From: Clostridia bacterium
GTDB taxonomy: Bacteria; Bacillota; Clostridia; Oscillospirales; CAG-272
Direction: 5' to 3'
Assembly (NCBI GenBank): GCA_017462605.1
Contig: JAFTQV010000061.1
Location: 24,262 to 88,261 of the forward strand
DNA: 64,000 bases
Shown here: piece by piece, positions 1 to 64,000 of the stretch
How positions within the stretch are numbered: position 1 is the stretch's first letter
How the letters are laid out: the number at the start of each line of letters is the position of its first letter
The notes under the pieces: generated by a model
The model's input: the letters and a program-made list of their open reading frames with translations, nothing else
Told to the model about the DNA's origin: nothing
Database searches by the model: none
Translations under genes and position numbers: made by a program

Positions 1-2216
1 GTACCCGTGGTCTTTTCGCAGTTGATATTAGCGGGAGTAACGAAGGTGAAAAGATTATTTCCGTCCTTTCTGCCGTCGTTCTTGGTGTACCAGGTAGCAT
101 CGATTTCCTCGCTCTGTACCCAGCCGAGCGTATTATGCTCGCCTTTATCCTTTATGCTCATGGTCCAGCCGTTGCTGCCTGCTTCAAAGCTTCCGTTAGC
201 GATGCTGTATCTTTCTTCCTTAACGTCTGCCGCATCTATTCCCTCGGGCTTGCTTGCATAATAGGTTTTAACGTTATCGAAGGATACGCAGCCCCAATCG
301 TAGGTCGCGTTATCCACGAGTCTTATTCTGACGCTTCTGCCGATATAAGCCGTAAGGTCTGCAACGTAGGTCTTAAGGACGGCATCCTCTCTTGCCTGCT
401 GGCGGTATCTTGCGAGGATCTCTCCCGTGGTGGAATCGATGACCTCAACGTAGCAATAATCGTTGCCGCCGCCGAGCATATAGGTGATATATCCCGAGCC
501 GCCAAGCTCAAATACCGAGCTTGTCAGAGAGCCTGTGTTGCCCTCTCTCATTACGCCAAGCTCGTCAAAGTTTTCAACGCCGCTATACAGGTAATTTCCG
601 TCCTTGCCATAAGGAACGTTTTCTTTAAAAAATCCGTCCGAACCCGTTACCGCACCCGGCTCGCCTATATTCCACCAACCCTGAACGTCTCCAAGCTCGA
701 AGCCGCCGTTGAAGAGGTCGTATATAGTTCCGGAAACGGTGTAATTAACGGGAGTCGCCGCATTGAAGCCCTCGGGCTCGCTTGCATAATAAGTGGTAAA
801 GCTATCCGCGAAGAATAAGCCGTAGCCGCTGTCTGCATTATCGCTGATGCGGAAGAATACCTCTTTGCCCATGAATTCGGAAAGATCTGCCTTGTAAGCG
901 ATGAGAGTGCATCCGCTCTTCACGTCATTCGTTCTTTCCTGCCAGAGTCCGTTATAATAGCGGGCGAGGATCTCTTTTGTCTCTGCGTCAACAACGTCAA
1001 CGTAAACGTAGTTGCCGTCCTTCATTGCGCCGAGCTTGAAGGTAACGAAGCCCGAGCCGCCTACCTTGAAGGCAGAGCTTGTAAGAGTACCGACAGCTCT
1101 CTCATATGCGCCCACAGCGTATGCGGAGAACATCTTCTCGCCGTCCATACCGAAGGCATAGCCTTCCGCGTTTTCGGGATCGTCTAACCAGTAGTTCTTA
1201 TCCGAAGTGACGTTGCCGATATTGCCAACGACAGTCCAGCCAAGGAGTCCCTCTTCGAAGTCGCCGTTTGGAAGTCTCGAGTCGGTAGAGTCCGAAAGGC
1301 CGAGCTTATAAGTATAAGAGATAGACTTTTCCTCGCCGTCCACAGTGTATGAAACGGTAACCGTAAACTCCTCATTCTTTACCTTATCGTCATATTCACC
1401 GAAGGTAAATGTATAGGAAGTACCGTCAAGAGTAAGTGTCTCATTGCCGTACTTAACCGAATAAGTGAGAATCAGATCATCCTCATTATTTACGTTTTCA
1501 GAGAAGTCGATTACAATATTCGTCTTGTTTTCAAGCAGATAGATATCATAGCTCTTAACGACGTCTTTGACAATTAAAGTAGGCTTAGGGCTCTCTTTTT
1601 CGATAAGCTTGACAGATAATTCAACCGCGAGCTTCTCTTCTCCGTCATAGTAAACGGTGATACGAACCGTTGCGGTCTCCGCCTTCTTTACGTTGCCTGC
1701 CGTGAGGGTGAATTTACCGTCTTTGATATCGCCTGCGGTAAGAGATTCGCTATTTGATTTAACGCCGTAGGTGATCTTGCTTAAGGCGTTCACGTTAACG
1801 TAATCGGCTATGGCTATCTCAAGGCTTTCGCCCGAGCTTAATTCAATATTTTTCTCTGCGCCCGATACAGCCTCTACGTTTTTTATCTTAAGAGCCAGAC
1901 GAGCTTCGGTGAGCGCCGCTGTTATACCGTCGACCTCTTGTTGCGTAGCGTCTGCCTTTTTCACGATCGCCTTTGCCTCGGCGAGCTTTACAACGTAAGC
2001 ATTAAAGGAATCCGCGGTATAATCGCCCTCTTTAGTCACCGCATTTGCTATCTCCGCTTTGAGCGCGGTTTTATCGACCGTTACCGTTTGCTCGCTGTCA
2101 TTGCTGCCGTCATCGGGCTCTTCGGTATCGGTCTTATTGCAAGCGGCAAAGCTGAGCGCGATAACTAAGACCATAAGAAGCGCTATAAGTCTTTTTGCTG
2201 CTAATAATTTCTTCAT
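1..2216 (-). CDS. Secreted lipoprotein with three NGxFE..GW beta-sandwich (CBM/LamG-like) repeats; 3' end runs off the window
   Basis: Minus-strand ATG at 2214-2216 with a GGGGA RBS upstream. My hand translation (MKKLLAAKRLIALLMVLVIALSFAACNKTD...) stays open to base 1, so it has no in-window stop, which would explain why it is not in the ORF track. Lipobox LSFAAC. Repeats open with PNGDFEEGLLGW, FNGGFELGDVQGW and IANGSFEAGSNGW. Bases 1..1190 are a close paralogue of 2629..3810. Confidence 0.75.
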   Translation of the reverse strand, partial: MKKLLAAKRLIALLMVLVIALSFAACNKTDTEEPDDGSNDSEQTVTVDKTALKAEIANAVTKEGDYTADSFNAYVVKLAEAKAIVKKADATQQEVDGITAALTEARLALKIKNVEAVSGAEKNIELSSGESLEIAIADYVNVNALSKITYGVKSNSESLTAGDIKDGKFTLTAGNVKKAETATVRITVYYDGEEKLAVELSVKLIEKESPKPTLIVKDVVKSYDIYLLENKTNIVIDFSENVNNEDDLILTYSVKYGNETLTLDGTSYTFTFGEYDDKVKNEEFTVTVSYTVDGEEKSISYTYKLGLSDSTDSRLPNGDFEEGLLGWTVVGNIGNVTSDKNYWLDDPENAEGYAFGMDGEKMFSAYAVGAYERAVGTLTSSAFKVGGSGFVTFKLGAMKDGNYVYVDVVDAETKEILARYYNGLWQERTNDVKSGCTLIAYKADLSEFMGKEVFFRISDNADSGYGLFFADSFTTYYASEPEGFNAATPVNYTVSGTIYDLFNGGFELGDVQGWWNIGEPGAVTGSDGFFKENVPYGKDGNYLYSGVENFDELGVMREGNTGSLTSSVFELGGSGYITYMLGGGNDYCYVEVIDSTTGEILARYRQQAREDAVLKTYVADLTAYIGRSVRIRLVDNATYDWGCVSFDNVKTYYASKPEGIDAADVKEERYSIANGSFEAGSNGWTMSIKDKGEHNTLGWVQSEEIDATWYTKNDGRKDGNNLFTFVTPANINCEKTTG

Positions 2217-2262
2217 TTTGTTCCCCATAATTTTTATCAGAGTCACTAATGGTTTTCTTTTT

Positions 2263-2289
2263 ATCTCCCCCACGGAAGGCGGGGGAGAT
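2263..2289 (-). terminator. GC-rich hairpin between the two paralogous genes (atypical terminator or mRNA-stabilising stem)
   Basis: ATCTCCCCC (2263-2271) pairs with GGGGGAGAT (2281-2289), a 9-bp stem with a 9-nt loop. On the minus strand it is followed by an A-rich run rather than a U-rich run, so it is not a canonical intrinsic terminator. Confidence 0.3.
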
Positions 2290-2315
2290 GCTTTTAAATG
2301 CGTGATTTTTATTAA

Positions 2316-4652
2316 TTACTGAATTGCCTCGATAAATCCTTCGGGTGCGCTTTCAAGATTTACTCTGAAATCGTCTACTACGAAGCAGCCGTAGTTGCTC
2401 GTGGAATTATCCACAACTCTGAAGAAGCATTCGGTCTCCTCTCCCGTGTACTGATAGAAGTAAGCGTACATCTCGGTGTTGACCTTGCCCTCTGCCTCGT
2501 TATAGAAGGTTGCGATAACTGTACCGTCTGCCTTGCAAAGCTGAACGCATACGTCACGCGTGCCCGCGCCGCCGAAGCGGAAGGATACGTAAGAGTTCTG
2601 CTTCAATACGAAGGTAGAGCTATTCAGAGTACCCTTACTGTTTTCACAGTTAGTTCCGTCGGGCTTTACAAACGTGAAGAGGTTATTGCCGTCTTTTCTA
2701 TCGTCGTTCTTAGTGTACCAACCTGCATCGTGCTCCGAGCTCTCTACCCAACCAAGGGTGTTCTGAGCGCCTGCCTCGGTGATATTCATCGTCCAGCCGT
2801 CCATACCGTTCTCAAAGCTGCCGTTAACGATTGCATACTTAACGTCGATAGCATCGATTCCCTCGGGCTTGCTTGCGTAGTAGGTTTTAACGTTATCAAA
2901 GGATACGCAGCCCCAGTCGCTCGTTGCCTTATCTACAACCTGGACTCTTACAGTTCTGCCAACGTAAGCCGAAAGGTCTGCAACGTAGGTCTTAAGGACG
3001 GCATCCTCTCTTGCCTGCTGAGTGTATCTTGCGAGGATCTCGCCCGTGGTGGAATCAATTACCTGAACGTAGCAAAGCGAGTTACCGCCGCCGAGCATAT
3101 AGGTGATGTAGCCGGAGCCGCCAAGCTCGAATACGGAGCTGGTAAGCACACCTGTATTAGCTTCATAGTTGAAATTCTCACCGTAGTTTTGTACGCCGCT
3201 ATACAAATAATTACCGTCTTTACCGTAAGATACGTTCGCGTCAAAGAATCCGTCCGCGCCGGTTACCGCACCGGGTGTTCCAACGTTCCACCAGCCCTGA
3301 ACTCCGCCAAGCTCGAAGCCGCCGTTGAAGAGGTCGTAGATAGTTCCCGAAACCGCGTAATCAACGGGAGTTGCCGCATTGAAGCCCTGAGGCTCGCTTG
3401 CATAGTAAGTAGTAAAGCTATCCGCGAAGAATAAGCCGTAGCCGCTGTCTGCATTATCGCTGATGCGGAAGAATACCTCTTTGCCCATAAACGCGGAAAG
3501 GTTTGCCTTGTAAGCGATGAGAGTGCATCCGCTCTTCACGTCATTCGTTCTTTCCTGCCAGAGTCCGTTATAATAGCGGGCGAGAATCTCTTTTGTCTCT
3601 GCGTCAACAACGTCAACGTAAACGTAGTTGCCGTCCTTCATTGCGCCGAGCTTGAAGGTAACGAAGCCCGAGCCGCCTACCTTGAAGGCAGAGCTTGTAA
3701 GAGTACCGACAGCGCCCTCATATGCGCCCACAGCGTATGCGGAGAACATCTTCTCGCCGTCCATACCAAATGCGAAGCCTTCCGCATTTTAGGGGTCACC
3801 TACCCAGTAGTTCTTATCGGAGCTAACGTTACCGATATTTCCAACGACAGTCCAGCCTTCAAGTCCATTTTCGAAATCACCGTTTACAAGCTTGTATTCG
3901 GTGGTATCCTTAACGCCGATAATGGGCTCAACGATCTCAACAACACCCGAGCAGGTGAAGGTAAGACCCTCATCCTTGCTTTCGCCGTCGTCAATGACCT
4001 TCCAACCGAGAAGAACCTCTTCTGCGGTAAGCTGAACTCCCCAAACGGGGGTGATCTCAACGTCAGCCGCGGGAGCGAATGCAAACTTCGCGCCGTTTAT
4101 AGTAACGTTTGAATTGCTTGTGTAAGCAAGGGTGGAGCTTGTAACGAGATTATCCTTGTCCTGATCGAGAGCGATCTGAGCCGCCTCGCCGTATGCGAGC
4201 AAGGATCTGTAAAGATTTTTGTACTCAGCGCTTACCGTATTATCGGTATAGAGCTTTTTGTAGAGGAACTGCGCAACGCTGTATTTACGTCCCTCTTCGA
4301 CCTGCTCGCTGCCGACGGTGGAGCTGAATACGACCTCCTTAGCAAGATCGTAAGCCGCAATGCCCTCGGTGATAACGTAAACGCCGTTAGCGCTTGCAGA
4401 GTGATAGGTTGCCGTCTTTTGATTGCCGTTAAGAGTATAGGAAACGACAACGTCGCCGTTTTTGATCTCTTCTTCGGTCGCGTTTACGTTGACGCGGATA
4501 TACACCTTATCGCCGTAGGAGACCGAGACTTCTCTGAAGCCGCCCTTAACGTCACTCTCCTGTGCCATAGCGGTAATACAGGTTACCGAGCCGATAAGGA
4601 GCGCGATGGAAAGTACAAGAATCAATATTCTTGAAAAATTCAACTTTTTCAT
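2316..4652 (-). pseudogene. Paralogue of the 1..2216 repeat protein, interrupted by one in-frame TAA (3789-3791)
   Basis: ORF 3789..4700 and ORF 2316..3764 are one reading frame split by a single stop: ...DKNYWVGDP*NAEGFAFGMDGEKMF. The likely start of the first ORF is ATG 4650-4652 (MKKLNFSRILILVLSIALLIGS..., RBS GAAAGGA). The paralogue reads ...DKNYWLDDPENAEGYAFGMDGEKMF, with GAA (1173-1175) at the equivalent codon. The downstream 482-aa piece has no signal peptide of its own. Confidence 0.6.
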
Positions 4653-4693
4653 TTCTTTTATTCCTTTCAAATTGAGTTTTTGATATAGGATAA

Positions 4694-4858
4694 TTACCAA
4701 TCAAAGTCTACGTTGGGATCGTCTATCGGTCCCTCTCCGACCTCAGGGTCAGGGACGGGAGACGGATTACTTCCTGACGTAGTCAATATATCGGTAAGGT
4801 CTAACATGATGATCTCCAGCTCTGCCGGTGTATAAGCAGTTTTCTTTAAGTTTTGCAT
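4694..4858 (-). CDS. Small acidic hypothetical protein (54 aa), below the ORF-track size cut-off
   Basis: Hand translation gives MQNLKKTAYTPAELEIIMLDLTDILTTSGSNPSPVPDPEVGEGPIDDPNVDFDW*. AAAGGA lies 6 nt upstream of the ATG. It fills the otherwise empty gap between two operon genes. I recognise no family. Confidence 0.25.
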   Translation of the reverse strand: MQNLKKTAYTPAELEIIMLDLTDILTTSGSNPSPVPDPEVGEGPIDDPNVDFDW

Positions 4859-4912
4859 GCTCAATCCTTTCTTCGGATATTCTCCGAATTTAATATATTT
4901 GTTTACGTTTAA

Positions 4913-7387
4913 TTATATTTTGCTCTCGATAAGAGTAGCCTCGGGAATGTCTTCTTCCGATTCATAATAGGTAATAAAGCTATCCACCGCAAGGCAGCCC
5001 CATGCGGACTCGGCATTATCAACTACTCTGATGTAGACCTCTCTTCCGATAAACTCGGAAAGATCAGCCTTGAAGCAGAACATCTTACCCTCGTTGCTAT
5101 CGGGATTATCGTTGTGATATTTCGCTATCGCCTGATTAGTATCGGCATCGACTATCTCAACGTAGCACTCCTCATTGTAGCCGCCGCCGAGCTTGAAGGT
5201 TATAAAGCCTGTGCCGCCAATGGTGAATGCGCGGCTCGTGAGAGTTCCCTTTGCCGCTTCCATGCTGCCCATAACATCCTCAATGCCCGTAAAGAGGAAG
5301 CTGCCGTCCTTATTATAAGGCTTATCGGCGTTCTTCCAGAAAACGTTCTGACCCGAAACGTATCCTATCGCGCCCTCGAGAGTCCAGCCCGTAAGGTCGC
5401 CCGTCTCAAAGTCTCCGTTATAAACCTGGTTTGCGCTTCCCTCACCGAGAACGGTATCGGGAAGAGGCTCGGGCTTGATATCCTCGGCAAGGTTTGCCTT
5501 CTCGGGAACTGCCGCCGCCTCTTTATAGTAGGTGACGAAGCTATCCGCAGTGATAAGACCCCAGTTATTAACGGAATTATCAACTATCTTGATCTTAAGG
5601 CTTCTGCCCATGTATTCGGAGAGGTCTGCCTTATACCAAACCATGTTTGCAAGGTTGCTTCCGTTGTTGATTATTCCTATGCCCTTGTCGCTGAAGAGCT
5701 TATTTGCATAGCGGACAAGCTCTTCGCCTGTTTCCGCATCTACGATAGATACGTAGCACTCGAGGGGATTTCCTCCGCCGCCGAGCATAAACGTGATAAA
5801 TCCGCTTCCGCCGACCTTGAATGCCGAGCTTGTCAGAGTTCCCTTATTGGACTCAAGCACGCCCTCGCCCTCGTTTACAATACCCGAGAAGAGGTATGCG
5901 CCCTTCTTGTTGTAGGGGAGATTTTCCGCCCACCAGCCGGAAGCGTTCGTTACAAGACCGATCTTATCGCCCTCGAGCGTCCAGCCTGTAAGGTCACCCG
6001 TTTCAAAGCCGCCGTTTACTATCTGATATTCGCTATCGGGCATAATATCCGAATCGTATGCGGCAAGGAAGGACTCGCTGTCATACCATATCGGCTTTTC
6101 CTTCCAATATGTCTTAACGCTGTCAAGAGTGATACAGCCAAGCTCATCTGCCGAGGTGTTGTTGTCAACTACCTCTATATACATTGTTTCTCCTATGTAC
6201 TTGGAAAGGTCTGCGTAATACTGAACCATATTCAGAAGGCGCATACCGTTCTGCACGTAGGGGAACTGGAAGTTCCAGTACTTGAAGTTGGAATATCTTG
6301 CGACCTCGGTCACCTCGTCGCCGCGCTTGACCATAAATCTTATGTAGGTCTTGCCGTTGTCCGCGCATCCGCCAAGCTTGTAGGAAACGTAGCCCGATCC
6401 GCCAAGGACGAATTCCGAGGAGCGCATAACGCCCGTTGCCTCGGGCTTATACTTTCCGTAGTGATAATCGCCGTCTCTGGAATAGGTCATATTCTCATTC
6501 CACCAGACGCTCTCGGTGTTAACACCGTCATTCGAGAACGCATCGCCCTCAACGACAGTCCAGCCCGCAAGCGAGCCAAGCTCGAAGCCGCCGTTTTTGA
6601 TCTCGTTTTCCGAAGAAGCGGTCGCTTCATCCTCGTAGTCAACTACCTTGGTGAAGAACGCGCCCTCGGTCTCGGGATCTGCATATTCGCCGACTCTTAT
6701 ATCGTCTACCGCGATATAACCGTAATAATGGCTCTCGTCATTATCCACTATTCTGATATAGACGTCCTGATTTTTGTACTCCGAAAGATCTAAGTAATAT
6801 TCATAGAAGTTATCGGTATTGTATACGCCTGCCGCGTATCTTTCGGGGATTATGTATTCCTCTGTATGCTCGTGGAAATACTCGTTGGTCTGCATTGCGA
6901 TAAGCTTATCATTCTCTGCAAGATATACGCCAACGAAGCAAAGTCTTTCCTGCGCCTTCTTTGGAGCATCTGTGCCCTTGCCGACGGTAAGCGAGCCGCC
7001 CGCTATTTTAAGAGATACTGCGCCGTCCTCGGTGAGAGTGAAGACAGAGGAGCGGATAGCTCCCGTTCTCGCGCTCGAATATTTACCGTGGAAGCCCTTG
7101 CCCGTCAGATACCAGTTACCCGTATGATTGATAGATAAAACGTTATTGTTTGCATCATTATCAAACATAAAGGTCTTGCGGGAAGAGACGCAATCATTGT
7201 CAAACGCGTCTCCGTATTCAACCGTCCAGCCCGAAAGATCGGCAGATTCAAAGCCGCCGTTTACGAGCGTCTTAGGCTCTTCGGGCTCGGGCGCGGGCTC
7301 GGTATTGTCCTTACACGCAGCCAAGCCTACGCACGAATAAAAGAGTACACATAAAAAACTTAAAAGTGCAATTAATTTTTTACGCAT
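4913..7387 (-). CDS. Lipoprotein with four tandem NGGFE..GW beta-sandwich repeats (putative surface glycan-binding protein of the fructan locus)
   Basis: Signal and lipobox MRKKLIALLSFLCVLFYSCVGLAAC. Four repeats of about 190 aa open with LVNGGFESADLSGW, IKNGGFELGSLAGW, IVNGGFETGDLTGW and VYNGDFETGDLTGW. Each has a G-TLTS--F-(V/I)GG(S/T)GFITF-LGGG core. The gene starts 10 nt after the GH32 gene. Confidence 0.8.
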   Translation of the reverse strand: MRKKLIALLSFLCVLFYSCVGLAACKDNTEPAPEPEEPKTLVNGGFESADLSGWTVEYGDAFDNDCVSSRKTFMFDNDANNNVLSINHTGNWYLTGKGFHGKYSSARTGAIRSSVFTLTEDGAVSLKIAGGSLTVGKGTDAPKKAQERLCFVGVYLAENDKLIAMQTNEYFHEHTEEYIIPERYAAGVYNTDNFYEYYLDLSEYKNQDVYIRIVDNDESHYYGYIAVDDIRVGEYADPETEGAFFTKVVDYEDEATASSENEIKNGGFELGSLAGWTVVEGDAFSNDGVNTESVWWNENMTYSRDGDYHYGKYKPEATGVMRSSEFVLGGSGYVSYKLGGCADNGKTYIRFMVKRGDEVTEVARYSNFKYWNFQFPYVQNGMRLLNMVQYYADLSKYIGETMYIEVVDNNTSADELGCITLDSVKTYWKEKPIWYDSESFLAAYDSDIMPDSEYQIVNGGFETGDLTGWTLEGDKIGLVTNASGWWAENLPYNKKGAYLFSGIVNEGEGVLESNKGTLTSSAFKVGGSGFITFMLGGGGNPLECYVSIVDAETGEELVRYANKLFSDKGIGIINNGSNLANMVWYKADLSEYMGRSLKIKIVDNSVNNWGLITADSFVTYYKEAAAVPEKANLAEDIKPEPLPDTVLGEGSANQVYNGDFETGDLTGWTLEGAIGYVSGQNVFWKNADKPYNKDGSFLFTGIEDVMGSMEAAKGTLTSRAFTIGGTGFITFKLGGGYNEECYVEIVDADTNQAIAKYHNDNPDSNEGKMFCFKADLSEFIGREVYIRVVDNAESAWGCLAVDSFITYYESEEDIPEATLIESKI

Positions 7388-7397
7388 ATGACCTCCC

Positions 7398-9911
7398 TTA
7401 GTTACCTAAGTTTCCCATATTACCGTAGTATGGGGGCGTTACGGTGTCGCTGTAAGCGCTGCCCATACGGTATATCTGAAGCTCGGTAAACTTAATGTTA
7501 GCAAAATTGTCAAAAATCTTAATATAGTCAGAGTCGCCGTACTTAGGATAAATTCTCGTTGTAAAGCTGATGACTCCGTCAACGTAGACCTCAAGCATAG
7601 AGCGGTCCATAAGTATCGTTACTTCGTATTCCTTCTTGACGTTGCCCCAGGTATGGCTCGGCTGGCGAACAACGTAATCGAGCATGCTTGACTGGTTTCT
7701 TTCAATAAGAACTCCGTCGTGAGTAAACCTTATCTCGGTCTTCTCCGTCATTCCGTCCTTGCCGTTGGGGTTATATCTCAAGTAGAAGCCGCCCGCATAG
7801 AGAGGATTATTGGGATCAAGAGTTATCTTAGCTCTGATCTCAAGCATATCGCCGCGGATATCGGAGATCTCAGCGTTGACCTCATCTGCGCCGATGCCCT
7901 CTCCCTCGTAGGAATAGAGGGTTTCCTTTCTCAAGCTCTCGATCTCCTTGATAGGCTCGCGGATAACCTCGGTGCCGTCATCGGAGAGCCAAAGCTCAAG
8001 CGGAATTGCAAAGTTGTGCGCCCAGCCTGCGGTCGCGTTCTGCGCTGTGCCCGCATCCTTACCCTGAGCGATAGCGTAAATAATAGTTCTTCCGTCCTCG
8101 TAATCGGTCCTTCCTGCGGCAATATCCTCTTCGGTAAGGAAGCAGAAGCCGTTCTGACCCGTATATACGCCTCTTCCGAGGTCGAAGAGCTTGGGCTTAT
8201 CGTCATCTGCGATAAACCTGCAGGTGTTCTTATCAAACGTTCCTATCCAGTAGTAGCACTCAACGGTGTATCCGTCTACGGTGTACTGAGGGCAGTCAAA
8301 TAAAACGTATTTCGTCTCAGAGCCGTCCTTGGTGCTTATGGGAAGCATAACAACGCACTCCCAGTGAGCGCCCTGCTCGGGATAGAGTCCGTAATCGCAC
8401 TGATAGAGGTATCCTCTGTGATTCCACTCTCTCATATTCTCCGAGGTGTAGATAACGGCAGAGCCGCCCGCATCGGGAATAGAGGTGGAGACCATCATGT
8501 AATAAACGCCGTCGTCATACCAGACGAAGGGATCGCGGAACTGCTCTCTTTCGCCCTGCGAATTATCGCTCGGCTGAGTGATGACGAGCTTATCCTCGAC
8601 CACCCACTCGGAAAGATAGGGATCGTTTGGATCCTTTGCGTGAGCAAAGGCTATATTCTGACCCGTCCAGGTCGTAGTGTTGGTTCCTGCTGTTATCGCA
8701 AGCCAGGGCGTTCCGTCAGGTCCTATGCAGGCGCCGCCCGTCCATATACCCTCGGGGCATATTCCCTTAGTGGGAACGACCGCATCCTTGACGTACTCCC
8801 AATGCACCATATCCTTACTTGCTATATGCGCCCAGCGGATCTGAGACCAATAAGGTCCTGCGGGGTTGTGCTGATAGAATACGTGATACATACCCTTGTA
8901 GTAAAAGGGAGAGTGAGGCTCGTTCATCCATACCGCAGGGGGTATCGCGTGATACTGGGGACGGTAGCGGTCGCCCTCGTAAACAGAGGAATCGAGCGCG
9001 ATATCCTTCCAGTCAAGCGCAGGATGAGCCTCGGTAGAGTCGGTATCGCCGTAAATATCGGCGATCTCTTTCGGAGCTAAGCTCTCGGAATAGATGCTTA
9101 CTTCATCAAGAAGCCCCGAGATCATCTGCCTTTTAATACCGAATTCGATCTGGGGGCTGACGTAGCAGCCGATACGCAGAGGCTCTTCGGTGGAAATGAT
9201 CTCCGTTGAAACAAGCTCGGGAATAAGCGCCTCGTAAGCGCGCTCTCCGTTATAGAAAAGACCGATATATCCCGTATCTCCGTCAAACGTTACCGCAACG
9301 TGCGACCACTCGTAAAGAGGAAGCGCGTTGATCGGATCGTAGAAGCCGACAACGAAGTCCTCGCCGGTCTCCTCATTGTGCAGAGCCAACTGAACGCCCC
9401 AGAGTCCGAGCCTTCCGTATCCGAGAAGGAAGCCCTCGCACATTTCGATATCACCCTTATTGATGATAGAGGTCATTCTGGTGTGACCCGCGGCATCGGA
9501 TGCGCCGTCGTAATAAACAATGTTTTCAAAAACTCTCGGAGCTACCCATGCGGACATCGTTATCGCGGAAGAGGGAGCCACGAAATCCTTATTTATGATA
9601 TTGTTTGAAAATCCGTCCATATATAAGGAGTTACCCTTTACGCCGGGTCTTCTTAAGGGATCGTTAGGTTCTTTGAAAAGGTTCTCTGCGTTTTCTTCGT
9701 TGAATACGTAGTTTATCTTGTAATCCTTTTCGCTAACCGTTTCCTTTGCTAAGCTGCCGTCCTGCTCATCGAGAGGGTAATGCAAAACAAGACTGCTTTC
9801 TTCCTCTACTTCATCATCGGGAGTGGTATCGTTATTCTTACCGCATCCCGCTAATGCGCAAACCAGCATGATCAAGGTCAATAATAATGCTATCAGTTTG
9901 TATTTCTTCAT
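7398..9911 (-). CDS. GH32 family fructan hydrolase lipoprotein with an N-terminal LamG/concanavalin-like domain
   Basis: Lipobox LVCALAGC. GH32 blocks are WMNEPHSPFYYKGMYHVFYQHNP, FRDPFVWY (RDP) and HWECVVML (EC). The N-terminal ~280 aa resemble a LamG-type jelly roll (NSLYMDGFSNN...MSAWVAPR). Confidence 0.85.
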   Translation of the reverse strand: MKKYKLIALLLTLIMLVCALAGCGKNNDTTPDDEVEEESSLVLHYPLDEQDGSLAKETVSEKDYKINYVFNEENAENLFKEPNDPLRRPGVKGNSLYMDGFSNNIINKDFVAPSSAITMSAWVAPRVFENIVYYDGASDAAGHTRMTSIINKGDIEMCEGFLLGYGRLGLWGVQLALHNEETGEDFVVGFYDPINALPLYEWSHVAVTFDGDTGYIGLFYNGERAYEALIPELVSTEIISTEEPLRIGCYVSPQIEFGIKRQMISGLLDEVSIYSESLAPKEIADIYGDTDSTEAHPALDWKDIALDSSVYEGDRYRPQYHAIPPAVWMNEPHSPFYYKGMYHVFYQHNPAGPYWSQIRWAHIASKDMVHWEYVKDAVVPTKGICPEGIWTGGACIGPDGTPWLAITAGTNTTTWTGQNIAFAHAKDPNDPYLSEWVVEDKLVITQPSDNSQGEREQFRDPFVWYDDGVYYMMVSTSIPDAGGSAVIYTSENMREWNHRGYLYQCDYGLYPEQGAHWECVVMLPISTKDGSETKYVLFDCPQYTVDGYTVECYYWIGTFDKNTCRFIADDDKPKLFDLGRGVYTGQNGFCFLTEEDIAAGRTDYEDGRTIIYAIAQGKDAGTAQNATAGWAHNFAIPLELWLSDDGTEVIREPIKEIESLRKETLYSYEGEGIGADEVNAEISDIRGDMLEIRAKITLDPNNPLYAGGFYLRYNPNGKDGMTEKTEIRFTHDGVLIERNQSSMLDYVVRQPSHTWGNVKKEYEVTILMDRSMLEVYVDGVISFTTRIYPKYGDSDYIKIFDNFANIKFTELQIYRMGSAYSDTVTPPYYGNMGNLGN

Positions 9912-9917
9912 AAGTCC

Positions 9918-10835
9918 TCACATCTTAAGCCCGGACGTACCGAAGCCTTGTACAATGTATTTTTGTGCCGCAACGTAAATTACGAAAATCGGTATACTCG
10001 TGATTACCAGCGATGCCATTATCTCACCCGTGGTAATGCTCTCTATACTCTTTATTGTGATAAGCGCCGTTTGTATCGGTAATAGCGGCCAGGAACCGTC
10101 ATCAGCTGAGGGCAATATCATTGCCGGCCAGAGATAATCGTTCCACACACCGATAAAGCAGAATACCGCGACCGTCGCAAGTATGGGCTTAGACAAGGGC
10201 ATAATGACCTTGAAAAATACGCCGAGCGTGCTTGCTCCGTCCATGCGCGCGGCTTCCTCGTATTCCTTCGGAATATTCTGGAAGAATTGCATAAAGAGAA
10301 ATATATTGAATATGCTTATCGCCGCCGGCAGTATTACGCCGATAACGGTCATCTGCTGCTTTAATCCAAGCATGACCTTAACGATAGAATAAAGCGGTAT
10401 GATAGACGTTTCCACAGGTACTACTATCAGGAAAATTATCATAAACGAGAGCAGCCTTTTGCCGGGGAAGGTAAGCTTAGCCATAGCGTAGCCCGCAAGT
10501 CCGTTTATAAGTATATTAAGCACTATAACGACTGCCGCGTATATAAAGCTGTTCAGGGCGTATTTCCAGATGTCGTAATCAAGCAAAACGCTTTTGTAGT
10601 TTTCAAATGCTACCGCCGAGGATGCGAAATCGGGCAAGAACATATTGATAGTTCCTATGCTTTCCGCATAAGCTACCTCGCCCTTGGTGGACGTTGCGAG
10701 CATATAAAGTATCGGAAGCACGAATATCAAGGATAAAACTATTCCGATAACGTGATAAACGATCTCGCCGACGGTTTTTTTGACGGGTGTTTTATTAGGC
10801 CTGAAGTTAGGCATATCCATTAATTTTTTATCCAT
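9918..10835 (-). CDS. CUT1-family ABC sugar permease (MalG-like)
   Basis: Six predicted TM stretches and the EAA loop EEAARMDGASTLGVFFKVIMPLSKP. It lies adjacent to the partner permease. Confidence 0.9.
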   Translation of the reverse strand: MDKKLMDMPNFRPNKTPVKKTVGEIVYHVIGIVLSLIFVLPILYMLATSTKGEVAYAESIGTINMFLPDFASSAVAFENYKSVLLDYDIWKYALNSFIYAAVVIVLNILINGLAGYAMAKLTFPGKRLLSFMIIFLIVVPVETSIIPLYSIVKVMLGLKQQMTVIGVILPAAISIFNIFLFMQFFQNIPKEYEEAARMDGASTLGVFFKVIMPLSKPILATVAVFCFIGVWNDYLWPAMILPSADDGSWPLLPIQTALITIKSIESITTGEIMASLVITSIPIFVIYVAAQKYIVQGFGTSGLKM

Positions 10836-10836
10836 A

Positions 10837-11808
10837 TCACTTCTCCCTGAAAGCTCTGCGCTGAATAAGCGTTATACCGCCTATAAATATCGTCATAAGC
10901 AGCGCCACCGCAGAGGATTCTCCAACAAGTCTTTCGGTATAACCGCTGTTATACATATAATAAGACAGCGTTACCGTATGGCTCATATATCCCGTCATAA
11001 GCATCGGCTGAGTCAGAATTCTGCACGCGCCGATAAATACGGTTATAAGTATGTAAACGAAGGTTGAGCGCAAGCCCGGCCAGGTAACAAGCCAGAACTT
11101 ATGCCAGCGGTTTGCTCCGTCAAGCGAGGCTGCCTCGTAAAGATCGTTGCGTATATTCGAAAGACCCGAAAGGAATATCAGCATCTGATATCCGCAGCCC
11201 TGCCATGCGCTGAGCAGGATTATGCAAGGCATTGCGGTTTTGGGATCTCTCAGCCAGTCGTGCGGCGGTATGCCGAATACGCTGAGCATTGAGTTTAAAA
11301 GTCCCCCCTCGCCCGAGGCTAAGATCTGCTCCCAGAGAAAGGCTGTGATCGAAAGCGAAATTACCACGGGCGCAAAGAAGCAGACCTTGAATATCTTGCT
11401 GCCGAAGCCGGGTCGGTTTACAAAAAGCGCAAGCAGAAGCGCAAGCATTATCTGCAACGGAACGACTCCGATGACGAAGGTGGCTGTATTCTTTATCGCG
11501 TTGTAAAGCATTCCCTTTTCCGCAATTTCCCGGAAAAGATCTTTAAAATTATCAAGAAAGGTGAAATTGATCTTATTAGGCTCAAGCAAATAATAATCGG
11601 TAAAAGCGTAGCCAAGCGAATATAATATCGGTAATAATATAAACAGGAAGGCGAGCGCTACCGAGGGCAAGAGCATAAGATACGCCGTCGCCGAGGACTT
11701 CACCCTGTAAACCTCCTTGCGCCTCTTCGCGGTGGCAAGGTCATATGCGACGAAGCCGCCGAAGGCCAAAAGGAATAGTATGAAAATAATTATTGTTGAT
11801 GTAATCAT
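10837..11808 (-). CDS. CUT1-family ABC sugar permease (MalF-like)
   Basis: Polytopic membrane protein with the EAA loop YEAASLDGANRWHKFWLVTWPGLR. A 1-nt gap separates it from the next permease. Confidence 0.9.
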   Translation of the reverse strand: MITSTIIIFILFLLAFGGFVAYDLATAKRRKEVYRVKSSATAYLMLLPSVALAFLFILLPILYSLGYAFTDYYLLEPNKINFTFLDNFKDLFREIAEKGMLYNAIKNTATFVIGVVPLQIMLALLLALFVNRPGFGSKIFKVCFFAPVVISLSITAFLWEQILASGEGGLLNSMLSVFGIPPHDWLRDPKTAMPCIILLSAWQGCGYQMLIFLSGLSNIRNDLYEAASLDGANRWHKFWLVTWPGLRSTFVYILITVFIGACRILTQPMLMTGYMSHTVTLSYYMYNSGYTERLVGESSAVALLMTIFIGGITLIQRRAFREK

Positions 11809-11834
11809 TTTTCTTTTTCCGGCTTAAAAGATTT

Positions 11835-13157
11835 TTATTGACGGTCTTTTATCTTGTCGATCGCATCCTGAAGAGTAGTCGTTGCTCTGTTCAGAAGATC
11901 GGAAACCTCTGAATTGTTAAGTCCGAATATTACCTGGTTGAAGGTGATGGAGAAGGTGGGATAAGCAACCGTTACGGGGCGCTCCTCGCCGCTAAGCTCA
12001 AGCTGCTTCAAGAGAGTGTACTCGGGAGATCCCACAGCATAATCCTTAACTGCGTCCTTGCGGGCGGGGATCATACCTGTCGCATCGGTTATAGCTCTCG
12101 AGCTTTCAGCCGAGGTCATCCACTTAAGAAGCTCAACGATAGCGGTCTTATCCGCGTGGTGGTTATTGGTGATCGCGTAGGACCAGCTTCCCGTAGCGCT
12201 TGCCGCGTTTACGTCCTTGGGATAAGGAAGAAGTCCCCAATCGTCACGCGAAGCGAAGCTCTCTCTGTACTTATTGTCAAGATCGGGAATAGTCCAGCCC
12301 GAGGAAAGATACATACCGACCTTGCCTGTGAAGAAGTCTGTCGCACCGATAGAATAAGAGGTGTAGCCCTCTTTGATAAGGTCCTTGATAAACTGGAAGC
12401 CCTTTGCGGTCGCGGCGGAATTGTAATAACCGTCTGCGGTGTAGCCGTCCTCTGAGACGAAGGTGCCGCCTGCCGCGTAAATAAAGGGATAAAGAAGATA
12501 AGGAGCGGTCTCGTCCTTTGTAGCGTCGATACGCATATCTACCGCGGTAACGCCGTGAGCCTCAAGCCTTGCGCAAACGTCCTTGAACTGCGCGAAGGTC
12601 CAGGGATTTTCAGCGGTAAAGCCGCTGACGTCGATACTTGCCGCGCGGAATATCTTCTTGTTGTAGAAAAATCCTGCGCTGGATTCCTGAATGGGCAAGC
12701 CGTAAAGCTTTCCGTCGTACATATTAAGCGAGAAGAACTTATCCTGATCCTCCTTCGGGATAAGCTCGCTTATATCGTAAAGCAAGCCCGAATTTGCGTA
12801 TGCCGCAGTATTGGGAGCATCGAAGGTGATAATATCGGCAAGAGTACCGTCAAGCTTATTATTCTGAAGCTCGGTCTCGTAGCCCGAAGCGCCTGCGCTG
12901 CGCGCCTTGAATATAGCCTGAGCCTTGATGCCCTTGTCCTTATATTCCGCATTGAAGGCGTTGATCCTCTTCTGATAAGCCTGACCCTCGGTCGAGGACT
13001 TGTCAACGTGGAACATTATCTTAACGATAGTGTTTCCCTCAGAGTCGGTGGGAAGATCCTCGTTTCCGACTTCACCGCCTCCGTTGCACGCTACCATGCC
13101 AAGCGACATTACAAGTATAAGCATGAGCGCAATAATAGAAGTTAAAAATCTTTTCAT
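11835..13157 (-). CDS. Extracellular solute-binding lipoprotein (family 1) of the sugar ABC importer
   Basis: Lipobox SLGMVACNGG, a length of 440 aa, and sequence that reads like a family-1 sugar-binding protein to my eye. It is the first gene of the transporter block. Confidence 0.85.
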   Translation of the reverse strand: MKRFLTSIIALMLILVMSLGMVACNGGGEVGNEDLPTDSEGNTIVKIMFHVDKSSTEGQAYQKRINAFNAEYKDKGIKAQAIFKARSAGASGYETELQNNKLDGTLADIITFDAPNTAAYANSGLLYDISELIPKEDQDKFFSLNMYDGKLYGLPIQESSAGFFYNKKIFRAASIDVSGFTAENPWTFAQFKDVCARLEAHGVTAVDMRIDATKDETAPYLLYPFIYAAGGTFVSEDGYTADGYYNSAATAKGFQFIKDLIKEGYTSYSIGATDFFTGKVGMYLSSGWTIPDLDNKYRESFASRDDWGLLPYPKDVNAASATGSWSYAITNNHHADKTAIVELLKWMTSAESSRAITDATGMIPARKDAVKDYAVGSPEYTLLKQLELSGEERPVTVAYPTFSITFNQVIFGLNNSEVSDLLNRATTTLQDAIDKIKDRQ

Positions 13158-13207
13158 AACCTTCTCCTTTAATAAGCATTTGATTATATTTATGTTTAAT
13201 AATTATA

Positions 13208-14176
13208 TCACTTAGTTGTCGCGCCGAGGACGAATTTCGTTTTAAGTACGGTCCTCGCGGGGGTCTCTTCACCGTGTATTTTTTTGACGAGAAGCCTTAC
13301 GACCTGCCTTGCCATTTCCTCAATAGGCTGCTCAACGCTGGTCATATTAATAGCTCCCCATTGCCTGAAAATGCCGTCATAGGAAACTATCTCTACGTCA
13401 TCGGGGATCCTCTTACCGAGCGCCGTCATCTCATCGTAAAAGACCTGTGAGAGCGTATATCCCGAGACGAAAACTCCGTCAACGTCTGAATACTGCTTGA
13501 TGAAGTCCGATACAACTGCGGCCTCCTCGCCGTGCTGCATGACCTCATTTACCATACGGAGCGGCATACCGTATTCCTGCATGGCGTCAACGTATGCCCT
13601 CGCCCTCTCCGAGACCTCGGATTCAACGAGAGGCTTTGAGCCGAGAAATCCGACTTTTTTTGCGCCGCCTTCTATCATATATTTTATCGCGTTTTTCGTT
13701 GCGTCGTAATTGTCGCTCGTCACGTATGGAATATTCTCGCCGAAGTTTCTGTCTATCGAAACGATAGGGCAGCCCTTGAGGCTTTCCTCCTCGTGCATAT
13801 AGTGAGTGACGAATACCGCTCCGTCAACCTCTCTGTGAGCGATCTTTTTTATTATCGCGGCTTCCTTATCAACGTTTTGCTGAGATGAGACAAGGATGAC
13901 CGAATATCCGAATCTTGTTGCCTCATCTTCAACGTAATAAGCCAGCTTCGCGAAGAACGGGTGATTTATGACAGGTACCAATAACGCAATGATCCTTGTC
14001 TCGTTTTTTCTGAACTGAAACGCCATATTGTTTCTCGAGTAATTGAGAGCCTCTATTGCCTCGAGAACCTTTTGCCTCGTCTTTTCACCGACCGCCTTTT
14101 CGTTGTTTATAACTCTTGAGACGGTTCCTACTCCGACTCCGGCATATTTTGCTACGTCCTTGATCGTCGCTTCCAT
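13208..14176 (-). CDS. LacI/GalR-family transcriptional regulator
   Basis: N-terminal HTH MEATIKDVAKYAGVGVGTVSRVINN followed by a periplasmic-binding-protein fold. I prefer the ATG at 14174-14176 (RBS GGGAGGA) over the track start at 14200. Confidence 0.9.
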   Translation of the reverse strand: MEATIKDVAKYAGVGVGTVSRVINNEKAVGEKTRQKVLEAIEALNYSRNNMAFQFRKNETRIIALLVPVINHPFFAKLAYYVEDEATRFGYSVILVSSQQNVDKEAAIIKKIAHREVDGAVFVTHYMHEEESLKGCPIVSIDRNFGENIPYVTSDNYDATKNAIKYMIEGGAKKVGFLGSKPLVESEVSERARAYVDAMQEYGMPLRMVNEVMQHGEEAAVVSDFIKQYSDVDGVFVSGYTLSQVFYDEMTALGKRIPDDVEIVSYDGIFRQWGAINMTSVEQPIEEMARQVVRLLVKKIHGEETPARTVLKTKFVLGATTK

Positions 14177-14249
14177 TTTTCCTCCCGATATGTTTGGCAT
14201 AGGGGCGCTTTTTGTCGAGCGCGCCCCAAAATGAACTCAAAATGGGATA

Positions 14250-17200
14250 TTAAACTACCGTTACCGTAACGGTTTTTCCGTTTATAACGATTACGTTATT
14301 CTCTTCCGTCAGAAGCTCCTTGCCGATGGTCAGCATAAGATTTTCAACCGTATACTGATCCGCGGTGAGAGTCTTACCGTTGACGCTTACCGACTCTACC
14401 TTAACGTTTCCTAAGTAGATTACCGCATTGCATCCCGCCTCGACCTCAATATCCTTAAGGACGGTCTCTGTTACTGCGGTGACGTCTACCGTGAATTCAT
14501 AAGCGCTCGATGCACCTGCCGCGCGGAAGGTATACTTTCCAACGGGTAAAAGCTCAAAATACGAAGCGTTTATTACAAGATTTCTGCCGTTGCTCGTATA
14601 GAATGCGCTGTCGACCTCTGTATTGGTCATGGTCTTATTGATAAGAGAGGTGATAAACTGCTTCGAGTCGCCGACGACGGTGAGATCGCCGGTTCCGTTA
14701 TAAGAATACTGATCCTCGAAGTTTACTACCGACTTGAAGGTCGCCTTACCCGAGTAAACGTTGAGTCCGAGAAGACCTTCCTTCGGCTCGTTTTCCGAAA
14801 GCGCAGTATCAATAGCAAGATTGCCGTTGATATAAGCCTTGACCGAGCTGCCCTTAGCCTCTATTCTTAAAACAACGTTTGCCGTGTCAACACCGGGTGC
14901 TGCAGCCCTTCCGATCTCTCCTCTCGGAGACCACATTTTTACTATCTTTTCGTTATTGTCGTAGTTGAAGATTATATAATCGCTCATATCCTCGGTCGCT
15001 CTGAAGATAAGCGCAGCCGCGATAGCCTCAAGCGAGAAGGTTGCCGAGCAGTTGAAATCCGAAACGCTCTTATCGGATAAGATATATCCGTCTCCCGAGG
15101 GAGTAGTGGCGATTATCTCCGAGCCGTTTGCTATCCAGCTGCCGGAGATGATACCGTCCGAAGTGAAGTTTATATCGGAGTCTGGCGAGCCGCTGTGGAC
15201 TGTCACCTCGATTATTCTCTTCTGGTTTCCGCACTTTACAGCAACCTGAGCCTTGCCCGCTCCGAGAGCCTTAAGTACGGCTCCGCCCGAGGTCTTTTCA
15301 AGCGCAACGTATTCCTTACCGCTGACGATCTCCCAGGTGATATCCTCGCCCGAGGTGGAATATGCGGTCATAAGCTTTTCCTTGGTAATGGAAGTATCAA
15401 GCTCTGCCGCCTCGCCGCTGACGTAAAGAACGGTCTCACCTTCAACGGCTTCTCCCGTACGCCAAGTCGATGCGATCTCATTAAGCACGAGGCTTTCGAC
15501 CGTCACCTCACCGTCTGCGGAGAACTCCGCGTTTACAGAGTAGGGCGATGCGAGCGTCAATACGTAGAAGGGGATCTTGAAGTCATCGCAGAAGACCTCA
15601 ACGCCGCCGTTATCCGAAAGGATATAGAAATCCTGCGAGCCCATATCGCGAGGACCCGAGGTGAATTTGAAATGATAATCTCTGATGCTGAGACCTGCGG
15701 AAGATGTGTACCTGCGGTCTACGTAGTAGCCGTCTTCCTTATTCCAGCCGATCTCGGTATACTCATCCGCGCTTACGTTGATCCTGATCGAGATAGGCTT
15801 ATTCTCGGGGTTATTTACCTTAAGGAGCATTTCAAATACGTGCGTATTAACGTCCTTAAGAATGTTTTCGCTTGACTCGTTTACCTTCTTATCGGTCACG
15901 GTAAGAAGATTATCCTTTGTGAATGCCGTGCTGTCCTTAACGATAGGAGTCTGGGTGAGGATATAGCCCTCGCCCTCGGTAGCAAGTCCCAAGACTACAG
16001 GGATAGTCATACCGCTTCCGTTCCATATCTTTCTTGCGTTTGCGTAAATACCGCTATCGGTATCGGCAGGTACGCCGGCAAACCAGCTGATAGATACCGT
16101 CTTTCCGAAGTAATCGCTCTCGGTATCTCTTATGCTGAAGGTCTGAGTCGCATATGAATCGGGGCCGAAGTCCATCTTCTGAATATCGCCCTGATCGATC
16201 GCGCCGCCGTCCTTATCGGTGAATACGATGCTATTGCCGTCGTAATTCAATTTACCTACTATGTATTCTCTTGCGGTCAGGGTAAGCACGTTGTAGATCT
16301 TGCCGTCATCAGCCGTAAGCGTAACAACGTCGGGGCACTCGGGCACGTTTGCGCTGAACTGACCCGCATAGGACCAATCAAGAAGGTTTGTCGATTTCAT
16401 AAACCATACCTTGTTTTCCTGCTGACCTGTGACGACCATACCCCAAGCGGTGGTCTTACCGTCCTTAACCTCTACGGGGAATACCTTCGGGTCACGGCAG
16501 GCAACCTTGTGGAAAATGCCGTCAGCGCCCGTCGCCACGTCCTGGGGAATAAGCTTGCGCTTCGTCCAGGTCATACCGCCGTCATCGCTTGACATGATCA
16601 TCTGATCCTGCCTTCCGCCGTCACGGGTATAGAAGGCTATGATTCCGTTGCCCTCTCCGTTCGGGAACCAATTCAGAGCGTCAATATCCGCGCTGTCTCC
16701 CACTCTGTACTCATAAGCCGAGCCCGACCACATATAGCCTGCTCCCTCGCCCCAATCCTCATCGGGGAAAAGGCAGATAGGAAGAAGCTCCCAGTGAGCG
16801 AGGTCCTTACTTCTCGCGTGGCCCCAGTACATATCGCCCCAATAATTGTTGAAGGGGTGGTGCTGATAATATACGTGGTAGTAGCCGTCAAAATAGATAA
16901 GACCGTTGGGGTCGTTATTCCAATGCGCGTACTGCGAGAAATGATACTGGTTACGGTATAATTCGGTGTAATAGGAATAATCGCTCTTGCCGTAGTAAAT
17001 ATCGTCAAAGCGGATCTTCGAATTAAAGCAGTTGAAGCCGATATTACCGCCCTTGTAGGTTACGCCCTCGGGCAGAGTCGTCAATTCGTTGAGGTTTATC
17101 TTGTTGTCAATACCGAATCTTCTGATATTGTCTGCGTAAAACTCTGCGTAAACTCCGTCTTCCTCGGGGGTGATAACTACCTTGAGCTGAACTCTTTCTA

Positions 17201-17780
17201 TTCCGGCGACCTTAGGCTCAACGAGTCTCTTTTCGCTATCGGTCATCTTATCGTTGCCGATGAAATAGTCGGTCATAAGCTCAAACGCGGTCGTTCTGCC
17301 TTCAAAAACGGTAAAATAAAGAAGCTTGACGCGGTTTGCCGCTCTGTCTACGTTGAATACCCAATAGCGGGTGTCCTTCTCGCCGCCGAAGGCAAGACCC
17401 GCAGCAACGCCGTTTTCAAAAGTAACCGCCGCGGTATAGACGAATTTTTCATCGCCGCCGTAGCTGACGTCGGAAAGCGTGAAACTATCGCCGCTGCTCT
17501 CCATATTGACAGCGCCCTGCGTGGGCTCATACTCTTCCTTATCGGTGAAGGTAGGACCTTCGCCATCTGTGCCCTCTTCATTATTATCGCCGGAGTCGCC
17601 GCCTTCGGTATTGCCGCCGTCCTCGGTGTTGCCGCCGTCCTCCGTACCGGTATCGGTCGAGGTGTCCTTATCGCTCACGTCTGTGTCAGTGTCCTTGGTG
17701 TTACAGCCCGCGAGGACTGCGATCAGCATACTGACAATGAGAGCCAAAGCTAAAATTGATTTGAGTTTGATTAATTTCAT
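14250..17780 (-). CDS. Large multidomain GH32 fructan hydrolase lipoprotein (GH32 core plus Ig-like and lectin-like modules)
   Basis: Lipobox AVLAGC followed by an acidic T/D/G-rich linker. GH32 blocks are HWNNDPNGLIYFDGYYHVYYQHHP, CRDPKVFP and PECPDVV. A Big_2-like stretch (AQVAVKCGNQKRIIEVTVH) and further beta-sandwich regions lie C-terminal. Confidence 0.85.
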   Translation of the reverse strand: MKLIKLKSILALALIVSMLIAVLAGCNTKDTDTDVSDKDTSTDTGTEDGGNTEDGGNTEGGDSGDNNEEGTDGEGPTFTDKEEYEPTQGAVNMESSGDSFTLSDVSYGGDEKFVYTAAVTFENGVAAGLAFGGEKDTRYWVFNVDRAANRVKLLYFTVFEGRTTAFELMTDYFIGNDKMTDSEKRLVEPKVAGIERVQLKVVITPEEDGVYAEFYADNIRRFGIDNKINLNELTTLPEGVTYKGGNIGFNCFNSKIRFDDIYYGKSDYSYYTELYRNQYHFSQYAHWNNDPNGLIYFDGYYHVYYQHHPFNNYWGDMYWGHARSKDLAHWELLPICLFPDEDWGEGAGYMWSGSAYEYRVGDSADIDALNWFPNGEGNGIIAFYTRDGGRQDQMIMSSDDGGMTWTKRKLIPQDVATGADGIFHKVACRDPKVFPVEVKDGKTTAWGMVVTGQQENKVWFMKSTNLLDWSYAGQFSANVPECPDVVTLTADDGKIYNVLTLTAREYIVGKLNYDGNSIVFTDKDGGAIDQGDIQKMDFGPDSYATQTFSIRDTESDYFGKTVSISWFAGVPADTDSGIYANARKIWNGSGMTIPVVLGLATEGEGYILTQTPIVKDSTAFTKDNLLTVTDKKVNESSENILKDVNTHVFEMLLKVNNPENKPISIRINVSADEYTEIGWNKEDGYYVDRRYTSSAGLSIRDYHFKFTSGPRDMGSQDFYILSDNGGVEVFCDDFKIPFYVLTLASPYSVNAEFSADGEVTVESLVLNEIASTWRTGEAVEGETVLYVSGEAAELDTSITKEKLMTAYSTSGEDITWEIVSGKEYVALEKTSGGAVLKALGAGKAQVAVKCGNQKRIIEVTVHSGSPDSDINFTSDGIISGSWIANGSEIIATTPSGDGYILSDKSVSDFNCSATFSLEAIAAALIFRATEDMSDYIIFNYDNNEKIVKMWSPRGEIGRAAAPGVDTANVVLRIEAKGSSVKAYINGNLAIDTALSENEPKEGLLGLNVYSGKATFKSVVNFEDQYSYNGTGDLTVVGDSKQFITSLINKTMTNTEVDSAFYTSNGRNLVINASYFELLPVGKYTFRAAGASSAYEFTVDVTAVTETVLKDIEVEAGCNAVIYLGNVKVESVSVNGKTLTADQYTVENLMLTIGKELLTEENNVIVINGKTVTVTVV

Positions 17781-17798
17781 AGTTCTATCTCCATTGCA

Positions 17799-18704
17799 TT
17801 ACTTAATGAGATGCTTATTTATATCTTCAGGATCGGGCAGGTTATCTATCGCGCCGCGTCCTGTGGTATTCAAGGCTCCGGCTACGTTGCCGAATCTCAA
17901 GGCTCGGTTTAAGATATCTTCGCTGAGCGGAAAAGCCGCGTTTTTATCTATAACCGAAAGCGCGCCCGCAAAGAAGGCGTCTCCCGCTCCCGTGGTATCA
18001 ACAGGCTTCACCTCGATAGTGGGAACTCTCTCGCATCTGCCCTTATATTTCCACTCGCTTCCGCTCTTGCCGAGAGTGATAAGAACGAGCTTATCTTCAA
18101 GAGTCTTTACGTAATCCTCGGTAAAGATCTCGACCTCATCCTCGGAAAATTTAACTATATCAGCGCGATCCAATATCATTTTATAGGTCTTTATCGCGCT
18201 TTCCTTATCTCTGAAGATATCGGTGCGGTAATTGACGTCAAAGGCGACCGTTTTGCCGAATGCGTGCGCTCTTTCAATAATATCAAGCGCGTAATCGACG
18301 CAGCGCTCGTCTGCCAGCATAAGCGAGCCAATGCAAACGATATCCGCAGCCTTGATCAGCTCATCGCCGACGGCAGGCATACGGTAATCCGCCGTGTTTT
18401 TACGGTAGAAGCAGAAGGATCTCTCTCCATCCTCGTTCAGCTCCACGAAAGCGAGCGTGGTATTGCGGTCGGGATCCATATGGATATACTCGGTATCCAT
18501 ACCGAAGTCCTTCGCGTATCTGATCAGAAACTTACCGATCAGGTCATCGCCCACGCTGCCGACGAATTTAACGTCGCATCCAAACTTTTTCAGCGCCGAG
18601 GCAACGTTGAACGGAGCGCCTCCCGCTTTTCTTTCATATGTAATAATTCCGTTTTTCTCCTCGCCGATCATATCGGCAAGAATTTCACCAATGCAAAGTA
18701 ACAT
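17799..18704 (-). CDS. PfkB-family sugar kinase, probable fructokinase
   Basis: PfkB motifs GGAPFNVA and DTTGAGDAFFAGAL. RBS GGAGAGG. The ATG abuts the stop of the upstream gene. It sits within the GH32 locus. Confidence 0.85.
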   Translation of the reverse strand: MLLCIGEILADMIGEEKNGIITYERKAGGAPFNVASALKKFGCDVKFVGSVGDDLIGKFLIRYAKDFGMDTEYIHMDPDRNTTLAFVELNEDGERSFCFYRKNTADYRMPAVGDELIKAADIVCIGSLMLADERCVDYALDIIERAHAFGKTVAFDVNYRTDIFRDKESAIKTYKMILDRADIVKFSEDEVEIFTEDYVKTLEDKLVLITLGKSGSEWKYKGRCERVPTIEVKPVDTTGAGDAFFAGALSVIDKNAAFPLSEDILNRALRFGNVAGALNTTGRGAIDNLPDPEDINKHLIK

Positions 18705-20030
18705 TTACACCTCTCCTATTGCGGTTTTATCTTCTTGCGACTTCCTTAAAAACGATCTTCCTTCCATTATAGCGAATATAAGCGACCTTACAGTCAGCGC
18801 GAGGAAGAAGAGGACGGGCGGTAATGCGTTGATAGCGCTGCGGCTGACGAAGAACGATGCAGCAAGCGTCAGCACCGCGGATAACGCGCCCGAAAACCAT
18901 ACGAACGAGCCGACAGCTTTGAATAAAGCGCCTAAGGAATTTATGCTTTCAACGCCTCGCAGCTTCAATACCGAATAGGTAAGCAGCGCAGCGACCATGA
19001 GCATAAGAGCCAAGAACGGGGCGAGCGAAAAAATATTTACCGCGTGTACGTATAGATTTAAGGAAGCCATAGCGTTAAAGGACTTCGTTACAAATCTGTC
19101 TACCGATGCTTTCGCTTCATCGAATGATGCGCCGTCTCCGATCATGGCGCCGTCCTCAAGATCGCTGAAAAATCCGTGGAATAGGACGTCCGTTCCGAAT
19201 TTCGTTTTGAAAGAGCCCGTCATATAATCGTCAAAGACGAACAAGTAGTTTTTACTGCCGCCGCCAACGTATTTATGATAATAGTAGTTCCTTAAAAGCG
19301 GCACTGCCGATGAGCTTTCGTATGCGGTTATATCGGGGTAATAGCTTGCAAAGTAAAGCTCGTATATTTTTCTTTGGTATTCGGCTTTCGTTATTTTATT
19401 TTCGCCAAGCTCGCTTTTCAGCGCCTCGGCTTTATCACGGCTTTCATCATTCTTATCGGAAAGATACAGAAGATATTCCCCGATAGCATCATCCGTCAGG
19501 ATAAGCTCCTTACCCGTGTATCTTATTTTGAAATCAAAATTAAGCCTTGCGACTTCGCTTAAGGTGAGATATTCGCCGTATGAGATCTCGGTGCTTTTAC
19601 CGTCGTTGGAAAGGCAATACGCCTCGATCTCGGCAAGCGTATCGGCAGGGCGGATGTCAACGACAACGTTATATCCGCCGCGCGAATATATCTCTTTATC
19701 GGCTTCGTTTTCGAAGGTGTTGACAAGCGCGCCGCCCTGATATTCCTCATCGCCCCTTTTTACCGAGAGCGAGCCGTCCTTTATTTCGGCTTCTATGCGC
19801 TTACCTTCGTCCTCGTTTGCAAACAATGTATGCACGGTCTGCAAAAAGCCCTCTGAATTTTTATAATGCGCCATAAAGGGCAGCATCTCCGAGCCAAACA
19901 ATCCGAAAAATAGGAATGTAAGCGCCAGGATAAATCCCAAAAAGGTATTTGTGTAGCCTCGCCTCATACCGTCCTTTGCAGCCTTGTGCGAAAAGAAGCT
20001 GAGGAAGAAAAAATTACACCATCTATTCAT
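18705..20030 (-). CDS. Multi-pass membrane protein of unknown function, translationally coupled between the ABC ATPase and the kinase
   Basis: Hydrophobic helices at both ends (FLGFILALTFLFFGLFG; several in the last 130 aa) flank a ~250-aa soluble middle. It is possibly DUF1189/MalA-like, but I cannot verify that by eye. Confidence 0.5.
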   Translation of the reverse strand: MNRWCNFFFLSFFSHKAAKDGMRRGYTNTFLGFILALTFLFFGLFGSEMLPFMAHYKNSEGFLQTVHTLFANEDEGKRIEAEIKDGSLSVKRGDEEYQGGALVNTFENEADKEIYSRGGYNVVVDIRPADTLAEIEAYCLSNDGKSTEISYGEYLTLSEVARLNFDFKIRYTGKELILTDDAIGEYLLYLSDKNDESRDKAEALKSELGENKITKAEYQRKIYELYFASYYPDITAYESSSAVPLLRNYYYHKYVGGGSKNYLFVFDDYMTGSFKTKFGTDVLFHGFFSDLEDGAMIGDGASFDEAKASVDRFVTKSFNAMASLNLYVHAVNIFSLAPFLALMLMVAALLTYSVLKLRGVESINSLGALFKAVGSFVWFSGALSAVLTLAASFFVSRSAINALPPVLFFLALTVRSLIFAIMEGRSFLRKSQEDKTAIGEV

Positions 20031-20033
20031 AAC

Positions 20034-21473
20034 TTACTTGTTTCCGTGTTTTTTGTCGTTTCCGTACTCTCTTGACATGATCGAAAGCTCAGTCTCCTTA
20101 TCGAAAAGGTGAATAAATCTTTCGTCAAGTCTGATGCCGACGCGGTCGCCGGGTAAGATAGCGTTTCTTTCAGGCACGCTTACGATGAAGTCGCTCTCCT
20201 GACCGTCGAGCTTTAAGAAGAGCTGAGTTGTGTTGCCGAGAACTTCCTTTATAGTAAGGGTAGCCTTCACGCCCGCTTCGTCAAGCTTCACGTTTTCTCC
20301 TCTTATTCCAAGGTAGACCTTATGCGCATTTCCGTCAAGGTATTTATCCTCAATAGTGCGCAATGCAGAGAGCTCGAGATCAACGGTCTGACCGTCCTCG
20401 AAAACAACGCCGAGCTTATCGCCCTCGCGCTTGATATCGACCTCAAAGAAATTCATCTGCGGAGTTCCTATAAAGCCTGCGACGAATTTATTTTCGGGGT
20501 AGTCGAAGAGGTTGGTAGGCGTATCTATCTGCTGAATTACACCGAGCTTCATAACTACTATTCTGGTACCCATGGTCATAGCCTCTATCTGATCGTGAGT
20601 AACGTAGATAAAGGTGGTCTTAAGCTGATTGTGCAGCTTGACTATCTCGGCTCTCATCGCCGTCCTGAGCTTTGCGTCAAGGTTGGAGAGAGGCTCGTCA
20701 AGCAAAAAGACCTTGGGTCCGCGCACCATCGCGCGTCCGAGAGCTATACGCTGGCGCTGACCGCCGGACATTTCCGCGGGCTTCGAATCAAGCAGCTCCT
20801 CAATTCCGAGGACGCCTGCCGCCCACTGCACCTTCTCGTCGATCTCTTCCTTACTCATATGAACGTACTTATACTGAGGCACGGGAGTATTCTGATAGTA
20901 TTCAAGCTCCGCCTTGGCATCCTCGATACGCTTCTCGAGAAGAGCCTTCTCTTCTTTAGCAAAATCCGATCCGTCATTTTCGGCATCCTCCGCTTTGGAC
21001 ACAATATCCTTCGAGAGACGGTTCAGCTTCTTCTTGATCTCGGAGATCTTCTTCTCATCTATCGCGATTATCTGATTGCCTTCCTTATCAAGCTTTGGCG
21101 CGGGGATTTTGCGCATTTTGAGACCGAATGCTATATTGTCATACGCCGTTAGGTGCGGATAAAGCGCGTAGCTCTGGAAGACCATCGCTATATCGCGGTC
21201 CTTGGCATCAACGTCATTGACGAGCTGATCGTCTATGTAAAGCTCTCCGCCGCTTATCTCCTCGAGACCTGCGATCATTCTGAGCGTTGTAGACTTACCG
21301 CAGCCCGAGGGACCGACGAACACGATAAACTCGCCGTCGTTGATCTCCATATTGAAATCCTTGACCGCGACGAAATCACCGCTTCTCTTCTTAGCTTCGC
21401 CCTTAGCATTCTTCTTTGCCTTCTCGGTGCCCTTGTAGATCTTGTACACGTGCCTTAATAATAACTTAGCCAT
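20034..21473 (-). CDS. MsmX/MalK-type ABC sugar-import ATPase with an ~80-aa charged insertion
   Basis: Walker A GPSGCGKST, Q-loop MVFQSYALYPH, signature MSGGQRQR, Walker B VFLLDEPLSNLD, and a C-terminal regulatory (TOBE-like) domain. Extra segments are aa 14-33 and aa ~124-205 (bases 20859..21104). Confidence 0.9.
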   Translation of the reverse strand: MAKLLLRHVYKIYKGTEKAKKNAKGEAKKRSGDFVAVKDFNMEINDGEFIVFVGPSGCGKSTTLRMIAGLEEISGGELYIDDQLVNDVDAKDRDIAMVFQSYALYPHLTAYDNIAFGLKMRKIPAPKLDKEGNQIIAIDEKKISEIKKKLNRLSKDIVSKAEDAENDGSDFAKEEKALLEKRIEDAKAELEYYQNTPVPQYKYVHMSKEEIDEKVQWAAGVLGIEELLDSKPAEMSGGQRQRIALGRAMVRGPKVFLLDEPLSNLDAKLRTAMRAEIVKLHNQLKTTFIYVTHDQIEAMTMGTRIVVMKLGVIQQIDTPTNLFDYPENKFVAGFIGTPQMNFFEVDIKREGDKLGVVFEDGQTVDLELSALRTIEDKYLDGNAHKVYLGIRGENVKLDEAGVKATLTIKEVLGNTTQLFLKLDGQESDFIVSVPERNAILPGDRVGIRLDERFIHLFDKETELSIMSREYGNDKKHGNK

Positions 21474-21596
21474 TATAGCATCCCCTTTTCATTTCTGAGC
21501 TTTGTTACTCAAGCCGAAGAGCGCCGATCGGGTCTCTTTCACGCGACTTCTCTTCAGCTACAATAAGTTGATAAAAAAATAACGATAAAATCATAT

Positions 21597-21612
21597 TTGG
21601 AAATGTTTCCAA
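21597..21612. promoter_or_regulatory. Operator-like palindrome TTGGAAATGTTTCCAA (LacI/CcpA-type)
   Basis: Perfect 7-bp arms around a 2-bp centre. It lies immediately downstream of the -10 box of the minus-strand promoter, overlapping the expected transcription start. Confidence 0.6.
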
Positions 21613-21616
21613 AGTT

Positions 21617-21645
21617 ATTATACACCACCCCTTCCAAAATTGCAA
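21617..21645 (-). promoter_or_regulatory. Sigma-A-type promoter of the ATPase/kinase/GH32 operon
   Basis: On the minus strand: TTGCAA (21640-21645), a 17-nt spacer, then TATAAT (21617-21622). Confidence 0.6.
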
Positions 21646-21652
21646 GTATTTT

Positions 21653-21668
21653 TTGGAAAAGTTTCCAA
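21653..21668. promoter_or_regulatory. Second operator-like palindrome TTGGAAAAGTTTCCAA
   Basis: Same arms as the site at 21597-21612, 56 bp centre to centre, just upstream of the -35 box. Confidence 0.6.
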
Positions 21669-21747
21669 TTTGTAGAAACAGTACAAATACACCGCTGAGT
21701 TTTTGTTAAAAATCTCTAAACCGCAGATCGATTTTCTTCCTTTATAT

Positions 21748-21790
21748 AATAAAAAGCCCCTGCGCTTCGCTTTCATGCGATACACAGGGG
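21748..21790 (-). terminator. Rho-independent terminator (minus strand)
   Basis: CCCCTG...CAGGGG stem (21757-21790). On the minus strand it is followed by CTTTTTATTATAT. Confidence 0.5.
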
Positions 21791-21817
21791 TTATAACAGT
21801 TATTTAGTTAATAACAT

Positions 21818-21975
21818 CGCGCCGAGATCCTTCGTGGCGGTGTTTTTTCGTTGTCATTCTCGAGCGATCCGCGCCGAGATCCTTCACTTCGCCGAGATCC
21901 CTCGCTGTCATCCTTGAGCGAAGCGAAGGATCCCGAGGGAAATCGGCATCGTTCGAGGATGACGGCACGAGAGTA
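21818..21975. repeat. Intergenic REP-like element: three CGCCGAGATCC(T/C)TC direct repeats interleaved with GTCAT(T/C)CT..GAGCG inverted segments
   Basis: The direct-repeat copies start at about 21818, 21870 and 21890. GTCATCCTTGAGCG (21907-) is complementary to CGTTCGAGGATGAC (21950-). No ORF is supported here. Confidence 0.55.
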
Positions 21976-22206
21976 TCTCTTAACCTTTTTGTTAACTTAA
22001 TGACATCGGGATGTATTGATCTTAGTATTTTTTCATTGTTTTATCCTCTTTTCATTATATACGCCAAGGTTTGCATATGACCAATAATCGGGCATTATCA
22101 TAACTTATTTTTACATTTCGAGCAATTTTCCTTAAGCCGATCCTTGTCTATCCGAATATCAGGAAGAGCTGAATGTTTGATATATCCACCGAGGATCATC
22201 TGCATA

Positions 22207-23049
22207 TCATAGCAAAGCCCGAGATCGATTATAGCTGCACCGAATACTCTCATCTGACTGCTTTTTTCTATACTCATACAGCTTATAAAGCTTTTTCGAG
22301 ATGCCGCCTGCATAGAGCCTCTTAAAGATAAATTTCTCCGAGCCCGAGAGCTGATCGACGTAATGCTTCGGCGTCATTTCCAGATCGCCCACGTATCTGA
22401 TACCGCCGGTCTCGAGCGCAAACGGATCGTCAAATCCAAAAACAGAAGAAACACCAACGTCGTTTACGGGATTTTTAAATTTAGACATTTTTGCGGCAAA
22501 CACCGAATAGCAATCCATAAGAAGCTCGACCTCTGCGAAGCGACTGCATATAGCGGCTATGGCGGACTTCAACTCGGACTCCGAAAGATACATGCTGACG
22601 CCTTCCATAACGACGATAGCCCTCTTTCCCCGAATATCCTCTCCGAGCCTATCCAAGCATCGCGCATCACCCGAGATCATTTTGTATCTCTCGGTTTCGG
22701 TAAAGTAACGCCGCCTTTCGGCTATAACGCCCGGCATATCCACGTCATACCAAACGGAATAACCCGCCAAGTCTCCTATACGAACCGCGCGGCTATCCAT
22801 ACCGCAGCCGATATGTATCACAGCAGCGCCCTCTTTTTGCGAAAGCTTGCTGCGAAGCCAACCGTCAAACACCGCCGACCGTATCCCCATATAAAAAGCG
22901 AGCCATTTTGACCTCGATTTTCGCTTAAGAGCAAACTGCTCCGCTTCCCATATCTCCTCAGCCTTTTCATCCTTAATAAAAAGCGATCTTTTGCTGACGT
23001 ACGCCTTGCCGTACAACGGTATATAAAGTGTCCTGTTTACGTTATTCAT
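22207..23049 (-). CDS. Class I SAM-dependent methyltransferase (leucine carboxyl / TcmP-like O-methyltransferase family)
   Basis: SAM-binding block AAVIHIGCGMDSRAVR and acidic-loop block WYDVDMPGVI. The size and layout fit the COG3315-type enzymes. Confidence 0.6.
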   Translation of the reverse strand: MNNVNRTLYIPLYGKAYVSKRSLFIKDEKAEEIWEAEQFALKRKSRSKWLAFYMGIRSAVFDGWLRSKLSQKEGAAVIHIGCGMDSRAVRIGDLAGYSVWYDVDMPGVIAERRRYFTETERYKMISGDARCLDRLGEDIRGKRAIVVMEGVSMYLSESELKSAIAAICSRFAEVELLMDCYSVFAAKMSKFKNPVNDVGVSSVFGFDDPFALETGGIRYVGDLEMTPKHYVDQLSGSEKFIFKRLYAGGISKKLYKLYEYRKKQSDESIRCSYNRSRALL

Positions 23050-23248
23050 CTATCAATCCTTTGAATATTTCGTAATTAAATCGATTAATCGCTATATATA
23101 ATAAATTATAGCACAGCTAAATTAAAATAACAATAAGCAAAGCGTGAAAATTTTCTTTCTCGGGGCACACCGCCTAAGGTCCGAAAATTTCCACGCCGTT
23201 TTTCTATAAGATAAACCTATCAAAAGCTGAGCTTTACTCAAATAATCA

Positions 23249-24457
23249 TCAAACCGATGCCTTGAAGTTGTATATCGGCTTTATGCGGCAGATGATATCC
23301 GCCGTGGGCTTGATGTTTTCAACGATCTCGTCCATATTCTTGTACGCCATAGGCGACTCGTCGAGCGTATCGGGAAGCACGCAGGTTGAGTATATGCCTG
23401 CCATTTCGCGCTCGTACTCTTCCATGGTAAGGCGCTCGAACGCCGCCGAGCGCGACATAAGACGGCCTGCGCCGTGGGGCGCGGAGCAGTTCCAGTCCTC
23501 GTTACCAAGGCCTCGGCAGATGAGCGAGCCGTCACGCATATTTATCGGTATAAGCAGCTTTTCGCCGAGCTTTGCCGAGACCGCTCCCTTTCTGAGTATC
23601 ATCTCGTTTATATCAATGTAGTTATGGATGGTGCTGAAGGAGTCGAGGGCTGACCAGCCGCACTTCTCCAAGATGATCCCTGCCATCTTCTCGCGGCTTC
23701 TTTCCGCAAACCTCTGGCATATATCCACGTCATGGAGATAGTCATCCATAAAAGAGCCAAAGAGGCAGCAGAGGTCACGGGGTACGGAAGGCTCCTTCGC
23801 TTCCCAAGCCTTAGCCATTGCCTTGAGGGTCGCCTGGATCTCGGAGCGCCTGCCCTCCGCCTTATAGGTGGCGATTATCTCATCTCTTTTCTTAAAATAC
23901 TCTTCCTTGCCCATATCAAGATCGACCGCAAGCTGCTGATAGAATTCAGCGACCTGAGTGCCGAGATTACGGCTTCCCGAGTGTATAACGAGATACTTGC
24001 CGCCATCCTCGTCCACGTCAAGCTCTATAAAGTGGTTGCCGCCGCCGAGAGTACCGAGGCTGCGCTGAAGTCTTTTCGTGTCCTTAAGGTTGCGGTAGCA
24101 GCGAAGCTCGGAAAGATCGAACCTCTCGTCTCTTCCTTCCCAGACGCGTCTGCCCGAGGGGATGTAGTGCGCCGCCTCGTCAAGCTTCTCAAAATCAACG
24201 TCGACCTTGCCGAGATAGACGGTATACATACCGCAGCCGATATCCACGCCCACCATAGCGGGCACTATTTTGTCAGTAATAGTCATAGTCGTTCCGATCG
24301 TGCAGCCCTTGCCCGAATGCACGTCGGGCATTATTCTGATCTTCGAGGCTGCGAAGGTCTCCGAGTCGCACACGCCCTTTATCTGATCAAGCGCTCCTTC
24401 GTCAATAGTTGTAGCGAAGCACTTGGCTTTATTGTAAGCTCCTATTATCTCTACCAT
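23249..24457 (-). CDS. rtcB: RtcB-family RNA 3'-phosphate ligase (short ~400-aa form)
   Basis: Recognisable RtcB blocks: PDVHSGKGCTIG, GGGNHFIELD, IHSGSRNLG, HNYI and SAPHGAGR. Confidence 0.9.
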   Translation of the reverse strand: MVEIIGAYNKAKCFATTIDEGALDQIKGVCDSETFAASKIRIMPDVHSGKGCTIGTTMTITDKIVPAMVGVDIGCGMYTVYLGKVDVDFEKLDEAAHYIPSGRRVWEGRDERFDLSELRCYRNLKDTKRLQRSLGTLGGGNHFIELDVDEDGGKYLVIHSGSRNLGTQVAEFYQQLAVDLDMGKEEYFKKRDEIIATYKAEGRRSEIQATLKAMAKAWEAKEPSVPRDLCCLFGSFMDDYLHDVDICQRFAERSREKMAGIILEKCGWSALDSFSTIHNYIDINEMILRKGAVSAKLGEKLLIPINMRDGSLICRGLGNEDWNCSAPHGAGRLMSRSAAFERLTMEEYEREMAGIYSTCVLPDTLDESPMAYKNMDEIVENIKPTADIICRIKPIYNFKASV

Positions 24458-24584
24458 GGTAAACTCCTTTCCGACTTATGTATTTTCTTTTCCATGATAA
24501 TACAAATTCTTTCTGTTTGTTCCTTTGTGAGTAAATTTTACCACAAATTTTCGCTTCTTTCACGGAAAAAAAGCTGCGAACTCA

Positions 24585-25496
24585 TTATTTGAGCCCGCAG
24601 TTTTGCTGTTTTTTCAGTTTTTCTCTGATAAGATCTATAAAGCTATCGGGAGAGACCACACGGACGAGCGACCCGAAGGATAGTATCCTTATGACCATTT
24701 CTGTGGCATCCTCTTCATTATATTTTATATGAAGACGGTATTTTCTTTTGCCAAGGCTCTCCGCCTTCTTCTCGAAATGCGCGAAATGAAGCATCACGCG
24801 CTCGAGCGCATTTCTCTCGTCTGTTATCTCGAGAGTCAGCGAAACGGGCGGCGGCATGGTCTTTATCCCCGGCACAAAGCTCTCCCCGAAATAGGGCTTA
24901 CACTTCGTTATCTTCGCGAGGTTCATTGTGTAAGCATAGCGTTTACCGCTCGTGTGCATTCTGAATTTATCATCCTTCTCGGAATACTCAAGCCTTGTCG
25001 GTATGCACCGTCTGAATACGGTCTCGCCGCTGCGGCCCGTCATCTCTATCTTCAATGCCTGACCTGTTCTTATCGCGTGGAGTATCGTCCGAAATCTCTT
25101 TATATACTCCTCGTCATCGTAAGGATCGCCGTCCGAATACTTATCGTAAATGCGGTAATCCTCGCTCGTGAAGAGCGGTTCGATATCCTCAAGACCTTCA
25201 AGGTCGATGCCGAAAAGCTTTATTCTTTTATCAAGCGATATCGCCTTAAGCCACCTTTTTTCTATCAGTGTCATGGGCATAGTGGGGCGATGCTCTATCG
25301 GAGTTGAGCCATCGGGAAGCATAAGCTGCCATCTGCCTTCCTTCAATGCGGGGAGTATAGTCAGCGCGCTTTCCCCAAAGGCGTATTTTTCTACTATATC
25401 CTTAAGCTCCCTCTCCGAAGCCTTGCCCGATGTTAGAGCGCCGAGAATACTCGCTACGGTATTGTAATAAGCAGAATATATTTCGTTGAATATCAC
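24585..25496 (-). CDS. WYL-like domain protein (putative ligand-sensing regulator subunit)
   Basis: The GTG start overlaps the upstream TGA (GTGA). The central block RCIPTRLEYSEKDDKFRMHTSGKRYAYTMNLAKITKCK resembles a WYL beta-sandwich. It is paired with the gene upstream. Confidence 0.5.
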   Translation of the reverse strand: MIFNEIYSAYYNTVASILGALTSGKASERELKDIVEKYAFGESALTILPALKEGRWQLMLPDGSTPIEHRPTMPMTLIEKRWLKAISLDKRIKLFGIDLEGLEDIEPLFTSEDYRIYDKYSDGDPYDDEEYIKRFRTILHAIRTGQALKIEMTGRSGETVFRRCIPTRLEYSEKDDKFRMHTSGKRYAYTMNLAKITKCKPYFGESFVPGIKTMPPPVSLTLEITDERNALERVMLHFAHFEKKAESLGKRKYRLHIKYNEEDATEMVIRILSFGSLVRVVSPDSFIDLIREKLKKQQNCGLK

Positions 25497-26752
25497 TCTT
25501 CCTCACCTCCCGTAAGACCGTACATCTCGTAAAGCTTTTTAACGTCTGCCTTAAATTCATTTTCCACGGTTCGGTTAGAGAAATTAAGCTTTACTATACG
25601 GCATATAAAGGTCCTTATCCAAGGGATCATCTCCATAGTATCGTAAACGTCCGCAAAAAAGCGGTACTCATTGTCGCTGATCCGCTCTACCGTTCCTATA
25701 CGCCTCTCCCTTTCAAGGCGCCTTACTATATGCTCCTCGCCCTCTTCTATCCTAACCGTGAATTCAACTCGCTCGAGCTTATCGGGGCTTCTTATACCGC
25801 GCTTTGTATTCACGCCCCACATCTTCGTCTGCATCACGTCAAGCTCCCGCCTCAGCTCGTCAAACCTCGGCGTTGGCTCTTCTATCTTCACAGAGGAAAG
25901 GTAATCCACTCTGAATGACTTTATAGTATTGAATTCGGGCTGATAGGCAAGAAGGTGCTGCCTTCCGTTCTGCGCGCTTATAAATATACGAAGAGGTATG
26001 AGCCTCGTCCTTCTCGGTTCCTCGCGCTTGCGGCTCATATTCGAGACGGATATTATGCTCTTTCTCCGCATAGCCTCAAAAAGCATAGCGAGAACGCCTG
26101 AGTCGAGCGCGCCCGTCACGTAATGATGCTTAAAGTCGAAGGGGTGATCCTCATGCTCGGTCTTATCAAGCAAAAAAGAGCCGATAACTCCACACGGGGC
26201 GATCTCAGAAAAGAAATTCAAGGCGCGCGCATCGGGAAGGGCAACGTTATCCTCTGCCCTTTTATATAAAAGCTGCTTGCCCGCCCTTCTCGTTTCTATC
26301 ATACCGAGAGATACGTATTCCTTAAGCTTCTTCCTGACGGTCGATTCATCGAAGACCAAAGGCTCGTCAAAGCCCGAGAGATACTTCTCGTCAATGAGAC
26401 TCAGTATCTCTGAAAGCGAATGCTCCTCCAAAGGCGAATGCAATATATCAAATATAATAAAATGAAGAGTTATATCGCCGTCTGTAAAGCTTTTCGCCTT
26501 CCACGCATTGTAAAGCGGATTGTGATCGCATTGGCGGCTGTCTATCGAAATGAAAACGTTCTTCCCCTCGGGAGTACGCACATAGCTCATATGATCGCCG
26601 AGCCAGCTCTCCATACGTCTTTTCTCGTCATCATACGTCCTCGCGCTCTTGCTCTTATAGTCCTCGCGGCTCTTGATACCGTAAACGTAGAACTCACGCA
26701 TATAAGCGCGTATGCGCTCAAAATTCTTTATAAGCTCATTATATGATGACAT
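25493..26752 (-). CDS. wHTH plus WYL-domain transcriptional regulator
   Basis: RLIPLRIFISAQNGRQHLLAYQPEFNTIKSFRVDYLSSVKI matches the WYL pattern (P..l.....rwyl.ay....R.FRvDRI). The N-terminal region looks like a winged helix. Confidence 0.55.
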   Translation of the reverse strand: MSSYNELIKNFERIRAYMREFYVYGIKSREDYKSKSARTYDDEKRRMESWLGDHMSYVRTPEGKNVFISIDSRQCDHNPLYNAWKAKSFTDGDITLHFIIFDILHSPLEEHSLSEILSLIDEKYLSGFDEPLVFDESTVRKKLKEYVSLGMIETRRAGKQLLYKRAEDNVALPDARALNFFSEIAPCGVIGSFLLDKTEHEDHPFDFKHHYVTGALDSGVLAMLFEAMRRKSIISVSNMSRKREEPRRTRLIPLRIFISAQNGRQHLLAYQPEFNTIKSFRVDYLSSVKIEEPTPRFDELRRELDVMQTKMWGVNTKRGIRSPDKLERVEFTVRIEEGEEHIVRRLERERRIGTVERISDNEYRFFADVYDTMEMIPWIRTFICRIVKLNFSNRTVENEFKADVKKLYEMYGLTGGEEE

Positions 26753-26803
26753 CGCGTACTCCTTTCTTGCCTTCTAAATGAACACAATTATTGTCATTTA
26801 GGT

Positions 26804-28324
26804 CTAAAACAGCAGTGTTATTGACAAAATCAGCGCCGAGACCGTCGGCACAGTTACGGTATCCCAACCCTTTCTTGTGAAAAGCTCGGTGAATGCCGCT
26901 GCGGGGGCTATAAAAAGTGTGGCGGCAAGCGATATAAACCAAGGAAGACTTGACATAAAAAGAAGCACGGGAAGTGTGGAGATAAATGAGGTTGCAGCCA
27001 TAGCGACCGTGCCTTCAACACTCTTTTTACCCTCGATAAGCTTGCCTTCGAGCTTATGCTTACCGAATGCCTTGCCTACTATTGCGGCAGCGGCATCGCC
27101 GGGGCCCCAAGCCATTATCGCTCCGATAGCAATATAGACCGCATCTCTGCCGAAGCCGCCCCAAAATATCGAGATAAGAGCGGTCATAAGACCGAAAAGA
27201 CCGATAAAGCTGAATATTACCTCGTGCTTACCCTTCTCAACGAAAAGCTTTGAGTAAAAGCTCATTTTCTCGATAATCAGAAGAGCTATAATAACAAGGA
27301 TAAGGAAGAAAACCTCTACCGCCGCGGCGATCCACCATATATCGGTAGCAAGGACAAGCGGAACGATAGACGTAAACGCAACGAAGTGCAGAAGCTTGCG
27401 GAATATATGATCGGGCACGCGGGTCGTAAATCTGACGATTATGAGGACGATCGCAAGAGCTACTATATATCCGACGTATATAAGGAAGGTCTTAAGGAAC
27501 TCAAAAAGGTAACCCGTGTTGATTTTTTCGGCGTTATTGATCACAGTCATTGAAACTCCGAGAAGAAGGAGAATAGCTCCCGTCACGTATCCGACGGTCT
27601 TACCCTTCACCTTATTTGCAAACCTTGCGCTGACAAGTGAAAAGACGGTAGCGACAATGATCGCGGTAATAAGAAATCCAAAGCACTCCGAAATAATTTC
27701 GGGCTCGATCAGTATATGGCTCACCGAGGCGATAAGCGCGGTAAAGGTCATAATGAAGGTAGACGTTCCAACCGCGCTCATACGGTCATACCCGAGCATA
27801 GCGGTGAAAACTATAAGCATCATCATACCGCCGCCCGTTCCGAAAAATCCCGTTCCGAATCCGATCGTGAGACCGAAGAATAGCGATACGGCTATCTCCT
27901 TTGCGCCGAGCCTTACCGCGCCTTCCGCGCTCGCCCTCTCCTTCGAATCGGGCTTCACAAGAAATCTGATACCGATAGCTATGCAAAGGAGAAGCGAAAA
28001 GCCGCCGAGAACACTCTGATGTATAAAATAAGCCGCAACCGAGCCTGCCATACACATACCTATAATGCAAACGGCAATGAGCCAGCCTCTTTTCAGGTCT
28101 ATCTTTTTATTTTTAGCATAGACAACGGTAGTAACGAGCGAGCCGAGAATATCGCTCGCAAGTGCGATCGCCGTTGCCATATACGCTCCATGCTCTCCGC
28201 CGAAGGTCGGACAAAGCACTATCAAAAGCGGCACCATAGCGGTCGCCGCGCTGAGGCCGACAAGCCCCGTTCCTATTCCCGCTATTGCCGCGGCAATAGT
28301 TACAACAATATATTCGTATGGCAT
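26804..28324 (-). CDS. Fusion membrane protein: TSUP (TauE/SafE) transporter domain plus polyprenol/dolichol/phytol-kinase-like (CdsA superfamily) domain
   Basis: The N-terminal ~270 aa are Gly-rich TM helices typical of TSUP (GTGLVGLSAA, GFGTGFFGTGGGMM). The C-terminus carries WGPGDAAAAIVGKAFGKHKL...GKKSVEGTVAM. Confidence 0.55.
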   Translation of the reverse strand: MPYEYIVVTIAAAIAGIGTGLVGLSAATAMVPLLIVLCPTFGGEHGAYMATAIALASDILGSLVTTVVYAKNKKIDLKRGWLIAVCIIGMCMAGSVAAYFIHQSVLGGFSLLLCIAIGIRFLVKPDSKERASAEGAVRLGAKEIAVSLFFGLTIGFGTGFFGTGGGMMMLIVFTAMLGYDRMSAVGTSTFIMTFTALIASVSHILIEPEIISECFGFLITAIIVATVFSLVSARFANKVKGKTVGYVTGAILLLLGVSMTVINNAEKINTGYLFEFLKTFLIYVGYIVALAIVLIIVRFTTRVPDHIFRKLLHFVAFTSIVPLVLATDIWWIAAAVEVFFLILVIIALLIIEKMSFYSKLFVEKGKHEVIFSFIGLFGLMTALISIFWGGFGRDAVYIAIGAIMAWGPGDAAAAIVGKAFGKHKLEGKLIEGKKSVEGTVAMAATSFISTLPVLLFMSSLPWFISLAATLFIAPAAAFTELFTRKGWDTVTVPTVSALILSITLLF

Positions 28325-28325
28325 A

Positions 28326-29681
28326 TCAATCCTGCTTCGGTTTTAATTTTTTGAATAGCTTTCGGTAGGGAGAAAGCATTCCTTCATTCATCTTATTTCC
28401 CATTTTCTTCATGATCTTCTCGTTTGAAAGAAGCATACCCACAAGATACATCTTAGCCGATGTCAGCTTCTTTTTCTGAGGGAAGTCGTAGATGCCCTGC
28501 TTTTTATAGAACTTATGGTCGGCGCGCATCATTCCGCGCATCTGGTAGATAAGGTCGCGGAATATCTTCATTCCGCCAACACCCCAGAAATTCTTTGGCG
28601 CGGTGTGCGCGGTTTCAAGGCAAAAAGCAAGGCTCTTCGCAAGAGTATCAATAGAAGCGTTGGCATTCTCCTCATCCGAGGCTACCCATGCAAGGTAATT
28701 GCCGCCCGTTTCGCTTCTCGCTTCAATGACGGTGCGAAGGTTCTCTTCTCGGGAAAGCTTACCCGAAACTATATAGCCAACAGGCATACCGACTGTCACC
28801 GTCCTGTGCCCATTGCAGAAGTTTCTGTCGTCATACATCTTAAATCTCGAGCCCATAGAATGATCTCTGACCGTGAAAGCATAAATTATGGCATCAGCCT
28901 TCTGTATATTCTCCCTTAAGAAGGTGTCGAAGCCGTCCTTATATACGCACTTTTCCGAGACCGCGCACTTAAAGCAGCCGAGGCAGCCGCCGCTGAACGG
29001 GTATTCGGAAATATTGACCACTCTCGTATTAAACGGCAAGGCTCTTCTGAAGCGCTCCGTCATTTTTGCTAGATTGGAGCTATCATCAACGTTATCCGTG
29101 ATAATTACAACGTCCTTCCCCTCAGCCTTCGGAGACGGAGGATTGTCTGCCGAAGCCTCGCAGAGAGAGAAGCTCTCGGGGCTCGTATCCCCCTCGGTAT
29201 ATACTCCGTTTTCAACAGACCAAAGGAACCTATCGAAGAACTTCTCCGCATCCCTTCTGCCCTCTTCCGTGAGCAGGTCTTCCATATCGGCGGAAAGACC
29301 TCTTATATACCTCATTCCGAGATCGAGAGAATTTTCCTCTACGTACTTATGCGCCGTCACGTCGTAGAAGTGCTTCGAGGTCGATATCTGAGTTGCGTAT
29401 TTTCCTTTAAGAGACACACCGCCCGCCTTGAGAAGCTCAATAAATCTATGAAGCTGAGAAGGAGCTAAAAAAGTATACACGGGGTAGGAGAAAAGCACCG
29501 CATCGGAAGACTCAAGCATCGCCCTTGCTGAAGAAAGGTCGGCTTCATACGCCTTAATTCTCTGACCCGCGTCAATAACGGAGAAGGTATGCTCGGGATA
29601 TTTTATCTCAAGATACTTCACCGTCTGAAGAGTTATACTGTATTTTCCCTTGGGGCTTCCGTTTATTACCGCAATATTCAT
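28326..29681 (-). CDS. Two-domain flavodoxin-fold / NAD(P)H-dependent FMN reductase-like protein
   Basis: MNIAVINGSPKGKYSITLQ... and a second VVIITDNVDDSSN...CLGCFKC module. This is a family-level call only. Confidence 0.5.
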   Translation of the reverse strand: MNIAVINGSPKGKYSITLQTVKYLEIKYPEHTFSVIDAGQRIKAYEADLSSARAMLESSDAVLFSYPVYTFLAPSQLHRFIELLKAGGVSLKGKYATQISTSKHFYDVTAHKYVEENSLDLGMRYIRGLSADMEDLLTEEGRRDAEKFFDRFLWSVENGVYTEGDTSPESFSLCEASADNPPSPKAEGKDVVIITDNVDDSSNLAKMTERFRRALPFNTRVVNISEYPFSGGCLGCFKCAVSEKCVYKDGFDTFLRENIQKADAIIYAFTVRDHSMGSRFKMYDDRNFCNGHRTVTVGMPVGYIVSGKLSREENLRTVIEARSETGGNYLAWVASDEENANASIDTLAKSLAFCLETAHTAPKNFWGVGGMKIFRDLIYQMRGMMRADHKFYKKQGIYDFPQKKKLTSAKMYLVGMLLSNEKIMKKMGNKMNEGMLSPYRKLFKKLKPKQD

Positions 29682-29810
29682 AATGTCTCACCTCTTATTT
29701 TCTTTTTATTTATTTTAGCACACAGCATGCGCTTTGTCAAGAAAAGCTATACGTTGACAAAAGAGGCTTTTTATGCTAAAATAGAGAAAAATGATAAGTG
29801 GAGAAAAAGT

Positions 29811-30773
29811 ATGAAATTTTCCGTTCTTGGCGCAGGCAGATGGGCAAGCTTTATCTCATGGTATCTTGCAAGGTGCGGCTTCTCCGTCACCGAATGGGCA
29901 AGAGAAACGAGCCGTGATTTTGAGCAGCTTCGGGCAACTCGTAAAAACGAATACGTGACCCTTCCCGATTCTATAAGACTCACCACCGATCTTAAGGAAG
30001 CGGTTGATTTTGCGGACGTTATAGTCATAGCTATAAAATCCCAGGCTCTGCGCGAGCTTTGCGGAAAGCTTCTCCCTCTCGGAGCGGATCAGAAAAGGAT
30101 AGTCCTTTGCATGAAGGGCATCGAGGAGAGTACGGGAAAAAGGCTCACCGAGGTCGCAGAGGAATGCGGATTTCCGAAGGAGCGCTTAGCCGTTTGGGTG
30201 GGGCCGGGTCACATCCAGGAATTCACACGGGGTAAGCCCAACTGCATGGTTATAGACGGATACGATAAGGATTACGTCTCCTTGCTCGTTGATACTCTCA
30301 AGGGCGATCTTATCCGCTTTTATTACGGAGACGATATAATCGGAAGCGAGATAGGCGCGGCGGCGAAGAACGTTATGGGAATTGCCGCAGGCATTCTTGA
30401 CGGCAGCGGTATGCCCTCATTAAAAGGGCCTCTCATGGCAAGAGGCGCGCGAGAGGTCGCAAGGCTTATTCACGCTATGGGCGGCAACGAGCTTTCCGCA
30501 TACGGCTTATGCCATCTCGGGGATTACGAGACCACTCTCTTCTCTCCACATTCAAATAACCGCAGCTACGGTGAATCGATCGCTCGCGGCGAAAAGTTTT
30601 CCAAGCTCGCTGAGGGCGTCAGCACTGCGGCGGCAATGAAGCTGCTCGGCGAAAGATACTCGGTCGACCTGCCGATAACGAATGCGGTATACCGCATTCT
30701 CTACGAAAACCGCGAGCCGCTTTCGGAGCTTTCGAAGCTATTCGAGAGATCGGCAAAGCCGGAATTTATTTAA
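29811..30773 (+). CDS. gpsA: NAD(P)H-dependent glycerol-3-phosphate dehydrogenase
   Basis: I prefer the ATG at 29811 (RBS GTGGAGA) to the track start at 29589. Motifs are MKFSVLGAGRWAS (Rossmann), GIEESTGKR and GAAAKNVMGIAAGILDG. Confidence 0.8.
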   Translation: MKFSVLGAGRWASFISWYLARCGFSVTEWARETSRDFEQLRATRKNEYVTLPDSIRLTTDLKEAVDFADVIVIAIKSQALRELCGKLLPLGADQKRIVLCMKGIEESTGKRLTEVAEECGFPKERLAVWVGPGHIQEFTRGKPNCMVIDGYDKDYVSLLVDTLKGDLIRFYYGDDIIGSEIGAAAKNVMGIAAGILDGSGMPSLKGPLMARGAREVARLIHAMGGNELSAYGLCHLGDYETTLFSPHSNNRSYGESIARGEKFSKLAEGVSTAAAMKLLGERYSVDLPITNAVYRILYENREPLSELSKLFERSAKPEFI

Positions 30774-30797
30774 TTTCCCCTATCCCATTACGATAAA

Positions 30798-30842
30798 AAG
30801 ACTGCCAAACGTATTACGCGCTCAGCAGTCTTCTTCTTTTTT
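30798..30842. terminator. Bidirectional hairpin terminator between convergent genes
   Basis: AAGACTGC (30798-30805) pairs with GCAGTCTT (30825-30832). It is followed by CTTCTTTTTT on the plus strand and preceded by an A-run. Confidence 0.6.
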
Positions 30843-30851
30843 AATTATTGA

Positions 30852-32879
30852 TCACTTCACGCCTGTTGTGGGAGCTTCCTCGGGAGCATTGACCGTGCCG
30901 CTTATAGCAACGGTAGCGCCCGGCTTAACGTTGACGAGAACGTATCTATTGCCGTCATCATCGGTCATGATCTCAAGCGCGCTATCGCCAAGAGCTGCCG
31001 CGCTCCAGCTATCGGGAACGGAGACCTTAACGGTAAGGGGCATATCCATTCTCTCATCGGTCTCCTCTGTGGTAAGGCTGACTGTGATAGTCTTACCGCC
31101 GAGAAGCTCGGTGGTGACGGTTGCCGTTGACCACTCAAGGAAATACTTTGCGGCTTCATCGTAGCTCGCTATCCAGGCTCTCTCTCCGTAGGCATTTGCG
31201 TGAGCGAAGAATTCCTTAGCCTGGCTTTCGTAGATGTGGTGATCTGTGCCCGTCCAGTCGTCGGGTCTGATCTCGTGGATGCAGAAGCTTGCCCAGCCGC
31301 CGGTCTCGACCGCCGTATCCATAAAGTCTGTCCAAAGGTCTATACCTGCCGCAAGGCACTCGGCGTTGGTCGAGCTGCTCGTTGTGGGATTGGTCTTGCT
31401 CGAGGTATAATGCTCTATCATATAAGAGGTTATCGAAAGTCTGTTTTTTATCGTATCGGGATAGAAGATAAGGCTATTGGGGTTGGTGGGCATTGAGTTG
31501 CCTCTTGCGGCGAAATATTCACCCGAATCTATAACTCTATTATAGAAATATTGCGACACGGATGCGCCCACACCCGCTCTGATGATAGTTCCTGAGCGGT
31601 ATCCCGAGATATCCTCGATGATCTGATTTGAAGCAACAAGCTCCGCCTGTATATGACCCTTCGGCAGATCCGAGGTATTGGCGTACGTGCCGTTATTCTT
31701 CTTGTAGCCGAATATTCCGCCGTTATCATTCTCGCCGGGGTAATTGTGCGTATGAGTATGGCTGACGATATACGCCTTATCCGTTGCAAGCACGTTTCTC
31801 CAGAAATCGAACTTGCCCGCGATCTCGGTGTATTTGTATCTGCCGTTTTCGTCTATATCGTAGACCTTATTGCCTTCCTCATCGGTAACGACCGAGAGGT
31901 CCGCGAGCTTCTTGGTTATAAGAGCAAAGTTCGCATAGATATTTTCATATCCCGCCTTGCCGAGAATATTATCTACCATAAAATTCGCGGTAGACTCCGT
32001 TCCGTCGTCGATAACGAAGCATATCGTTCCGCCTGCGCCGTCCTTCTGCACGATCTCGGCATCAACAGCCGCATCCGAGCGGTAGAACTTGACGTTATAG
32101 ACCTTCTCAGCCTCGCCGAGCTTGACCTTGACGGATGCCACTCCGAGCGAAAGTGCGGAAGCCTGAGTTACCTCTACCTCTGCGCCCTCTATAAGAGCGT
32201 CCGCGCCGACTGTCGGATACCCCTCGGCGTCATTCTTCACAGCATATACCGTTTTCGTGGATAAGAAGCCGGAAAGAGCCTCGCCGCCTACGGTAAGAGA
32301 CTTAAGAAGCGGAAGCGCCTTAGCCTCTGCCTCTGTATAAAGAGTCAGCTTGCCGACTCTCAGATCAGGCTTATTAAAGAATCCCGACTCATTAAGATCA
32401 GCGGGGATAACAATGCCCGAAGGGGTGGCAAAAGCAAGGACTATATCCTTTGCAAGGTTGAGCGATTCGGTGTCGCTCGCCATAACGTAAAGCTTAGATT
32501 CCGCGTATGCTACGCGATAGTAGCCGACAGTCTCGTTTGCCGCGGCGTTTTCCTCTATTCCGTAGATCGCCGAAGCCGCGCTCTCACTCTCGGCAAGAGC
32601 GGGAAGAGAGCCTGAGGCAAGGCTTATATTGAGCCTGAGGTTATCAAGAGAAAGCTTGACGGAGCTATCCCCCGAGGTATAAAAGCTTAAAGCCTCGCTT
32701 GGAATATTGACTCCATCTGAGCCGTCTGCCATAGTTACGCCGACGATGCCGCTTTCATCGCCCTTCCCCTCTCCAAGGGGCGTTTTTTGGCTTTCACTTC
32801 CGCCCTTTGCGGCGCAGGATGAAAGCGTTAAAGCGAGGGCAAGAGCCAAAAGAGTTATCGCATATATTATCTTCTTCAT
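30852..32879 (-). CDS. Lipoprotein with a polysaccharide deacetylase (CE4/NodB-like) domain
   Basis: Lipobox LTLSSC. NodB-like motifs ICFVIDDGT and SHTHTHNYPG. The N-terminal half is an uncharacterised beta-rich region. Confidence 0.55.
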   Translation of the reverse strand: MKKIIYAITLLALALALTLSSCAAKGGSESQKTPLGEGKGDESGIVGVTMADGSDGVNIPSEALSFYTSGDSSVKLSLDNLRLNISLASGSLPALAESESAASAIYGIEENAAANETVGYYRVAYAESKLYVMASDTESLNLAKDIVLAFATPSGIVIPADLNESGFFNKPDLRVGKLTLYTEAEAKALPLLKSLTVGGEALSGFLSTKTVYAVKNDAEGYPTVGADALIEGAEVEVTQASALSLGVASVKVKLGEAEKVYNVKFYRSDAAVDAEIVQKDGAGGTICFVIDDGTESTANFMVDNILGKAGYENIYANFALITKKLADLSVVTDEEGNKVYDIDENGRYKYTEIAGKFDFWRNVLATDKAYIVSHTHTHNYPGENDNGGIFGYKKNNGTYANTSDLPKGHIQAELVASNQIIEDISGYRSGTIIRAGVGASVSQYFYNRVIDSGEYFAARGNSMPTNPNSLIFYPDTIKNRLSITSYMIEHYTSSKTNPTTSSSTNAECLAAGIDLWTDFMDTAVETGGWASFCIHEIRPDDWTGTDHHIYESQAKEFFAHANAYGERAWIASYDEAAKYFLEWSTATVTTELLGGKTITVSLTTEETDERMDMPLTVKVSVPDSWSAAALGDSALEIMTDDDGNRYVLVNVKPGATVAISGTVNAPEEAPTTGVK

Positions 32880-32895
32880 TTATCTTACCTCACTT

Positions 32896-35800
32896 TCAGT
32901 TGATATAGGCTTCTATGCATTTAGCATAGGAATACATTGCGCTGTATATATCGAGCATTCCAACGTTTTCCGCGTAAGCAGAAAGGTCAAACGATCCCGA
33001 AGCCGAGCCCGCCGTCACCTCAACTCCCGTGACGTATGCGAGGGCAGGAGCTTTAAGGGTAGCATAAGAGCCGCCTGCCTGATCCTTGCCTTCGGATATC
33101 TCGAAGAATTCCGTCACCGTATCGCCAGATATATTATATTTAAAGCTGATATTTCCTGTGAAATTCGTGTCGTATGTAAATATATATTTACCGTTTTCGA
33201 TCTTGCTCTCGGAGATCACGCCGCCAAGCGCCGCCATGCTCGCATCGGTTTTCGCCATAGCATATACAACCGTTGACGTATCGTATTTCGCCAGCATCTC
33301 GGTAAGCTCGGCGCTTGCTACGTCGCCTTGGCTCGCATTTATATAATTAAGAGCCGAGAGCGCAAGGTTATATTCATCGAAGGAGCTGCCGCCCTCGATC
33401 ACCGATTCAAGATAGGAGATGACGGAGGTCTCGCCCATTAAGGAAAGCTCGCCCGCCTCGGTATCAAACGAGAAGCTTAAAGGAATTTTCTCATCTGCCG
33501 CGCTTGCCGCTATGGAATTAAGGCTGAACTTAAGGTAAGGCTCGCCCGAGATGAGAACGGACTTGCCCTCTGACTTTTCAAAGGTCATATCGCCGAGCGC
33601 TACCGACTTATAATCCGCATCGGGAACGTAGAGATTAAGACCGAAGTCATAGTCAAGAGTTGCGCTGATCTTGGGTGTGAAATTAAGCTTCGCCTCAAGA
33701 TTATAAAGCTTATATCCCGAAACAGGGATCGGCTTCTCCATATCGTATCTGAGTGCCGAGGTATTGTGCGGTATCTTGATCGGGCACTCGGGAATAGCGC
33801 CCATAGCCCAAAGCTCGCTTACCTCCTCGCCGAGGATATCCCACTTGATCTTGGCATACTTATCCGTAACGGCGTAGGGGCAATCCTCTCTTCCGCTTCG
33901 GACGAGCTTACCGTCCGTAATGATCAGAAGCTTATTCTTCTGATCGAGATCCTCAAGAGAGAAGTATGTGTTTCTGTAAATATATACCTTAGCGGACTTA
34001 TTTGCGTTTTCGTTGGCAAAAAGATTAGTGCCTGTATAAGTTCCGCCGTTGATCTCCGCCTTGGAGATCGCATTGACGGTAAATATTCTTTCATTGGTAT
34101 TTATATTGCAGTTTCTCGCGTAAAGCTCGGAATAATTTCCCGTAACATCGCTCGGCTTATAGGAATTGACGACCGTCTTATACGCTCTGATATCACACTC
34201 CTCAAGCCTTAAGGTCGTGGGAGATGTCTCACTGCCGTTGGAATAGAAATCGATCATATTCTCATAATCGTTGGTGAAATCTATCTTGCAGCGCCTGAGG
34301 ACTGCCTCGCCGTTGCCAACAACTGTCATCATCTTCGATGCTTTTACCGTGAGATCCTCCGCAAGAAGGTATGCGCCCGAAGCATCGTTCGGTATTTTGA
34401 ATACGTTGCGGCGCACGATAGCCGTTCCGCCCTCGGGAATTCTTCCGTTGTCAAGCGCGTCGATGACGCCGTTCTTTACCGTGAGGCTTCCGTTCTTACC
34501 AACGGTGAAGAGGTGGTTATTGCTGACGCCCGCCATGGTAAGAGTATATCCCGAAAGGTCAAGAGTCACGCTCTTACCCGTAAAGGTATAGCACGCGGCG
34601 TTGCCCGTCACACCCGCCTTAAGGTCGGAAAGAAGATACACGGTATCGCCCGATACGGTCGCGAGCATAAGAGCATCAAGCTCCTCTTCGCTATACGCGT
34701 AGCTCTTCGTTCCGTCGCTGTGAAGAGCGTAAGCCACCGATCTTTCGAAAACAACGTAAAACTCATTATTATAGGGAGAAGCAATGCCGGGATCGGTGAT
34801 CATCTCGCCGCCCTCGCTTCTCGAATAACCGAGCGCCTTATGGAGAACTCCGCCGATCTCTACCGTCTCTTCAAATTCGGGCGGGGTCAGGACAGCGGGC
34901 GCATCGTAAGTCTCTGTGACAGTCTCATCTCCAATATGCCACGTTACCGTGACGGGAGATGCGAAGGCGTTTAAAAACGCCGTGGTCTTTGCCGACTTAT
35001 ATTCGCCAAACGAGCCCTTATTATAATTAAAGGTATAGCCGCCGTCATTATATATCGAGCATTCATTCGGGATATCAACGGTATCAAGCACGTCTGAAAG
35101 CAGATTGACAAGAGCGCCCTCGGTAATAGCCGCTTCGATCTCACTCGCGGTTGAGAGCTTCTTGCCGCCGACCTCTGCGATAGCGCGGGTCTTAGGGAAG
35201 GTATATCCGCTCTTATAGACCGCATCCGTCCACTCTGTAAGACTCTTGGAGCTATCCGCAAGGACTGCCGCAAGGTTGCCCGAATAGCTATCCGCAACCG
35301 CCGTGACGGTGACGTTATCTATGCAAAGCGTATCATCTATGCTTACCGAAGCTCCCGAATTCATGCTTATTCTCATCGAATGCATATAAGAGAAGGCCTT
35401 TGCCTGAGCCTTGCCCGATGAAAGAAACCTGCCGTTATAATACACGTACGACTTACTATCCGCCGTGGTAGCTCCCGAGCTGTCGCGAGCCGCCTCGATA
35501 ACTATGGTGAGGTGCTGCCAGCGTCCTCTCTCGCTCTCCATGGGGAGAGTTTTTGAATTGGCGGTGATGTTCCAGCCGCCCGCTCCGTCCGAGGCAACGT
35601 ATACCTTGCCCTCGGCGTGCGTATTTACGGTCTTATCCGCCGAGTCCTTGCCTATCATTTCGAAGACGAGGCTTTCAAAATACTGAGTCTCGGTCGTGAA
35701 GTCTATATCGTAGACCATATATTTATTGCCGCCCGCGCTTGACAGCACAACTCCGCCGCTTCCGAATGAATTCTGCACGAAGGCGTGACCGGGGTTAGTG

Positions 35801-36048
35801 CCTGTAGCCGTCGGACTGAAGACCGCGTATCCGCCGCCGTCCGCTCCAACCGCAAGCTCAAGCTTTGACTGCGCCGCGCCGCCGTGGCTCATATTATTCT
35901 GCCCCGAGGTGTTGCCCTTGCCGGACGTGAAATCGTCACTCACCTTGACCGCAACTCCCGAAGCGCCGCTTACCGTCATAGCGAAAACCGCGCACAGAAG
36001 AATAGCTACGGCAAGCAGTATCGGCAAAACGATCCTTGCTTTTCTCAT
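32896..36048 (-). CDS. Large secreted protein of unknown function (LamG-like N-terminus, beta-helix-like middle)
   Basis: Signal peptide MRKARIVLPILLAVAILLCAVFA and an uninterrupted 1050-aa ORF. I recognise no catalytic motifs. Confidence 0.6.
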   Translation of the reverse strand: MRKARIVLPILLAVAILLCAVFAMTVSGASGVAVKVSDDFTSGKGNTSGQNNMSHGGAAQSKLELAVGADGGGYAVFSPTATGTNPGHAFVQNSFGSGGVVLSSAGGNKYMVYDIDFTTETQYFESLVFEMIGKDSADKTVNTHAEGKVYVASDGAGGWNITANSKTLPMESERGRWQHLTIVIEAARDSSGATTADSKSYVYYNGRFLSSGKAQAKAFSYMHSMRISMNSGASVSIDDTLCIDNVTVTAVADSYSGNLAAVLADSSKSLTEWTDAVYKSGYTFPKTRAIAEVGGKKLSTASEIEAAITEGALVNLLSDVLDTVDIPNECSIYNDGGYTFNYNKGSFGEYKSAKTTAFLNAFASPVTVTWHIGDETVTETYDAPAVLTPPEFEETVEIGGVLHKALGYSRSEGGEMITDPGIASPYNNEFYVVFERSVAYALHSDGTKSYAYSEEELDALMLATVSGDTVYLLSDLKAGVTGNAACYTFTGKSVTLDLSGYTLTMAGVSNNHLFTVGKNGSLTVKNGVIDALDNGRIPEGGTAIVRRNVFKIPNDASGAYLLAEDLTVKASKMMTVVGNGEAVLRRCKIDFTNDYENMIDFYSNGSETSPTTLRLEECDIRAYKTVVNSYKPSDVTGNYSELYARNCNINTNERIFTVNAISKAEINGGTYTGTNLFANENANKSAKVYIYRNTYFSLEDLDQKNKLLIITDGKLVRSGREDCPYAVTDKYAKIKWDILGEEVSELWAMGAIPECPIKIPHNTSALRYDMEKPIPVSGYKLYNLEAKLNFTPKISATLDYDFGLNLYVPDADYKSVALGDMTFEKSEGKSVLISGEPYLKFSLNSIAASAADEKIPLSFSFDTEAGELSLMGETSVISYLESVIEGGSSFDEYNLALSALNYINASQGDVASAELTEMLAKYDTSTVVYAMAKTDASMAALGGVISESKIENGKYIFTYDTNFTGNISFKYNISGDTVTEFFEISEGKDQAGGSYATLKAPALAYVTGVEVTAGSASGSFDLSAYAENVGMLDIYSAMYSYAKCIEAYIN

Positions 36049-36167
36049 ATTAATACCGCCCTTTCATATCAATAGTTTTTAATACATAATTATTATATCA
36101 TTCTGCGCGCGTGCGTGTCAATCGTTATTCTCAACAAGAATACAGGCTCTCTATTGAGCAAAATCAC

Positions 36168-36196
36168 TTGACAGAAGCGAGACTTCAGTCTATAAT
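36168..36196 (+). promoter_or_regulatory. Consensus sigma-A promoter
   Basis: TTGACA (36168-36173), a 17-nt spacer, then TATAAT (36191-36196), 28 nt before the ATG of 36225. Confidence 0.65.
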
Positions 36197-36224
36197 AAGG
36201 TAAAAAACACCGCAAAGGAGATCA

Positions 36225-36971
36225 ATGATGAGTAGTATATCAGGTCTTGTTTCAATATCCTTCAGAAAGCACTCTCCCGAAGAGATAATATCCCGAGTAA
36301 AGGCGGCAGGCCTTGAGGCGATAGAATGGGGCGGAGACGTCCACTCACCTCACGGCGATCTTGAGACCGCAAAAAGCATCCGCAGCATGACCGAAAAGGC
36401 AGGGCTTCTTATGCCCGAATACGGCTCGTATTATATCATCGGCAAGAGCGAGCCCGAGCTTTTCTCTGCCGTTCTTGATTCCGCAAACGCTCTCGGCACA
36501 AAAATTATCAGGGTATGGCCGGGAATGGGCATGCCGAGCGACACTATAAGCAATGAGCAATACGAGGCAATGGTAGCCGATGCAAAAAGAATATGCCTTC
36601 TCGCAAAGGACTTTACCGTGGCGCTTGAATGCCACCCTGCCTCTCTTACAGACGAATACCACAATGCCTTGGCATTCATTCGTGACGTTGGAATGGATAA
36701 CCTTAAAATGATGTGGCAGCCTAACCAGTACCGCCCTCTTGAATATAATCTTGACTCGATCAAAGCGCTCCTTCCTTACGTCGTTTCGGTTCACGTTTTC
36801 CACTGGTCAAGAAAGACCCGTCTTCCCCTCTCCGAAGGCAGAGCAGAATGGGAAAAATACATCTCTCTTCTCTCGGCAAAGGACTTGAATTATATGCTTG
36901 AATTCATGCCCGACGACAATATAGATACCCTCGCCCGCGAAGCAGAGACTCTAAAGAGTTTTTTAGTTTAA
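36225..36971 (+). CDS. Xylose-isomerase-like TIM-barrel protein (sugar phosphate isomerase/epimerase family)
   Basis: RBS AAAGGAG. The size (248 aa) and blocks EAIEWGGD, IIRVWPG, ALECHP and LEFMPDD fit the AP-endonuclease-2/TIM family. Confidence 0.6.
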   Translation: MMSSISGLVSISFRKHSPEEIISRVKAAGLEAIEWGGDVHSPHGDLETAKSIRSMTEKAGLLMPEYGSYYIIGKSEPELFSAVLDSANALGTKIIRVWPGMGMPSDTISNEQYEAMVADAKRICLLAKDFTVALECHPASLTDEYHNALAFIRDVGMDNLKMMWQPNQYRPLEYNLDSIKALLPYVVSVHVFHWSRKTRLPLSEGRAEWEKYISLLSAKDLNYMLEFMPDDNIDTLAREAETLKSFLV

Positions 36972-36983
36972 TTTCAAAAAGCA

Positions 36984-37012
36984 TTTACTTTTTTCTTAAA
37001 ACGTGCTATACT
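36984..37012 (+). promoter_or_regulatory. Putative promoter of the leader RNA / TIR gene
   Basis: TTTACT (36984-36989), a 17-nt spacer, then TATACT (37007-37012). The predicted start at about 37019 coincides with the first base of the long hairpin. Confidence 0.4.
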
Positions 37013-37018
37013 TATGTT

Positions 37019-37178
37019 GCGACGTAATTTAATAATCTTGAACCAAGGGTGTACTATGCCATTTAGTACTCCCAACTTTTCATATACTTGGTTCAAGATA
37101 GTTATGAATTGCGTCGCGGCGAAGTTGGAGTGCATAATGGGGTGCGTTCGCTTTGCGGACGCATCTTTTTTTATTTTT
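37019..37178 (+). ncRNA. Structured ~160-nt leader or small RNA ending in an intrinsic terminator, directly upstream of the TIR-LRR gene
   Basis: A 99-nt hairpin has a 13-bp lower stem (37019-31 with 37105-17) containing two U-G pairs that are valid only on the plus strand. It has a 3x5 internal loop, a perfect 13-bp upper stem (37035-47 with 37087-99) and a nested GUACUA/UAGUAC stem (37051-69). A terminator follows: GCGUUCGC-UUU-GCGGACGC (37144-62) plus U7 (37166-72). Confidence 0.55.
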
Positions 37179-37192
37179 GAAAGGACAAAGCT

Positions 37193-39316
37193 ATGACTCT
37201 TGAAACATCCAATTTAATCTGCAGAACCTGCGGTGGACAAGTAGAATTAGACGAAAGCCGAAAGCAAGGTAAATGTAGATTCTGTAAAAACGTTTATCAC
37301 TTTAAGAACGAGAAAAGCGAAGCGCTGATTCTTGCGCTAAACAGAGCAAATCTACATAGACAAAAATGCGATTTTCGCGAAGCTATCAAAGAATACCAAC
37401 TTATTATTGATAAAATGCCCAACGACTCCGAAGCGCACTTTGGTATGCTGCTTTCAGTGTTTGGAATTGAGTACGTTCGTGACCCTCGACTTGGCATATA
37501 TATGCCCACCTGCCACCGTTACGTCGAGGCAGACATTTTGAAGCATCCGTCCTATCTGGCCGCATTATCAAACTCCGCCACCGAACAACGTGAAAACTAT
37601 AAAGAGCAAGCAGAAGCTATTGCAATACTTTTGAAAAGAATAAAGCATCAGTTAGAAAAAGAAGAAGATTTCGACGTTTTCATATCCTTTAAATCAACCG
37701 ACGAGGACGGCAATCCCACAAAGGACAGATTAGTTGCAAGAAAAGTATACGACGAGCTTACCTCTCGAGGAATTAAAGTATTCTTCTCCGAGGTAACTTT
37801 AAAAAATCGGCTCGGCGATGAATACGAGCCGATAATATTCAAGGCTCTTATGAGCTGTAAAGCTTTCATATTAGTAGCCACTTCCGAAGAGAACATCAAT
37901 TCCGTTTGGGTAAAAAACGAATGGTCGCGATTTGAAGACAGAATACGCGACGAGCATTTAAACGGAACGTGGTTATCGGTATTCAACCCAAGCTGTCGCG
38001 ACTCACTTCCTTCATTTTTACATACTCAAGGAATTGATCTGTCAAAATACCCGGCAGGCGGTTATGAAATTGAGTTAGCCGATAACATTGAGCTTAAGCT
38101 CGGAAGAAAGAATCAAACTAATTACGTTACGGCAGATTTTGAAAAAGAATATAAAAAATGGCAAAAGGAAAAGAAAGATAAAAGAAAAGAAAAATGCAAG
38201 TTTTTCTTTAAAAAAACGTTTCCTTACATATCAGCTATATTGGCAATCTCTGCTATTGTATTCATTTCATTGCTCGTAAGAAGCTCTATTATCGATAACG
38301 AGCAAGCCACGGCTAAAATCGGAGTAGAATTGGCGCGGGAAGCGGCTGATAAAGGAGATTATTATACCGCTTATAATTACTATTCATCTCATAAAATACA
38401 AAAACTAAATGATTCAGCAATTGATCGCGAATTTAAATCATATGAGTACGCGGCTAATGGAGATTATTCAAACGCAACAAAGAACGGATTATCAAAAATT
38501 ATAATACACGATGGTGTCACCAGCATAAGCGTAGGAGCTTTCAGTGGATGCTCCGAACTCGAAAGTATAGTGATTCCCGACAGTGTCACTAGCATAGGCG
38601 TAGGAGCTTTCAGCGGATGCTCGTCGCTTCAAAGCATAACCCTTCCTTTTGTTGGACGATCCATATCAGATACTTATCAATACCCCTTTGGATATCTATT
38701 CGGTACTTCAACCTATGACAATGCTGTAAAAACCGAACAACACTATAAAAACGAATCCGGCGAAAAGGAATCTTATACCACCTTTTACATTCCCAAAACG
38801 CTTAAAACTGTTACAATAACCGGCGGATACATTCCGTATGGAGCATTCTCAAATTGCGAGGATATAGAAAGCATTATTATACATAACGGTTACGGTGTGA
38901 TTGGTGAAAAAGCATTTTCTCATTGTTCCTCATTAAAGGAGGTAAGATTTGATGATAACTGCAGCATAAACGAGATAGGATCCCAAGCATTTAGTAACTG
39001 TTCAAATTTGACTACATTTAAAATTCCAAGCGACGTGGATATTATACATGAGTTAGCGTTCTATCAATGTAGTAGTTTAAAAAGCATTATAGTTCCTAAG
39101 CAAGTATCAACTATACATAATGATGCGTTTTTGAACTGCAAAAGCCTCGGCGATTTGTATTTCGAAGGGACCTTACAGGATTGGTCAATAACCGTTGGAT
39201 CTTTTAACACATCTTTTGAAAATGCAGCCAAATATTATTACAGTGCAAATAATCCCCTTGATAAAGGCTTGTATTGGAAATACGATGAAAACGGAAAGGT
39301 CTATATTTGGAATTAA
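37193..39316 (+). CDS. Zinc-ribbon / TIR / single-TM / BspA-type LRR protein (TLR-like topology)
   Basis: RBS AAGGA. Ribbon CRTCGG...CRFCKN. TIR-like block DFDVFISFKSTDEDG...KVFFSE...AFILVATSEENINSVWVKNEWSRF. A Lys-rich stretch KKWQKEKKDKRKEKCKFFFKK precedes the TM helix FPYISAILAISAIVFISLLV (38219-38278). LRR units follow, such as IPDSVTSIGVGAFSGCSSLQSITLP. Confidence 0.8.
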   Translation: MTLETSNLICRTCGGQVELDESRKQGKCRFCKNVYHFKNEKSEALILALNRANLHRQKCDFREAIKEYQLIIDKMPNDSEAHFGMLLSVFGIEYVRDPRLGIYMPTCHRYVEADILKHPSYLAALSNSATEQRENYKEQAEAIAILLKRIKHQLEKEEDFDVFISFKSTDEDGNPTKDRLVARKVYDELTSRGIKVFFSEVTLKNRLGDEYEPIIFKALMSCKAFILVATSEENINSVWVKNEWSRFEDRIRDEHLNGTWLSVFNPSCRDSLPSFLHTQGIDLSKYPAGGYEIELADNIELKLGRKNQTNYVTADFEKEYKKWQKEKKDKRKEKCKFFFKKTFPYISAILAISAIVFISLLVRSSIIDNEQATAKIGVELAREAADKGDYYTAYNYYSSHKIQKLNDSAIDREFKSYEYAANGDYSNATKNGLSKIIIHDGVTSISVGAFSGCSELESIVIPDSVTSIGVGAFSGCSSLQSITLPFVGRSISDTYQYPFGYLFGTSTYDNAVKTEQHYKNESGEKESYTTFYIPKTLKTVTITGGYIPYGAFSNCEDIESIIIHNGYGVIGEKAFSHCSSLKEVRFDDNCSINEIGSQAFSNCSNLTTFKIPSDVDIIHELAFYQCSSLKSIIVPKQVSTIHNDAFLNCKSLGDLYFEGTLQDWSITVGSFNTSFENAAKYYYSANNPLDKGLYWKYDENGKVYIWN
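37667..38047 (+). other. TIR-like domain of the 707-aa protein
   Basis: Comprises aa ~159-285. The beta-A strand is VFISFKS, and the conserved Glu in WVKNEW is encoded at 37919-37921. Confidence 0.65.
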
Positions 39317-39342
39317 AGCAAATTATATCCACCTTTTAAACG

Positions 39343-39386
39343 GAGCTGCAACGAATCCATTTTCGAGCAGCTTTGTTTTATTTTTC
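39343..39386 (+). terminator. Terminator after the TIR-LRR gene
   Basis: GAGCTGC (39343-49) pairs with GCAGCTT (39367-73) around a 17-nt loop, followed by TGTTTTATTTTT. Confidence 0.5.
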
Positions 39387-39395
39387 GAGTTCGTA

Positions 39396-39424
39396 TTGAC
39401 AAATTCATCTTTTTGCGTTATAAT
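39396..39424 (+). promoter_or_regulatory. Perfect consensus sigma-A promoter of abiEi-abiEii
   Basis: TTGACA (39396-39401), a 17-nt spacer, then TATAAT (39419-39424). Confidence 0.7.
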
Positions 39425-39443
39425 AATCTCGGTTAGACTTTTT

Positions 39444-39460
39444 TGAACATTATTTGTTCA
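39444..39460. promoter_or_regulatory. Palindromic operator candidate TGAACA-TTATT-TGTTCA
   Basis: Lies between the -10 box and the RBS of abiEi. AbiEi antitoxins are known to autoregulate by binding inverted repeats in their own promoter. Confidence 0.45.
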
Positions 39461-39492
39461 TTCTTGTCAAGCAAATATATAGATAGGAGGGA

Positions 39493-40131
39493 TTGCCTTT
39501 GTTTACTAAAAAGCTAAAAGAAAGCTTCAAACTCAACGAGCCTATTTTCACAAGCGAAATACTTGAATCCTTGCCCGGCCTTTCTCGAGCCCGCATTTAT
39601 CAACTGATTTCAGATGCGGAAAAAAACGGTTATCTCGTTCGTTATGACAACGGCATATATTATATGCCCAAAAAGACGGAATTCGGACTATCAGTTCCAT
39701 CAGTTAACAGTGTTGTCGACAAAAAATATATAAAAGACAAAGGTAAGACCTTCGGTATTTACGGCAGATACGTTATGGAATTGAATTTCTCGGTAAGCAC
39801 TCAGGTTCCAAATGATATCGAAGTAATAACGAACAACGAATCCCGTAGGGTACGCGAAATATCTATAAGAGGCAGACGCGTTATTTTACGGAAGTCGAGA
39901 TTACCGATAACAAATGAAAACGAGGGCGCATATACCCTTATGGAGCTATTCAACAATATAGATATGAGGCAGTACCGAGAGGAACAACAAATACAGGATT
40001 CGGTATACGAATACGTCCGCAACAAAAAGATCACAAGAAAGGACATTCTGAGCTTAGCAGATGCTTTCCCTGCAAAAGCAATGAAAAACATAGCGCTAAG
40101 CGGAATTTTATATGAAGCTACACAACAATAA
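39493..40131 (+). CDS. abiEi: AbiEi-family type IV antitoxin / transcriptional regulator
   Basis: TTG start (39493, or 39499) after AGGAGGG. It has an N-terminal wHTH-like region and overlaps the AbiEii gene by 20 nt. The size and pairing are typical of AbiEi. Confidence 0.65.
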   Translation: MPLFTKKLKESFKLNEPIFTSEILESLPGLSRARIYQLISDAEKNGYLVRYDNGIYYMPKKTEFGLSVPSVNSVVDKKYIKDKGKTFGIYGRYVMELNFSVSTQVPNDIEVITNNESRRVREISIRGRRVILRKSRLPITNENEGAYTLMELFNNIDMRQYREEQQIQDSVYEYVRNKKITRKDILSLADAFPAKAMKNIALSGILYEATQQ

Positions 40132-41020
40132 AGAATCATTCAATGATCTGATTTCATTGGTAAGTGATTACTATAAAATCGATCCGGCTCTTATAGAGAA
40201 GGATTATTTTGTAACGCTTCTTTTAAAGAATCTTGCCTCTAGGGTTCCCGATCTTTTATTCAAGGGTGGTACGTCACTTTCAAAATGTCACAAAATCATT
40301 GATAGGTTTTCCGAAGATATTGATTTAACGTTAAACGATAATCAACAAACGCAAGGTAAGAAAAAGCAAATGAAAACCGCAATTTTAGAAGCCTGCGAGT
40401 CACTTGATCTTCGGTTAATGAACCCTGATGACATAAGAAGCAGGCGTGATTATAATTGTTACAGAATAGAGTACCCTATCCAACGTTACTCTGAAAGCAT
40501 CAAGCCGTTACTCTTAGTAGAAACTACTTATATCACAAGATCATATCCAAGCGAATATAAGCCTGCTACATCAATAATTTACGATTATTTAAAAGAGATC
40601 GGAAACCTTGAAGCGATAGAAAAATATGAGCTTGAACCATTTAGCATTCGCACTCAAACGCCGGAAAGAACATTGATCGATAAGGTTTTCGCAATATGTG
40701 ATTACGCGATAGGCCAGCGTATCGAAAGGAATTCAAGACATATTTACGACCTATCTAAGCTACTGAAAATAGTCGATCTCAACGAATCTTTAAAGAAGCT
40801 GGTAAAAGACATTCGTGCCGACAGAAAGACACATGCTTTGTGCTATTCAGCGCAGGACGGTGCAAATGTACCTCAATTGCTTTACGATATAATTAAATCC
40901 GAAATATATAAAGCAGATTACGAAACCGTTACTAAGGCTATGATGTTCAAATATTTACCTTATAGCGAAGCAATTAAGGCATTGGATAAAATCATATCAA
41001 GCGGTGCTTTTGAAAATTAA
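40112..41020 (+). CDS. abiEii: AbiEii/AbiGii-family nucleotidyltransferase toxin (DUF1814)
   Basis: Signature blocks LLFKGGTSLSKCHKIIDRFSEDIDLT and RTLIDKVFAICD...RHIYDL. Confidence 0.8.
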   Translation: MKLHNNKESFNDLISLVSDYYKIDPALIEKDYFVTLLLKNLASRVPDLLFKGGTSLSKCHKIIDRFSEDIDLTLNDNQQTQGKKKQMKTAILEACESLDLRLMNPDDIRSRRDYNCYRIEYPIQRYSESIKPLLLVETTYITRSYPSEYKPATSIIYDYLKEIGNLEAIEKYELEPFSIRTQTPERTLIDKVFAICDYAIGQRIERNSRHIYDLSKLLKIVDLNESLKKLVKDIRADRKTHALCYSAQDGANVPQLLYDIIKSEIYKADYETVTKAMMFKYLPYSEAIKALDKIISSGAFEN

Positions 41021-41030
41021 ATAAAGAACT

Positions 41031-41080
41031 GGCTCGAATGCAAAATAAATTCTGCGTTCGAGCCAACTTTTGTTATATTT
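41031..41080. terminator. Bidirectional terminator between abiEii and the convergent giant TIR gene
   Basis: GGCTCGAA-T-GCA...TGC-G-TTCGAGCC hairpin (41031-41064) followed by AACTTTTGTTATATTT. Confidence 0.6.
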
Positions 41081-41117
41081 GCTAACTATTAATTACAAAG
41101 ATTGGATTTTATTGAGT

Positions 41118-44100
41118 TCAGATATCCAACCACTTATACTTTTTTATATAGATTTCCGCATCGGCAAGCGAAGCAAAAAATCCGCTGACCCACTCGCTCT
41201 TAAAAGAGAATACAAGTCTCTCTCCCTCAGCAAGTGTGATAACGTATTGGCTTGGGTCGGCGCCCGCCGAGCGCTCGGCAGATTCGGTGTGTATCACCTC
41301 ACCGTTATCACCGTAAACGGTTAAAGTCATATTTATGACGGTCAACGCATCGTTAGAGGCAGCGGGAAGATAGTATATAGTATAATCTCCCGCCTCTTCG
41401 CAAAAGAACTCAAAATATGCAGTGGCTTCCGATCCCAGAGTGCAAGTGACCTTATAAGGCTCGTCAAGAGGGATCTCCTTAGGCACAGAAAGGCTCGTGC
41501 CCCGCGCATCACTCTCCCATCTTGCGTAGAGAGTGGTAGCCGTCTTGCTGTAATAATGCTCCGCATCGACCGCTCTTCCCGCAAATTCCGCATTATCGTA
41601 CCAGCCGATAAAATAGGACTTAGTCGGGTGACTTGGGGGTGCGGGAAGCTTGATTGCTCTTTGGTCGATTATGTCCGCGACAGCGCCGCCCTCGGTGACG
41701 AAGCGGTACGTGATGTAAGAGCCGTCGTAGCCGAAGATAACGGTAGGCTTATCACCTATCCAGCCCTCGTCCCAGCCCTCGGGTTTTTCCTCTGCCGCGC
41801 AGTAGATCACAACGTCAGCGGCATTCTCGATGATACTCGAGCTGACGGTAGTTACCGAAGCCGGAATATCGAGGGATTTAATGCCTATGCACGCCGCAAA
41901 TGCGCCTGCTCCGATGCTCTCAAGCATGGAATCGCGGGGGATGATAAACTTATTTATCGCGGTGCAGCTCGCGAATGCGTGCAGGCCTATGCTCTTCACG
42001 CTCTTCGGAAGCATAAATTCAACGAATGCCTTGCAGTATGCGAAAGCCTCTTGACCGATACTTGTCACTCCGTCCGGCAAGGTAGCCATGGAAAGCGACG
42101 TGCAGTTCGAGAAGGCAAGCTCGCCGATCTCGGTAAGATTATCGGGAAGATCCACGCTTTCAAGACTCGAGAAGCCATAGAATGCCTTGTCTGAGATCAC
42201 CTTCTCACCCGTGACGGTAACAGACTTAAGCGCGCCCGGAATGTAGTAGGTTGCATCAGAGCTCTCAATGACGTAAACGTTGCCGCCCGCAGATGACTGC
42301 CCGAAGAAATATCCAAGGACCTCTTCCTTAGCGTAATCGGTCGTCTCGGATGCGGTGCATCCAACGAAGGGGATAGTAAGCGATGAAAGCGAGAAGCAGC
42401 CCCCGAGGAAGCCGCGGGAAAGTGTCTTTGCGCCTCTTACGTCAAGGCTCTCGAGAGACGAGCAGCCAAGGAACGCTTCTTCTCCGATAAATTCAAGAGA
42501 GGTGGGAAGGATATTGGGATTTATCTCTTCGTCTCCCTGATAGATGTTTTTAAGAGCCGAGCAGCCGCTGAATGCACGGCCGCCTATTGAAGCAAGATCG
42601 GTAGGAACGTATATCGAGGTAAGACCCGAGCAGCCGCTGAATGCGTGCTCGGAGATCGCCTTAACGCCGTTGCCTAAAAGCACGTCCGTCAGATCGATCA
42701 TATTCTCAAAGGCGTAGGATACCACGTATCCGCCGTTATCTATCGCGATCACCTTAAGGTTTTTCGGAAGCTGATAGGTCCTCTCGCTCCAGCTATTGCC
42801 CTTTTCGTAATAATGCTGAGTGACGCCTACACTCGCAAGCACGGTATCGTTACCGTAATAGGTGGTATCAACTACCGAATATCTCTCCTCGCCGAAGAAA
42901 TAGCCTATCGGGTAAGCGTAAAGCACGTCAAGCTCCGCATCACCCGACTCGGGCGCTTCATCCGAAAGTCCCATAACGCCTGCCGAGGGGAACTTGACAG
43001 TCTCAAGGGAAACGCAGCCCGAAAGCATTCCGGGATAAAGCTCCTTTACCGAGCCGGGAATAGAGAGAGTCTTAATAAGATATCTGTTTTTGAAAATATC
43101 GGGAACTATTTCGTTAACCACAGCTCCCTTTATCGTCTTGGGGATGAAAAGCTCGTAGGTATTATTGGCAATGCTTGCGCTATCCTTCGGCTCATCGTCG
43201 GGCTTGCCCTTAAGTCCGATGAGAACGACGGTGCCGTCTGCCTTCTTGATCCACTCAAGTCCCGACGGAGTAATTCCATATTCAGAAGTAACGCCGTAAA
43301 ATACGGGTCTTTGTGCAGCATTCCAATCCGCGTCGAAATCAGCGGGTGCCTCGGCGCTTTCCATATAGACCTTGACATTTGGACTGCCTCTGAAAAGATC
43401 CTTGCTTACCTTGGTCAGGCTCGCGGGAATGAATACCGACTCAAGCGATGAGCAATTTGCAAAAGCTCCCTCTCCAACCTCGCTGACGGCGGCGGAAAGA
43501 GTGATCTTTTCTATGATCTCGTTGCCCGAGACGGCGCCATTATATAATTTATAGGTAGAGTTTTCGCCAAAGGACGAGGGAAGAGTCAGCTCCTTTGCAT
43601 ATCCAACGTAAGCAAAGAGTCCTTCCTCGGTATTATTCTCATCCGAGTAGCTTACGAAAACGAGTCCGTTATCGATAGTTACAACGCCCTTGGCATCGAT
43701 AGACTCAAGCTTATTAAGTATCTTATTGACCGCGCCGTCAAAAGCATTGCTCTCGGAATAAACGTCAAAAAGAGTGTGGCCCGAGTTAAATGCATTAGAG
43801 GAGACCGAAACTTCCTTCGCGCGGCAGATGACCGATATAAGCTTATCGCATCCGAGGAATGCGCCCGAATTAATGAGAGTAAGAGTCTCGGGAAGAGTGA
43901 TCCTCACAAGGCGTGACTCACCCGAAAACGCGCCGGAGCCCACGTAAGCCGTCTCGTATCCCGCGATCTTATCGGGAACGGTAAGGTCGTATGCCGAGCC
44001 GAAGTAAGCCTCGATGCTTGCAACGTCCTTTGTCTCAGCGGTCTCGCCCGACTGGATCTGAAGGCTCTTTATAACGTAGCCGAAGCCGTCATCGCTGACG

Positions 44101-47100
44101 CCGTCTATTTTCTTGACGTTATCCGAGGAAAGACCTGCGTTCCAATAGCTGTCCCACATACCGGTATTGACGCTGTAGCTCATATAAACGGCAGGGCTTG
44201 AACCGTAGAATATATTAGATCCCGCGCTTACGACCGATGCGGGGATATATACGTGAGTAAGATTTCCACACTGCGAGAAGGCTTTCATTCCCACCGAAGC
44301 TATACCCTCGGGAAGGATCACCTTCTTGATCGTATCGTTGCCGAAGAACGCCTCGTTTTCTATTCTGAGAACGTTATAACCGTCCAGCTTTTCGGGAATA
44401 TTCACTATACTGTCCGTACCCGTGTAGCCGATTATCGCAACTCCGTCGCCGTAAAGCTCGTATTCAATGCCTACGGTGCCGTAGCTCCACTTGGGTGTAA
44501 GGGTAGTATCCCAGACAACGAATGAATTCTCAAAATCCCATTTATTTCCAAATCCGTCATACCAGCCCTCGAAGGTGTATCCGGGGCGAATGAGGTTGCC
44601 GGGATCTTCGATCTTCTTAAACGCCTTGCTCGTCACAGGATCGATATTACCCCAACCCTCGGTCTCGAAGGTGACGGTATTTTCCTTGACAAAACCAACG
44701 TAAGCTCCTAGAAGAAGGATAGCCGCGATAAGCACCGCCGCGAATATTCTCGCCGCAGCCTTTTTGGTCTTCTGGCGTGAGAGCGCCTTCGTCTTAACGG
44801 TAACGGGTGAATAGAAGCTCTCGATCACGCCAAACTGAGGCATGATCTCCTTTGCCGCATTATTGTGTTTTCTCAGCTCCGGCAGGCAGGCGAACTTCTT
44901 CATATAGTCCTCTCTTCGGTTCTGGTGCGCGCTGTATACCGAGGAGAAATATTTATGCTGAGCATCGGTAGCCGAGTTGAGCGCCTCGCGGTATTCGGTG
45001 TATTCCTCAAGCTTTTTCTTCGAGCGGCAGATCTCGTAATCGTCGACCGCGTGAAGACGGCACTTGAGAAGTCCCCACCTGATGAGAGCGAGCATCTCGG
45101 ATCTCTTTGTCGGTCCTAACTGCTCTGTGAGAGTATCCGATTCGGTGATGACCGAATCCATATCGGTAAAGTAGGTCTTAGCCTCGGAAAATCTTCTCTC
45201 GAAGATCATGACCATAGCGATCTTATAGAGGAATTCGAGATAAGCCGCTTCGCCCTTTATACTGAGAACTCCGTTGCCCACACACTCTATAAAGGGTCTG
45301 TGATGCGAGAAGTTATTCTGTATCTGATAGGAGAGAAGGCGCATAAGGTCCTTGACCGTAACGTTCTCAAAATCGCACTTCGAGCAGATAAGTATTCTCT
45401 CTATGATCTCATCCTTATCGAGATCCTTCGGCTCCTTCTTGGATGCATCGTCATCCTTATTGATCTTAAGCTTGAAGGAGCGCATAGGAGATCCGCCGAG
45501 ACGGCAGCCGAGAAGGTTCCAGTACATCGCCGCCTCGTGGCTCGCCTTAAGATAGGTATTGAAATACTCTATCGCCTCTTTATAATATCCCGAGAAGTAG
45601 AGCGAATTTGCGAAATCACGCAAGAACGCCATATTGAAGGCGTTGTTTTCCGCTATGAAAAGCTTATCGCGGCAGGTCTCGTAAAGCGCCGTCGCAAATT
45701 TAAGATTGCCCGCCTTGACCGCATCGACCGTATGACCCTTGATGATATCAAGAAGATTTTTGATCGACTTATCGGGAATATACTTGGCAAGCACCTCAAG
45801 GAGCTTTACTATCTGATTATCGTTCTCAGCCTTCGCGACCTGATACATAAGCATATTGATCAGGTTATCGGTAAAGTCCTCGTCCGTGGGGTTATTTATC
45901 GCCGCCTCGAGAAGCGAGAATGCCTCGGGTCCTACCGACTTGAAGCTGTAAATAAGATCGGCAGGCTGAGTGATCTCGGTGGGAGAGGCTCCCCTTAAGC
46001 TTCCCGTTATATACTTATCGGGCAGCTTCACCTTGACCTTCGATAAGAACATACCGAAGTAAGCCTTACCGTTGTTCGGGTTCTCGTCCGCTATCTTCTT
46101 GAAGCTCTGGTATGCTATATTGTAATTCTTATTGACGAGGTAGAGGTTTGCGTTCTGCATCTCTCTCGCCTCGGACGCCGTGATATGAGTAATGGTCCTT
46201 GACTGACCTATGTTTACTCTCTTCTCGCCGGCTCCCGTATAGTCGAGCGACTCCTCGTCAAAGCCCTCGTTAAGCACTCTCGTGGGTATTTTCGCGCCCC
46301 TCTTTCCGCCCGGCTTGACGAATTCGAGCGCGCGGATAAGCTCATCCTTAAAGTTAAGGGAGAGCGCGTCTATCATAGTATGCTCTATCCTTCCGCCGAG
46401 AGCCGCAGGAAGCTTCGGAGGCTTGCCGAAGTAAACAATTATTAGCGAATTCGGCATTTTCTTGCCTCTGCCGATGAAGTACATATACCTCTTCCACTCG
46501 TTTTCAACCCAAGCGCTTTCAAGGTATTCATACTTGCTCGCGAGAAGCACCATTGCCTGAGAGGTCTGAAGAGCCTTAAGTATTCTCGGCTCATAGTCCT
46601 TACCCTTAAGGTTCTTATCATTGCCGATGGACTCGGGCGAGAAGAATACGTTATACTTCTTCTTTGTGAAAAGCTCGTAGATCTCCCTTGCAGTCTTGCA
46701 GTCCTGAGTCTCTATGGTCATCTCGCTGCCGTCTATCGTCTGAATTACGTCGCTCGACTTGAAGGAGATGAATATATTGTAAGCAGGCTCCTTATCAAGA
46801 AGCTCGAAGTGGCGGCGAAGTATACCGTCAAGCTCCTCGACCTGAGTGCGGTAGAAGTCCGCATCGCCCGACGTCGCCGCATTTTCGATAGCAAGCTTGA
46901 AATTATCGCTGCTCGCAAGCTCGTGACCCTTCTCATAGCTATGGTGGAAGAAGGTGGGCACAGGCACCTGCTTTGTCGCATCCGTAACGTATACTATTCC
47001 GTATTCGATAAGCAAGGACTGCCAGTAAAGCTCACCGCAGGCAGGATTTTTTCTCTTGTATTCGGTGCAAAGATCCTCTGCCTTGATGAAATCACGCAGC

Positions 47101-47258
47101 TGCCTGAAGCGGCTGATATCCCTGAGGTCGGCGGTGATGTCTTTATTTAAATTATCGTAGACCCTCTTACAGTATCGGCACTGCACCTTAATACTGTCGC
47201 GCGGAATGTCAAGAGGCGCGCCGCAGTGCAGACAATTGAGAGTGGCTGATGGATTCAT
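41118..47258 (-). CDS. 2046-aa zinc-ribbon / TIR / TPR-like / single-TM / LRR + Listeria-Bacteroides-repeat + PPC-like surface protein
   Basis: RBS AAAGGA. Ribbon CLHCG...CRYCKR. TIR-like block aa ~159-300. About 500 aa of helical repeats follow. A basic stretch plus TM (RQKTKKAAARIFAAVLIAAILLLGAYVGFV, ~44689-44750) comes next. Beyond it are YTFEGWYDGFGNKWDF-type repeats and many BspA LRR units (IPASVTTVSSS, LPDGVTSIGQEAFAYC...). There is no LPXTG motif. Confidence 0.85.
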   Translation of the reverse strand: MNPSATLNCLHCGAPLDIPRDSIKVQCRYCKRVYDNLNKDITADLRDISRFRQLRDFIKAEDLCTEYKRKNPACGELYWQSLLIEYGIVYVTDATKQVPVPTFFHHSYEKGHELASSDNFKLAIENAATSGDADFYRTQVEELDGILRRHFELLDKEPAYNIFISFKSSDVIQTIDGSEMTIETQDCKTAREIYELFTKKKYNVFFSPESIGNDKNLKGKDYEPRILKALQTSQAMVLLASKYEYLESAWVENEWKRYMYFIGRGKKMPNSLIIVYFGKPPKLPAALGGRIEHTMIDALSLNFKDELIRALEFVKPGGKRGAKIPTRVLNEGFDEESLDYTGAGEKRVNIGQSRTITHITASEAREMQNANLYLVNKNYNIAYQSFKKIADENPNNGKAYFGMFLSKVKVKLPDKYITGSLRGASPTEITQPADLIYSFKSVGPEAFSLLEAAINNPTDEDFTDNLINMLMYQVAKAENDNQIVKLLEVLAKYIPDKSIKNLLDIIKGHTVDAVKAGNLKFATALYETCRDKLFIAENNAFNMAFLRDFANSLYFSGYYKEAIEYFNTYLKASHEAAMYWNLLGCRLGGSPMRSFKLKINKDDDASKKEPKDLDKDEIIERILICSKCDFENVTVKDLMRLLSYQIQNNFSHHRPFIECVGNGVLSIKGEAAYLEFLYKIAMVMIFERRFSEAKTYFTDMDSVITESDTLTEQLGPTKRSEMLALIRWGLLKCRLHAVDDYEICRSKKKLEEYTEYREALNSATDAQHKYFSSVYSAHQNRREDYMKKFACLPELRKHNNAAKEIMPQFGVIESFYSPVTVKTKALSRQKTKKAAARIFAAVLIAAILLLGAYVGFVKENTVTFETEGWGNIDPVTSKAFKKIEDPGNLIRPGYTFEGWYDGFGNKWDFENSFVVWDTTLTPKWSYGTVGIEYELYGDGVAIIGYTGTDSIVNIPEKLDGYNVLRIENEAFFGNDTIKKVILPEGIASVGMKAFSQCGNLTHVYIPASVVSAGSNIFYGSSPAVYMSYSVNTGMWDSYWNAGLSSDNVKKIDGVSDDGFGYVIKSLQIQSGETAETKDVASIEAYFGSAYDLTVPDKIAGYETAYVGSGAFSGESRLVRITLPETLTLINSGAFLGCDKLISVICRAKEVSVSSNAFNSGHTLFDVYSESNAFDGAVNKILNKLESIDAKGVVTIDNGLVFVSYSDENNTEEGLFAYVGYAKELTLPSSFGENSTYKLYNGAVSGNEIIEKITLSAAVSEVGEGAFANCSSLESVFIPASLTKVSKDLFRGSPNVKVYMESAEAPADFDADWNAAQRPVFYGVTSEYGITPSGLEWIKKADGTVVLIGLKGKPDDEPKDSASIANNTYELFIPKTIKGAVVNEIVPDIFKNRYLIKTLSIPGSVKELYPGMLSGCVSLETVKFPSAGVMGLSDEAPESGDAELDVLYAYPIGYFFGEERYSVVDTTYYGNDTVLASVGVTQHYYEKGNSWSERTYQLPKNLKVIAIDNGGYVVSYAFENMIDLTDVLLGNGVKAISEHAFSGCSGLTSIYVPTDLASIGGRAFSGCSALKNIYQGDEEINPNILPTSLEFIGEEAFLGCSSLESLDVRGAKTLSRGFLGGCFSLSSLTIPFVGCTASETTDYAKEEVLGYFFGQSSAGGNVYVIESSDATYYIPGALKSVTVTGEKVISDKAFYGFSSLESVDLPDNLTEIGELAFSNCTSLSMATLPDGVTSIGQEAFAYCKAFVEFMLPKSVKSIGLHAFASCTAINKFIIPRDSMLESIGAGAFAACIGIKSLDIPASVTTVSSSIIENAADVVIYCAAEEKPEGWDEGWIGDKPTVIFGYDGSYITYRFVTEGGAVADIIDQRAIKLPAPPSHPTKSYFIGWYDNAEFAGRAVDAEHYYSKTATTLYARWESDARGTSLSVPKEIPLDEPYKVTCTLGSEATAYFEFFCEEAGDYTIYYLPAASNDALTVINMTLTVYGDNGEVIHTESAERSAGADPSQYVITLAEGERLVFSFKSEWVSGFFASLADAEIYIKKYKWLDI
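46359..46784 (-). other. TIR-like domain of the 2046-aa protein
   Basis: YNIFISFKSSD...NVFFSPESI...AMVLLASKYEYLESAWVENEWKRY. The conserved Glu254 codon is at 46497-46499. The block is collinear with the TIR block of the 707-aa paralogue. Confidence 0.65.
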
Positions 47259-47286
47259 TAGATCGATATCCTTTCGGTTTTAATTC

Positions 47287-48066
47287 TTAAAGGCGTCCCT
47301 TCGCCTTTCTGATAAAGTCAAGCACGATATCAGCGGGGATAGCGTAGTTCATACCCTCGGTCGCGCTTCCGTCGCGCTGGATACGGCTCGAAACTATAAC
47401 GCCGATTGCGATACCCTCTGAGTTGAAGATAGGTCCGCCCGAGTTACCGCCGTTGATAGCGCAGTCTGTCATCATAAGGGTATGGCCTGCAAGCTGGCGG
47501 CGCTTATCGCTGACGATACCGCTCGTGATACAAGTTCCGTCTCCGAGCGAATTTCCGACAACGTATACCTGCTCGCCGATGCGTACCTTATCAAAGTCTC
47601 CGATGACTATGGGAGATGCATCGTAGGGCACTCTGTCAAGCTTGATGAGAGCGAGGTCAACGCCTGCTCCTCTGCCGCCCTGATTATCGCCGAGAGCGAT
47701 GATCCTCGCTCCTATTCTCTCACCCGATATCGTTGCAACAACGGTATGGCAGGGGAGCGATTCATCGGTGACGACGTGAGTATTGGTGATAGCGTAGCCT
47801 TCTCTGTCAATAAGGAAGCCCGAGCCTGCCGAAGCGCCTCTGTGAGAGAGGCAGCTAAGCTCAAGGATACCCTTGATATTCTTCTCGAAAACGTCAACTC
47901 CCGAGGATACTCTCGGCGCAGGCGCAGCAGCGGGCGCGGGCGCGGTGGGAGCTGAAGCGGGAGCCTTCGGAGCTGCCGCATCATAGTCTATCTTCTTGCA
48001 AAGCTTGCATTTGAAAAATCCGTCCGGTGTCGGAATAAGGGGGCCGCCGCAGTTCTTACATTTCAT
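47287..48066 (-). CDS. Zinc-ribbon-fused cytoplasmic trypsin-like (S1/DegP-type, no PDZ) serine protease
   Basis: I prefer the ATG at 48064-48066 (MKCKNCGG), which has GGAGG 8 nt upstream. Ribbon CKNCGG...CKLCKK, then a Pro/Ala linker. Triad context TNTHVV / VDLALIKL / GNSGGPIF. No signal peptide. Confidence 0.8.
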   Translation of the reverse strand: MKCKNCGGPLIPTPDGFFKCKLCKKIDYDAAAPKAPASAPTAPAPAAAPAPRVSSGVDVFEKNIKGILELSCLSHRGASAGSGFLIDREGYAITNTHVVTDESLPCHTVVATISGERIGARIIALGDNQGGRGAGVDLALIKLDRVPYDASPIVIGDFDKVRIGEQVYVVGNSLGDGTCITSGIVSDKRRQLAGHTLMMTDCAINGGNSGGPIFNSEGIAIGVIVSSRIQRDGSATEGMNYAIPADIVLDFIRKAKGRL

Positions 48067-48086
48067 AGTCTCATCCTCCAAAAGTC

Positions 48087-49127
48087 TTAAGAGAGCTGCT
48101 TGCCGCAGCCCGAGCAGAACTTAGCTCCGCCCTTATTTTCAGCTCCGCAAGCGGGGCAAACGGTCTTTGCTATAGCGGTAGCCTTACCGCAAGCCGAGCA
48201 GAACTTAGCTCCGGGAGCAAGCTCGCCGCCGCAATTGGGGCAAAAGTTGCCTGCCTTGGGCGCGCCCGAATTTGCGTTTGCGCCCTTAAGCACCTCGTAG
48301 TAAGCCGCCTTATCGCGCATCTCAAGCTCGCGAAGGTATTTCTCGCGCTCCCAGTTCTTATCGTCAAGTCTCTCTTCCTCGGCGCGGCGCTCCTTATCGC
48401 TGAGAGTCTTCTTCATATTCTCGATATTATCCTCGATGAAGCCCTCAAGCTTCTCCTCGTCGCCCTCGGCGAGATTTATGCTGTTGATAATGAAGTTGGA
48501 AAGCTCTATACCCCACTGCGTGTCAAATTTCTTATTGAGTATGGGGGCTATAAGAGAAGCGATCATCTTCTTATCCGAGGTGAACTCTTCGTACGTAAGC
48601 TTCTTCTCGTGCGCCACCTGGCAGAATACGTCGCAGAATTCGTTGACTACCGCGCTAAGCACTCTTTCCTCGAAGTCCTCGCGGGAGAACTCACTCCTTG
48701 CGCCGCCGAGCTTCTTGAAGAACTGATCGTGATTTGTGATATTGATACCGAACTCACCGTTCGCTCCGATCTTAATGGTCTTGAAGCTGAAGGGATCGCG
48801 GTAAATAAATCTGTCCGGCGTGCCCCAGCAGATAACGATATCGGTCTCCTTGGGCATATAAACGACCTCGACCGAAAGACCCTTCTTCCAATCTCCGACC
48901 TCTCCTCTGGTATCGAAAACCTTATAGTTTCCGCTCTCGAGCAAACGGCAGTCTCCGCCGCCCTTGATAAGAAGAGCTACGTGAGTCATAGGAACCTCAA
49001 CGATGGCGTCCTTCTTCTCAACGATGGAATTGACTCTGACGAAAAGCACGTCGTTATCGTCCACCTTCGCGTTGCACATATTCTGATCAAACTTGATGAC
49101 CTGAGGCTTTTTATTAAAAAATCCCAT
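48087..49127 (-). CDS. SPFH (YdjI / COG4260-like) protein with a coiled coil and C-terminal double zinc ribbon
   Basis: MGFFNKK...WGTPDRFIYRDP...GANGEFGINITNHDQFFKKL resembles YdjI-type SPFH proteins. A charged coiled coil follows (KERRAEEERLDDKNWEREKYLRELEMRDK), then CPNCGG..CSACGK and CPACGA..CSGCGK. Confidence 0.65.
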   Translation of the reverse strand: MGFFNKKPQVIKFDQNMCNAKVDDNDVLFVRVNSIVEKKDAIVEVPMTHVALLIKGGGDCRLLESGNYKVFDTRGEVGDWKKGLSVEVVYMPKETDIVICWGTPDRFIYRDPFSFKTIKIGANGEFGINITNHDQFFKKLGGARSEFSREDFEERVLSAVVNEFCDVFCQVAHEKKLTYEEFTSDKKMIASLIAPILNKKFDTQWGIELSNFIINSINLAEGDEEKLEGFIEDNIENMKKTLSDKERRAEEERLDDKNWEREKYLRELEMRDKAAYYEVLKGANANSGAPKAGNFCPNCGGELAPGAKFCSACGKATAIAKTVCPACGAENKGGAKFCSGCGKQLS

Positions 49128-49184
49128 AATTAAATCTCCCGATATGTAAAAATTTGGCGGATAATATTACGCCATTATAAATTG

Positions 49185-49213
49185 AGTATATCATACATAT
49201 AAATATTTTGCAA
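49185..49213 (-). promoter_or_regulatory. Promoter of the SPFH-protease-TIR operon
   Basis: On the minus strand: TTGCAA (49208-49213), a 17-nt spacer, then TATACT (49185-49190), about 50 nt upstream of the ATG at 49127. Confidence 0.55.
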
Positions 49214-49272
49214 TAGTTTTTTAACAAAATAAAAACAAATAAAAACAAATAACCCCAATTTCGGCAAAAACA

Positions 49273-49301
49273 TTGCAAACCCGAACTCTTTGTGTTATAC
49301 T
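49273..49301 (+). promoter_or_regulatory. Promoter of malQ
   Basis: TTGCAA (49273-49278), a 17-nt spacer, then TATACT (49296-49301). Confidence 0.55.
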
Positions 49302-49335
49302 TAGATCGTAATTTTATCCATCGAAAGGAAAAGCG

Positions 49336-50826
49336 ATGAACAAAACGGATAACTTCGGCTTCAAGCATAAGAGCGGCATACTTATGCCCGTCTCATCTCT
49401 GCCCTCAAAATACGGAATAGGAGACTTTGGAAAGGAAGCTTATAAATTTGTTAATTTTTTAAAGGAATGCCGCCAGAAGTGCTGGCAGGTGCTGCCTCTC
49501 GTGCAGACCTCATACGGCGATAGCCCATACCAGTCGCCCGCATCGGCGTCTCTCAATCCTTATTTTATAGATCCCGACACCCTGGTTTTAAAGAAGCTTC
49601 TCACAAAGGAAGAGGCAAAGGCTCTTGCCGATACCTCGCCCCGTGTTGACTACGGAAGGCTCTTTTTCACAAGGTACGAGGCACTCCGTGTCGCGTTTTC
49701 GCGCTTCTCACCCGATAATACCTACCGCTCGTTTTTGAAAAGAGAGGCAAGCTGGGTTAAGGATTACGCCCTCTTTATGGCGCTCAAGGTAAAGAACTCT
49801 TACCGCCCGTGGTACGAATGGGACGAGAGCGAAAAAGACTTTGAAAAAGCGAAGGCGAAAGCGGATCTGCTTCGCGATGAATGCGACTTCTGGCTCTGGG
49901 TCCAGTACGAGGCTGACGCCGAGTGGCGCGCTCTTAAAGCATACGCGAAGAAAAACAGAATAATTCTCATCGGAGATATGCCGATCTACGTCGCGCATGA
50001 CAGTCTGGACGTTTGGTCAAGCCCCGAGGACTTCCTTCTTGACGAGGATTTTAACCCCCGCTTCGTTGCGGGATGCCCGCCCGATGCCTACGCAGAGGAC
50101 GGTCAGCTCTGGGGCAACCCCATATACGACTGGGATAAAATGAAAAATGACGGCTTCTCCTGGTGGCTCGACCGTGTCGGCAGGAGCTTCCGTCTATACG
50201 ATATTCTGAGGATAGACCACTTCCGCGGCTTCGCGAGCTACTGGCAGATACCCTACGGAGATGAAAACGCAAGGCGCGGCTCCTGGATAGCCGCCCCGGG
50301 CAAGGAGCTTTTCGCAGCGGTCAGAGCCTCCTACCCCAAGGCAAGGATCATTGCCGAGGATCTCGGCTTTATAACGGATGACGTCCGCGAGCTTTTAGCT
50401 TATACGGGCTTCCCCGGAATGAAGCTTCTGCAGTTTGCATTCTTCTCGCCCGACTCCGAGTACCTTCCGAAGAACTACACGACCGAAAACTGCGTTGTCT
50501 ACACAGGCTCGCACGACTCCGAATGCACAAAAAGCTGGGCAGCTGCCCTTAAGGGAGATGAGAAAAAGCTCTTCCTTTCGGAGACGAAAAAGCAAAAGGG
50601 CGAAGCAAAAACCGACGCGCTTATCCGCCTCGCTATGCAAAGTTCGGGTAACCTTACCGTCATTCCCATTCAGGACTATCTCGGTCTCACCAACGCCGAG
50701 GGCAGAATGAACACCCCCTCAGTCGCCATGGGCAACTGGACCTTCCGAGTATCCCCAAGATTTGCTTCGGAAAAGTTCAAGAATAAGATACTATCTATCA
50801 CAAAAAAATCCAAGAGAAATACATAA
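49336..50826 (+). CDS. malQ: 4-alpha-glucanotransferase (amylomaltase, GH77)
   Basis: KSGILMPVSSLPSKYGIGDFG, SYGDSPYQS, IGDMPIYV, RIDHFRGF and DLGFIT are characteristic MalQ blocks. Confidence 0.9.
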   Translation: MNKTDNFGFKHKSGILMPVSSLPSKYGIGDFGKEAYKFVNFLKECRQKCWQVLPLVQTSYGDSPYQSPASASLNPYFIDPDTLVLKKLLTKEEAKALADTSPRVDYGRLFFTRYEALRVAFSRFSPDNTYRSFLKREASWVKDYALFMALKVKNSYRPWYEWDESEKDFEKAKAKADLLRDECDFWLWVQYEADAEWRALKAYAKKNRIILIGDMPIYVAHDSLDVWSSPEDFLLDEDFNPRFVAGCPPDAYAEDGQLWGNPIYDWDKMKNDGFSWWLDRVGRSFRLYDILRIDHFRGFASYWQIPYGDENARRGSWIAAPGKELFAAVRASYPKARIIAEDLGFITDDVRELLAYTGFPGMKLLQFAFFSPDSEYLPKNYTTENCVVYTGSHDSECTKSWAAALKGDEKKLFLSETKKQKGEAKTDALIRLAMQSSGNLTVIPIQDYLGLTNAEGRMNTPSVAMGNWTFRVSPRFASEKFKNKILSITKKSKRNT

Positions 50827-50860
50827 TATGTAAACTATTATTTGCTATATAACAATAATT

Positions 50861-50920
50861 AAGCCTACAAATAAGAGCTTGGTTTTTATTGCCGTGTTCT
50901 TATTCGTAGGCTTTTTATTC
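50861..50920. terminator. Bidirectional terminator between malQ and the convergent giant gene
   Basis: AAGCCTAC..ATAAGA...TCTTAT..GTAGGCTT hairpin (50861-50913) followed by TTTTATTC. Confidence 0.65.
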
Positions 50921-50933
50921 TAAATTGTTTTAT

Positions 50934-53900
50934 TTACGGATCACTATCATAACTACTACCTTGACTGCCGGGTTGACCGTCCTCGCCTTTTATAGTTACT
51001 AAATTATCAACGGCAATATTATTTACAATTGCAACAGCTCCGGCTCCGGCATCTCCGCCAGCGCCTCTCGTTCCGTTCGCATAGTTAGTATCTCTGCGAC
51101 CGCCAGTACCTCCGTTGCCGCCTTGACCACCGGTAGCTACTCCGTTAGTGGTTTTAATAATATCAAAGGTTTGTGCCTCTATTGCACAAGCTCCCGAACC
51201 GCCCGAACCGCCTTTGCCACCGACATTTTGGGAACCCCATAATTTATTTCTTGCATCCTCTCCTTTTCCTCCGTCGCCACCTCGTCCGCCTACGATGCTA
51301 AATACTGAATCACCATATGCGCGGAATGTATTACATTTTAAAGCAACGCCACCATCACCACCTTTTGCTCCGGGGTTTCCGTTTCTGGAACTTCCAGGTA
51401 TTCCAGTATAATCTCCCCCCTCGCCTCCGGCGCCGCCCACAATATTAAGCGAAGCAGTACGCTTGACAGTCACAGTCTCGGCATTTATTGCTACACCGCC
51501 ATCACCGCCCTCTGTGCCTTCCGCAGAAGGATTTGCGCCATTTCCGCCAACGACAGTTAATTTTCCGTTTTCCATATCAACAGTAATATTCGTAGCGCTA
51601 ATTGCGGTACCGCCGGTCGCAGATTGATCGCTTCCCGCTCCTGCTGTAACGGTAAGCTCTCCGCTTCCCGTGAAGGTAAGTGATTCAATGTCATTAAAAA
51701 TTATTCCCGCTTCAGCAGACGTACCGATCGAGCATTTTCCGTTTACATCAACGGTCAAGTATGTGCCGCCATTATTGTATGTAGAAAATGCCGGATTATA
51801 ATCTGAAATAAGATTAAAATCTGATAAACGTATCAGTACAGGAAATTCAGGGCGGAAGCTGCACAAAGTAATGCCGAGATTCAAATAAGTTTTCAGAGGA
51901 TCGCCAACAAAGACAATTTCCTCTGTTGCAGGGTCAATATCAATATGACCTTTTCTTCCTACGTGATCTTCAATTCCGTAAGAAGGAATATCACAATTAC
52001 TGATCATGCTCCAATCAACTATTATCTTGGGTACGCCCTCAATAGGTCTTCGGGGCGTGCTTTCCACGGTATTAAACACGCTATAAGTATCTCCGCCTGA
52101 CCACGTATCGGAAACCACGGTGCCCGTCGGAACGTATTTTCCAACCGTAAAGGGATCGACTTCCCAAACTGCGTAAAGGTTGACATTTCCGCCGTAAACC
52201 GAGGTAAGATTCTTAATCTCAGCTTTATCTTCATAAACAACGTTACCGGTTGATGACGTTGACCAGCCCTTAAATATCCAGCCGTTGACACTAAGTGTAT
52301 TTGGGCTGAGAGTTGCGCTTTTTCCGTATATGCACGTTATAGACTGCATTTTATCGGTCGTCAAGGCGCCGTTTTTGGGGGTGTTTTCAATAAAGCTTAC
52401 GCTGTATCTAATAGGTGTTTTCTTCGCATAGAAAACTTTATTTCCGTAGCTTCCCTTGGTAACAGATACAATAGGTTCTCCGCTATATGATGAGTTGGAA
52501 TACCACTCGCCGATCTCATAACCCTCAAGTGATGAGTGATCCGCAAGTATTATCGCATCAGACTCAACGTTATACGGAATAACCTTGAATATCTCTCCGT
52601 CAAGGACTAAGGTTGCCGTAAATTCGATGGGCTCCGACCACTTTGCATAGAAGATTTTATTTCCTGTGCTTCCTGCTTCAAGCTTTGTTACAGGTGAGCC
52701 TGAAAGCTCTGCATTGTCATACCATGCAACGGTATTATAAGCAGGGTGATATACTTTATCGGACGTGGGAAGAATAACCTCTTCGATCTTATTATAAATT
52801 ATACTGTCAATACCCTCTCCGCCGTTTGTTACGAAGTTGATAGTGTACTGATTATAATTCATCTTACCGTAAAGCGTTATATCGCTGCAAAGAGCCGCTA
52901 CGATAGTTTTATAAGTAATACCAACAAGACTTTCGCTCTCATACCAAGCCTCAAATGTCTTTCCCGATTCCTCGGGAGTCGGCAGATCAATAACGACGTC
53001 CTCAATATCATAAACGATCTCTCGGAATATCTCTCCGCCAAGCATAAGAGTTATAGTATATTCATTCAGCTTCCACTTTGCATAGAAGATCTTTCTTCCC
53101 GTGCTGTTCTGCTCGATCTCGGTAATGGAAGAACCGCTGTAATCCGAAGACGTATACCAGCCGATGAAGGTGTATCCTTTTCTTGTGGGAGTCGCGAGAG
53201 TTACGGTATCGTTTTTAGTATAACTTCCGTTTGCAATAGACTTGCCGCCCATGGTCTCGTAAATGATATCATACTCGGTGATCTCCCACCTTGCATAAAG
53301 CTCGAGATTATCGATAGTACCGGGCGCGATAGAGAATATGGCTTCTCCGCTCAAATCAGCATTCGTATACCAGCCGCAGAACGTTTCGCCGTATTTAGTA
53401 GGCTCAGAGAGATCTATCTCTGCAGAATTTATATAATACTCTATTGAGAGTATTTCGCTTCCGCCGTTTGAATTGAAAGTAATTATATATTTTGTCGGAT
53501 GTACCGCCATAGCATAATAGATTTTATCTCCGGTGCTGCCCGCGGGAATAAACGTCACAGGATCTCCGCCGAATGCTTCATTCCTGAAGAAACCTTCAAA
53601 ATCATATCCGGGCTTATCGACCGATGTCGGAAGCTCATAATCGGGGGACTCTATCGTGTAGGTATCGGTCTTTATGATCTTACCGTCAAGATAAAGGGTG
53701 ATATTATATACGTGAGGGACGAAACGTCCGTAAAGCGCAATATGCCCATAGCTTCCCGCGCCGATAGACGTGATAGCCTCACCCGAAAAATCGGAGGTTT
53801 TATACCAGCCTGCAAAGTCATATCCGCGCTTTTCGGGAATAGTTAGATTTTCAGTTTCCTTTATAGTATATTCTTCGGGCGCGATCGCATCTTCACCCTC

Positions 53901-56276
53901 AATATGATATACGATCTGATACTTTATAGGATTAGCATAATCCCATATAGCGTAAAGATTAACTTCACCGACCGATGTAACGCTATACTCTGCTTTATCC
54001 CTTATCAGATCTCCCTCGCTACTCGCATGAGGATCAGTCGACCAGCCGAGAAAGTTATATCCGTTATTGTAGAAGGTATTAGGAGGAAGATTACCCTTTC
54101 CGCCCGTAGGTATCGTGAAGTCAGAGACCATATTACCCTCTCCGCCATTCTTATGGAAGACGAATGCGTTTGGGTCGCCCTTCCAGCAGGCATATAAAAT
54201 ATACTCCGCCGAGCTTCCCATTGTGTAATCAGCCTCGTTGTTATATACCGCAGCTCCGCCGGGCTCGGTTGCCCAGCCTATGAATGTATATCCCGGTCTT
54301 GTGTAAGCAATTGTTGGCAATTTTGCAGTAGAATCGGTCTCTATTTGCATATTAGCCATAGTTCCGCTGAATTCGCCTGCGCCGCAACCTGAATTGAATT
54401 TAAGCGTGTTCTTCTTCGCGCTCCATACGGCGTAAAGCACGTATTCGGCGTTTTCGCCCATTGTGAAGGTTGCTCCCTCGGTAAGCTCGGCTTCCTTTTT
54501 GCTCTTATCATAGCTAAAGCCTGAAAGCTCGTATCCCGAGCGATTAAACGCGCCCGAAGGAATAGAGGTCTCTTCTTCGTAGATCAAGCTTATTTCTATG
54601 CGATCACCCACACCGCCGTTCGGATCAAGTATAAGCTTTCCGCTCTTTCTCTGCCATACCGCATAAAGAGTGCTGGAGGAAAGAGTTCCCATAGTGTAAT
54701 TCTCTTTATCCTCATATTCCACGTCTCCCGTCTGCGAAGTGGACCAGCCTAAAAAGTCATATCCGACTCTTGTGAAGACACATTCGGGCAGGTTTGCGCT
54801 GCTACCCGTAGCCAACTCCATTTTTGCCATTTCGCCCTCTCCGCCGTTCGGAGCAAATAGAAGGCTATTCATATTCTCGGCAAAGCGCGCGTAAAGCGTA
54901 TGATCTTCCGTTTTTGTTACGCCGCTCTCGGAATTCACAAGCTCACCGCCGCTCGAGGCAGTATACCAGCCCACAAAATGGAAGCCGCTCTTTTCGGGTA
55001 TCTTTTCGGCAAGCGGAGAGTATACTCCGCCATAGCTTACGCTCACGGTCGTAAATGCTTCGCCCTCGGATACGAGGGTAACCGTGTAAACGTTTGCAAT
55101 CCATTTAGCCTTAAGAGTCATATCCTTTTTGACGGTATCCTTCGAGAAATTCCAGAGCTTGCCGTCGTAAAGCCAGCCGCCAAACGTGTAACCTATCTTT
55201 TTGGGCGTAGCAGGCGCTGCGGTAAGGGTATCCCTCTCAACGACAATACTCTCTATCTCACCTGCTCCGTCAGTATCGTAGCTGACCTTCGGCTGTCTTT
55301 CTGCAATTGCATAAAGACTGAAATGATCGGTCTCAAAATAAAGAGTCTTCTTATCCTCGGAAAGAGTTGAAGGCATCTCGGAAAACTCCTCGTCCGAGGC
55401 TATGTAATAGATCTTGACTGCGGTAGTGTCAAACCCCTGAGGTACAGGAATACCGACCTTGACCGAGCCTTCAAACTCCAATTTCTTATCCCATGAGAAA
55501 AGAGAAAGGTCGTAAAGCAGAAACTTCTCGGACTCCTGCCTTAAGGCGTTCTTCGCATCAACGTACTCCACAGAGTCGCTCGCTTTCTTTTCGGCATCGA
55601 ATCTGACCGCCATCTTATCAAATACGGTTATAGACTCCTTGGGAACGCTGAGAGTAACACCCGTATCGTCAACGATAGCTGGAGAATAAAGACTGAGGCA
55701 AACGAGAGTCGCCGTGATAAATACAGCAAGAAAGCTCGCAGCGATAACAAATACGTTTCGTACGCGCCTCGCCTTGCGGTTGCGAAGCTTTTCATATCGT
55801 TTGATAAGAACCTTTATCTTTTTAGCTTTTTCATTGAAGTTCTTTTTGATATAATCCTTGGCACTGCTGTAAACGATCTCTGCCTTTTCCCTGTAATTTT
55901 TCTTTTCGACTCCCTCGTCAAAAACGTAGTCTGTAAATCCGCGTGTAAGATCGGCTATCTCAAGCATCTGATAAAGGACGTCATCGGAAAAAATTTCGCA
56001 TTTTTTAATGAAACTCCTTATATCCTCGGCTCTATTCCACCAATCAATGCTTTTCTTTTCTTTCTTCGTTCCGTCAAGCGCTTTCATAAGCTTTATAACA
56101 TCCTGATAAAGGTTATCGAGATTGATCTTATCCTGCGCATTTGCCGAAACGTCTACTCCCTGCTTGTAATCGCAGTCGATTTCGCTGCACTCCAAGTGAC
56201 CGTTGCCGTCAGGCTTAAGAAAACCCTTATTGCACTGAGGGCAAATCTTCTTGTTGATGTCTGCCAAACTGCTCAT
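50934..56276 (-). CDS. ~1780-aa zinc-ribbon-anchored surface protein: cytoplasmic ribbon + helical domain, one TM, ~20 Listeria-Bacteroides (InlB-B-like) repeats, Gly-rich beta-helix-like C-terminus
   Basis: I prefer the ATG at 56274-56276 (MSSLADINKK), which has GGAGG 5 nt upstream. Ribbon CPQCNKG...CSEIDC. A basic stretch plus TM (RKARRVRNVFVIAASFLAVFITATLVCLSLY, ~55688-55756) follows. Repeats are of the type GYTFGGWLYDGKLWNF / GYDFAGWYKTSDFSGEAI. The tail is rich in GGxGGxG. There is no LPXTG motif. Confidence 0.8.
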   Translation of the reverse strand: MSSLADINKKICPQCNKGFLKPDGNGHLECSEIDCDYKQGVDVSANAQDKINLDNLYQDVIKLMKALDGTKKEKKSIDWWNRAEDIRSFIKKCEIFSDDVLYQMLEIADLTRGFTDYVFDEGVEKKNYREKAEIVYSSAKDYIKKNFNEKAKKIKVLIKRYEKLRNRKARRVRNVFVIAASFLAVFITATLVCLSLYSPAIVDDTGVTLSVPKESITVFDKMAVRFDAEKKASDSVEYVDAKNALRQESEKFLLYDLSLFSWDKKLEFEGSVKVGIPVPQGFDTTAVKIYYIASDEEFSEMPSTLSEDKKTLYFETDHFSLYAIAERQPKVSYDTDGAGEIESIVVERDTLTAAPATPKKIGYTFGGWLYDGKLWNFSKDTVKKDMTLKAKWIANVYTVTLVSEGEAFTTVSVSYGGVYSPLAEKIPEKSGFHFVGWYTASSGGELVNSESGVTKTEDHTLYARFAENMNSLLFAPNGGEGEMAKMELATGSSANLPECVFTRVGYDFLGWSTSQTGDVEYEDKENYTMGTLSSSTLYAVWQRKSGKLILDPNGGVGDRIEISLIYEEETSIPSGAFNRSGYELSGFSYDKSKKEAELTEGATFTMGENAEYVLYAVWSAKKNTLKFNSGCGAGEFSGTMANMQIETDSTAKLPTIAYTRPGYTFIGWATEPGGAAVYNNEADYTMGSSAEYILYACWKGDPNAFVFHKNGGEGNMVSDFTIPTGGKGNLPPNTFYNNGYNFLGWSTDPHASSEGDLIRDKAEYSVTSVGEVNLYAIWDYANPIKYQIVYHIEGEDAIAPEEYTIKETENLTIPEKRGYDFAGWYKTSDFSGEAITSIGAGSYGHIALYGRFVPHVYNITLYLDGKIIKTDTYTIESPDYELPTSVDKPGYDFEGFFRNEAFGGDPVTFIPAGSTGDKIYYAMAVHPTKYIITFNSNGGSEILSIEYYINSAEIDLSEPTKYGETFCGWYTNADLSGEAIFSIAPGTIDNLELYARWEITEYDIIYETMGGKSIANGSYTKNDTVTLATPTRKGYTFIGWYTSSDYSGSSITEIEQNSTGRKIFYAKWKLNEYTITLMLGGEIFREIVYDIEDVVIDLPTPEESGKTFEAWYESESLVGITYKTIVAALCSDITLYGKMNYNQYTINFVTNGGEGIDSIIYNKIEEVILPTSDKVYHPAYNTVAWYDNAELSGSPVTKLEAGSTGNKIFYAKWSEPIEFTATLVLDGEIFKVIPYNVESDAIILADHSSLEGYEIGEWYSNSSYSGEPIVSVTKGSYGNKVFYAKKTPIRYSVSFIENTPKNGALTTDKMQSITCIYGKSATLSPNTLSVNGWIFKGWSTSSTGNVVYEDKAEIKNLTSVYGGNVNLYAVWEVDPFTVGKYVPTGTVVSDTWSGGDTYSVFNTVESTPRRPIEGVPKIIVDWSMISNCDIPSYGIEDHVGRKGHIDIDPATEEIVFVGDPLKTYLNLGITLCSFRPEFPVLIRLSDFNLISDYNPAFSTYNNGGTYLTVDVNGKCSIGTSAEAGIIFNDIESLTFTGSGELTVTAGAGSDQSATGGTAISATNITVDMENGKLTVVGGNGANPSAEGTEGGDGGVAINAETVTVKRTASLNIVGGAGGEGGDYTGIPGSSRNGNPGAKGGDGGVALKCNTFRAYGDSVFSIVGGRGGDGGKGEDARNKLWGSQNVGGKGGSGGSGACAIEAQTFDIIKTTNGVATGGQGGNGGTGGRRDTNYANGTRGAGGDAGAGAVAIVNNIAVDNLVTIKGEDGQPGSQGSSYDSDP

Positions 56277-56297
56277 TTTTACCTCCACTTCATTTTC

Positions 56298-56344
56298 ATA
56301 ATTCTATTTTGGAATTATTTTTATTATAATTCTATTTTGGAATT
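56298..56344. promoter_or_regulatory. Two 19-bp direct repeats ATAATTCTATTTTGGAATT (each an AATTC-N7-GAATT palindrome) in the divergent promoter region
   Basis: The copies are at 56298-56316 and 56326-56344, 28 bp apart. They lie between the giant gene's start and the XRE regulator gene. Confidence 0.5.
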
Positions 56345-56403
56345 TTGTCAATAGTCTTTTGGGATATAATTTTTATGCGAATACCAACCAAAGGATGTTG
56401 ATT

Positions 56404-56691
56404 ATGAAGCTCAGAAAAAAAGAATACGGAGATGCAAACCTCGTTGGAAGAAACATTGAGGAATTAAGAAAGGAAAGAGGAATCAGCCAAAAGGATTTTA
56501 TTGCCAAGATACAGGTAATGGGCTGCGATATGAATCCCACAAGCTATTCCAAGCTCGAGGGTCAAATAAGGAGCGCGTCCGATAAGGAGATCTACGTTAT
56601 TTCAAAGCTTCTCGGAGTCACCATGGAAGAGCTTTTTGAAAATAGAGAAAGCCGACCGACTAACGTCAAAAGCGTAAATGAAGACCGCTGA
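56404..56691 (+). CDS. XRE-family HTH transcriptional regulator
   Basis: I prefer the start at 56404 (MKLRKKEYGD). The HTH is GRNIEELRKERGISQKDFIAKI. It is a small (95 aa) protein. Confidence 0.75.
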   Translation: MKLRKKEYGDANLVGRNIEELRKERGISQKDFIAKIQVMGCDMNPTSYSKLEGQIRSASDKEIYVISKLLGVTMEELFENRESRPTNVKSVNEDR

Positions 56692-56795
56692 CTGTTCGGC
56701 GCAATTAACGGGGGTATTTGGTGTCCAAATTCCCCCGCGCCCCCAAAGACTGTTATGGCGCTCGATTTGCGGCTTATCCGCAAAAAACAAAAAAC

Positions 56796-56840
56796 GCGGC
56801 AGCTTGATACCAAAAAGGTTAAGCTGCCGCTTTATTGTTT
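56796..56840. terminator. Bidirectional terminator
   Basis: GCGGCAGCTT (56796-56805) pairs with AAGCTGCCGC (56821-56830). It is flanked by an A-run upstream and TTTATTGTTT downstream. Confidence 0.7.
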
Positions 56841-56872
56841 AATTGTTTTGTTGCCAAAGCGCCTCTGTAAAA

Positions 56873-57700
56873 TTATACCGTTGCCGCTTCCTTTATCTCT
56901 TCTACCTCGGGAGTGTCAGAGCCTTTTGACTTAAGGTGCATAATGAGGTAGTATACGCCGTAGAGAGCAAGCACCGCCGAGAAGAATACTATCGGGTTGA
57001 TGACCATAAGAAGCCACTTCGGGATTATTCCGTTTTCCACGAGACCGATATAGAAGGCATCCTCTTCAAGGAAGAACCAGTTATGCTCGAGAAGAAGGTT
57101 GCCGAGCTTCGCCCAGAGTGTGATACCGACAAGGAGTATTGCCGCGCGGTAGCTCTTCTTTATATCGGGCTTGACTATGCCAAACGCGAGATTAAGTATG
57201 CCCCACGCCATAAGGTCGCCGTGATAAAACATGGTCTGCACCGCCTGGTAGCACCAAGGCTCACCCGAGCCGATGTTCGCGGGATAAACAAGATACATCA
57301 TAGGAGCAAGGACGGCAAGCATTGCCACAGGCTCAAGGAAATTCCTGAATTTATCATTGAACTGAACGAATGCCGAGATAGGGCAAAGCACAACGCAGAT
57401 ATGGAAGGGGAGCTTATCCATATTAAGACCGCCGCCGACAGGAACGCCGCCAACCTCATCGGCATAGACGAAATCGTGAACAAAGAAGTCGGATATATAC
57501 GATACCACAAGAAGAATGATCATAATATCGAGCAGCTTCTTCTTTTTCTCAAGGGGCGCGTTTCTGAAGCCGAAGTAAAGACCGACGACAGCTCCCGCGA
57601 TAAGAAGCATATAAACGATATGCGGTACGGAAAAGGCTGTCACCGAAATGCCCGTGTCAAAATGCGACATTTCGAAAAGCTTGAAAAATAACTCTCTCAT
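56873..57700 (-). CDS. Integral membrane protein (YwaF / TIGR02206-like)
   Basis: Seven to eight hydrophobic helices. The N-terminus FSVPHIVYMLLIAG and the PFHICV block resemble the YwaF family. The family call is tentative. Confidence 0.45.
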   Translation of the reverse strand: MRELFFKLFEMSHFDTGISVTAFSVPHIVYMLLIAGAVVGLYFGFRNAPLEKKKKLLDIMIILLVVSYISDFFVHDFVYADEVGGVPVGGGLNMDKLPFHICVVLCPISAFVQFNDKFRNFLEPVAMLAVLAPMMYLVYPANIGSGEPWCYQAVQTMFYHGDLMAWGILNLAFGIVKPDIKKSYRAAILLVGITLWAKLGNLLLEHNWFFLEEDAFYIGLVENGIIPKWLLMVINPIVFFSAVLALYGVYYLIMHLKSKGSDTPEVEEIKEAATV

Positions 57701-57879
57701 TTCTTTTCTCCTTTTTTAATCAACGACAAAATTCTACCACGCCGCCTCTTTTTTATCAACTGTTTTAAAAATAATTAATAATAGTTAATGTTAAATTATA
57801 AAAAGCACTTGATATAATTGTGAAAACGTGATATAACAAAGATAGAGAAAACTAAACAAAATGAGATAGGGAAGAAGAT

Positions 57880-58638
57880 ATGAGCTTTTACGAGATCCCT
57901 GCAGACAAGCGGGACCATTTATATCTGAAATGCGCGAAAACTCTTGGCGAAGGAGCGCATTTTCACGAGTCGATAGAGGTCATGATCGTGATAGAGGGCA
58001 GCGCCTCGGCGTTTATCAACGGAGTAAAATATGAGGTCAGGGCAGGCGAGGCAGTCGCCGTCAACTCATTTGACATACATTATTATAAGACAAATGCGGG
58101 ATCGCTTTACGTCGCCCTCGTTGTGAGCAGCACTTATCTGCGCGAGTTTTACGACTTTGCGAAGGGAAGGACGCTCGTCAATCATTTTATTATATCGCCC
58201 GAGGCAGCCGAATTTGCGAGGGCGTGGGCGGCTTCTCCCAAGGATACCAACCGTCTTTTGCTTTTATCGAAACTATACCGCCTGCTTTCCTATCTTCCCC
58301 TGACTCCTGCCGAGAACGCTTCGCGCCCGAAGCCGATCATAACCGAGATCTTCGGCTATCTTCATAAAAGCTTTAAGGAGCAGCTTTCGGTTGAGTCGGT
58401 TGCCGAAAAATTCGGCTACTCCCGAGGCTATCTTTCCACGCTTTTTTCGGCATACACGGGCGAGAGTCTGGGCTCCTACGTCAACCGCCTGCGGCTTAAG
58501 GAATTCGCGAAGCTGCAAAAGGCGTATCCCGAATCCAACGTTCTCGATCTCGCGCTCGACGCGGGATTTGAAAGCGCAAGCACCTTTTACCGAGCTTACA
58601 AAAAGCAATTCGGAAAAACTCCGCAGCAGAAAATATGA
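57880..58638 (+). CDS. AraC-family transcriptional regulator (cupin sensor + HTH)
   Basis: N-terminal cupin-like HFHESIEVMIVIEG. The C-terminal AraC HTH is GYSRGYLSTLFSAYTGESLGSYVNRLR...SASTFYRAYKKQFGKTP. Confidence 0.85.
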   Translation: MSFYEIPADKRDHLYLKCAKTLGEGAHFHESIEVMIVIEGSASAFINGVKYEVRAGEAVAVNSFDIHYYKTNAGSLYVALVVSSTYLREFYDFAKGRTLVNHFIISPEAAEFARAWAASPKDTNRLLLLSKLYRLLSYLPLTPAENASRPKPIITEIFGYLHKSFKEQLSVESVAEKFGYSRGYLSTLFSAYTGESLGSYVNRLRLKEFAKLQKAYPESNVLDLALDAGFESASTFYRAYKKQFGKTPQQKI

Positions 58639-58739
58639 CAAAATGACACAAATTCATAACGAAATGATAAGACCGCAAGCCCAAAAAGGGCTATAATGAA
58701 ATCAAGAAACAGATGCCGAACGGCAGAAAGGATCTCATT

Positions 58740-59984
58740 ATGGAAAACAAAATTTTCACAGTTGCAGTCATCGGCGCAGGAGCGCGCGGACTTACCTACA
58801 CGAAATACATGGCGGAAAAGCCCGATAAATTCAAGCTTGTCGCTGTTTGCGACTGCGACCGCATTCACGCAGATCACTATGCCGAGACCTACGGTCTTGA
58901 CAAGAGCCTCGTCTTCTACGATGAAGATGAATTCTTTGAAAAAAAGCACGCCGACCTGCTTATAGTCTCAACGCAGGATCAGGATCACGTACGCCACGCG
59001 GTCAAGGGTCTTGCTCTCGGCTACGATATTCTTACCGAAAAGCCGATATCCGACGATCCCGAGGAATGCAGAAAGCTCCTCGAGGCGCAGAAAAAATACA
59101 AAAAGAAGGTCCTCGTTTGCCACGTGCTTCGCTATGCGCCCGCATTCCGCAAGGTCAAGGAGCTGCTTGATTCGGGTGTCATCGGAGACATCGTTATGAT
59201 AGACAGCATCGAGCAGGTAAGATACTATCACCATGCTCACTCCTACGTTCGCGGAAATTGGCGCGATACCAAAAAGAGCTCGCCTATGATCATAGCAAAA
59301 TGCTGCCACGACCTCGATCTTATTCAGTGGTACGCAGGCTCAAAGTGCGATACAATCTCTTCTATCGGAGATCTCAGATTCTTCAACCGCGCTCATCAGC
59401 CCGAGGGCGCAGCAGACCGCTGCGTTGACTGCAAGTTCAAGGACACCTGCACGTACAGTGCGGTCAGGCTTTACGGCCCCGAATTTAAAATCCCATTCAG
59501 AAGGCACCTTTGCAAGGACCTTACCGTCAACCAGGAAGAAATCGACGAAGCTCTTCGCACCACTCAGTACGGCGTTTGCGTCTTCGCTTCGGATAACAAC
59601 GCGGTAGACAATCAGATCACTATGATGCGCTTTGAGAACGGTATTACCGCAAACCTTCGTATGACGGCATTCACCGCAGGCGGCGGCAGAATTATGAAGT
59701 TCTACGGCACACACGGCGAGATCGTGCTTGATGAAAAGGAGCGTTTCATATCCATCTCTCCCTTCGGCGAGCCCGAGGAGCGCATAAATACGAAGGATCT
59801 CACCGAGGGCGGCTACGGTCACGGCGGCGGAGATTCAAGGCTTGTTGAAGCTCTCTACGGCGAGCTTATCGGCGAGGGCTCTGCAGGCACAACGCTTGCC
59901 GCATCTATCGAAAGCCACCTTATGGGCTTCGCGGCAGAGCAGTCCCGTCTTGAGGGCGGTGCTGTGCAGAAGATCGTTCACTGA
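58740..59984 (+). CDS. Gfo/Idh/MocA-family NAD(P)-dependent oxidoreductase
   Basis: I prefer the ATG at 58740 (RBS GAAAGGA). Rossmann motif FTVAVIGAGARG and the EKP motif ILTEKPIS. Confidence 0.8.
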   Translation: MENKIFTVAVIGAGARGLTYTKYMAEKPDKFKLVAVCDCDRIHADHYAETYGLDKSLVFYDEDEFFEKKHADLLIVSTQDQDHVRHAVKGLALGYDILTEKPISDDPEECRKLLEAQKKYKKKVLVCHVLRYAPAFRKVKELLDSGVIGDIVMIDSIEQVRYYHHAHSYVRGNWRDTKKSSPMIIAKCCHDLDLIQWYAGSKCDTISSIGDLRFFNRAHQPEGAADRCVDCKFKDTCTYSAVRLYGPEFKIPFRRHLCKDLTVNQEEIDEALRTTQYGVCVFASDNNAVDNQITMMRFENGITANLRMTAFTAGGGRIMKFYGTHGEIVLDEKERFISISPFGEPEERINTKDLTEGGYGHGGGDSRLVEALYGELIGEGSAGTTLAASIESHLMGFAAEQSRLEGGAVQKIVH

Positions 59985-60054
59985 TCCGATATTAATTTTA
60001 CATAGAGATTTTCTCTCCCCCATTGACTTTTTCAAGTCTCGGGTATATACTTTA

Positions 60055-60085
60055 TAGCGTGATGAAAATCACGCTATATTTTTTA
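60055..60085 (+). terminator. Hairpin plus T-tract after the oxidoreductase gene
   Basis: TAGCGTGA (60055-62) pairs with TCACGCTA (60069-76), followed by TATTTTTTA. A TTGACT-17-TATACT box (60023-60051) lies just upstream, so this could instead be a 5' stem of the next transcript. Confidence 0.4.
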
Positions 60086-61221
60086 TGATAAATACAAAAA
60101 AGGGGGAAGGTCAATTGAAGCGCTTTATAGCAATATTAAAGACGAATGCCGTCATGCTTATCGCAATGACGCTCGCCATTGTAACGATGATCATAATTCC
60201 GCCGGACGCGGAGTATCTTTCATATTTTGACTTCAAGACCCTGACCTGCCTTATGACTGTGCTTGCGGTCGTGTGCGCTCTCAGAAGAGTCCGATTTTTT
60301 TACACGGTTGCCGAGAAAATAGTCAAAAACTTCAAAAACGCGCGCATCGCGGTGCTTGCCCTCGTCTACATAACCTTCATCGGCTCAATGCTGATAGCCA
60401 ACGATATGGCTCTCATAACCTTCCTGCCTCTCGGCTATTACGTTCTCATCAGCTCGGGCAAGGAAAAATATATGTGCGTGACCTTCATTCTGCAGAATAT
60501 AGCCGCTAACCTCGGCGGTATGCTTACCCCTTTCGGCAATCCGCAGAACCTATATCTTTATTCCCGCTTCAATATTCCGGACGGTGAATTTATGCTGATA
60601 ATGCTCCCGCCCTTTCTTCTCGCTATCGCTATGATAACCGTATCGGTGCTGATCTTCGTCAAGCCCGAGCCGATAGAATTCTCGGGTATCGAAAGGCGAT
60701 TGCCAAAGGCAAGGATAGCGATCTATCTTGTCCTTTTCGCCTTCGCTATCCTCTGCGTTTTCCGCTTTATTCCTTATCAGGCGGCGCTTATCGCGATCCC
60801 GATCGCCATACTCATTATGGATAGGCGCGCCCTGCTCGACGTTGACTGGGGGCTTCTTCTGACCTTCGTTTTCTTTTTCATCTTCTCGGGCAATATGTCA
60901 AGGATCTCGGCGGTAAGAGAGCTTTTCGTGCTTCTTCTCGATAAGAGCGTTCTTCTCGTTTCGACCCTCTCGTGCCAATTTATGAGCAACGTGCCAACAG
61001 CAATTCTCCTATCTCAGTTCACCGATAACTACAAGGAGCTTCTGCTCGGCGTCAATATCGGCGGCTGCGGTACTATCATCTCTTCGCTCGCCAGCCTCAT
61101 AACCTTCCGCGAGTACGTTTCGCACAATAAAGGAAAGGGCGGAAAATACCTTCTCGTATTCTCCGCGTTCAACTTCACCTTCCTCGCCGTCATGCTTGCC
61201 TTTTGCTTTATTTTAGTATAG
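60085..61221 (+). CDS. ArsB/NhaD-superfamily (YbiR-like) anion permease
   Basis: Polytopic membrane protein with the FGNPQNLYLY motif. The real start may be TTG at 60115, after GGGGGAAGG. Confidence 0.6.
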   Translation: MINTKKGEGQLKRFIAILKTNAVMLIAMTLAIVTMIIIPPDAEYLSYFDFKTLTCLMTVLAVVCALRRVRFFYTVAEKIVKNFKNARIAVLALVYITFIGSMLIANDMALITFLPLGYYVLISSGKEKYMCVTFILQNIAANLGGMLTPFGNPQNLYLYSRFNIPDGEFMLIMLPPFLLAIAMITVSVLIFVKPEPIEFSGIERRLPKARIAIYLVLFAFAILCVFRFIPYQAALIAIPIAILIMDRRALLDVDWGLLLTFVFFFIFSGNMSRISAVRELFVLLLDKSVLLVSTLSCQFMSNVPTAILLSQFTDNYKELLLGVNIGGCGTIISSLASLITFREYVSHNKGKGGKYLLVFSAFNFTFLAVMLAFCFILV

Positions 61222-61233
61222 ACGATATGCGCT

Positions 61234-61337
61234 AAAAAGGTATAAATACGAATTTTCACCGCATAATATTCTTGACATACGGTATACTTTGTGCTATACT
61301 ATACGTGAAAAAGGTGTAAATACGAATTTTTACCGCA
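61234..61337 (+). promoter_or_regulatory. Promoter TTGACA-17-TATACT bracketed by two ~25-nt direct repeats GGT(A/G)TAAATACGAATTTT(T)(C/T)ACCGCA
   Basis: -35 at 61272-61277 and -10 at 61295-61300. The repeat copies are at 61234-61263 and 61307-61337. Confidence 0.55.
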
Positions 61338-61351
61338 AAGGAGATCTTCGC

Positions 61352-62647
61352 ATGATTGAAAGAAAGCATTATTTGGACCAACTCATAGCAAAGAAAGAAA
61401 ACGGACTCATCAAGGTAATAACCGGCATCAGAAGGTGCGGAAAATCTTATCTCTTATTTAATATTTATCACGAATATCTTAACTCGATAGGAATAGATGA
61501 CGGTCATATCATCGAGCTTTCGCTTGATGACATCGAAAATATCAGATACAGAAATCCGATCGAGCTTGGAAAATACATCCGCAGTCTGCTTATCGACGAA
61601 GATAAGACCTATTATATCTTTCTCGATGAGATACAGAAGGTAAAAACCGTCAAAAATCCTTATCTCGATGACGATAGCGAGACCGTCAGCTTCGTTGACG
61701 TCCTGCTTGGACTTATGAAAAAAAAGAACGCCGACGTTTACGTGACAGGCTCAAATTCAAAAATGCTTTCTTCGGATATCCTTACGGAATTCCGCGGAAG
61801 AGGCGACGAGATACGTCTACACCCCCTTTCCTATTCTGAGTTTTACGAAGCATATAAGGGGGACCCACGCGATGCTTGGCAGGAATACTATACCTACGGC
61901 GGAATGCCGTACGTTTCTCTTCTTCAGGATCACAATTCGAAAGCTCGGTATCTGACAGGACTTTTTGAAAACATTTATCTCTCGGATATCCTCGAGCGGC
62001 ACTCGATACGAAGCAAGGCTGCTCTTGACGAGCTGCTGAACGTTATATCCTCAGCGATAGGCTCACTTACTAATCCTCAAAAAATATCCGATACCTTTAA
62101 AAGCATATCGGGAACAGAAATCAGCTCGGACACAGTCGCAAGGTACCTTGATTACTTTACCGATGCCTTCATGCTGTACCGCGCGGCGCGATTCGATATC
62201 AAAGGCAGAAGGTATATCGGGTCACCGTATAAGTATTATTTCAGCGATATCGGTCTTCGTAATGCTCGCTTAAACTTCCGTCAGACCGAGGAAAATCATA
62301 TAATGGAAAACATTATTTATAACGAGCTTATACTCCGCGGCTTTTCGGTAGACGTCGGTATTGTCGAATACAATTATAAGGACTCCGAGGGAAGAAGCAA
62401 AAAGAGTAATTTAGAGGTTGATTTCGTTATAACAGATGGCAGCCGAAAATATTATATTCAATCGGCTCTCACCGTTGCGGACGAAGCAAAAAGGCAGCAG
62501 GAAATCCGTCCGTATTCAAAAATTTCCGACTCCTTCAAAAAAATAGTTATAGTTAAGGACAATATTATTCCTTGGTATGATGAGAGCGGAATAATGTATA
62601 TAGGTATCGAAAAATTCTTATTGGACAGATCGGTATTAGGTGTATAA
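61352..62647 (+). CDS. AAA-family ATPase with DUF4143-type C-terminal domain
   Basis: I prefer the ATG at 61352 (RBS AAAGGAG). Walker A GIRRCGKSYLL and Walker B YYIFLDEIQ. The layout is typical of AAA_14 plus DUF4143 proteins. Confidence 0.75.
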   Translation: MIERKHYLDQLIAKKENGLIKVITGIRRCGKSYLLFNIYHEYLNSIGIDDGHIIELSLDDIENIRYRNPIELGKYIRSLLIDEDKTYYIFLDEIQKVKTVKNPYLDDDSETVSFVDVLLGLMKKKNADVYVTGSNSKMLSSDILTEFRGRGDEIRLHPLSYSEFYEAYKGDPRDAWQEYYTYGGMPYVSLLQDHNSKARYLTGLFENIYLSDILERHSIRSKAALDELLNVISSAIGSLTNPQKISDTFKSISGTEISSDTVARYLDYFTDAFMLYRAARFDIKGRRYIGSPYKYYFSDIGLRNARLNFRQTEENHIMENIIYNELILRGFSVDVGIVEYNYKDSEGRSKKSNLEVDFVITDGSRKYYIQSALTVADEAKRQQEIRPYSKISDSFKKIVIVKDNIIPWYDESGIMYIGIEKFLLDRSVLGV

Positions 62648-62653
62648 AATCAG

Positions 62654-62700
62654 GGGATATGCCAACAAACGTTGACATATCCCTTGCTTTATTTAAAACG
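62654..62700. terminator. Bidirectional terminator between convergent genes
   Basis: GGGATATG (62654-61) pairs with CATATCCC (62676-83), followed by TTGCTTTATTT. Confidence 0.5.
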
Positions 62701-62743
62701 ATTTTATTTTCCGACTTTGATTTATTTGCGCATCAACGACCGA

Positions 62744-64000
62744 TCATTCGGTCACAACAAGAACATCCGCATCGCAAAGGGGCAGAACGTTGCCCTTTAT
62801 TTTTTTGCCGTTGACCGAGATATACTTGATGTTCGCGCCGCCGTTCTTATACCTGATATTGTACTTAAATCCGCGGAAGGTCTTTTCGATAGAAGCCGTC
62901 TTCCAGGATAAGGGCAAGCAGGGATCTACTCTGAGTCCATCCATCTCGGGCATAAGACCGAAAACGTAATTGACGAGAGCCTTCATAAACCACTGACCCG
63001 CAGCAGTTCTCCAGCTCTGACCGGGCGTGCCGTAGCGGTAGCCCGTCTCCTTTCCGAAATAGGAGTTGCACATAATGTAAGGCTCTGCCCTGCCTGCGAC
63101 CACCTTATTACGGAAGGGAAGGATCGCCTCGATATCGGCTTCGACTCTGTCCTGCCTCTTCATCATGGCGTCCGCCGCCGTCTTCCAGGCTATGGTATGG
63201 AGATAAACGCCGCCGTTCTCGTGAATACCGGGATGCTTGACGGTGACCGAGCCTACATTGCCATCCCACTTAGTATAGGCGGGAGAAGAAATGACCGTAC
63301 CGAGCGGATCGGAGAGGTACTTCTCTGCAGCATCCATAGCGATCTTTTCTCTTTCGGGCGAGACTCCCGAGAAGACTGCCCAGATCTGAGGGATAAGGAA
63401 CATCTTACCCTCTATGCATTCCTTCGAGCCTATCTTAACGCCCTTGTCGCTTATGGCGTCGATATAATATTCACCGTCCCAGCCGAACTCCTCGACCCTC
63501 TTTCTCATGACCTCGCCGCGCTCACGCGCCATTTTTGTGTCGTCCGCCTTGCCCGAGAGCTCGGCAAGCTCGGCGAAGAACTTATTTGCTCGGAGCCACG
63601 CGATAGAAAGCCAGATACTGACGCCCTTGCCTTCGAGACCTGCGGTGTTCATGCAATCGTTCCAGTCGCCGCCCCATATTTTTATAAGTCCGTGATGACC
63701 CGTGAAATTATAGAGAAACTCGGTTGAGCGGTAAAGATGCTCGTATACCGTTCCCACCGTTCCGTCATTGTAAGGAACCTCGATATCGAGGATATCAAGT
63801 CTGCCAAGCTCCTTGATTATCGAATACGCCGTCATAGTGAGCCAGACGGTATTATCCGAAAAGTTCTTAGGCTGTATCTTACCGTCTATAAAGGTTCTCG
63901 GAGCATAGCCGTCCGAGTTCTGATATGTAAGGATGCGCAAAAACCTCTCGAGCGCAAGCTCGGGATTGATAGCCGCAAGGCAATCGGTGTCGCTCGTCAG
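62744..64000 (-). CDS. GH94-family glycoside phosphorylase (cellobiose/chitobiose phosphorylase-like), C-terminal part; 5' end outside the window
   Basis: The frame stays open upstream of the listed Met to base 64000 (...LTSDTDCLAAINPELALERFLRILTYQ). The block IWGGDWNDCMN matches the catalytic DWND region of GH94. The rest is an (alpha/alpha)6-barrel-like sequence. Confidence 0.65.
   Translation of the reverse strand: MTSDTDCLAAINPELALERFLRILTYQNSDGYAPRTFIDGKIQPKNFSDNTVWLTMTAYSIIKELGRLDILDIEVPYNDGTVGTVYEHLYRSTEFLYNFTGHHGLIKIWGGDWNDCMNTAGLEGKGVSIWLSIAWLRANKFFAELAELSGKADDTKMARERGEVMRKRVEEFGWDGEYYIDAISDKGVKIGSKECIEGKMFLIPQIWAVFSGVSPEREKIAMDAAEKYLSDPLGTVISSPAYTKWDGNVGSVTVKHPGIHENGGVYLHTIAWKTAADAMMKRQDRVEADIEAILPFRNKVVAGRAEPYIMCNSYFGKETGYRYGTPGQSWRTAAGQWFMKALVNYVFGLMPEMDGLRVDPCLPLSWKTASIEKTFRGFKYNIRYKNGGANIKYISVNGKKIKGNVLPLCDADVLVVTE

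What the first reader, a model, noticed from the sequence alone, without database searches (positions are those of the whole stretch)
37019..37178. Structured leader or small RNA with strand-specific G-U pairs and a terminator abutting the RBS of the TIR-LRR gene
Seen: a TTTACT-17-TATACT box would start transcription at about 37019, exactly at the foot of a 99-nt hairpin. The hairpin has a 13-bp lower stem, a 3x5 internal loop, a perfect 13-bp upper stem and a nested GUACUA/UAGUAC stem-loop. Both non-Watson-Crick pairs of the lower stem (T37025:G37111, T37030:G37106) are U-G on the plus strand and would be C-A mismatches on the minus strand. That argues for selection on a plus-strand RNA rather than a DNA palindrome. 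Apical-loop CCAACUU (37072-78) is complementary to AAGUUGG (37122-28) just 3' of the hairpin, which allows a pseudoknot or an alternative fold. An 8-bp GC-rich stem plus a U7 run (37144-37172) ends 2-3 nt before the RBS region of the TIR gene. Inference: this is either a transcription-attenuating leader, with TIR gene expression needing antitermination by a ligand, protein or RNA, or an independent ~160-nt sRNA. It does not resemble any riboswitch or T-box consensus I can recall.
Basis: partly seen in the sequence, partly recalled or inferred. Interest (0 to 1): 0.6.

Follow-up and report, generated by a model that had tools for sequence, protein, structure and literature searches.

The report
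Conserved hairpin-terminator leader RNA
The flagged hairpin plus terminator is a real, conserved RNA leader that is absent from Rfam; it starts exactly at its own promoter's start site and sits in front of promoterless genes for giant surface proteins in uncultured gut Clostridia, so it probably gates their expression.

Summary
A TGn-extended promoter (36984-37012) is followed by a 99-nt three-tier hairpin (37019-37117), a 21-nt linker, a strong intrinsic terminator (37139-37178), then the RBS and ATG (37193) of a zinc-ribbon/TIR/LRR_5 gene.

It is not a dispersed repeat and matches no Rfam family.

A covariance model built from the hairpin found three homologues, in L111, L115 and, more distantly, L113. 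All four loci share this layout:
- a sigma-70-type promoter whose -10 box ends exactly 6 nt before the first paired base;
- the same stacked helices, with compensatory changes in 9 pairs (structure-blind alignment) to 17 pairs (model-fitted alignment);
- a conserved AUGCCAUUU motif;
- a terminator;
- a large secreted LRR_5 or Flg_new protein gene with no promoter of its own.

The link to TIR is incidental. TIR homologues lack the leader, and the other three genes downstream of a leader have no TIR domain.

A sister strain lacks window 36944-41077. The leader therefore belongs to a strain-variable 4.1-kb island that also carries AbiEi/AbiEii.

Best reading: a new cis-acting attenuator leader. 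Whether read-through is regulated, and by what, is unknown. An independent sRNA is the main rival.

The parts
36944..41077 (.). Strain-variable low-GC island: leader, TIR-LRR gene, abiEi/abiEii and the right-hand terminator. A sister strain has 93 nt in its place.
   Evidence: Contigs L106-L110 (flanks 97-98% identical) run from window 36966 straight to 41078, across 93 nt that hold one bidirectional terminator hairpin. GC is 0.36-0.41 against about 0.49.
36984..37012 (+). Sigma-70-type promoter TTTACT-17-TATACT with a TGn extended -10 box. The predicted start is at about 37019.
   Evidence: In all four homologues the -10 box ends exactly 6 nt before the first base of P1.
37019..37031 (+). P1, 5' strand (pairs with 37105-37117)
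   Evidence: Folds. Compensatory changes in 3 of 11 pairs (A6) and 6 of 11 pairs (A8).
37035..37047 (+). P2, 5' strand (pairs with 37087-37099)
   Evidence: In L115 the sequence is entirely different (UUUUCCAAAUAAGG/CCUUAUUUGGAGAA) but pairing is kept.
37051..37069 (+). P3 apical stem-loop, GUACUA-UGCCAUU-UAGUAC. It contains AUGCCAUUU, which is conserved in all four homologues.
   Evidence: GGGTGTACTATGCCATTT is identical in the window, L111 and L115. AUGCCAUUU is also present in L113.
37070..37086 (+). Pyrimidine-rich bulge on the 3' side, UCCCAACUUUUCAUAUA. The motif CUUUUC(A/U)UAUAC is semi-conserved.
   Evidence: Alignment A6; folds.
37087..37099 (+). P2, 3' strand
37105..37117 (+). P1, 3' strand
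37118..37138 (+). Linker GGCGAAGUUGGAGUGCAUAAU. It can pair either with the 3' side of the apical region (37068-78) or with the top of the terminator's 5' arm, which makes it a candidate antiterminator.
37139..37178 (+). Intrinsic terminator: 13-pair stem at 37139-37167, a UUU loop, then U7AU5.
   Evidence: -18.5 kcal/mol. UGCGUUCGCUUUGCGG is conserved in L115 and nearly so in L111. All four homologues have a terminator here.
37180..37195 (+). RBS AAAGGA and the ATG (37193) of the downstream gene. No promoter lies between the terminator and the ATG.
37193..39316 (+). 707-aa protein: zinc ribbon, TIR, transmembrane segment, BspA-type LRR_5. This is the gene gated by the leader in this island.
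39493..41020 (+). abiEi (DUF6088) and abiEii, with their own promoter and terminator. They are co-resident in the island.

Best explanation
Window 37019-37178 is the leader of a small, previously undescribed family of structured 5' RNAs.

Transcription starts at the first base of a long three-tier hairpin (P1-P2-P3 with a conserved apical motif). After a roughly 20-nt linker it runs into a strong intrinsic terminator that lies directly before the RBS of a large, promoterless surface-protein gene.

Shown: the element, its promoter spacing, its helices and its terminator are conserved and covary across four loci. In this genome it belongs to a horizontally acquired island.

Inferred:
- Most transcripts stop at the terminator. 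They remain as a stable RNA of about 155 nt, with the 5'-terminal hairpin protecting the 5' end.
- The downstream gene is made only from read-through, so the leader acts in cis as a transcription attenuator.
- It also shields the island gene from the strong promoter of the upstream host gene.
- I think it more likely than not that read-through is conditional. A protein or small ligand would recognise the conserved apical loop and bulge and free the linker to pair with the top of the terminator's 5' arm. This step is speculation.
For: 1. Homologues. Model R1, built from the window hairpin alone, hits L111 371-484 (57 bits, E 4e-13) and L115 5510-5616 (35 bits, E 2e-7). Model R2 hits L113 7108-7296 (37 bits, E 1.5e-5). 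There are no other hits in about 1.8 Mb of fetched loci.

2. Transcript boundaries. In all four loci a TGn-extended promoter ends exactly 6 nt before P1: TTTACT/TATACT, TTGACA/TATAAT, TTGATT/TAAAAT and TTGACA/TATCAT. In all four a terminator follows, and no promoter-like site lies in the 25-58 nt before the next AUG.

3. Covariation.
- On the structure-blind MAFFT alignment A6, 91% of cells pair, against 39-48% when partners are slid. Nine pairs change on both sides, and 0 of 500 shuffles reach that.
- With L113 added (A8), 17 pairs change on both sides, against 1-4 for slid partners.

4. Strand. The + strand hairpin is more stable than the - strand in 4 of 4 loci. Window U37025:G37111 is C:G in L111.

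5. Not coding.
- The ORFs that start at the conserved AUG differ in frame and length (46, 28, 43 and 15 aa), because the indels are not multiples of three.
- The 60-aa ORF has no homologue among 1.84 billion representatives.

6. Downstream genes are all large secreted repeat proteins with different N-termini.

7. The leader is part of the island and not of the core 3' UTR.
Against: - There are only four sequences. Three are about 76-80% identical, so they may reflect a few recent transfers.
- Alignment A8 is fitted to the model, so its pair counts lean towards the structure.
- There are no transcript data for this uncultured organism.
- No convincing conserved antiterminator was found. The candidate helices are worth only -5 to -15 kcal/mol, against -17 to -20 for the terminators.
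- The loop-linker complementarity is strong in only two of the four sequences.
- A long hairpin with few conserved unpaired bases is not a typical metabolite aptamer.
- A leaky constitutive terminator would explain the layout equally well.
Confidence: 0.5

Rival explanations
1. Independent trans-acting sRNA gene of about 155 nt, with its own promoter and terminator. The downstream gene is merely adjacent and gets incidental read-through.
For: - The promoter and terminator are discrete and conserved.
- The 5'-terminal hairpin should give a stable RNA.
- The conserved single-stranded motifs (AUGCCAUUU loop, CUUUUCUAUAC bulge) could be seed regions.
- The element travels with different downstream genes.
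Against: In 4 of 4 loci it lies on the same strand as, and 25-58 nt before, a large ORF that has an RBS but no promoter of its own. A free-standing sRNA would not need that arrangement. No target is known.
Confidence: 0.22
2. The RNA is functionally coupled to the neighbouring AbiEi/AbiEii module. It could be a regulator, a decoy or a substrate of the AbiEii nucleotidyltransferase. The surface-protein gene would then be secondary.
For: All three loci that hold this AbiEii subfamily (76% identity) with enough flank carry the leader within 6 kb. They do so in two different gene orders: the window and L111 have leader-gene-abiE, and L113 has abiE-leader-gene.
Against: - L111 and L113 were fetched through AbiEii, and the three may simply share island ancestry.
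- abiE has its own promoter and terminator.
- The fetched L115 stretch (9.1 kb) shows the leader with no abiE upstream, and it ends inside the downstream gene.
- To my knowledge, AbiE is a protein-protein type IV system with no RNA component.
Confidence: 0.08
3. DNA-level element. The nested inverted repeats would be recombination or transposition sites: a MITE, a cwpV-like inverton, an att site or an attC-like site at the island's left end.
For: - The hairpin lies 50-75 bp inside the left junction of a 4.1-kb island.
- A 19-nt direct repeat (16/19 matches) links the hairpin bulge at 37072-90 with the right junction at 41063-81, and only 1 of 300 shuffles reaches that match.
Against: - The element is single copy, and no copies exist elsewhere.
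- There is no target-site duplication, and no recombinase in the window.
- The arms covary freely instead of being conserved as protein-binding sites would be.
- The interior has the same orientation in 4 homologues and in all the same-strain contigs read (3 of the 5 were aligned).
- The invertible spans of 39-74 bp are too short.
- The wobble pairs are valid on the + strand only.
- The promoter spacing is fixed.
- The ends do not fit the attC R''/R' boxes (sequence).
Confidence: 0.04
4. Highly structured mRNA for a small protein (type I toxin-like or a leader peptide), starting at the conserved AUG in P3 behind the SD-like AAGGGUG.
For: - AAGGGUG-N4-AUGCCAUUU is identical in three homologues, and AUGCCAUUU is present in all four.
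- The ORFs begin MPF in all four.
- The L111 peptide is hydrophobic.
- In the window the ORF's stop overlaps the TIR start (ATGA).
Against: - Frames are broken by 2-nt and 1-nt indels.
- Lengths are 46, 28, 43 and 15 aa, and the stops fall before, inside or after the terminator.
- L113 has no SD.
- There is no homologue in 1.84 billion proteins.
Confidence: 0.04

Closest known systems
cwpV leader switch of Clostridioides difficile (Emerson et al. 2009, PMC2784873)
   Same: A promoter is followed by a leader in which an intrinsic terminator stops transcription before a large cell-surface protein gene of a clostridial species. The gene is expressed only when the terminator is not formed.
   Different: cwpV is toggled by recombinase-catalysed inversion of 195 bp between 21-bp inverted repeats, and its terminator exists in one orientation only. 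Here the terminator lies outside the inverted repeats. The repeats covary like RNA helices, and no alternative orientation is seen in the 4 homologues or in the same-strain contigs read.
Terminator/antiterminator leaders of Firmicutes (riboswitches, T-boxes, and protein-dependent leaders such as PyrR, LicT and ANTAR targets; my own knowledge)
   Same: The order is promoter, conserved structured RNA, intrinsic terminator, RBS, gene.
   Different: It matches none of the 4227 Rfam models, even at E up to 10. The architecture is one long hairpin and not a multi-helix junction. No ligand or binding protein is known, and there is no clearly conserved antiterminator.
Type III toxin-antitoxin loci such as ToxIN (my own knowledge)
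   Same: A promoter, a structured non-coding RNA and a terminator that limits read-through into the next ORF. In this window that ORF is a TIR protein.
   Different: Type III antitoxins are tandem direct repeats processed by an endoRNase toxin. Here there is a single inverted-repeat hairpin. The homologous leaders precede non-toxin surface proteins.
Processive-antitermination leader RNAs (EAR of Bacillus eps, LoaP-dependent leader hairpins, HK022 put; my own knowledge)
   Same: A structured RNA at the very 5' end of transcripts for unusually long genes or operons, combined with leader terminators.
   Different: There is no match to EAR or any other Rfam model. No NusG paralogue was seen among the neighbouring genes examined. 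There is no evidence of downstream terminators being bypassed.

Membership tests
Any curated RNA family (Rfam 15) | Score at or above the family's gathering threshold | tested here: not met
   There are no matches at gathering score in the window or in L111, L113 and L115. The best sub-threshold hits are plant and animal miRNA hairpin models at 22-24 bits, against thresholds of 70-80.
Transcription-attenuating 5' leader (generic class) | Promoter upstream, intrinsic terminator between the start site and the ORF, and no other promoter for the ORF | tested here: met
   Consensus scans in all four loci. The distances from terminator to AUG are 25-58 nt. These are predictions only, with no transcript data.
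Transcription-attenuating 5' leader (generic class) | A conserved alternative (antiterminator) structure that excludes the terminator | tested here: inconclusive
   Hairpins between the linker and the terminator's 5' arm form in each sequence (-4.8 to -14.7 kcal/mol), but the register differs and there are too few sequences.
Riboswitch | Ligand-binding aptamer with a conserved core, and ligand-dependent switching | not testable with these tools
   This needs in-line probing or termination assays. Only the loop and bulge motifs are conserved.
Structured functional RNA (generic) | Helices supported by compensatory changes beyond controls | tested here: met
   A6 has 9 pairs changed on both sides, reached by 0 of 500 shuffles, against 0-2 for slid controls. 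A8 has 17 such pairs, against 1-4. Caveat: there are only four sequences.
MITE / REP-like dispersed repeat | Many copies at unrelated loci, terminal inverted repeats and a target-site duplication | tested here: not met
   There is one copy in 64 kb. There are no true copies in the public collections. The three homologues all sit in the same functional position, and the flanks show no duplication. The rest of this genome was not available.
cwpV-type invertible switch | A DNA segment between inverted repeats found in both orientations, with a recombinase | tested here: not met
   Orientation is the same in the 3 same-strain contigs aligned and in the 3 homologues. The window holds no recombinase. 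Read-level data could not be tested.
Type III toxin-antitoxin | Tandem direct repeats as RNA antitoxin, with a ToxN/AbiQ-like endoRNase downstream | tested here: not met
   The leader has no direct repeats. The downstream proteins are TIR/LRR_5, Big_2/LRR_5, S8/LRR_5 and Flg_new.
Retron ncRNA (msr-msd) | An adjacent reverse transcriptase | tested here: not met
   No RT domain was found in the neighbouring genes scanned. The TIR protein matches the retron-TIR model only over its TIR domain (31.6 bits against a cut-off of 600).
Type I toxin / leader-peptide mRNA | A conserved small ORF in a conserved reading frame | tested here: not met
   Frames and lengths are not conserved, and there are no homologues.

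The most novel reading that the evidence does not exclude
The element is a new class of signal-responsive RNA: a riboswitch or the target of a dedicated RNA-binding antiterminator. It would switch on mobile 'cassettes' that encode giant BspA/LRR surface proteins in gut Clostridia, and it would be functionally linked to the AbiE abortive-infection module that accompanies it. For example, phage infection or AbiE activity would be the signal, or the RNA would be a substrate or decoy of the AbiEii nucleotidyltransferase.
Probability: 0.12. Interest if true: 0.8.

Novelty: new variant of a known kind. Interest (0 to 1): 0.55.

Why it matters
BspA-type LRR and Listeria-Bacteroides-repeat proteins are among the largest and most variable surface proteins of gut Firmicutes. 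Almost nothing is known about how uncultured Clostridia control them.

This leader is conserved and covarying. It travels with such genes in strain-variable islands next to an Abi system. That makes it a concrete, testable regulatory handle and a candidate new family for Rfam.

If read-through turns out to be signal-dependent, it would define a new sensor RNA, or a new RNA-protein antitermination pair, tied to surface remodelling or phage defence.

If it is only a leaky terminator with a 5' stabiliser, it still shows how acquired genes are insulated from host transcription.

Tried and rejected
1. Dispersed repeat or assembly artefact.
- The exact upper-stem pattern gave 0 hits in genome and viral contigs. 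The 9 hits in metagenome contigs were all unrelated palindromes.
- The arms (13-34 nt) are far shorter than the assembler's k-mer. The sequence is identical in the same-strain contigs from three samples that were read.

2. Leader upstream of TIR homologues. P0002, P0003, P0004, P0021 and P0068 have short or unrelated upstream regions.

3. Synteny in GTDB relatives of the AP_endonuc_2 gene. The best is 66% identical, with no synteny and no leader.

4. Terminator as the native terminator of the upstream core gene. Rejected: the sister strain has a different terminator, and the whole leader is island DNA. The apparent similarity of the two terminators is at chance level (p 0.59).

5. The 46/60-aa ORF as a gene. 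It has no homologues and its frame is not conserved.

6. Viral relatives of the TIR and AbiEii proteins: none. Plasmid and phage searches with the three leaders and with AbiEii: nothing useful.

7. Motif scans of viral contigs. They gave 41 + 16 + 17 loci, nearly all chance matches. Only L115 is a true member.

8. A shared AbiEi operator. The arms of P2 are each CTTG-N3-CAAG palindromes, and the abiE promoter region has CTTGTCAAG and a TGAACA/TGTTCA dyad. These dyads are not conserved in the abiE promoters of L111 and L113, and P2 covaries freely, so this idea was dropped.

9. Pairing of the P1 strands with the terminator arms as a switch. It is seen in the window and L111 but not in L115, so it is not conserved.

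Full report
**1. The observation**

- A promoter-like TTTACT-17-TATACT with a TG dinucleotide before the -10 box lies at 36984-37012.
- Six bases later a hairpin begins. P1 is 37019-37031 with 37105-37117 and includes the two U-G pairs 37025:37111 and 37030:37106.
- P2 is 37035-37047 with 37087-37099, 13 perfect pairs.
- P3 is GUACUA 37051-56 with UAGUAC 37064-69.
- A 17-nt bulge lies on the 3' side.

The 166-nt region folds at -68.1 kcal/mol with z = -7.7. The hairpin alone gives -42.8 kcal/mol on the + strand and -34.9 on the - strand. After correction for GC it is the most extreme 100-nt fold on the + strand of the 64-kb window.

The terminator is stronger than described. Its stem has 13 pairs at 37139-37167 (-18.5 kcal/mol), followed by U7AU5. 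It ends two bases before the RBS AAAGGA of the ORF that starts at 37193. That ORF encodes a 707-aa protein with a zinc ribbon, a TIR domain, a membrane segment and BspA-type LRR_5 repeats.

**2. Not a repeat, not a known RNA**

- The window holds no second copy.
- The upper-stem pattern has no true match in genome, viral or metagenome contigs.
- The leader has no match in plasmids or phages.
- Rfam 15 gives nothing at gathering score, and only miRNA-hairpin noise at E up to 10.

The same locus occurs on several contigs of the same strain. The contigs from three samples that were read show no substitution in the leader, so they carry no comparative signal.

Five TIR homologues at up to 60% identity have no comparable upstream region.

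**3. The leader belongs to an acquired island**

A 98%-identical variant of the upstream AP_endonuc_2 protein lies on five contigs of a sister strain whose flanks are 97-98% identical. In those contigs, window 36967-41077 is replaced by 93 nt. That stretch holds a single bidirectional terminator hairpin.

Divergence rises from 36944 on the left, and stays raised until about 41240 on the right. This fits import by homologous recombination from a more distant lineage.

The region is also low in GC: 0.36-0.41 against about 0.49.

The promoter, hairpin and terminator are therefore island DNA, together with the TIR-LRR gene and an AbiEi/AbiEii pair. They are not the 3' UTR of the core gene. The 93-nt empty-site segment shows only chance similarity to the island ends.

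**4. Homologues**

I fetched two loci through relatives of the island's AbiEii that are 76% identical to it. A covariance model made from the window hairpin alone (R1) hit L111 371-484 at 57 bits, E 4e-13.

The 18-nt apical motif shared by the two sequences then led to a viral-collection contig. L115 5510-5616 scores 35 bits, E 2e-7.

A three-sequence model (R2) found a more distant member, L113 7108-7296, at 37 bits, E 1.5e-5. It found nothing else in about 1.8 Mb of fetched DNA.

None of the homologues matches Rfam.

**5. What is conserved**

- *Promoter spacing.* In all four loci a sigma-70-type promoter with a 17-nt spacer and a TGn extended -10 box ends exactly 6 nt before the first paired base of P1. 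The -10 box ends and P1 starts at 37012/37019, 364/371, 5503/5510 and 7100/7107. L111 has a perfect TTGACA-17-TATAAT.
- *Architecture.* All four fold into the same P1/P2/apical arrangement.
- *Covariation.* P2 of L115 and P1 of L113 have entirely different sequences but keep pairing.
  - On the structure-blind alignment A6, 91% of cells pair, against 39-48% for slid partners. Nine pairs change on both sides, and 0 of 500 shuffles reach that.
  - On the model-fitted four-sequence alignment A8, 17 pairs change on both sides, against 1-4 for slid partners.
- *Sequence motifs.* P3 and its loop are identical in three members, and AUGCCAUUU occurs in all four. The spacer RAAUAU between P1 and P2, the bulge motif CUUUUC(A/U)UAUAC and the linker motif G(G/A)AGU recur.
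- *Terminator.* Each locus has a strong terminator of -17 to -20 kcal/mol. An RBS and the AUG of a large ORF follow 25-58 nt later, with no promoter-like site in between.
- *Strand.* The + strand hairpin is the more stable in 4 of 4 loci.

**6. Not coding**

ORFs begin at the conserved AUG in all four. However, 2-nt and 1-nt indels break the frame, the lengths are 46, 28, 43 and 15 aa, and the stops fall at different places. The window ORF has no homologue among 1.84 billion representative proteins.

**7. Downstream genes**

| Locus | Downstream protein |
|---|---|
| Window | TIR + LRR_5 |
| L111 | 1532-aa lipoprotein-like, Big_2 + LRR_5 |
| L115 | at least 1134 aa, subtilase S8 + Flg_new + LRR_5 |
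| L113 | 1071 aa, Flg_new + DUF6273 |

The common denominator is a very large secreted repeat protein, not TIR. The window protein's LRR part is 35% identical to the C-terminus of the L111 protein. Its N-terminal half resembles TIR proteins that normally sit in Band_7/trypsin operons, such as the 2046-aa paralogue next door. From this I infer that the 707-aa gene is a mosaic.

**8. Mechanism**

Shown: a conserved RNA unit that runs from its promoter's start site to a terminator and is placed in front of promoterless genes.

Inferred:
- The 5'-terminal hairpin, with no single-stranded 5' overhang, should stabilise the RNA.
- Most transcripts should end at the terminator.
- Downstream expression requires read-through, so the unit is an attenuator.
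- In this island the unit also blocks transcription arriving from the perfect promoter of the upstream host gene (36168-36196).

Whether read-through is regulated is open.
- In each sequence the linker can pair with the top of the terminator's 5' arm, but only at -4.8 to -14.7 kcal/mol and in shifting registers.
- The linker is also complementary to the 3' side of the apical region. This is strong in the window (-16.8 kcal/mol, 3.7% of shuffles) and in L113 (-17.7, 0.3%), and weak in L111 and L115.
- These features are compatible with a three-way switch, but four sequences cannot prove one.

**9. Rivals**

- *Free-standing sRNA.* This is the main alternative. It does not explain the invariant position before promoterless ORFs.
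- *Functional link to AbiE.* The co-occurrence is 3 of 3 loci, in two gene orders. However, it is confounded by how the loci were found.
- *DNA-level readings (MITE, inverton, att/attC).* These are disfavoured by the single-copy status, the freely covarying arms, the constant orientation, the fixed promoter spacing and the lack of a recombinase. A 16/19 direct repeat between the hairpin bulge (37072-90) and the right junction (41063-81) remains unexplained.
- *Small-protein or type I toxin reading.* This fails on frame conservation.

**10. Comparison with known systems**

The closest described system is the cwpV leader of C. difficile. There an intrinsic terminator in the leader silences a large surface-protein gene (PMC2784873), but that switch works by DNA inversion.

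The layout equals that of riboswitch, T-box or protein-dependent attenuators, and of type III toxin-antitoxin loci. Membership of each specific family was tested and not met; the membership table gives the details.

**11. Verdict**

This is a genuine conserved structured RNA, and a new family within the known kind 'terminator-containing 5' leader'.
- Confidence that it is a real conserved RNA element: about 0.85.
- Confidence that it acts in cis as an attenuator of the downstream gene: about 0.5.
- Confidence that read-through is signal-dependent: lower.

The interest is moderate. It would rise sharply if a ligand, a protein partner or a coupling to AbiE were shown.

Noticed in passing
window 36944-41077 versus L106 6741-6833: Presence/absence polymorphism of a 4.1-kb low-GC island (leader, TIR-LRR, AbiEi/AbiEii) between two strains whose flanks are 97-98% identical. 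The empty site holds one long bidirectional terminator hairpin (-33 kcal/mol). Flank divergence is raised up to about 41240.
   Followed up: yes
window 37072-37090 and 41063-41081: Direct repeat CCAACTTTTCATATACTTG / CCAACTTTTGTTATATTTG (16/19 matches; 1 of 300 shuffles reaches this). Each copy follows a hairpin stem that ends in CC, and the right copy straddles the island junction. Its meaning is unknown.
   Followed up: partly
window 36152-36227: Five substitutions within 76 nt separate this window from other contigs of the same strain. They lie in the divergent promoter region between the 1050-aa gene and AP_endonuc_2. One converts the ATG at 36225 to ATA, so the gene is called one codon shorter elsewhere.
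   Followed up: no
window 41118-49127 (- strand): Operon of a Band_7 + double-zinc-ribbon protein, a trypsin-like protease and a 2046-aa zinc-ribbon/TIR/Flg_new/LRR_5 protein. The same gene set surrounds TIR homologues in other metagenomes, sometimes with AAA/nSTAND or BrxL-like ATPases or MACPF. It may be an uncharacterised conflict system.
   Followed up: partly
window, L111 and L113: All three loci with this AbiEii subfamily (76% identity) carry the leader plus a giant surface-protein gene within 6 kb, in two different gene orders. Both extra loci were fetched through AbiEii, so ascertainment bias applies.
   Followed up: partly
window 39388-39475: The abiE promoter is a perfect TTGACA-17-TATAAT. 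It is followed by the dyad TGAACAttattTGTTCA and by CTTGTCAAG, a likely AbiEi operator. The -35 and -10 boxes are conserved in L111 and L113, but the dyads are not.
   Followed up: partly
window 37137-37196: A 19-codon ORF (MGCVRFADASFFIFERTKL) lies behind a GGAG Shine-Dalgarno sequence. It runs through the terminator, and its UGA overlaps the TIR gene's AUG (AUGA). L111 has an analogous AUGGGG start, but L115 and L113 do not.
   Followed up: partly
L115 904-4512: In the IMG/VR contig, the genes upstream of the leader are a LexA/CI-like repressor, an ion channel, a HIRAN protein and a large serine recombinase. This leader-gene unit therefore sits at the edge of an integrative element or prophage.
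   Followed up: no
L113 6940-7060: Two tandem units of about 57 nt lie between abiEii and the leader promoter. Each is a hairpin AACGCTCG...CGAGCGTT followed by CTATAATAAAA.
   Followed up: no
window ~21880-21990, ~50816-50930, ~56760-56860: Other intergenic spots with exceptional GC-corrected folding energy. At least the last two look like convergent or bidirectional terminators. The 730-nt gap around 21.9 kb was not examined.
   Followed up: no

Follow-up and report, generated by a model that had tools for sequence, protein, structure and literature searches.

Animal Toll-like receptors are single-pass membrane proteins with an LRR ectodomain outside the cell and a TIR domain inside, and they form a large family with diverse ectodomains. 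In bacteria, TIR domains with a catalytic Glu are encoded in operons with putative effectors in several defence systems (Thoeris types I-XI, the TIR effectors of CBASS and Pycsar, and SPARTA), where the TIRs are soluble and cytoplasmic and the effectors carry a signal-binding domain. NADase activity of TIR domains requires self-association. Proteases are regulated by membrane cages built from SPFH proteins (HflK/C for FtsH, stomatin for its partner protease), and in the HflK/C-FtsH and stomatin-NfeD/STOPP pairs the scaffold gene adjoins that of the protease, suggesting scaffold-controlled membrane proteolysis. The PspA-YdjGHI system of Bacillus subtilis includes a Band_7_1 protein with YdjI-type C-terminal Zn-ribbons, and ribbon-bearing partners at the inner membrane face; YdjI brings PspA to the membrane (as cited in PMC11188069 and PMC11237479). 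An SPFH/coiled-coil/Zn-ribbon protein is also found in the archaeal ESCRT type 'Meth_adaptin' (PMC11188069).

The stretch of DNA analysed here (the window; 64,000 nt from a gut Clostridia bacterium) carries three adjacent genes, coding for an SPFH protein, a protease and a 2046-aa TIR/LRR protein (genes 1 to 3), that resemble each of these systems in part. The preliminary description had likened the gene 3 protein to Toll-like receptors, and the layout (LRRs outside, a TM helix, TIR inside) is indeed predicted; the likeness does not extend to common descent. The polarity is reversed: the protein lacks a signal peptide and has its N terminus inside. Its LRRs are of the BspA type (LRR_5) and are accompanied by Flg_new repeats, its TIR is of the Pfam TIR_2 type and keeps its catalytic Glu, and it has in addition a Zn-ribbon at the N terminus and a long TPR solenoid. 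It is partnered with an SPFH protein and a protease instead of TIR adaptors. The likeness is convergent and not one of homology. The TIR domains of Thoeris ThsB and SPARTA are among its structural matches, whereas the TIR here would be anchored at the membrane under an ectodomain, and its constant partner is an SPFH scaffold. Unlike PspA-YdjGHI, the window has no PspA, YdjG or YdjH homologue, the partners being a putative TIR receptor and an HtrA-type protease. Relatives of the locus resemble the 'Meth_adaptin' ESCRT in having, behind the SPFH/coiled-coil/ribbon gene, genes for short helical proteins and for a full-length CdvC/Vps4-like ATPase; however, these loci are bacterial (Clostridia) and carry TIR and protease genes, their helical proteins are not demonstrably ESCRT-III, and this window lacks the ATPase and helical genes. 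The protease, which is soluble, of the HtrA type and equipped with a Zn-ribbon, differs from those of the SPFH pairs, a membrane AAA protease and a ClpP-like NfeD protease. Searches of PADLOC, NCBIfam and the literature found no system, model or paper describing the SPFH/protease/TIR-LRR gene set, in agreement with the earlier view that it is undescribed.

Gene arrangement and predicted domains

The features of the locus are given in Table 1. The ORFs are exactly as first annotated, with intergenic spacers of 20 and 28 nt and a purine-rich RBS upstream of each gene, and an identical gene arrangement is present in three independent metagenome assemblies. The promoter proposed ahead of gene 1 is present as a sequence but cannot be separated statistically from chance: since promoter-like matches in the region (13) are not enriched over shuffled sequence (9.2 +/- 2.9), it is plausible, not demonstrated. 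The proposed hairpin terminator behind the three genes is real and is followed by a U-rich tail; a pattern scan did not pick it up.

Table 1. Features of the three-gene locus and its neighbourhood (window coordinates).
Feature	Coordinates	Strand	Evidence or remarks
Paralogous family member, 707 aa, Zn-ribbon/TPR/TIR/TM (aa 349-367)/LRR_5	37193..39316	+	Outside the interval first described
AbiEi/AbiEii	39493..41020		Convergent AbiEii next to gene 3
Hairpin terminator	41023..41070	-	In 97-nt gap between gene 3 and convergent AbiEii gene; dG -23.4 kcal/mol, z = -4.4
Gene 3, 2046-aa single-pass membrane protein, predicted N terminus inside, C terminus outside	41118..47258	-	Pfam, hydropathy, charge bias
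Predicted extracytoplasmic region, ~1190 aa	41121..44690	-	Flg_new repeats and five BspA-type LRR_5 blocks
Single TM helix, aa 838-856	44691..44747	-	Sole hydrophobic segment of the protein
Predicted cytoplasmic TPR-type solenoid, about aa 360-790	44889..46181	-	65-69% identity to L005 ortholog
TIR domain, about aa 158-300	46359..46787	-	Pfam TIR_2, AlphaFold model
Codon of catalytic-position Glu254	46497..46499	-	
N-terminal Zn-ribbon of gene 3 (C9, C12, C27, C30)	47169..47234	-	Same family as protease ribbon
Gene 2, cytoplasmic HtrA-family (S1C) serine protease, 259 aa	47287..48066	-	Trypsin_2 7.6e-27
Protease domain, aa 81-223	47398..47826	-	
N-terminal Zn-ribbon of protease, aa 1-28	47983..48066	-	
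Gene 1, YdjI-like SPFH protein, 346 aa, without TM segment	48087..49127	-	Band_7_1 and Zn_Ribbon_1/DZR
Two C-terminal CxxC..CxxC ribbons of SPFH protein, aa 295-345	48093..48245	-	Pfam Zn_Ribbon_1/DZR
Band_7_1 body of SPFH protein, aa 78-227	48447..48896	-	Pfam 1.2e-13
Candidate sigma-70-type promoter, TTGCAA-17-TATACT	49185..49213	-	TG ahead of -10 box; 9/12 matches
Second promoter candidate	49203..49174	-	

The domain assignments made from the sequence were upheld for all three proteins: a YdjI-like SPFH body, coiled coil and two ribbons in gene 1, a ribbon, linker and intact-triad protease in gene 2, and, in gene 3, a TIR fold at aa 150-300 with Glu254 at the catalytic position, some 500 aa of helical repeats, and BspA-type LRR and Listeria-Bacteroides repeats. 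In the SPFH protein, a charged coiled-coil stretch lies between the Band_7_1 body and the ribbons. The protease matches Thermotoga maritima HtrA (1l1j, E 6e-30), and its triad (H97/D137/S209) is invariant among 34 homologues. Its start is taken as the ATG rather than as a less likely TTG located five codons further upstream, since GGAGGA lies 7 nt before the ATG. A Pro/Ala linker joins ribbon and catalytic domain, the ribbon taking the place of the PDZ domains; no PDZ domain, signal peptide, TM segment or recognisable nucleotide-sensing or ligand-binding domain was found in the protein.

The gene 3 protein is ordered as Zn-ribbon, TIR, TPR solenoid, one TM helix and a Flg_new/BspA-LRR ectodomain. 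Its ribbon and that of the protease are reciprocal HMM matches (hhalign 98.8%, E 6.7e-17), and by these comparisons the ribbons of the TIR proteins and the protease are one family. The TIR_2 match (29.6 bits) exceeds the cut-off of 28, and the AlphaFold model of aa 1-330 (pLDDT 83.5, pTM 0.80) has TIR domains as its top Foldseek matches (SARM1, MyD88, SPARTA TIR-APAZ and ThsB). In the alignment with RUN1, WVxNEW, the motif of the family, falls on WCLDEL, so that Glu254 pairs with the RUN1 catalytic Glu, the residue changed to Ala in entry 7s2z, and a Glu is retained at this position in 148 of 149 family representatives (the best 149 of about 4,460 clusters). By this conserved Glu, the gene 3 TIR appears catalytically equipped, and NADase activity is predicted; such a Glu does not guarantee the activity, being common also in some TLR TIR domains (PMC7075850). 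The helical region of ~500 aa was modelled as an all-alpha solenoid (pLDDT 77), with TPR superhelices as the best PDB matches. In the 20 residues before the TM helix there are 7 K/R and no D/E, and after it 1 K/R and 4 D/E, which agrees with the orientation first proposed; by hydropathy and charge bias rather than a dedicated predictor, ribbon, TIR and TPR are predicted to be cytoplasmic and the LRRs to lie outside. The ectodomain repeats are strongly matched (LRR_5 4e-87, Flg_new 2.7e-14). An ortholog of 2159 aa (in L005) has an identical domain layout, with 63-81% identity over the cytoplasmic part and 26-46% over the ectodomain, showing the predicted cell-surface region to be fast-evolving. 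Another giant protein with Flg_new repeats is encoded 2 kb from gene 3.

Distribution across genomes

Among 77 species-level protease loci, 43 carry a ribbon-TIR gene, 51 a same-strand SPFH homologue and 36 both, so the three genes are syntenic in many further species; where at least 8 kb of flank is available on each side, SPFH and ribbon-TIR genes are present in 19 of 30. TIR-centred loci have a same-strand SPFH gene in 54 of 80 cases (15/17 where flanks are adequate), but the protease in just one, and therefore SPFH and TIR form the core and the protease is accessory. The SPFH-TIR link of the proposed gene set was thus borne out, but not the protease as core effector. Linkage of the SPFH and Zn-ribbon-TIR genes extends over hundreds of genomes.

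The majority of the 36 protease loci with both partners add a Vps4/CdvC-like AAA ATPase and two helical proteins of ~190 aa, and the larger conserved cluster usually also includes one small protein; a full-length ATPase occurs together with SPFH, TIR and protease in 32/77 loci. None of these additional genes is present in the window. The three-gene system of the preliminary description is real here, but its relatives are usually larger, and by gene content the predicted operon is a reduced form of this cluster.

At 50% identity, proteins with the N-terminal module of gene 3 fall into about 4,460 clusters. Single-pass proteins account for 121 of the 149 representatives (again the best 149 of these clusters), many family members have multi-TM C-terminal regions in place of ectodomains, and TPR Pfam matches were found in 40 of 48 sampled members. 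Family members have exchanged their ectodomains (LRR_5, DUF6273, Flg_new, RCC1), tandem paralogues occur in 34/80 TIR-centred loci, and one protein (P0068) is a natural ribbon-protease-TIR fusion. The main product of the operon belongs, then, to a very large bacterial TIR/LRR family that is genomically tied to SPFH scaffolds, and of which no description was found.

Proposed function and alternative explanations

Our tentative reading, to which we give a probability of roughly 40%, is that the three genes form one conserved, predicted operon encoding a membrane-anchored TIR module with an SPFH platform and a ribbon-recruited protease, acting in a conflict or envelope-damage response. The SPFH protein would build an oligomeric platform on the inner membrane face, with the TIR receptor held within or beside it. 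Triggers such as a phage tail, a competitor cell, a host factor or envelope damage would bind or perturb the ectodomain, shift receptor clustering and bring TIR domains together, leading to NAD+ cleavage and either depletion or an ADPR-derived signal. The ribbon-tagged protease, recruited to the same assembly and activated by proximity, would be a second output. The likeliest purpose is the conflict or envelope-damage response, which would end in growth arrest; in relatives encoding the Vps4-like ATPase, the response may end in membrane remodelling instead. We count for this reading the domain architecture, the TIR identity, the predicted topology and the synteny, together with the probable physical coupling of TIR proteins and protease suggested by the shared ribbon family and the P0068 fusion, and the apparent contrast between a conserved cytoplasmic half and diverging, swapped ectodomains. 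The protease may be peripheral, having no nucleotide-sensing domain and being missing from 79/80 TIR-centred loci.

A rather unlikely alternative is that the module is not immune but serves envelope stress or membrane repair in the manner of Psp/ESCRT; SPFH and, in relatives, the ATPase and helical proteins would remodel or repair membrane, the TIR/TM proteins would report membrane or wall state, and the protease would trim or release components. Gene 1 has the architecture of YdjI, which acts with PspA (PMC11237479, PMC11188069), the ATPase is a frequent companion and points to membrane remodelling over cell killing, multi-TM regions replace ectodomains in many relatives, and the housekeeping flanks and genome-typical GC of the operon fit as well. 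Against this, the window has neither Vps4-like nor helical partner genes, an ESCRT-III or PspA identity could not be demonstrated for the helical proteins of relatives, and the strict Glu, tandem paralogues and swapped, fast-evolving ectodomains fit conflict systems better. Improbable, in our view, is a Thoeris-like pair, in which the TIR would make a diffusible ADPR-derived nucleotide that binds and activates the protease, as in type IV Thoeris, with SPFH as an auxiliary. That type, with its caspase-like effector, is a precedent for TIR-to-protease signalling (bioRxiv 10.1101/2024.10.24.620036, PMC13243611), and the protease gene lies here between those for SPFH and TIR and is fused to a TIR in P0068; yet the protease offers no candidate ligand-binding domain and is missing from nearly all SPFH-TIR loci, PADLOC Thoeris models match none of the three proteins, a systematic survey of TIR signalling systems is silent on SPFH, trypsin, LRR and zinc, and the shared ribbon and the fusion favour a physical link over a diffusible one. 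That gene 3 codes for a plain surface adhesin with an N-terminal TM anchor, its TIR/TPR part serving only localisation and its neighbours functionally unrelated, is very improbable and is already contradicted by the conserved synteny (same-strand SPFH in TIR loci, protease linkage across a large clade). Repeats of the BspA-type LRR and Flg_new kinds are characteristic of adhesins, HupY, an LRR adhesin, is the ectodomain's best NCBIfam match, and a second Flg_new giant is nearby, but one ribbon family is common to the TIR proteins and the protease, the cytoplasmic 830 aa are better conserved, and the catalytic Glu is nearly invariant.

Genomic setting

A defence role for the operon remains a proposal. 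Cluster flanks in 36 genomes are mostly housekeeping genes, with five BrxL-like genes and three integrases as the sole hints of defence or mobility, and the family is nearly missing from viral contigs (3 loci) and missing from plasmid and phage collections; both count against the membrane-anchored conflict or damage module preferred above. The GC content of the operon is typical of the genome. In the window, AbiEi/AbiEii alone score as a system in PADLOC, as had been predicted. These genes share one low-GC insert with the 707-aa paralogue, and this sign of mobility, a family member travelling with an AbiE module, was counted for the preferred reading. The paralogue itself had been absent from the preliminary description.

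Organization of the operon and its predicted proteins

The three minus-strand genes were recovered with precisely the boundaries of the preliminary description; their spacers of 20 and 28 nt, the purine-rich ribosome-binding site before each gene and the domains proposed for all three proteins (Pfam) were likewise upheld. An identical gene arrangement is present in three independent assemblies, and the GC content of the operon (0.48-0.51) is like that of the rest of the window. The motif described as the promoter is present, but promoter-like motifs are not enriched over shuffles, and its assignment is therefore plausible only. The proposed terminator is a strong hairpin (z = -4.4) in the gap that separates the giant gene from AbiEii, which is convergent with it; the hairpin was missed by a pattern scan and found by direct folding. 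Rfam and tRNA scans of the window returned no matches.

Features of the window and of loci in other genomes (L numbers; protease-centred or TIR-centred scans)
Feature	Position	Strand	Description
Gene 1	48087..49127	-	SPFH protein
Gene 2	47287..48066	-	Protease
Gene 3	41118..47258	-	Giant, 2046 aa
Promoter-like motif	49213..49185		TTGCAA-17-TATACT
Terminator hairpin	41023..41070		
Second family member	37193..39316	+	707 aa: ribbon, TPR, TIR, TM (aa 349-367), LRR_5
Low-GC segment	37193..41020	+	707-aa paralogue and AbiEi/AbiEii
Gene with homologue at L005	36225..36971		
Large ORF	30852..32879	-	675 aa
Large ORF	32896..36048	-	1050 aa
Surface giant	50934..56288	-	1784 aa, at least 12 Flg_new (Listeria-Bacteroides) repeats
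Fusion protein P0068	L003:10001-11299		432 aa, Zn-ribbon, HtrA protease and TIR domain
Ribbon protein	L036:10420-11331		Same Zn-ribbon family at N terminus
Ribbon protein	L030:10707-11558		Same Zn-ribbon family at N terminus
Ribbon protein	L058:6758-7843		Same Zn-ribbon family at N terminus
First tandem TIR copy	L056:3713-5260		Gln for catalytic Glu
First tandem TIR copy	L066:4586-6373		Gln for catalytic Glu
First tandem TIR copy	L079:3728-5386		Gln for catalytic Glu
BrxL-like gene	L052:290-2356		Likely example
BrxL-like gene	L059:319-2388		Likely example
Larger cluster	L006:5261-17030		With Vps4-like ATPase
Variant cluster	L001:5487-19680		Beside four TerD genes

The product of gene 1 has a YdjI-like architecture, with a Band_7_1 SPFH domain (1.2e-13), a coiled coil and a C-terminal Zn-ribbon region in which Pfam detects two zinc ribbons, and is without a TM segment. 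These ribbons are of the double-zinc-ribbon (DZR) type and differ from those of the TIR protein and protease. Gene 2 matches Trypsin_2 (7.6e-27) and has the chymotrypsin fold and His-Asp-Ser triad of HtrA/DegP (S1C) proteases; the triad, previously described as intact, is H97/D137/S209 and does not vary across 34 aligned homologues. Its closest solved relatives are HtrA/DegP protease domains (E down to 6e-30), in agreement with NCBIfam. HtrA/DegP proteases typically carry one or more regulatory, C-terminal PDZ domains and are extracytoplasmic, whereas gene 2 has neither feature: neither a PDZ domain nor a signal peptide or TM segment was found, an N-terminal Zn-ribbon is present instead, and Pfam and NCBIfam detect nothing beyond this ribbon and the HtrA core. 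At E <= 1e-10, at least 706 homologues of the ribbon-protease were found, almost all of them in MAGs of Clostridia.

The giant matches TIR_2 (29.6 bits, cut-off 28), LRR_5 (4e-87, in five blocks) and Flg_new (2.7e-14) in Pfam. The TIR fold that had been proposed is borne out by a confident AlphaFold2 model of aa 1-330 (pLDDT 83.5, pTM 0.80), the best PDB matches of which (Foldseek) are TIR domains, namely those of SARM1, TIR-1, MyD88, IL-1RAcP, TIR-STING, SPARTA TIR-APAZ and EcThsB; the TM-score normalised to the MyD88 TIR is 0.64-0.73. A profile of the family TIR segment matches plant TIR domains (RUN1 at E 2e-6), and the putative catalytic residue named in the preliminary description, Glu254 (SAWVENEW; family motif WVxNEW), lies in the alphaC motif (S-x-W-C-x-x-E context); its counterpart in RUN1 is the Glu of WCLDEL, for which PDB entry 7s2z has Ala. 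Judged by sequence and model, the giant carries a TIR fold with Glu at the catalytic position, and NADase activity itself is predicted.

Residues 300-840 were modelled as an all-alpha solenoid (pLDDT 77), for which TPR superhelices such as OGT, P58IPK and SPINDLY are the best matches. The giant has a single hydrophobic segment (aa 838-856), preceded within 20 residues by seven Lys/Arg and no acidic residues, and followed by one Lys/Arg and four acidic residues. Because of this charge bias, the N-terminal zinc ribbon and the lack of a signal peptide, the giant is likely oriented N-in/C-out, which puts ribbon, TIR and TPR on the cytoplasmic side and the Flg_new/LRR region of ~1190 aa on the outer side, the same topology as had been drawn from the positive-inside rule. 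Compared with the orthologue at L005, the locus of the closest species, the cytoplasmic 800 residues are 63-81% identical, peaking over the TIR core, and the ectodomain is 26-46% identical, a conserved interior contrasting with a variable exterior. Toll-like receptors are type I proteins with an N-terminal ectodomain of classical LRRs, a TM helix and a C-terminal, adaptor-type TIR. The likeness to them suggested earlier holds for the layout of LRR outside, TM helix and TIR inside, but the order and polarity of the domains are reversed, the repeats are of the LRR_5 (BspA) type, and the giant, unlike these receptors, has no signal peptide and an enzymatic-type TIR. It is an analogue of Toll-like receptors and not a member.

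A shared Zn-ribbon and conserved gene neighborhoods

An HMM of the TIR ribbon, searched against 4,952 ORFs, recovered 34 protease N termini and only 8 matches outside the TIR and protease sets, while the reciprocal search with the protease ribbon recovered 20 TIR proteins. The two ribbons align with 98.8% probability (hhalign, E 6.7e-17) and are, on these profile comparisons, one family. Such sharing suggests a simple docking code that would be testable and reusable. In the stand-alone fusion protein P0068, the TIR occupies the usual place of the regulatory PDZ domain of HtrA; no SPFH gene lies nearby at that locus. Further proteins with the same ribbon and unassigned C-terminal domains are found in or next to the clusters at three other loci, and may be additional ribbon-docked components.

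A one-genome-per-species scan with the ribbon-protease gave 77 loci, onto which the window proteins and their neighbors were mapped with phmmer. A same-strand ribbon-TIR gene was detected at 43 of these and an SPFH gene at 51. Because both partners are held by 36 of the 77, and by 19 of the 30 with at least 8 kb on both sides, the genes are syntenic in many other species-level loci, as the preliminary description expected. Chance adjacency of the three genes is ruled out by this synteny. The usual cluster is larger than that of the window: it opens with genes for the SPFH-ribbon protein, a 110-145-aa protein and two helical proteins of ~190-200 aa, and continues with 0-2 ribbon-TIR genes, an AAA ATPase, the ribbon-protease and 0-1 more ribbon-TIR gene. 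L005, from the nearest species-level relative (protease 71% identical), has the three-gene layout of the window and a giant of 2159 aa. L037 and L068 likewise have just these genes, arranged as SPFH, TIR, protease. L010 has the gene order of the window except that an extra small gene follows the one for SPFH.

Word-indexed searches with the N terminus of the giant, whether as a single sequence or a 51-sequence profile, returned only 3-4 proteins, so family size was taken from an exhaustive representative search. After clustering at 50% identity, 9,568 representatives matched the N-terminal-module profile at E <= 1e-3, and 4,460 did so at E <= 1e-30; since the profile includes some post-TIR TPR sequence, the lower-scoring part of this count may include TPR-only matches. 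Among the matches listed at E <= 1e-30, all begin at residue 1-5. The best 149 representatives start with CxxC..CxxC in 144 cases, keep the catalytic-position Glu in 148, and have exactly one predicted TM helix after the module in 121 (median start aa 572), with 100-1800 residues beyond the helix in single-TM representatives. Among 48 sampled members, TPR repeats were detected in about 40, and the C-terminal regions include LRR_5 (13), DUF6273 (10), Flg_new (5) and RCC1 repeats (3-4).

A metagenome scan centered on the TIR module yielded 80 loci, many of them from human gut. A same-strand Band_7_1 SPFH gene is present at 54. Where 3 kb or more extends past the TIR block on each side, 15 of 17 loci have one; the ATPase was found at 6 of the 80. 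With SPFH at 54/80 and the protease at only 1/80, the constant partnership is that of SPFH with the ribbon-TIR-TM-ectodomain protein, and the protease and Vps4-like set have been added in particular clades. At 34 of the 80 loci, TIR paralogues stand in tandem, two or more together. Where a cluster has two such genes, Gln sometimes replaces the catalytic Glu of the first copy (VKNQW/VKNQY; three examples in the table), which suggests that this copy may be catalytically inactive and regulatory.

Proposed function and alternatives

The mechanism we propose, with a probability of about 0.4 as a whole, is that the SPFH protein would assemble a platform at the inner membrane face, with the giant placed in or beside it as a receptor. 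Engagement or perturbation of the ectodomain would alter receptor clustering, clustered TIR domains would cleave NAD+ (a predicted activity), and the ribbon-tagged protease would be recruited and activated by proximity.

The main rival is a Psp/ESCRT-like role in envelope maintenance, which we consider unlikely; it has a precedent in YdjI (PMC11237479, PMC11188069) and draws on the Vps4-like partner in relatives. The SPFH protein is like YdjI in architecture but the Psp partners are lacking: none of PspA, YdjG and YdjH is among the genes flanking it, and relatives have other helical proteins in their place. That the giant is a plain adhesin with unrelated neighbors fits the data more poorly and is very improbable. 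In Thoeris systems, a ThsB-type TIR is paired with an effector that has a domain for binding the signal (SLOG, Macro or the one found in the caspase-like effector of type IV). PADLOC gave no Thoeris match and NCBIfam ThcB4 scored 18 bits against a cut-off of 220; with no such effector and no model match, membership is ruled out. A Thoeris-like diffusible signal passing from TIR to protease is also a poorer fit, and improbable: the protease has no candidate ligand-binding domain, and the shared ribbon and the P0068 fusion favor physical co-assembly.

A wider extension of the proposed mechanism, possible but rather doubtful, is that gut Firmicutes hold a family of single-pass receptors (~4,460 clusters at 50% identity) for outside-in, TLR-like sensing. 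Swappable, fast-evolving ectodomains (BspA-LRR, DUF6273, Flg_new, RCC1) would sense phage tails, rival cells or host molecules, and their signal would be passed through the membrane to an enzymatic TIR that sits in an SPFH platform; among the outputs would be NAD+ cleavage (predicted), the HtrA-type protease and, in a large number of genomes, a membrane-remodelling machine resembling Vps4. To our knowledge, all characterized bacterial TIR systems sense intracellular events, and an outside-in pathway would be a first for bacterial TIR signalling. If the ectodomain signals, bacterial TIR surveillance would extend to the cell surface, and the LRR/TM/TIR receptor design of animals would have a second, independent origin. 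Being common in Clostridia from human and animal guts, the family could influence how these bacteria interact with phages, other bacteria or their host within the microbiome. The SPFH link bears on the open question of what SPFH scaffolds do in bacteria, and the Vps4/CdvC-like ATPase of relatives on whether ESCRT-like ATPase machinery operates there.

No description of a gene set with SPFH, protease and TIR was found in open-access full text, consistent with the view first taken of the operon, and none of SPFH, Band-7, trypsin, leucine-rich repeats or zinc is mentioned in a survey from 2025 that covers bacterial TIR signalling systems systematically. The operon is best classed among TIR-based systems, its new element being a membrane-spanning receptor family coupled to SPFH scaffolds. 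The window has this system in a smaller form, protease included, together with a second paralogue of horizontal origin.

Genomic context and related clusters

The paralogue lies beside AbiEi/AbiEii (PADLOC, 1.3e-48 and 6.3e-83), in a segment where GC falls to 0.37-0.43. Because this segment is missing from the syntenic site at L005, where the giant gene is directly followed by a homologue of the 36225..36971 gene, it is a lineage-specific insertion, a small piece of DNA that was acquired horizontally and lies just downstream of the operon. AbiE was, as anticipated, the only system called by PADLOC, with no system-specific HMM match to the three proteins: in PADLOC-DB v2, the giant and SPFH protein had no matches and the protease domain-level matches only (RT-Protease_XI 8e-12, LmuA 4e-5).

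The 150 ORFs flanking 36 loci are mostly housekeeping genes (ABC transporters, MarR regulators, metabolic genes), with five BrxL-like genes and three integrases; as there is no clear enrichment, defence-island support is not claimed. Viral carriage amounts to 3 loci in 2.9 million viral contigs, and the family is absent from the plasmid and phage collections searched. The housekeeping flanks and this near-absence from viral contigs and absence from plasmid and phage collections count against a defence reading. The loci on IMG/VR contigs classed as viral (L082-L084) carry TIR with protease, or SPFH with TIR. In five loci, a gene for a BrxL-like Lon-type ATPase/protease (PADLOC BrxL, E down to 2.5e-197) is found <5 kb from the cluster, with no other BREX genes seen; it could reflect lineage synteny or be another component. 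In the window, the adjacent 675- and 1050-aa ORFs have no match in Pfam, PADLOC or NCBIfam, and the 1784-aa surface giant, which has no TIR domain, lies upstream of the operon at a distance of 2 kb, on the far side of a gene for a GH77 4-alpha-glucanotransferase.

ATPases of the Vps4/CdvC type comprise MIT, AAA and Vps4_C domains; that of relatives gives a full-length match to the archaeal CdvC model (221 bits), with Vps4_C above cut-off. The larger cluster with this CdvC/Vps4-like AAA ATPase is found at L006, L008, L054, L077 and ~30 other loci, and in loci of the L006 type holds one to three ribbon-TIR membrane proteins; none of the ATPase, helical and small protein genes occurs in the 64-kb window. 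A Vps4-like module composed in this way seems not to have been described in bacteria. Among the ~190-aa helical proteins, 10 of 31 in one group (Eb) match Pfam Snf7 weakly and below threshold (best E 0.013). In further comparisons aimed at an ESCRT-III/PspA assignment, profile searches gave no PDB sequence match for the helical proteins, and hhalign gave 0.2% probability, not significant, against a Snf7 sequence and 1.9% between Eb and the other group, Ea. Archaeal ESCRT loci with an SPFH/coiled-coil/ribbon protein have been described, together with the statement that ESCRT components are not identifiable in bacteria (PMC11188069), on which the clostridial Vps4-like clusters, located outside the window, would bear. 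The variant cluster at L001 encodes a Zn-ribbon/TIR/TerD fusion along with two proteases, a Band_7/ribbon protein and three AAA ATPases; genes for a Ter-type C-C bond lyase and ATP-grasp come after it. This cluster links the module to stress loci of the tellurite-resistance type.
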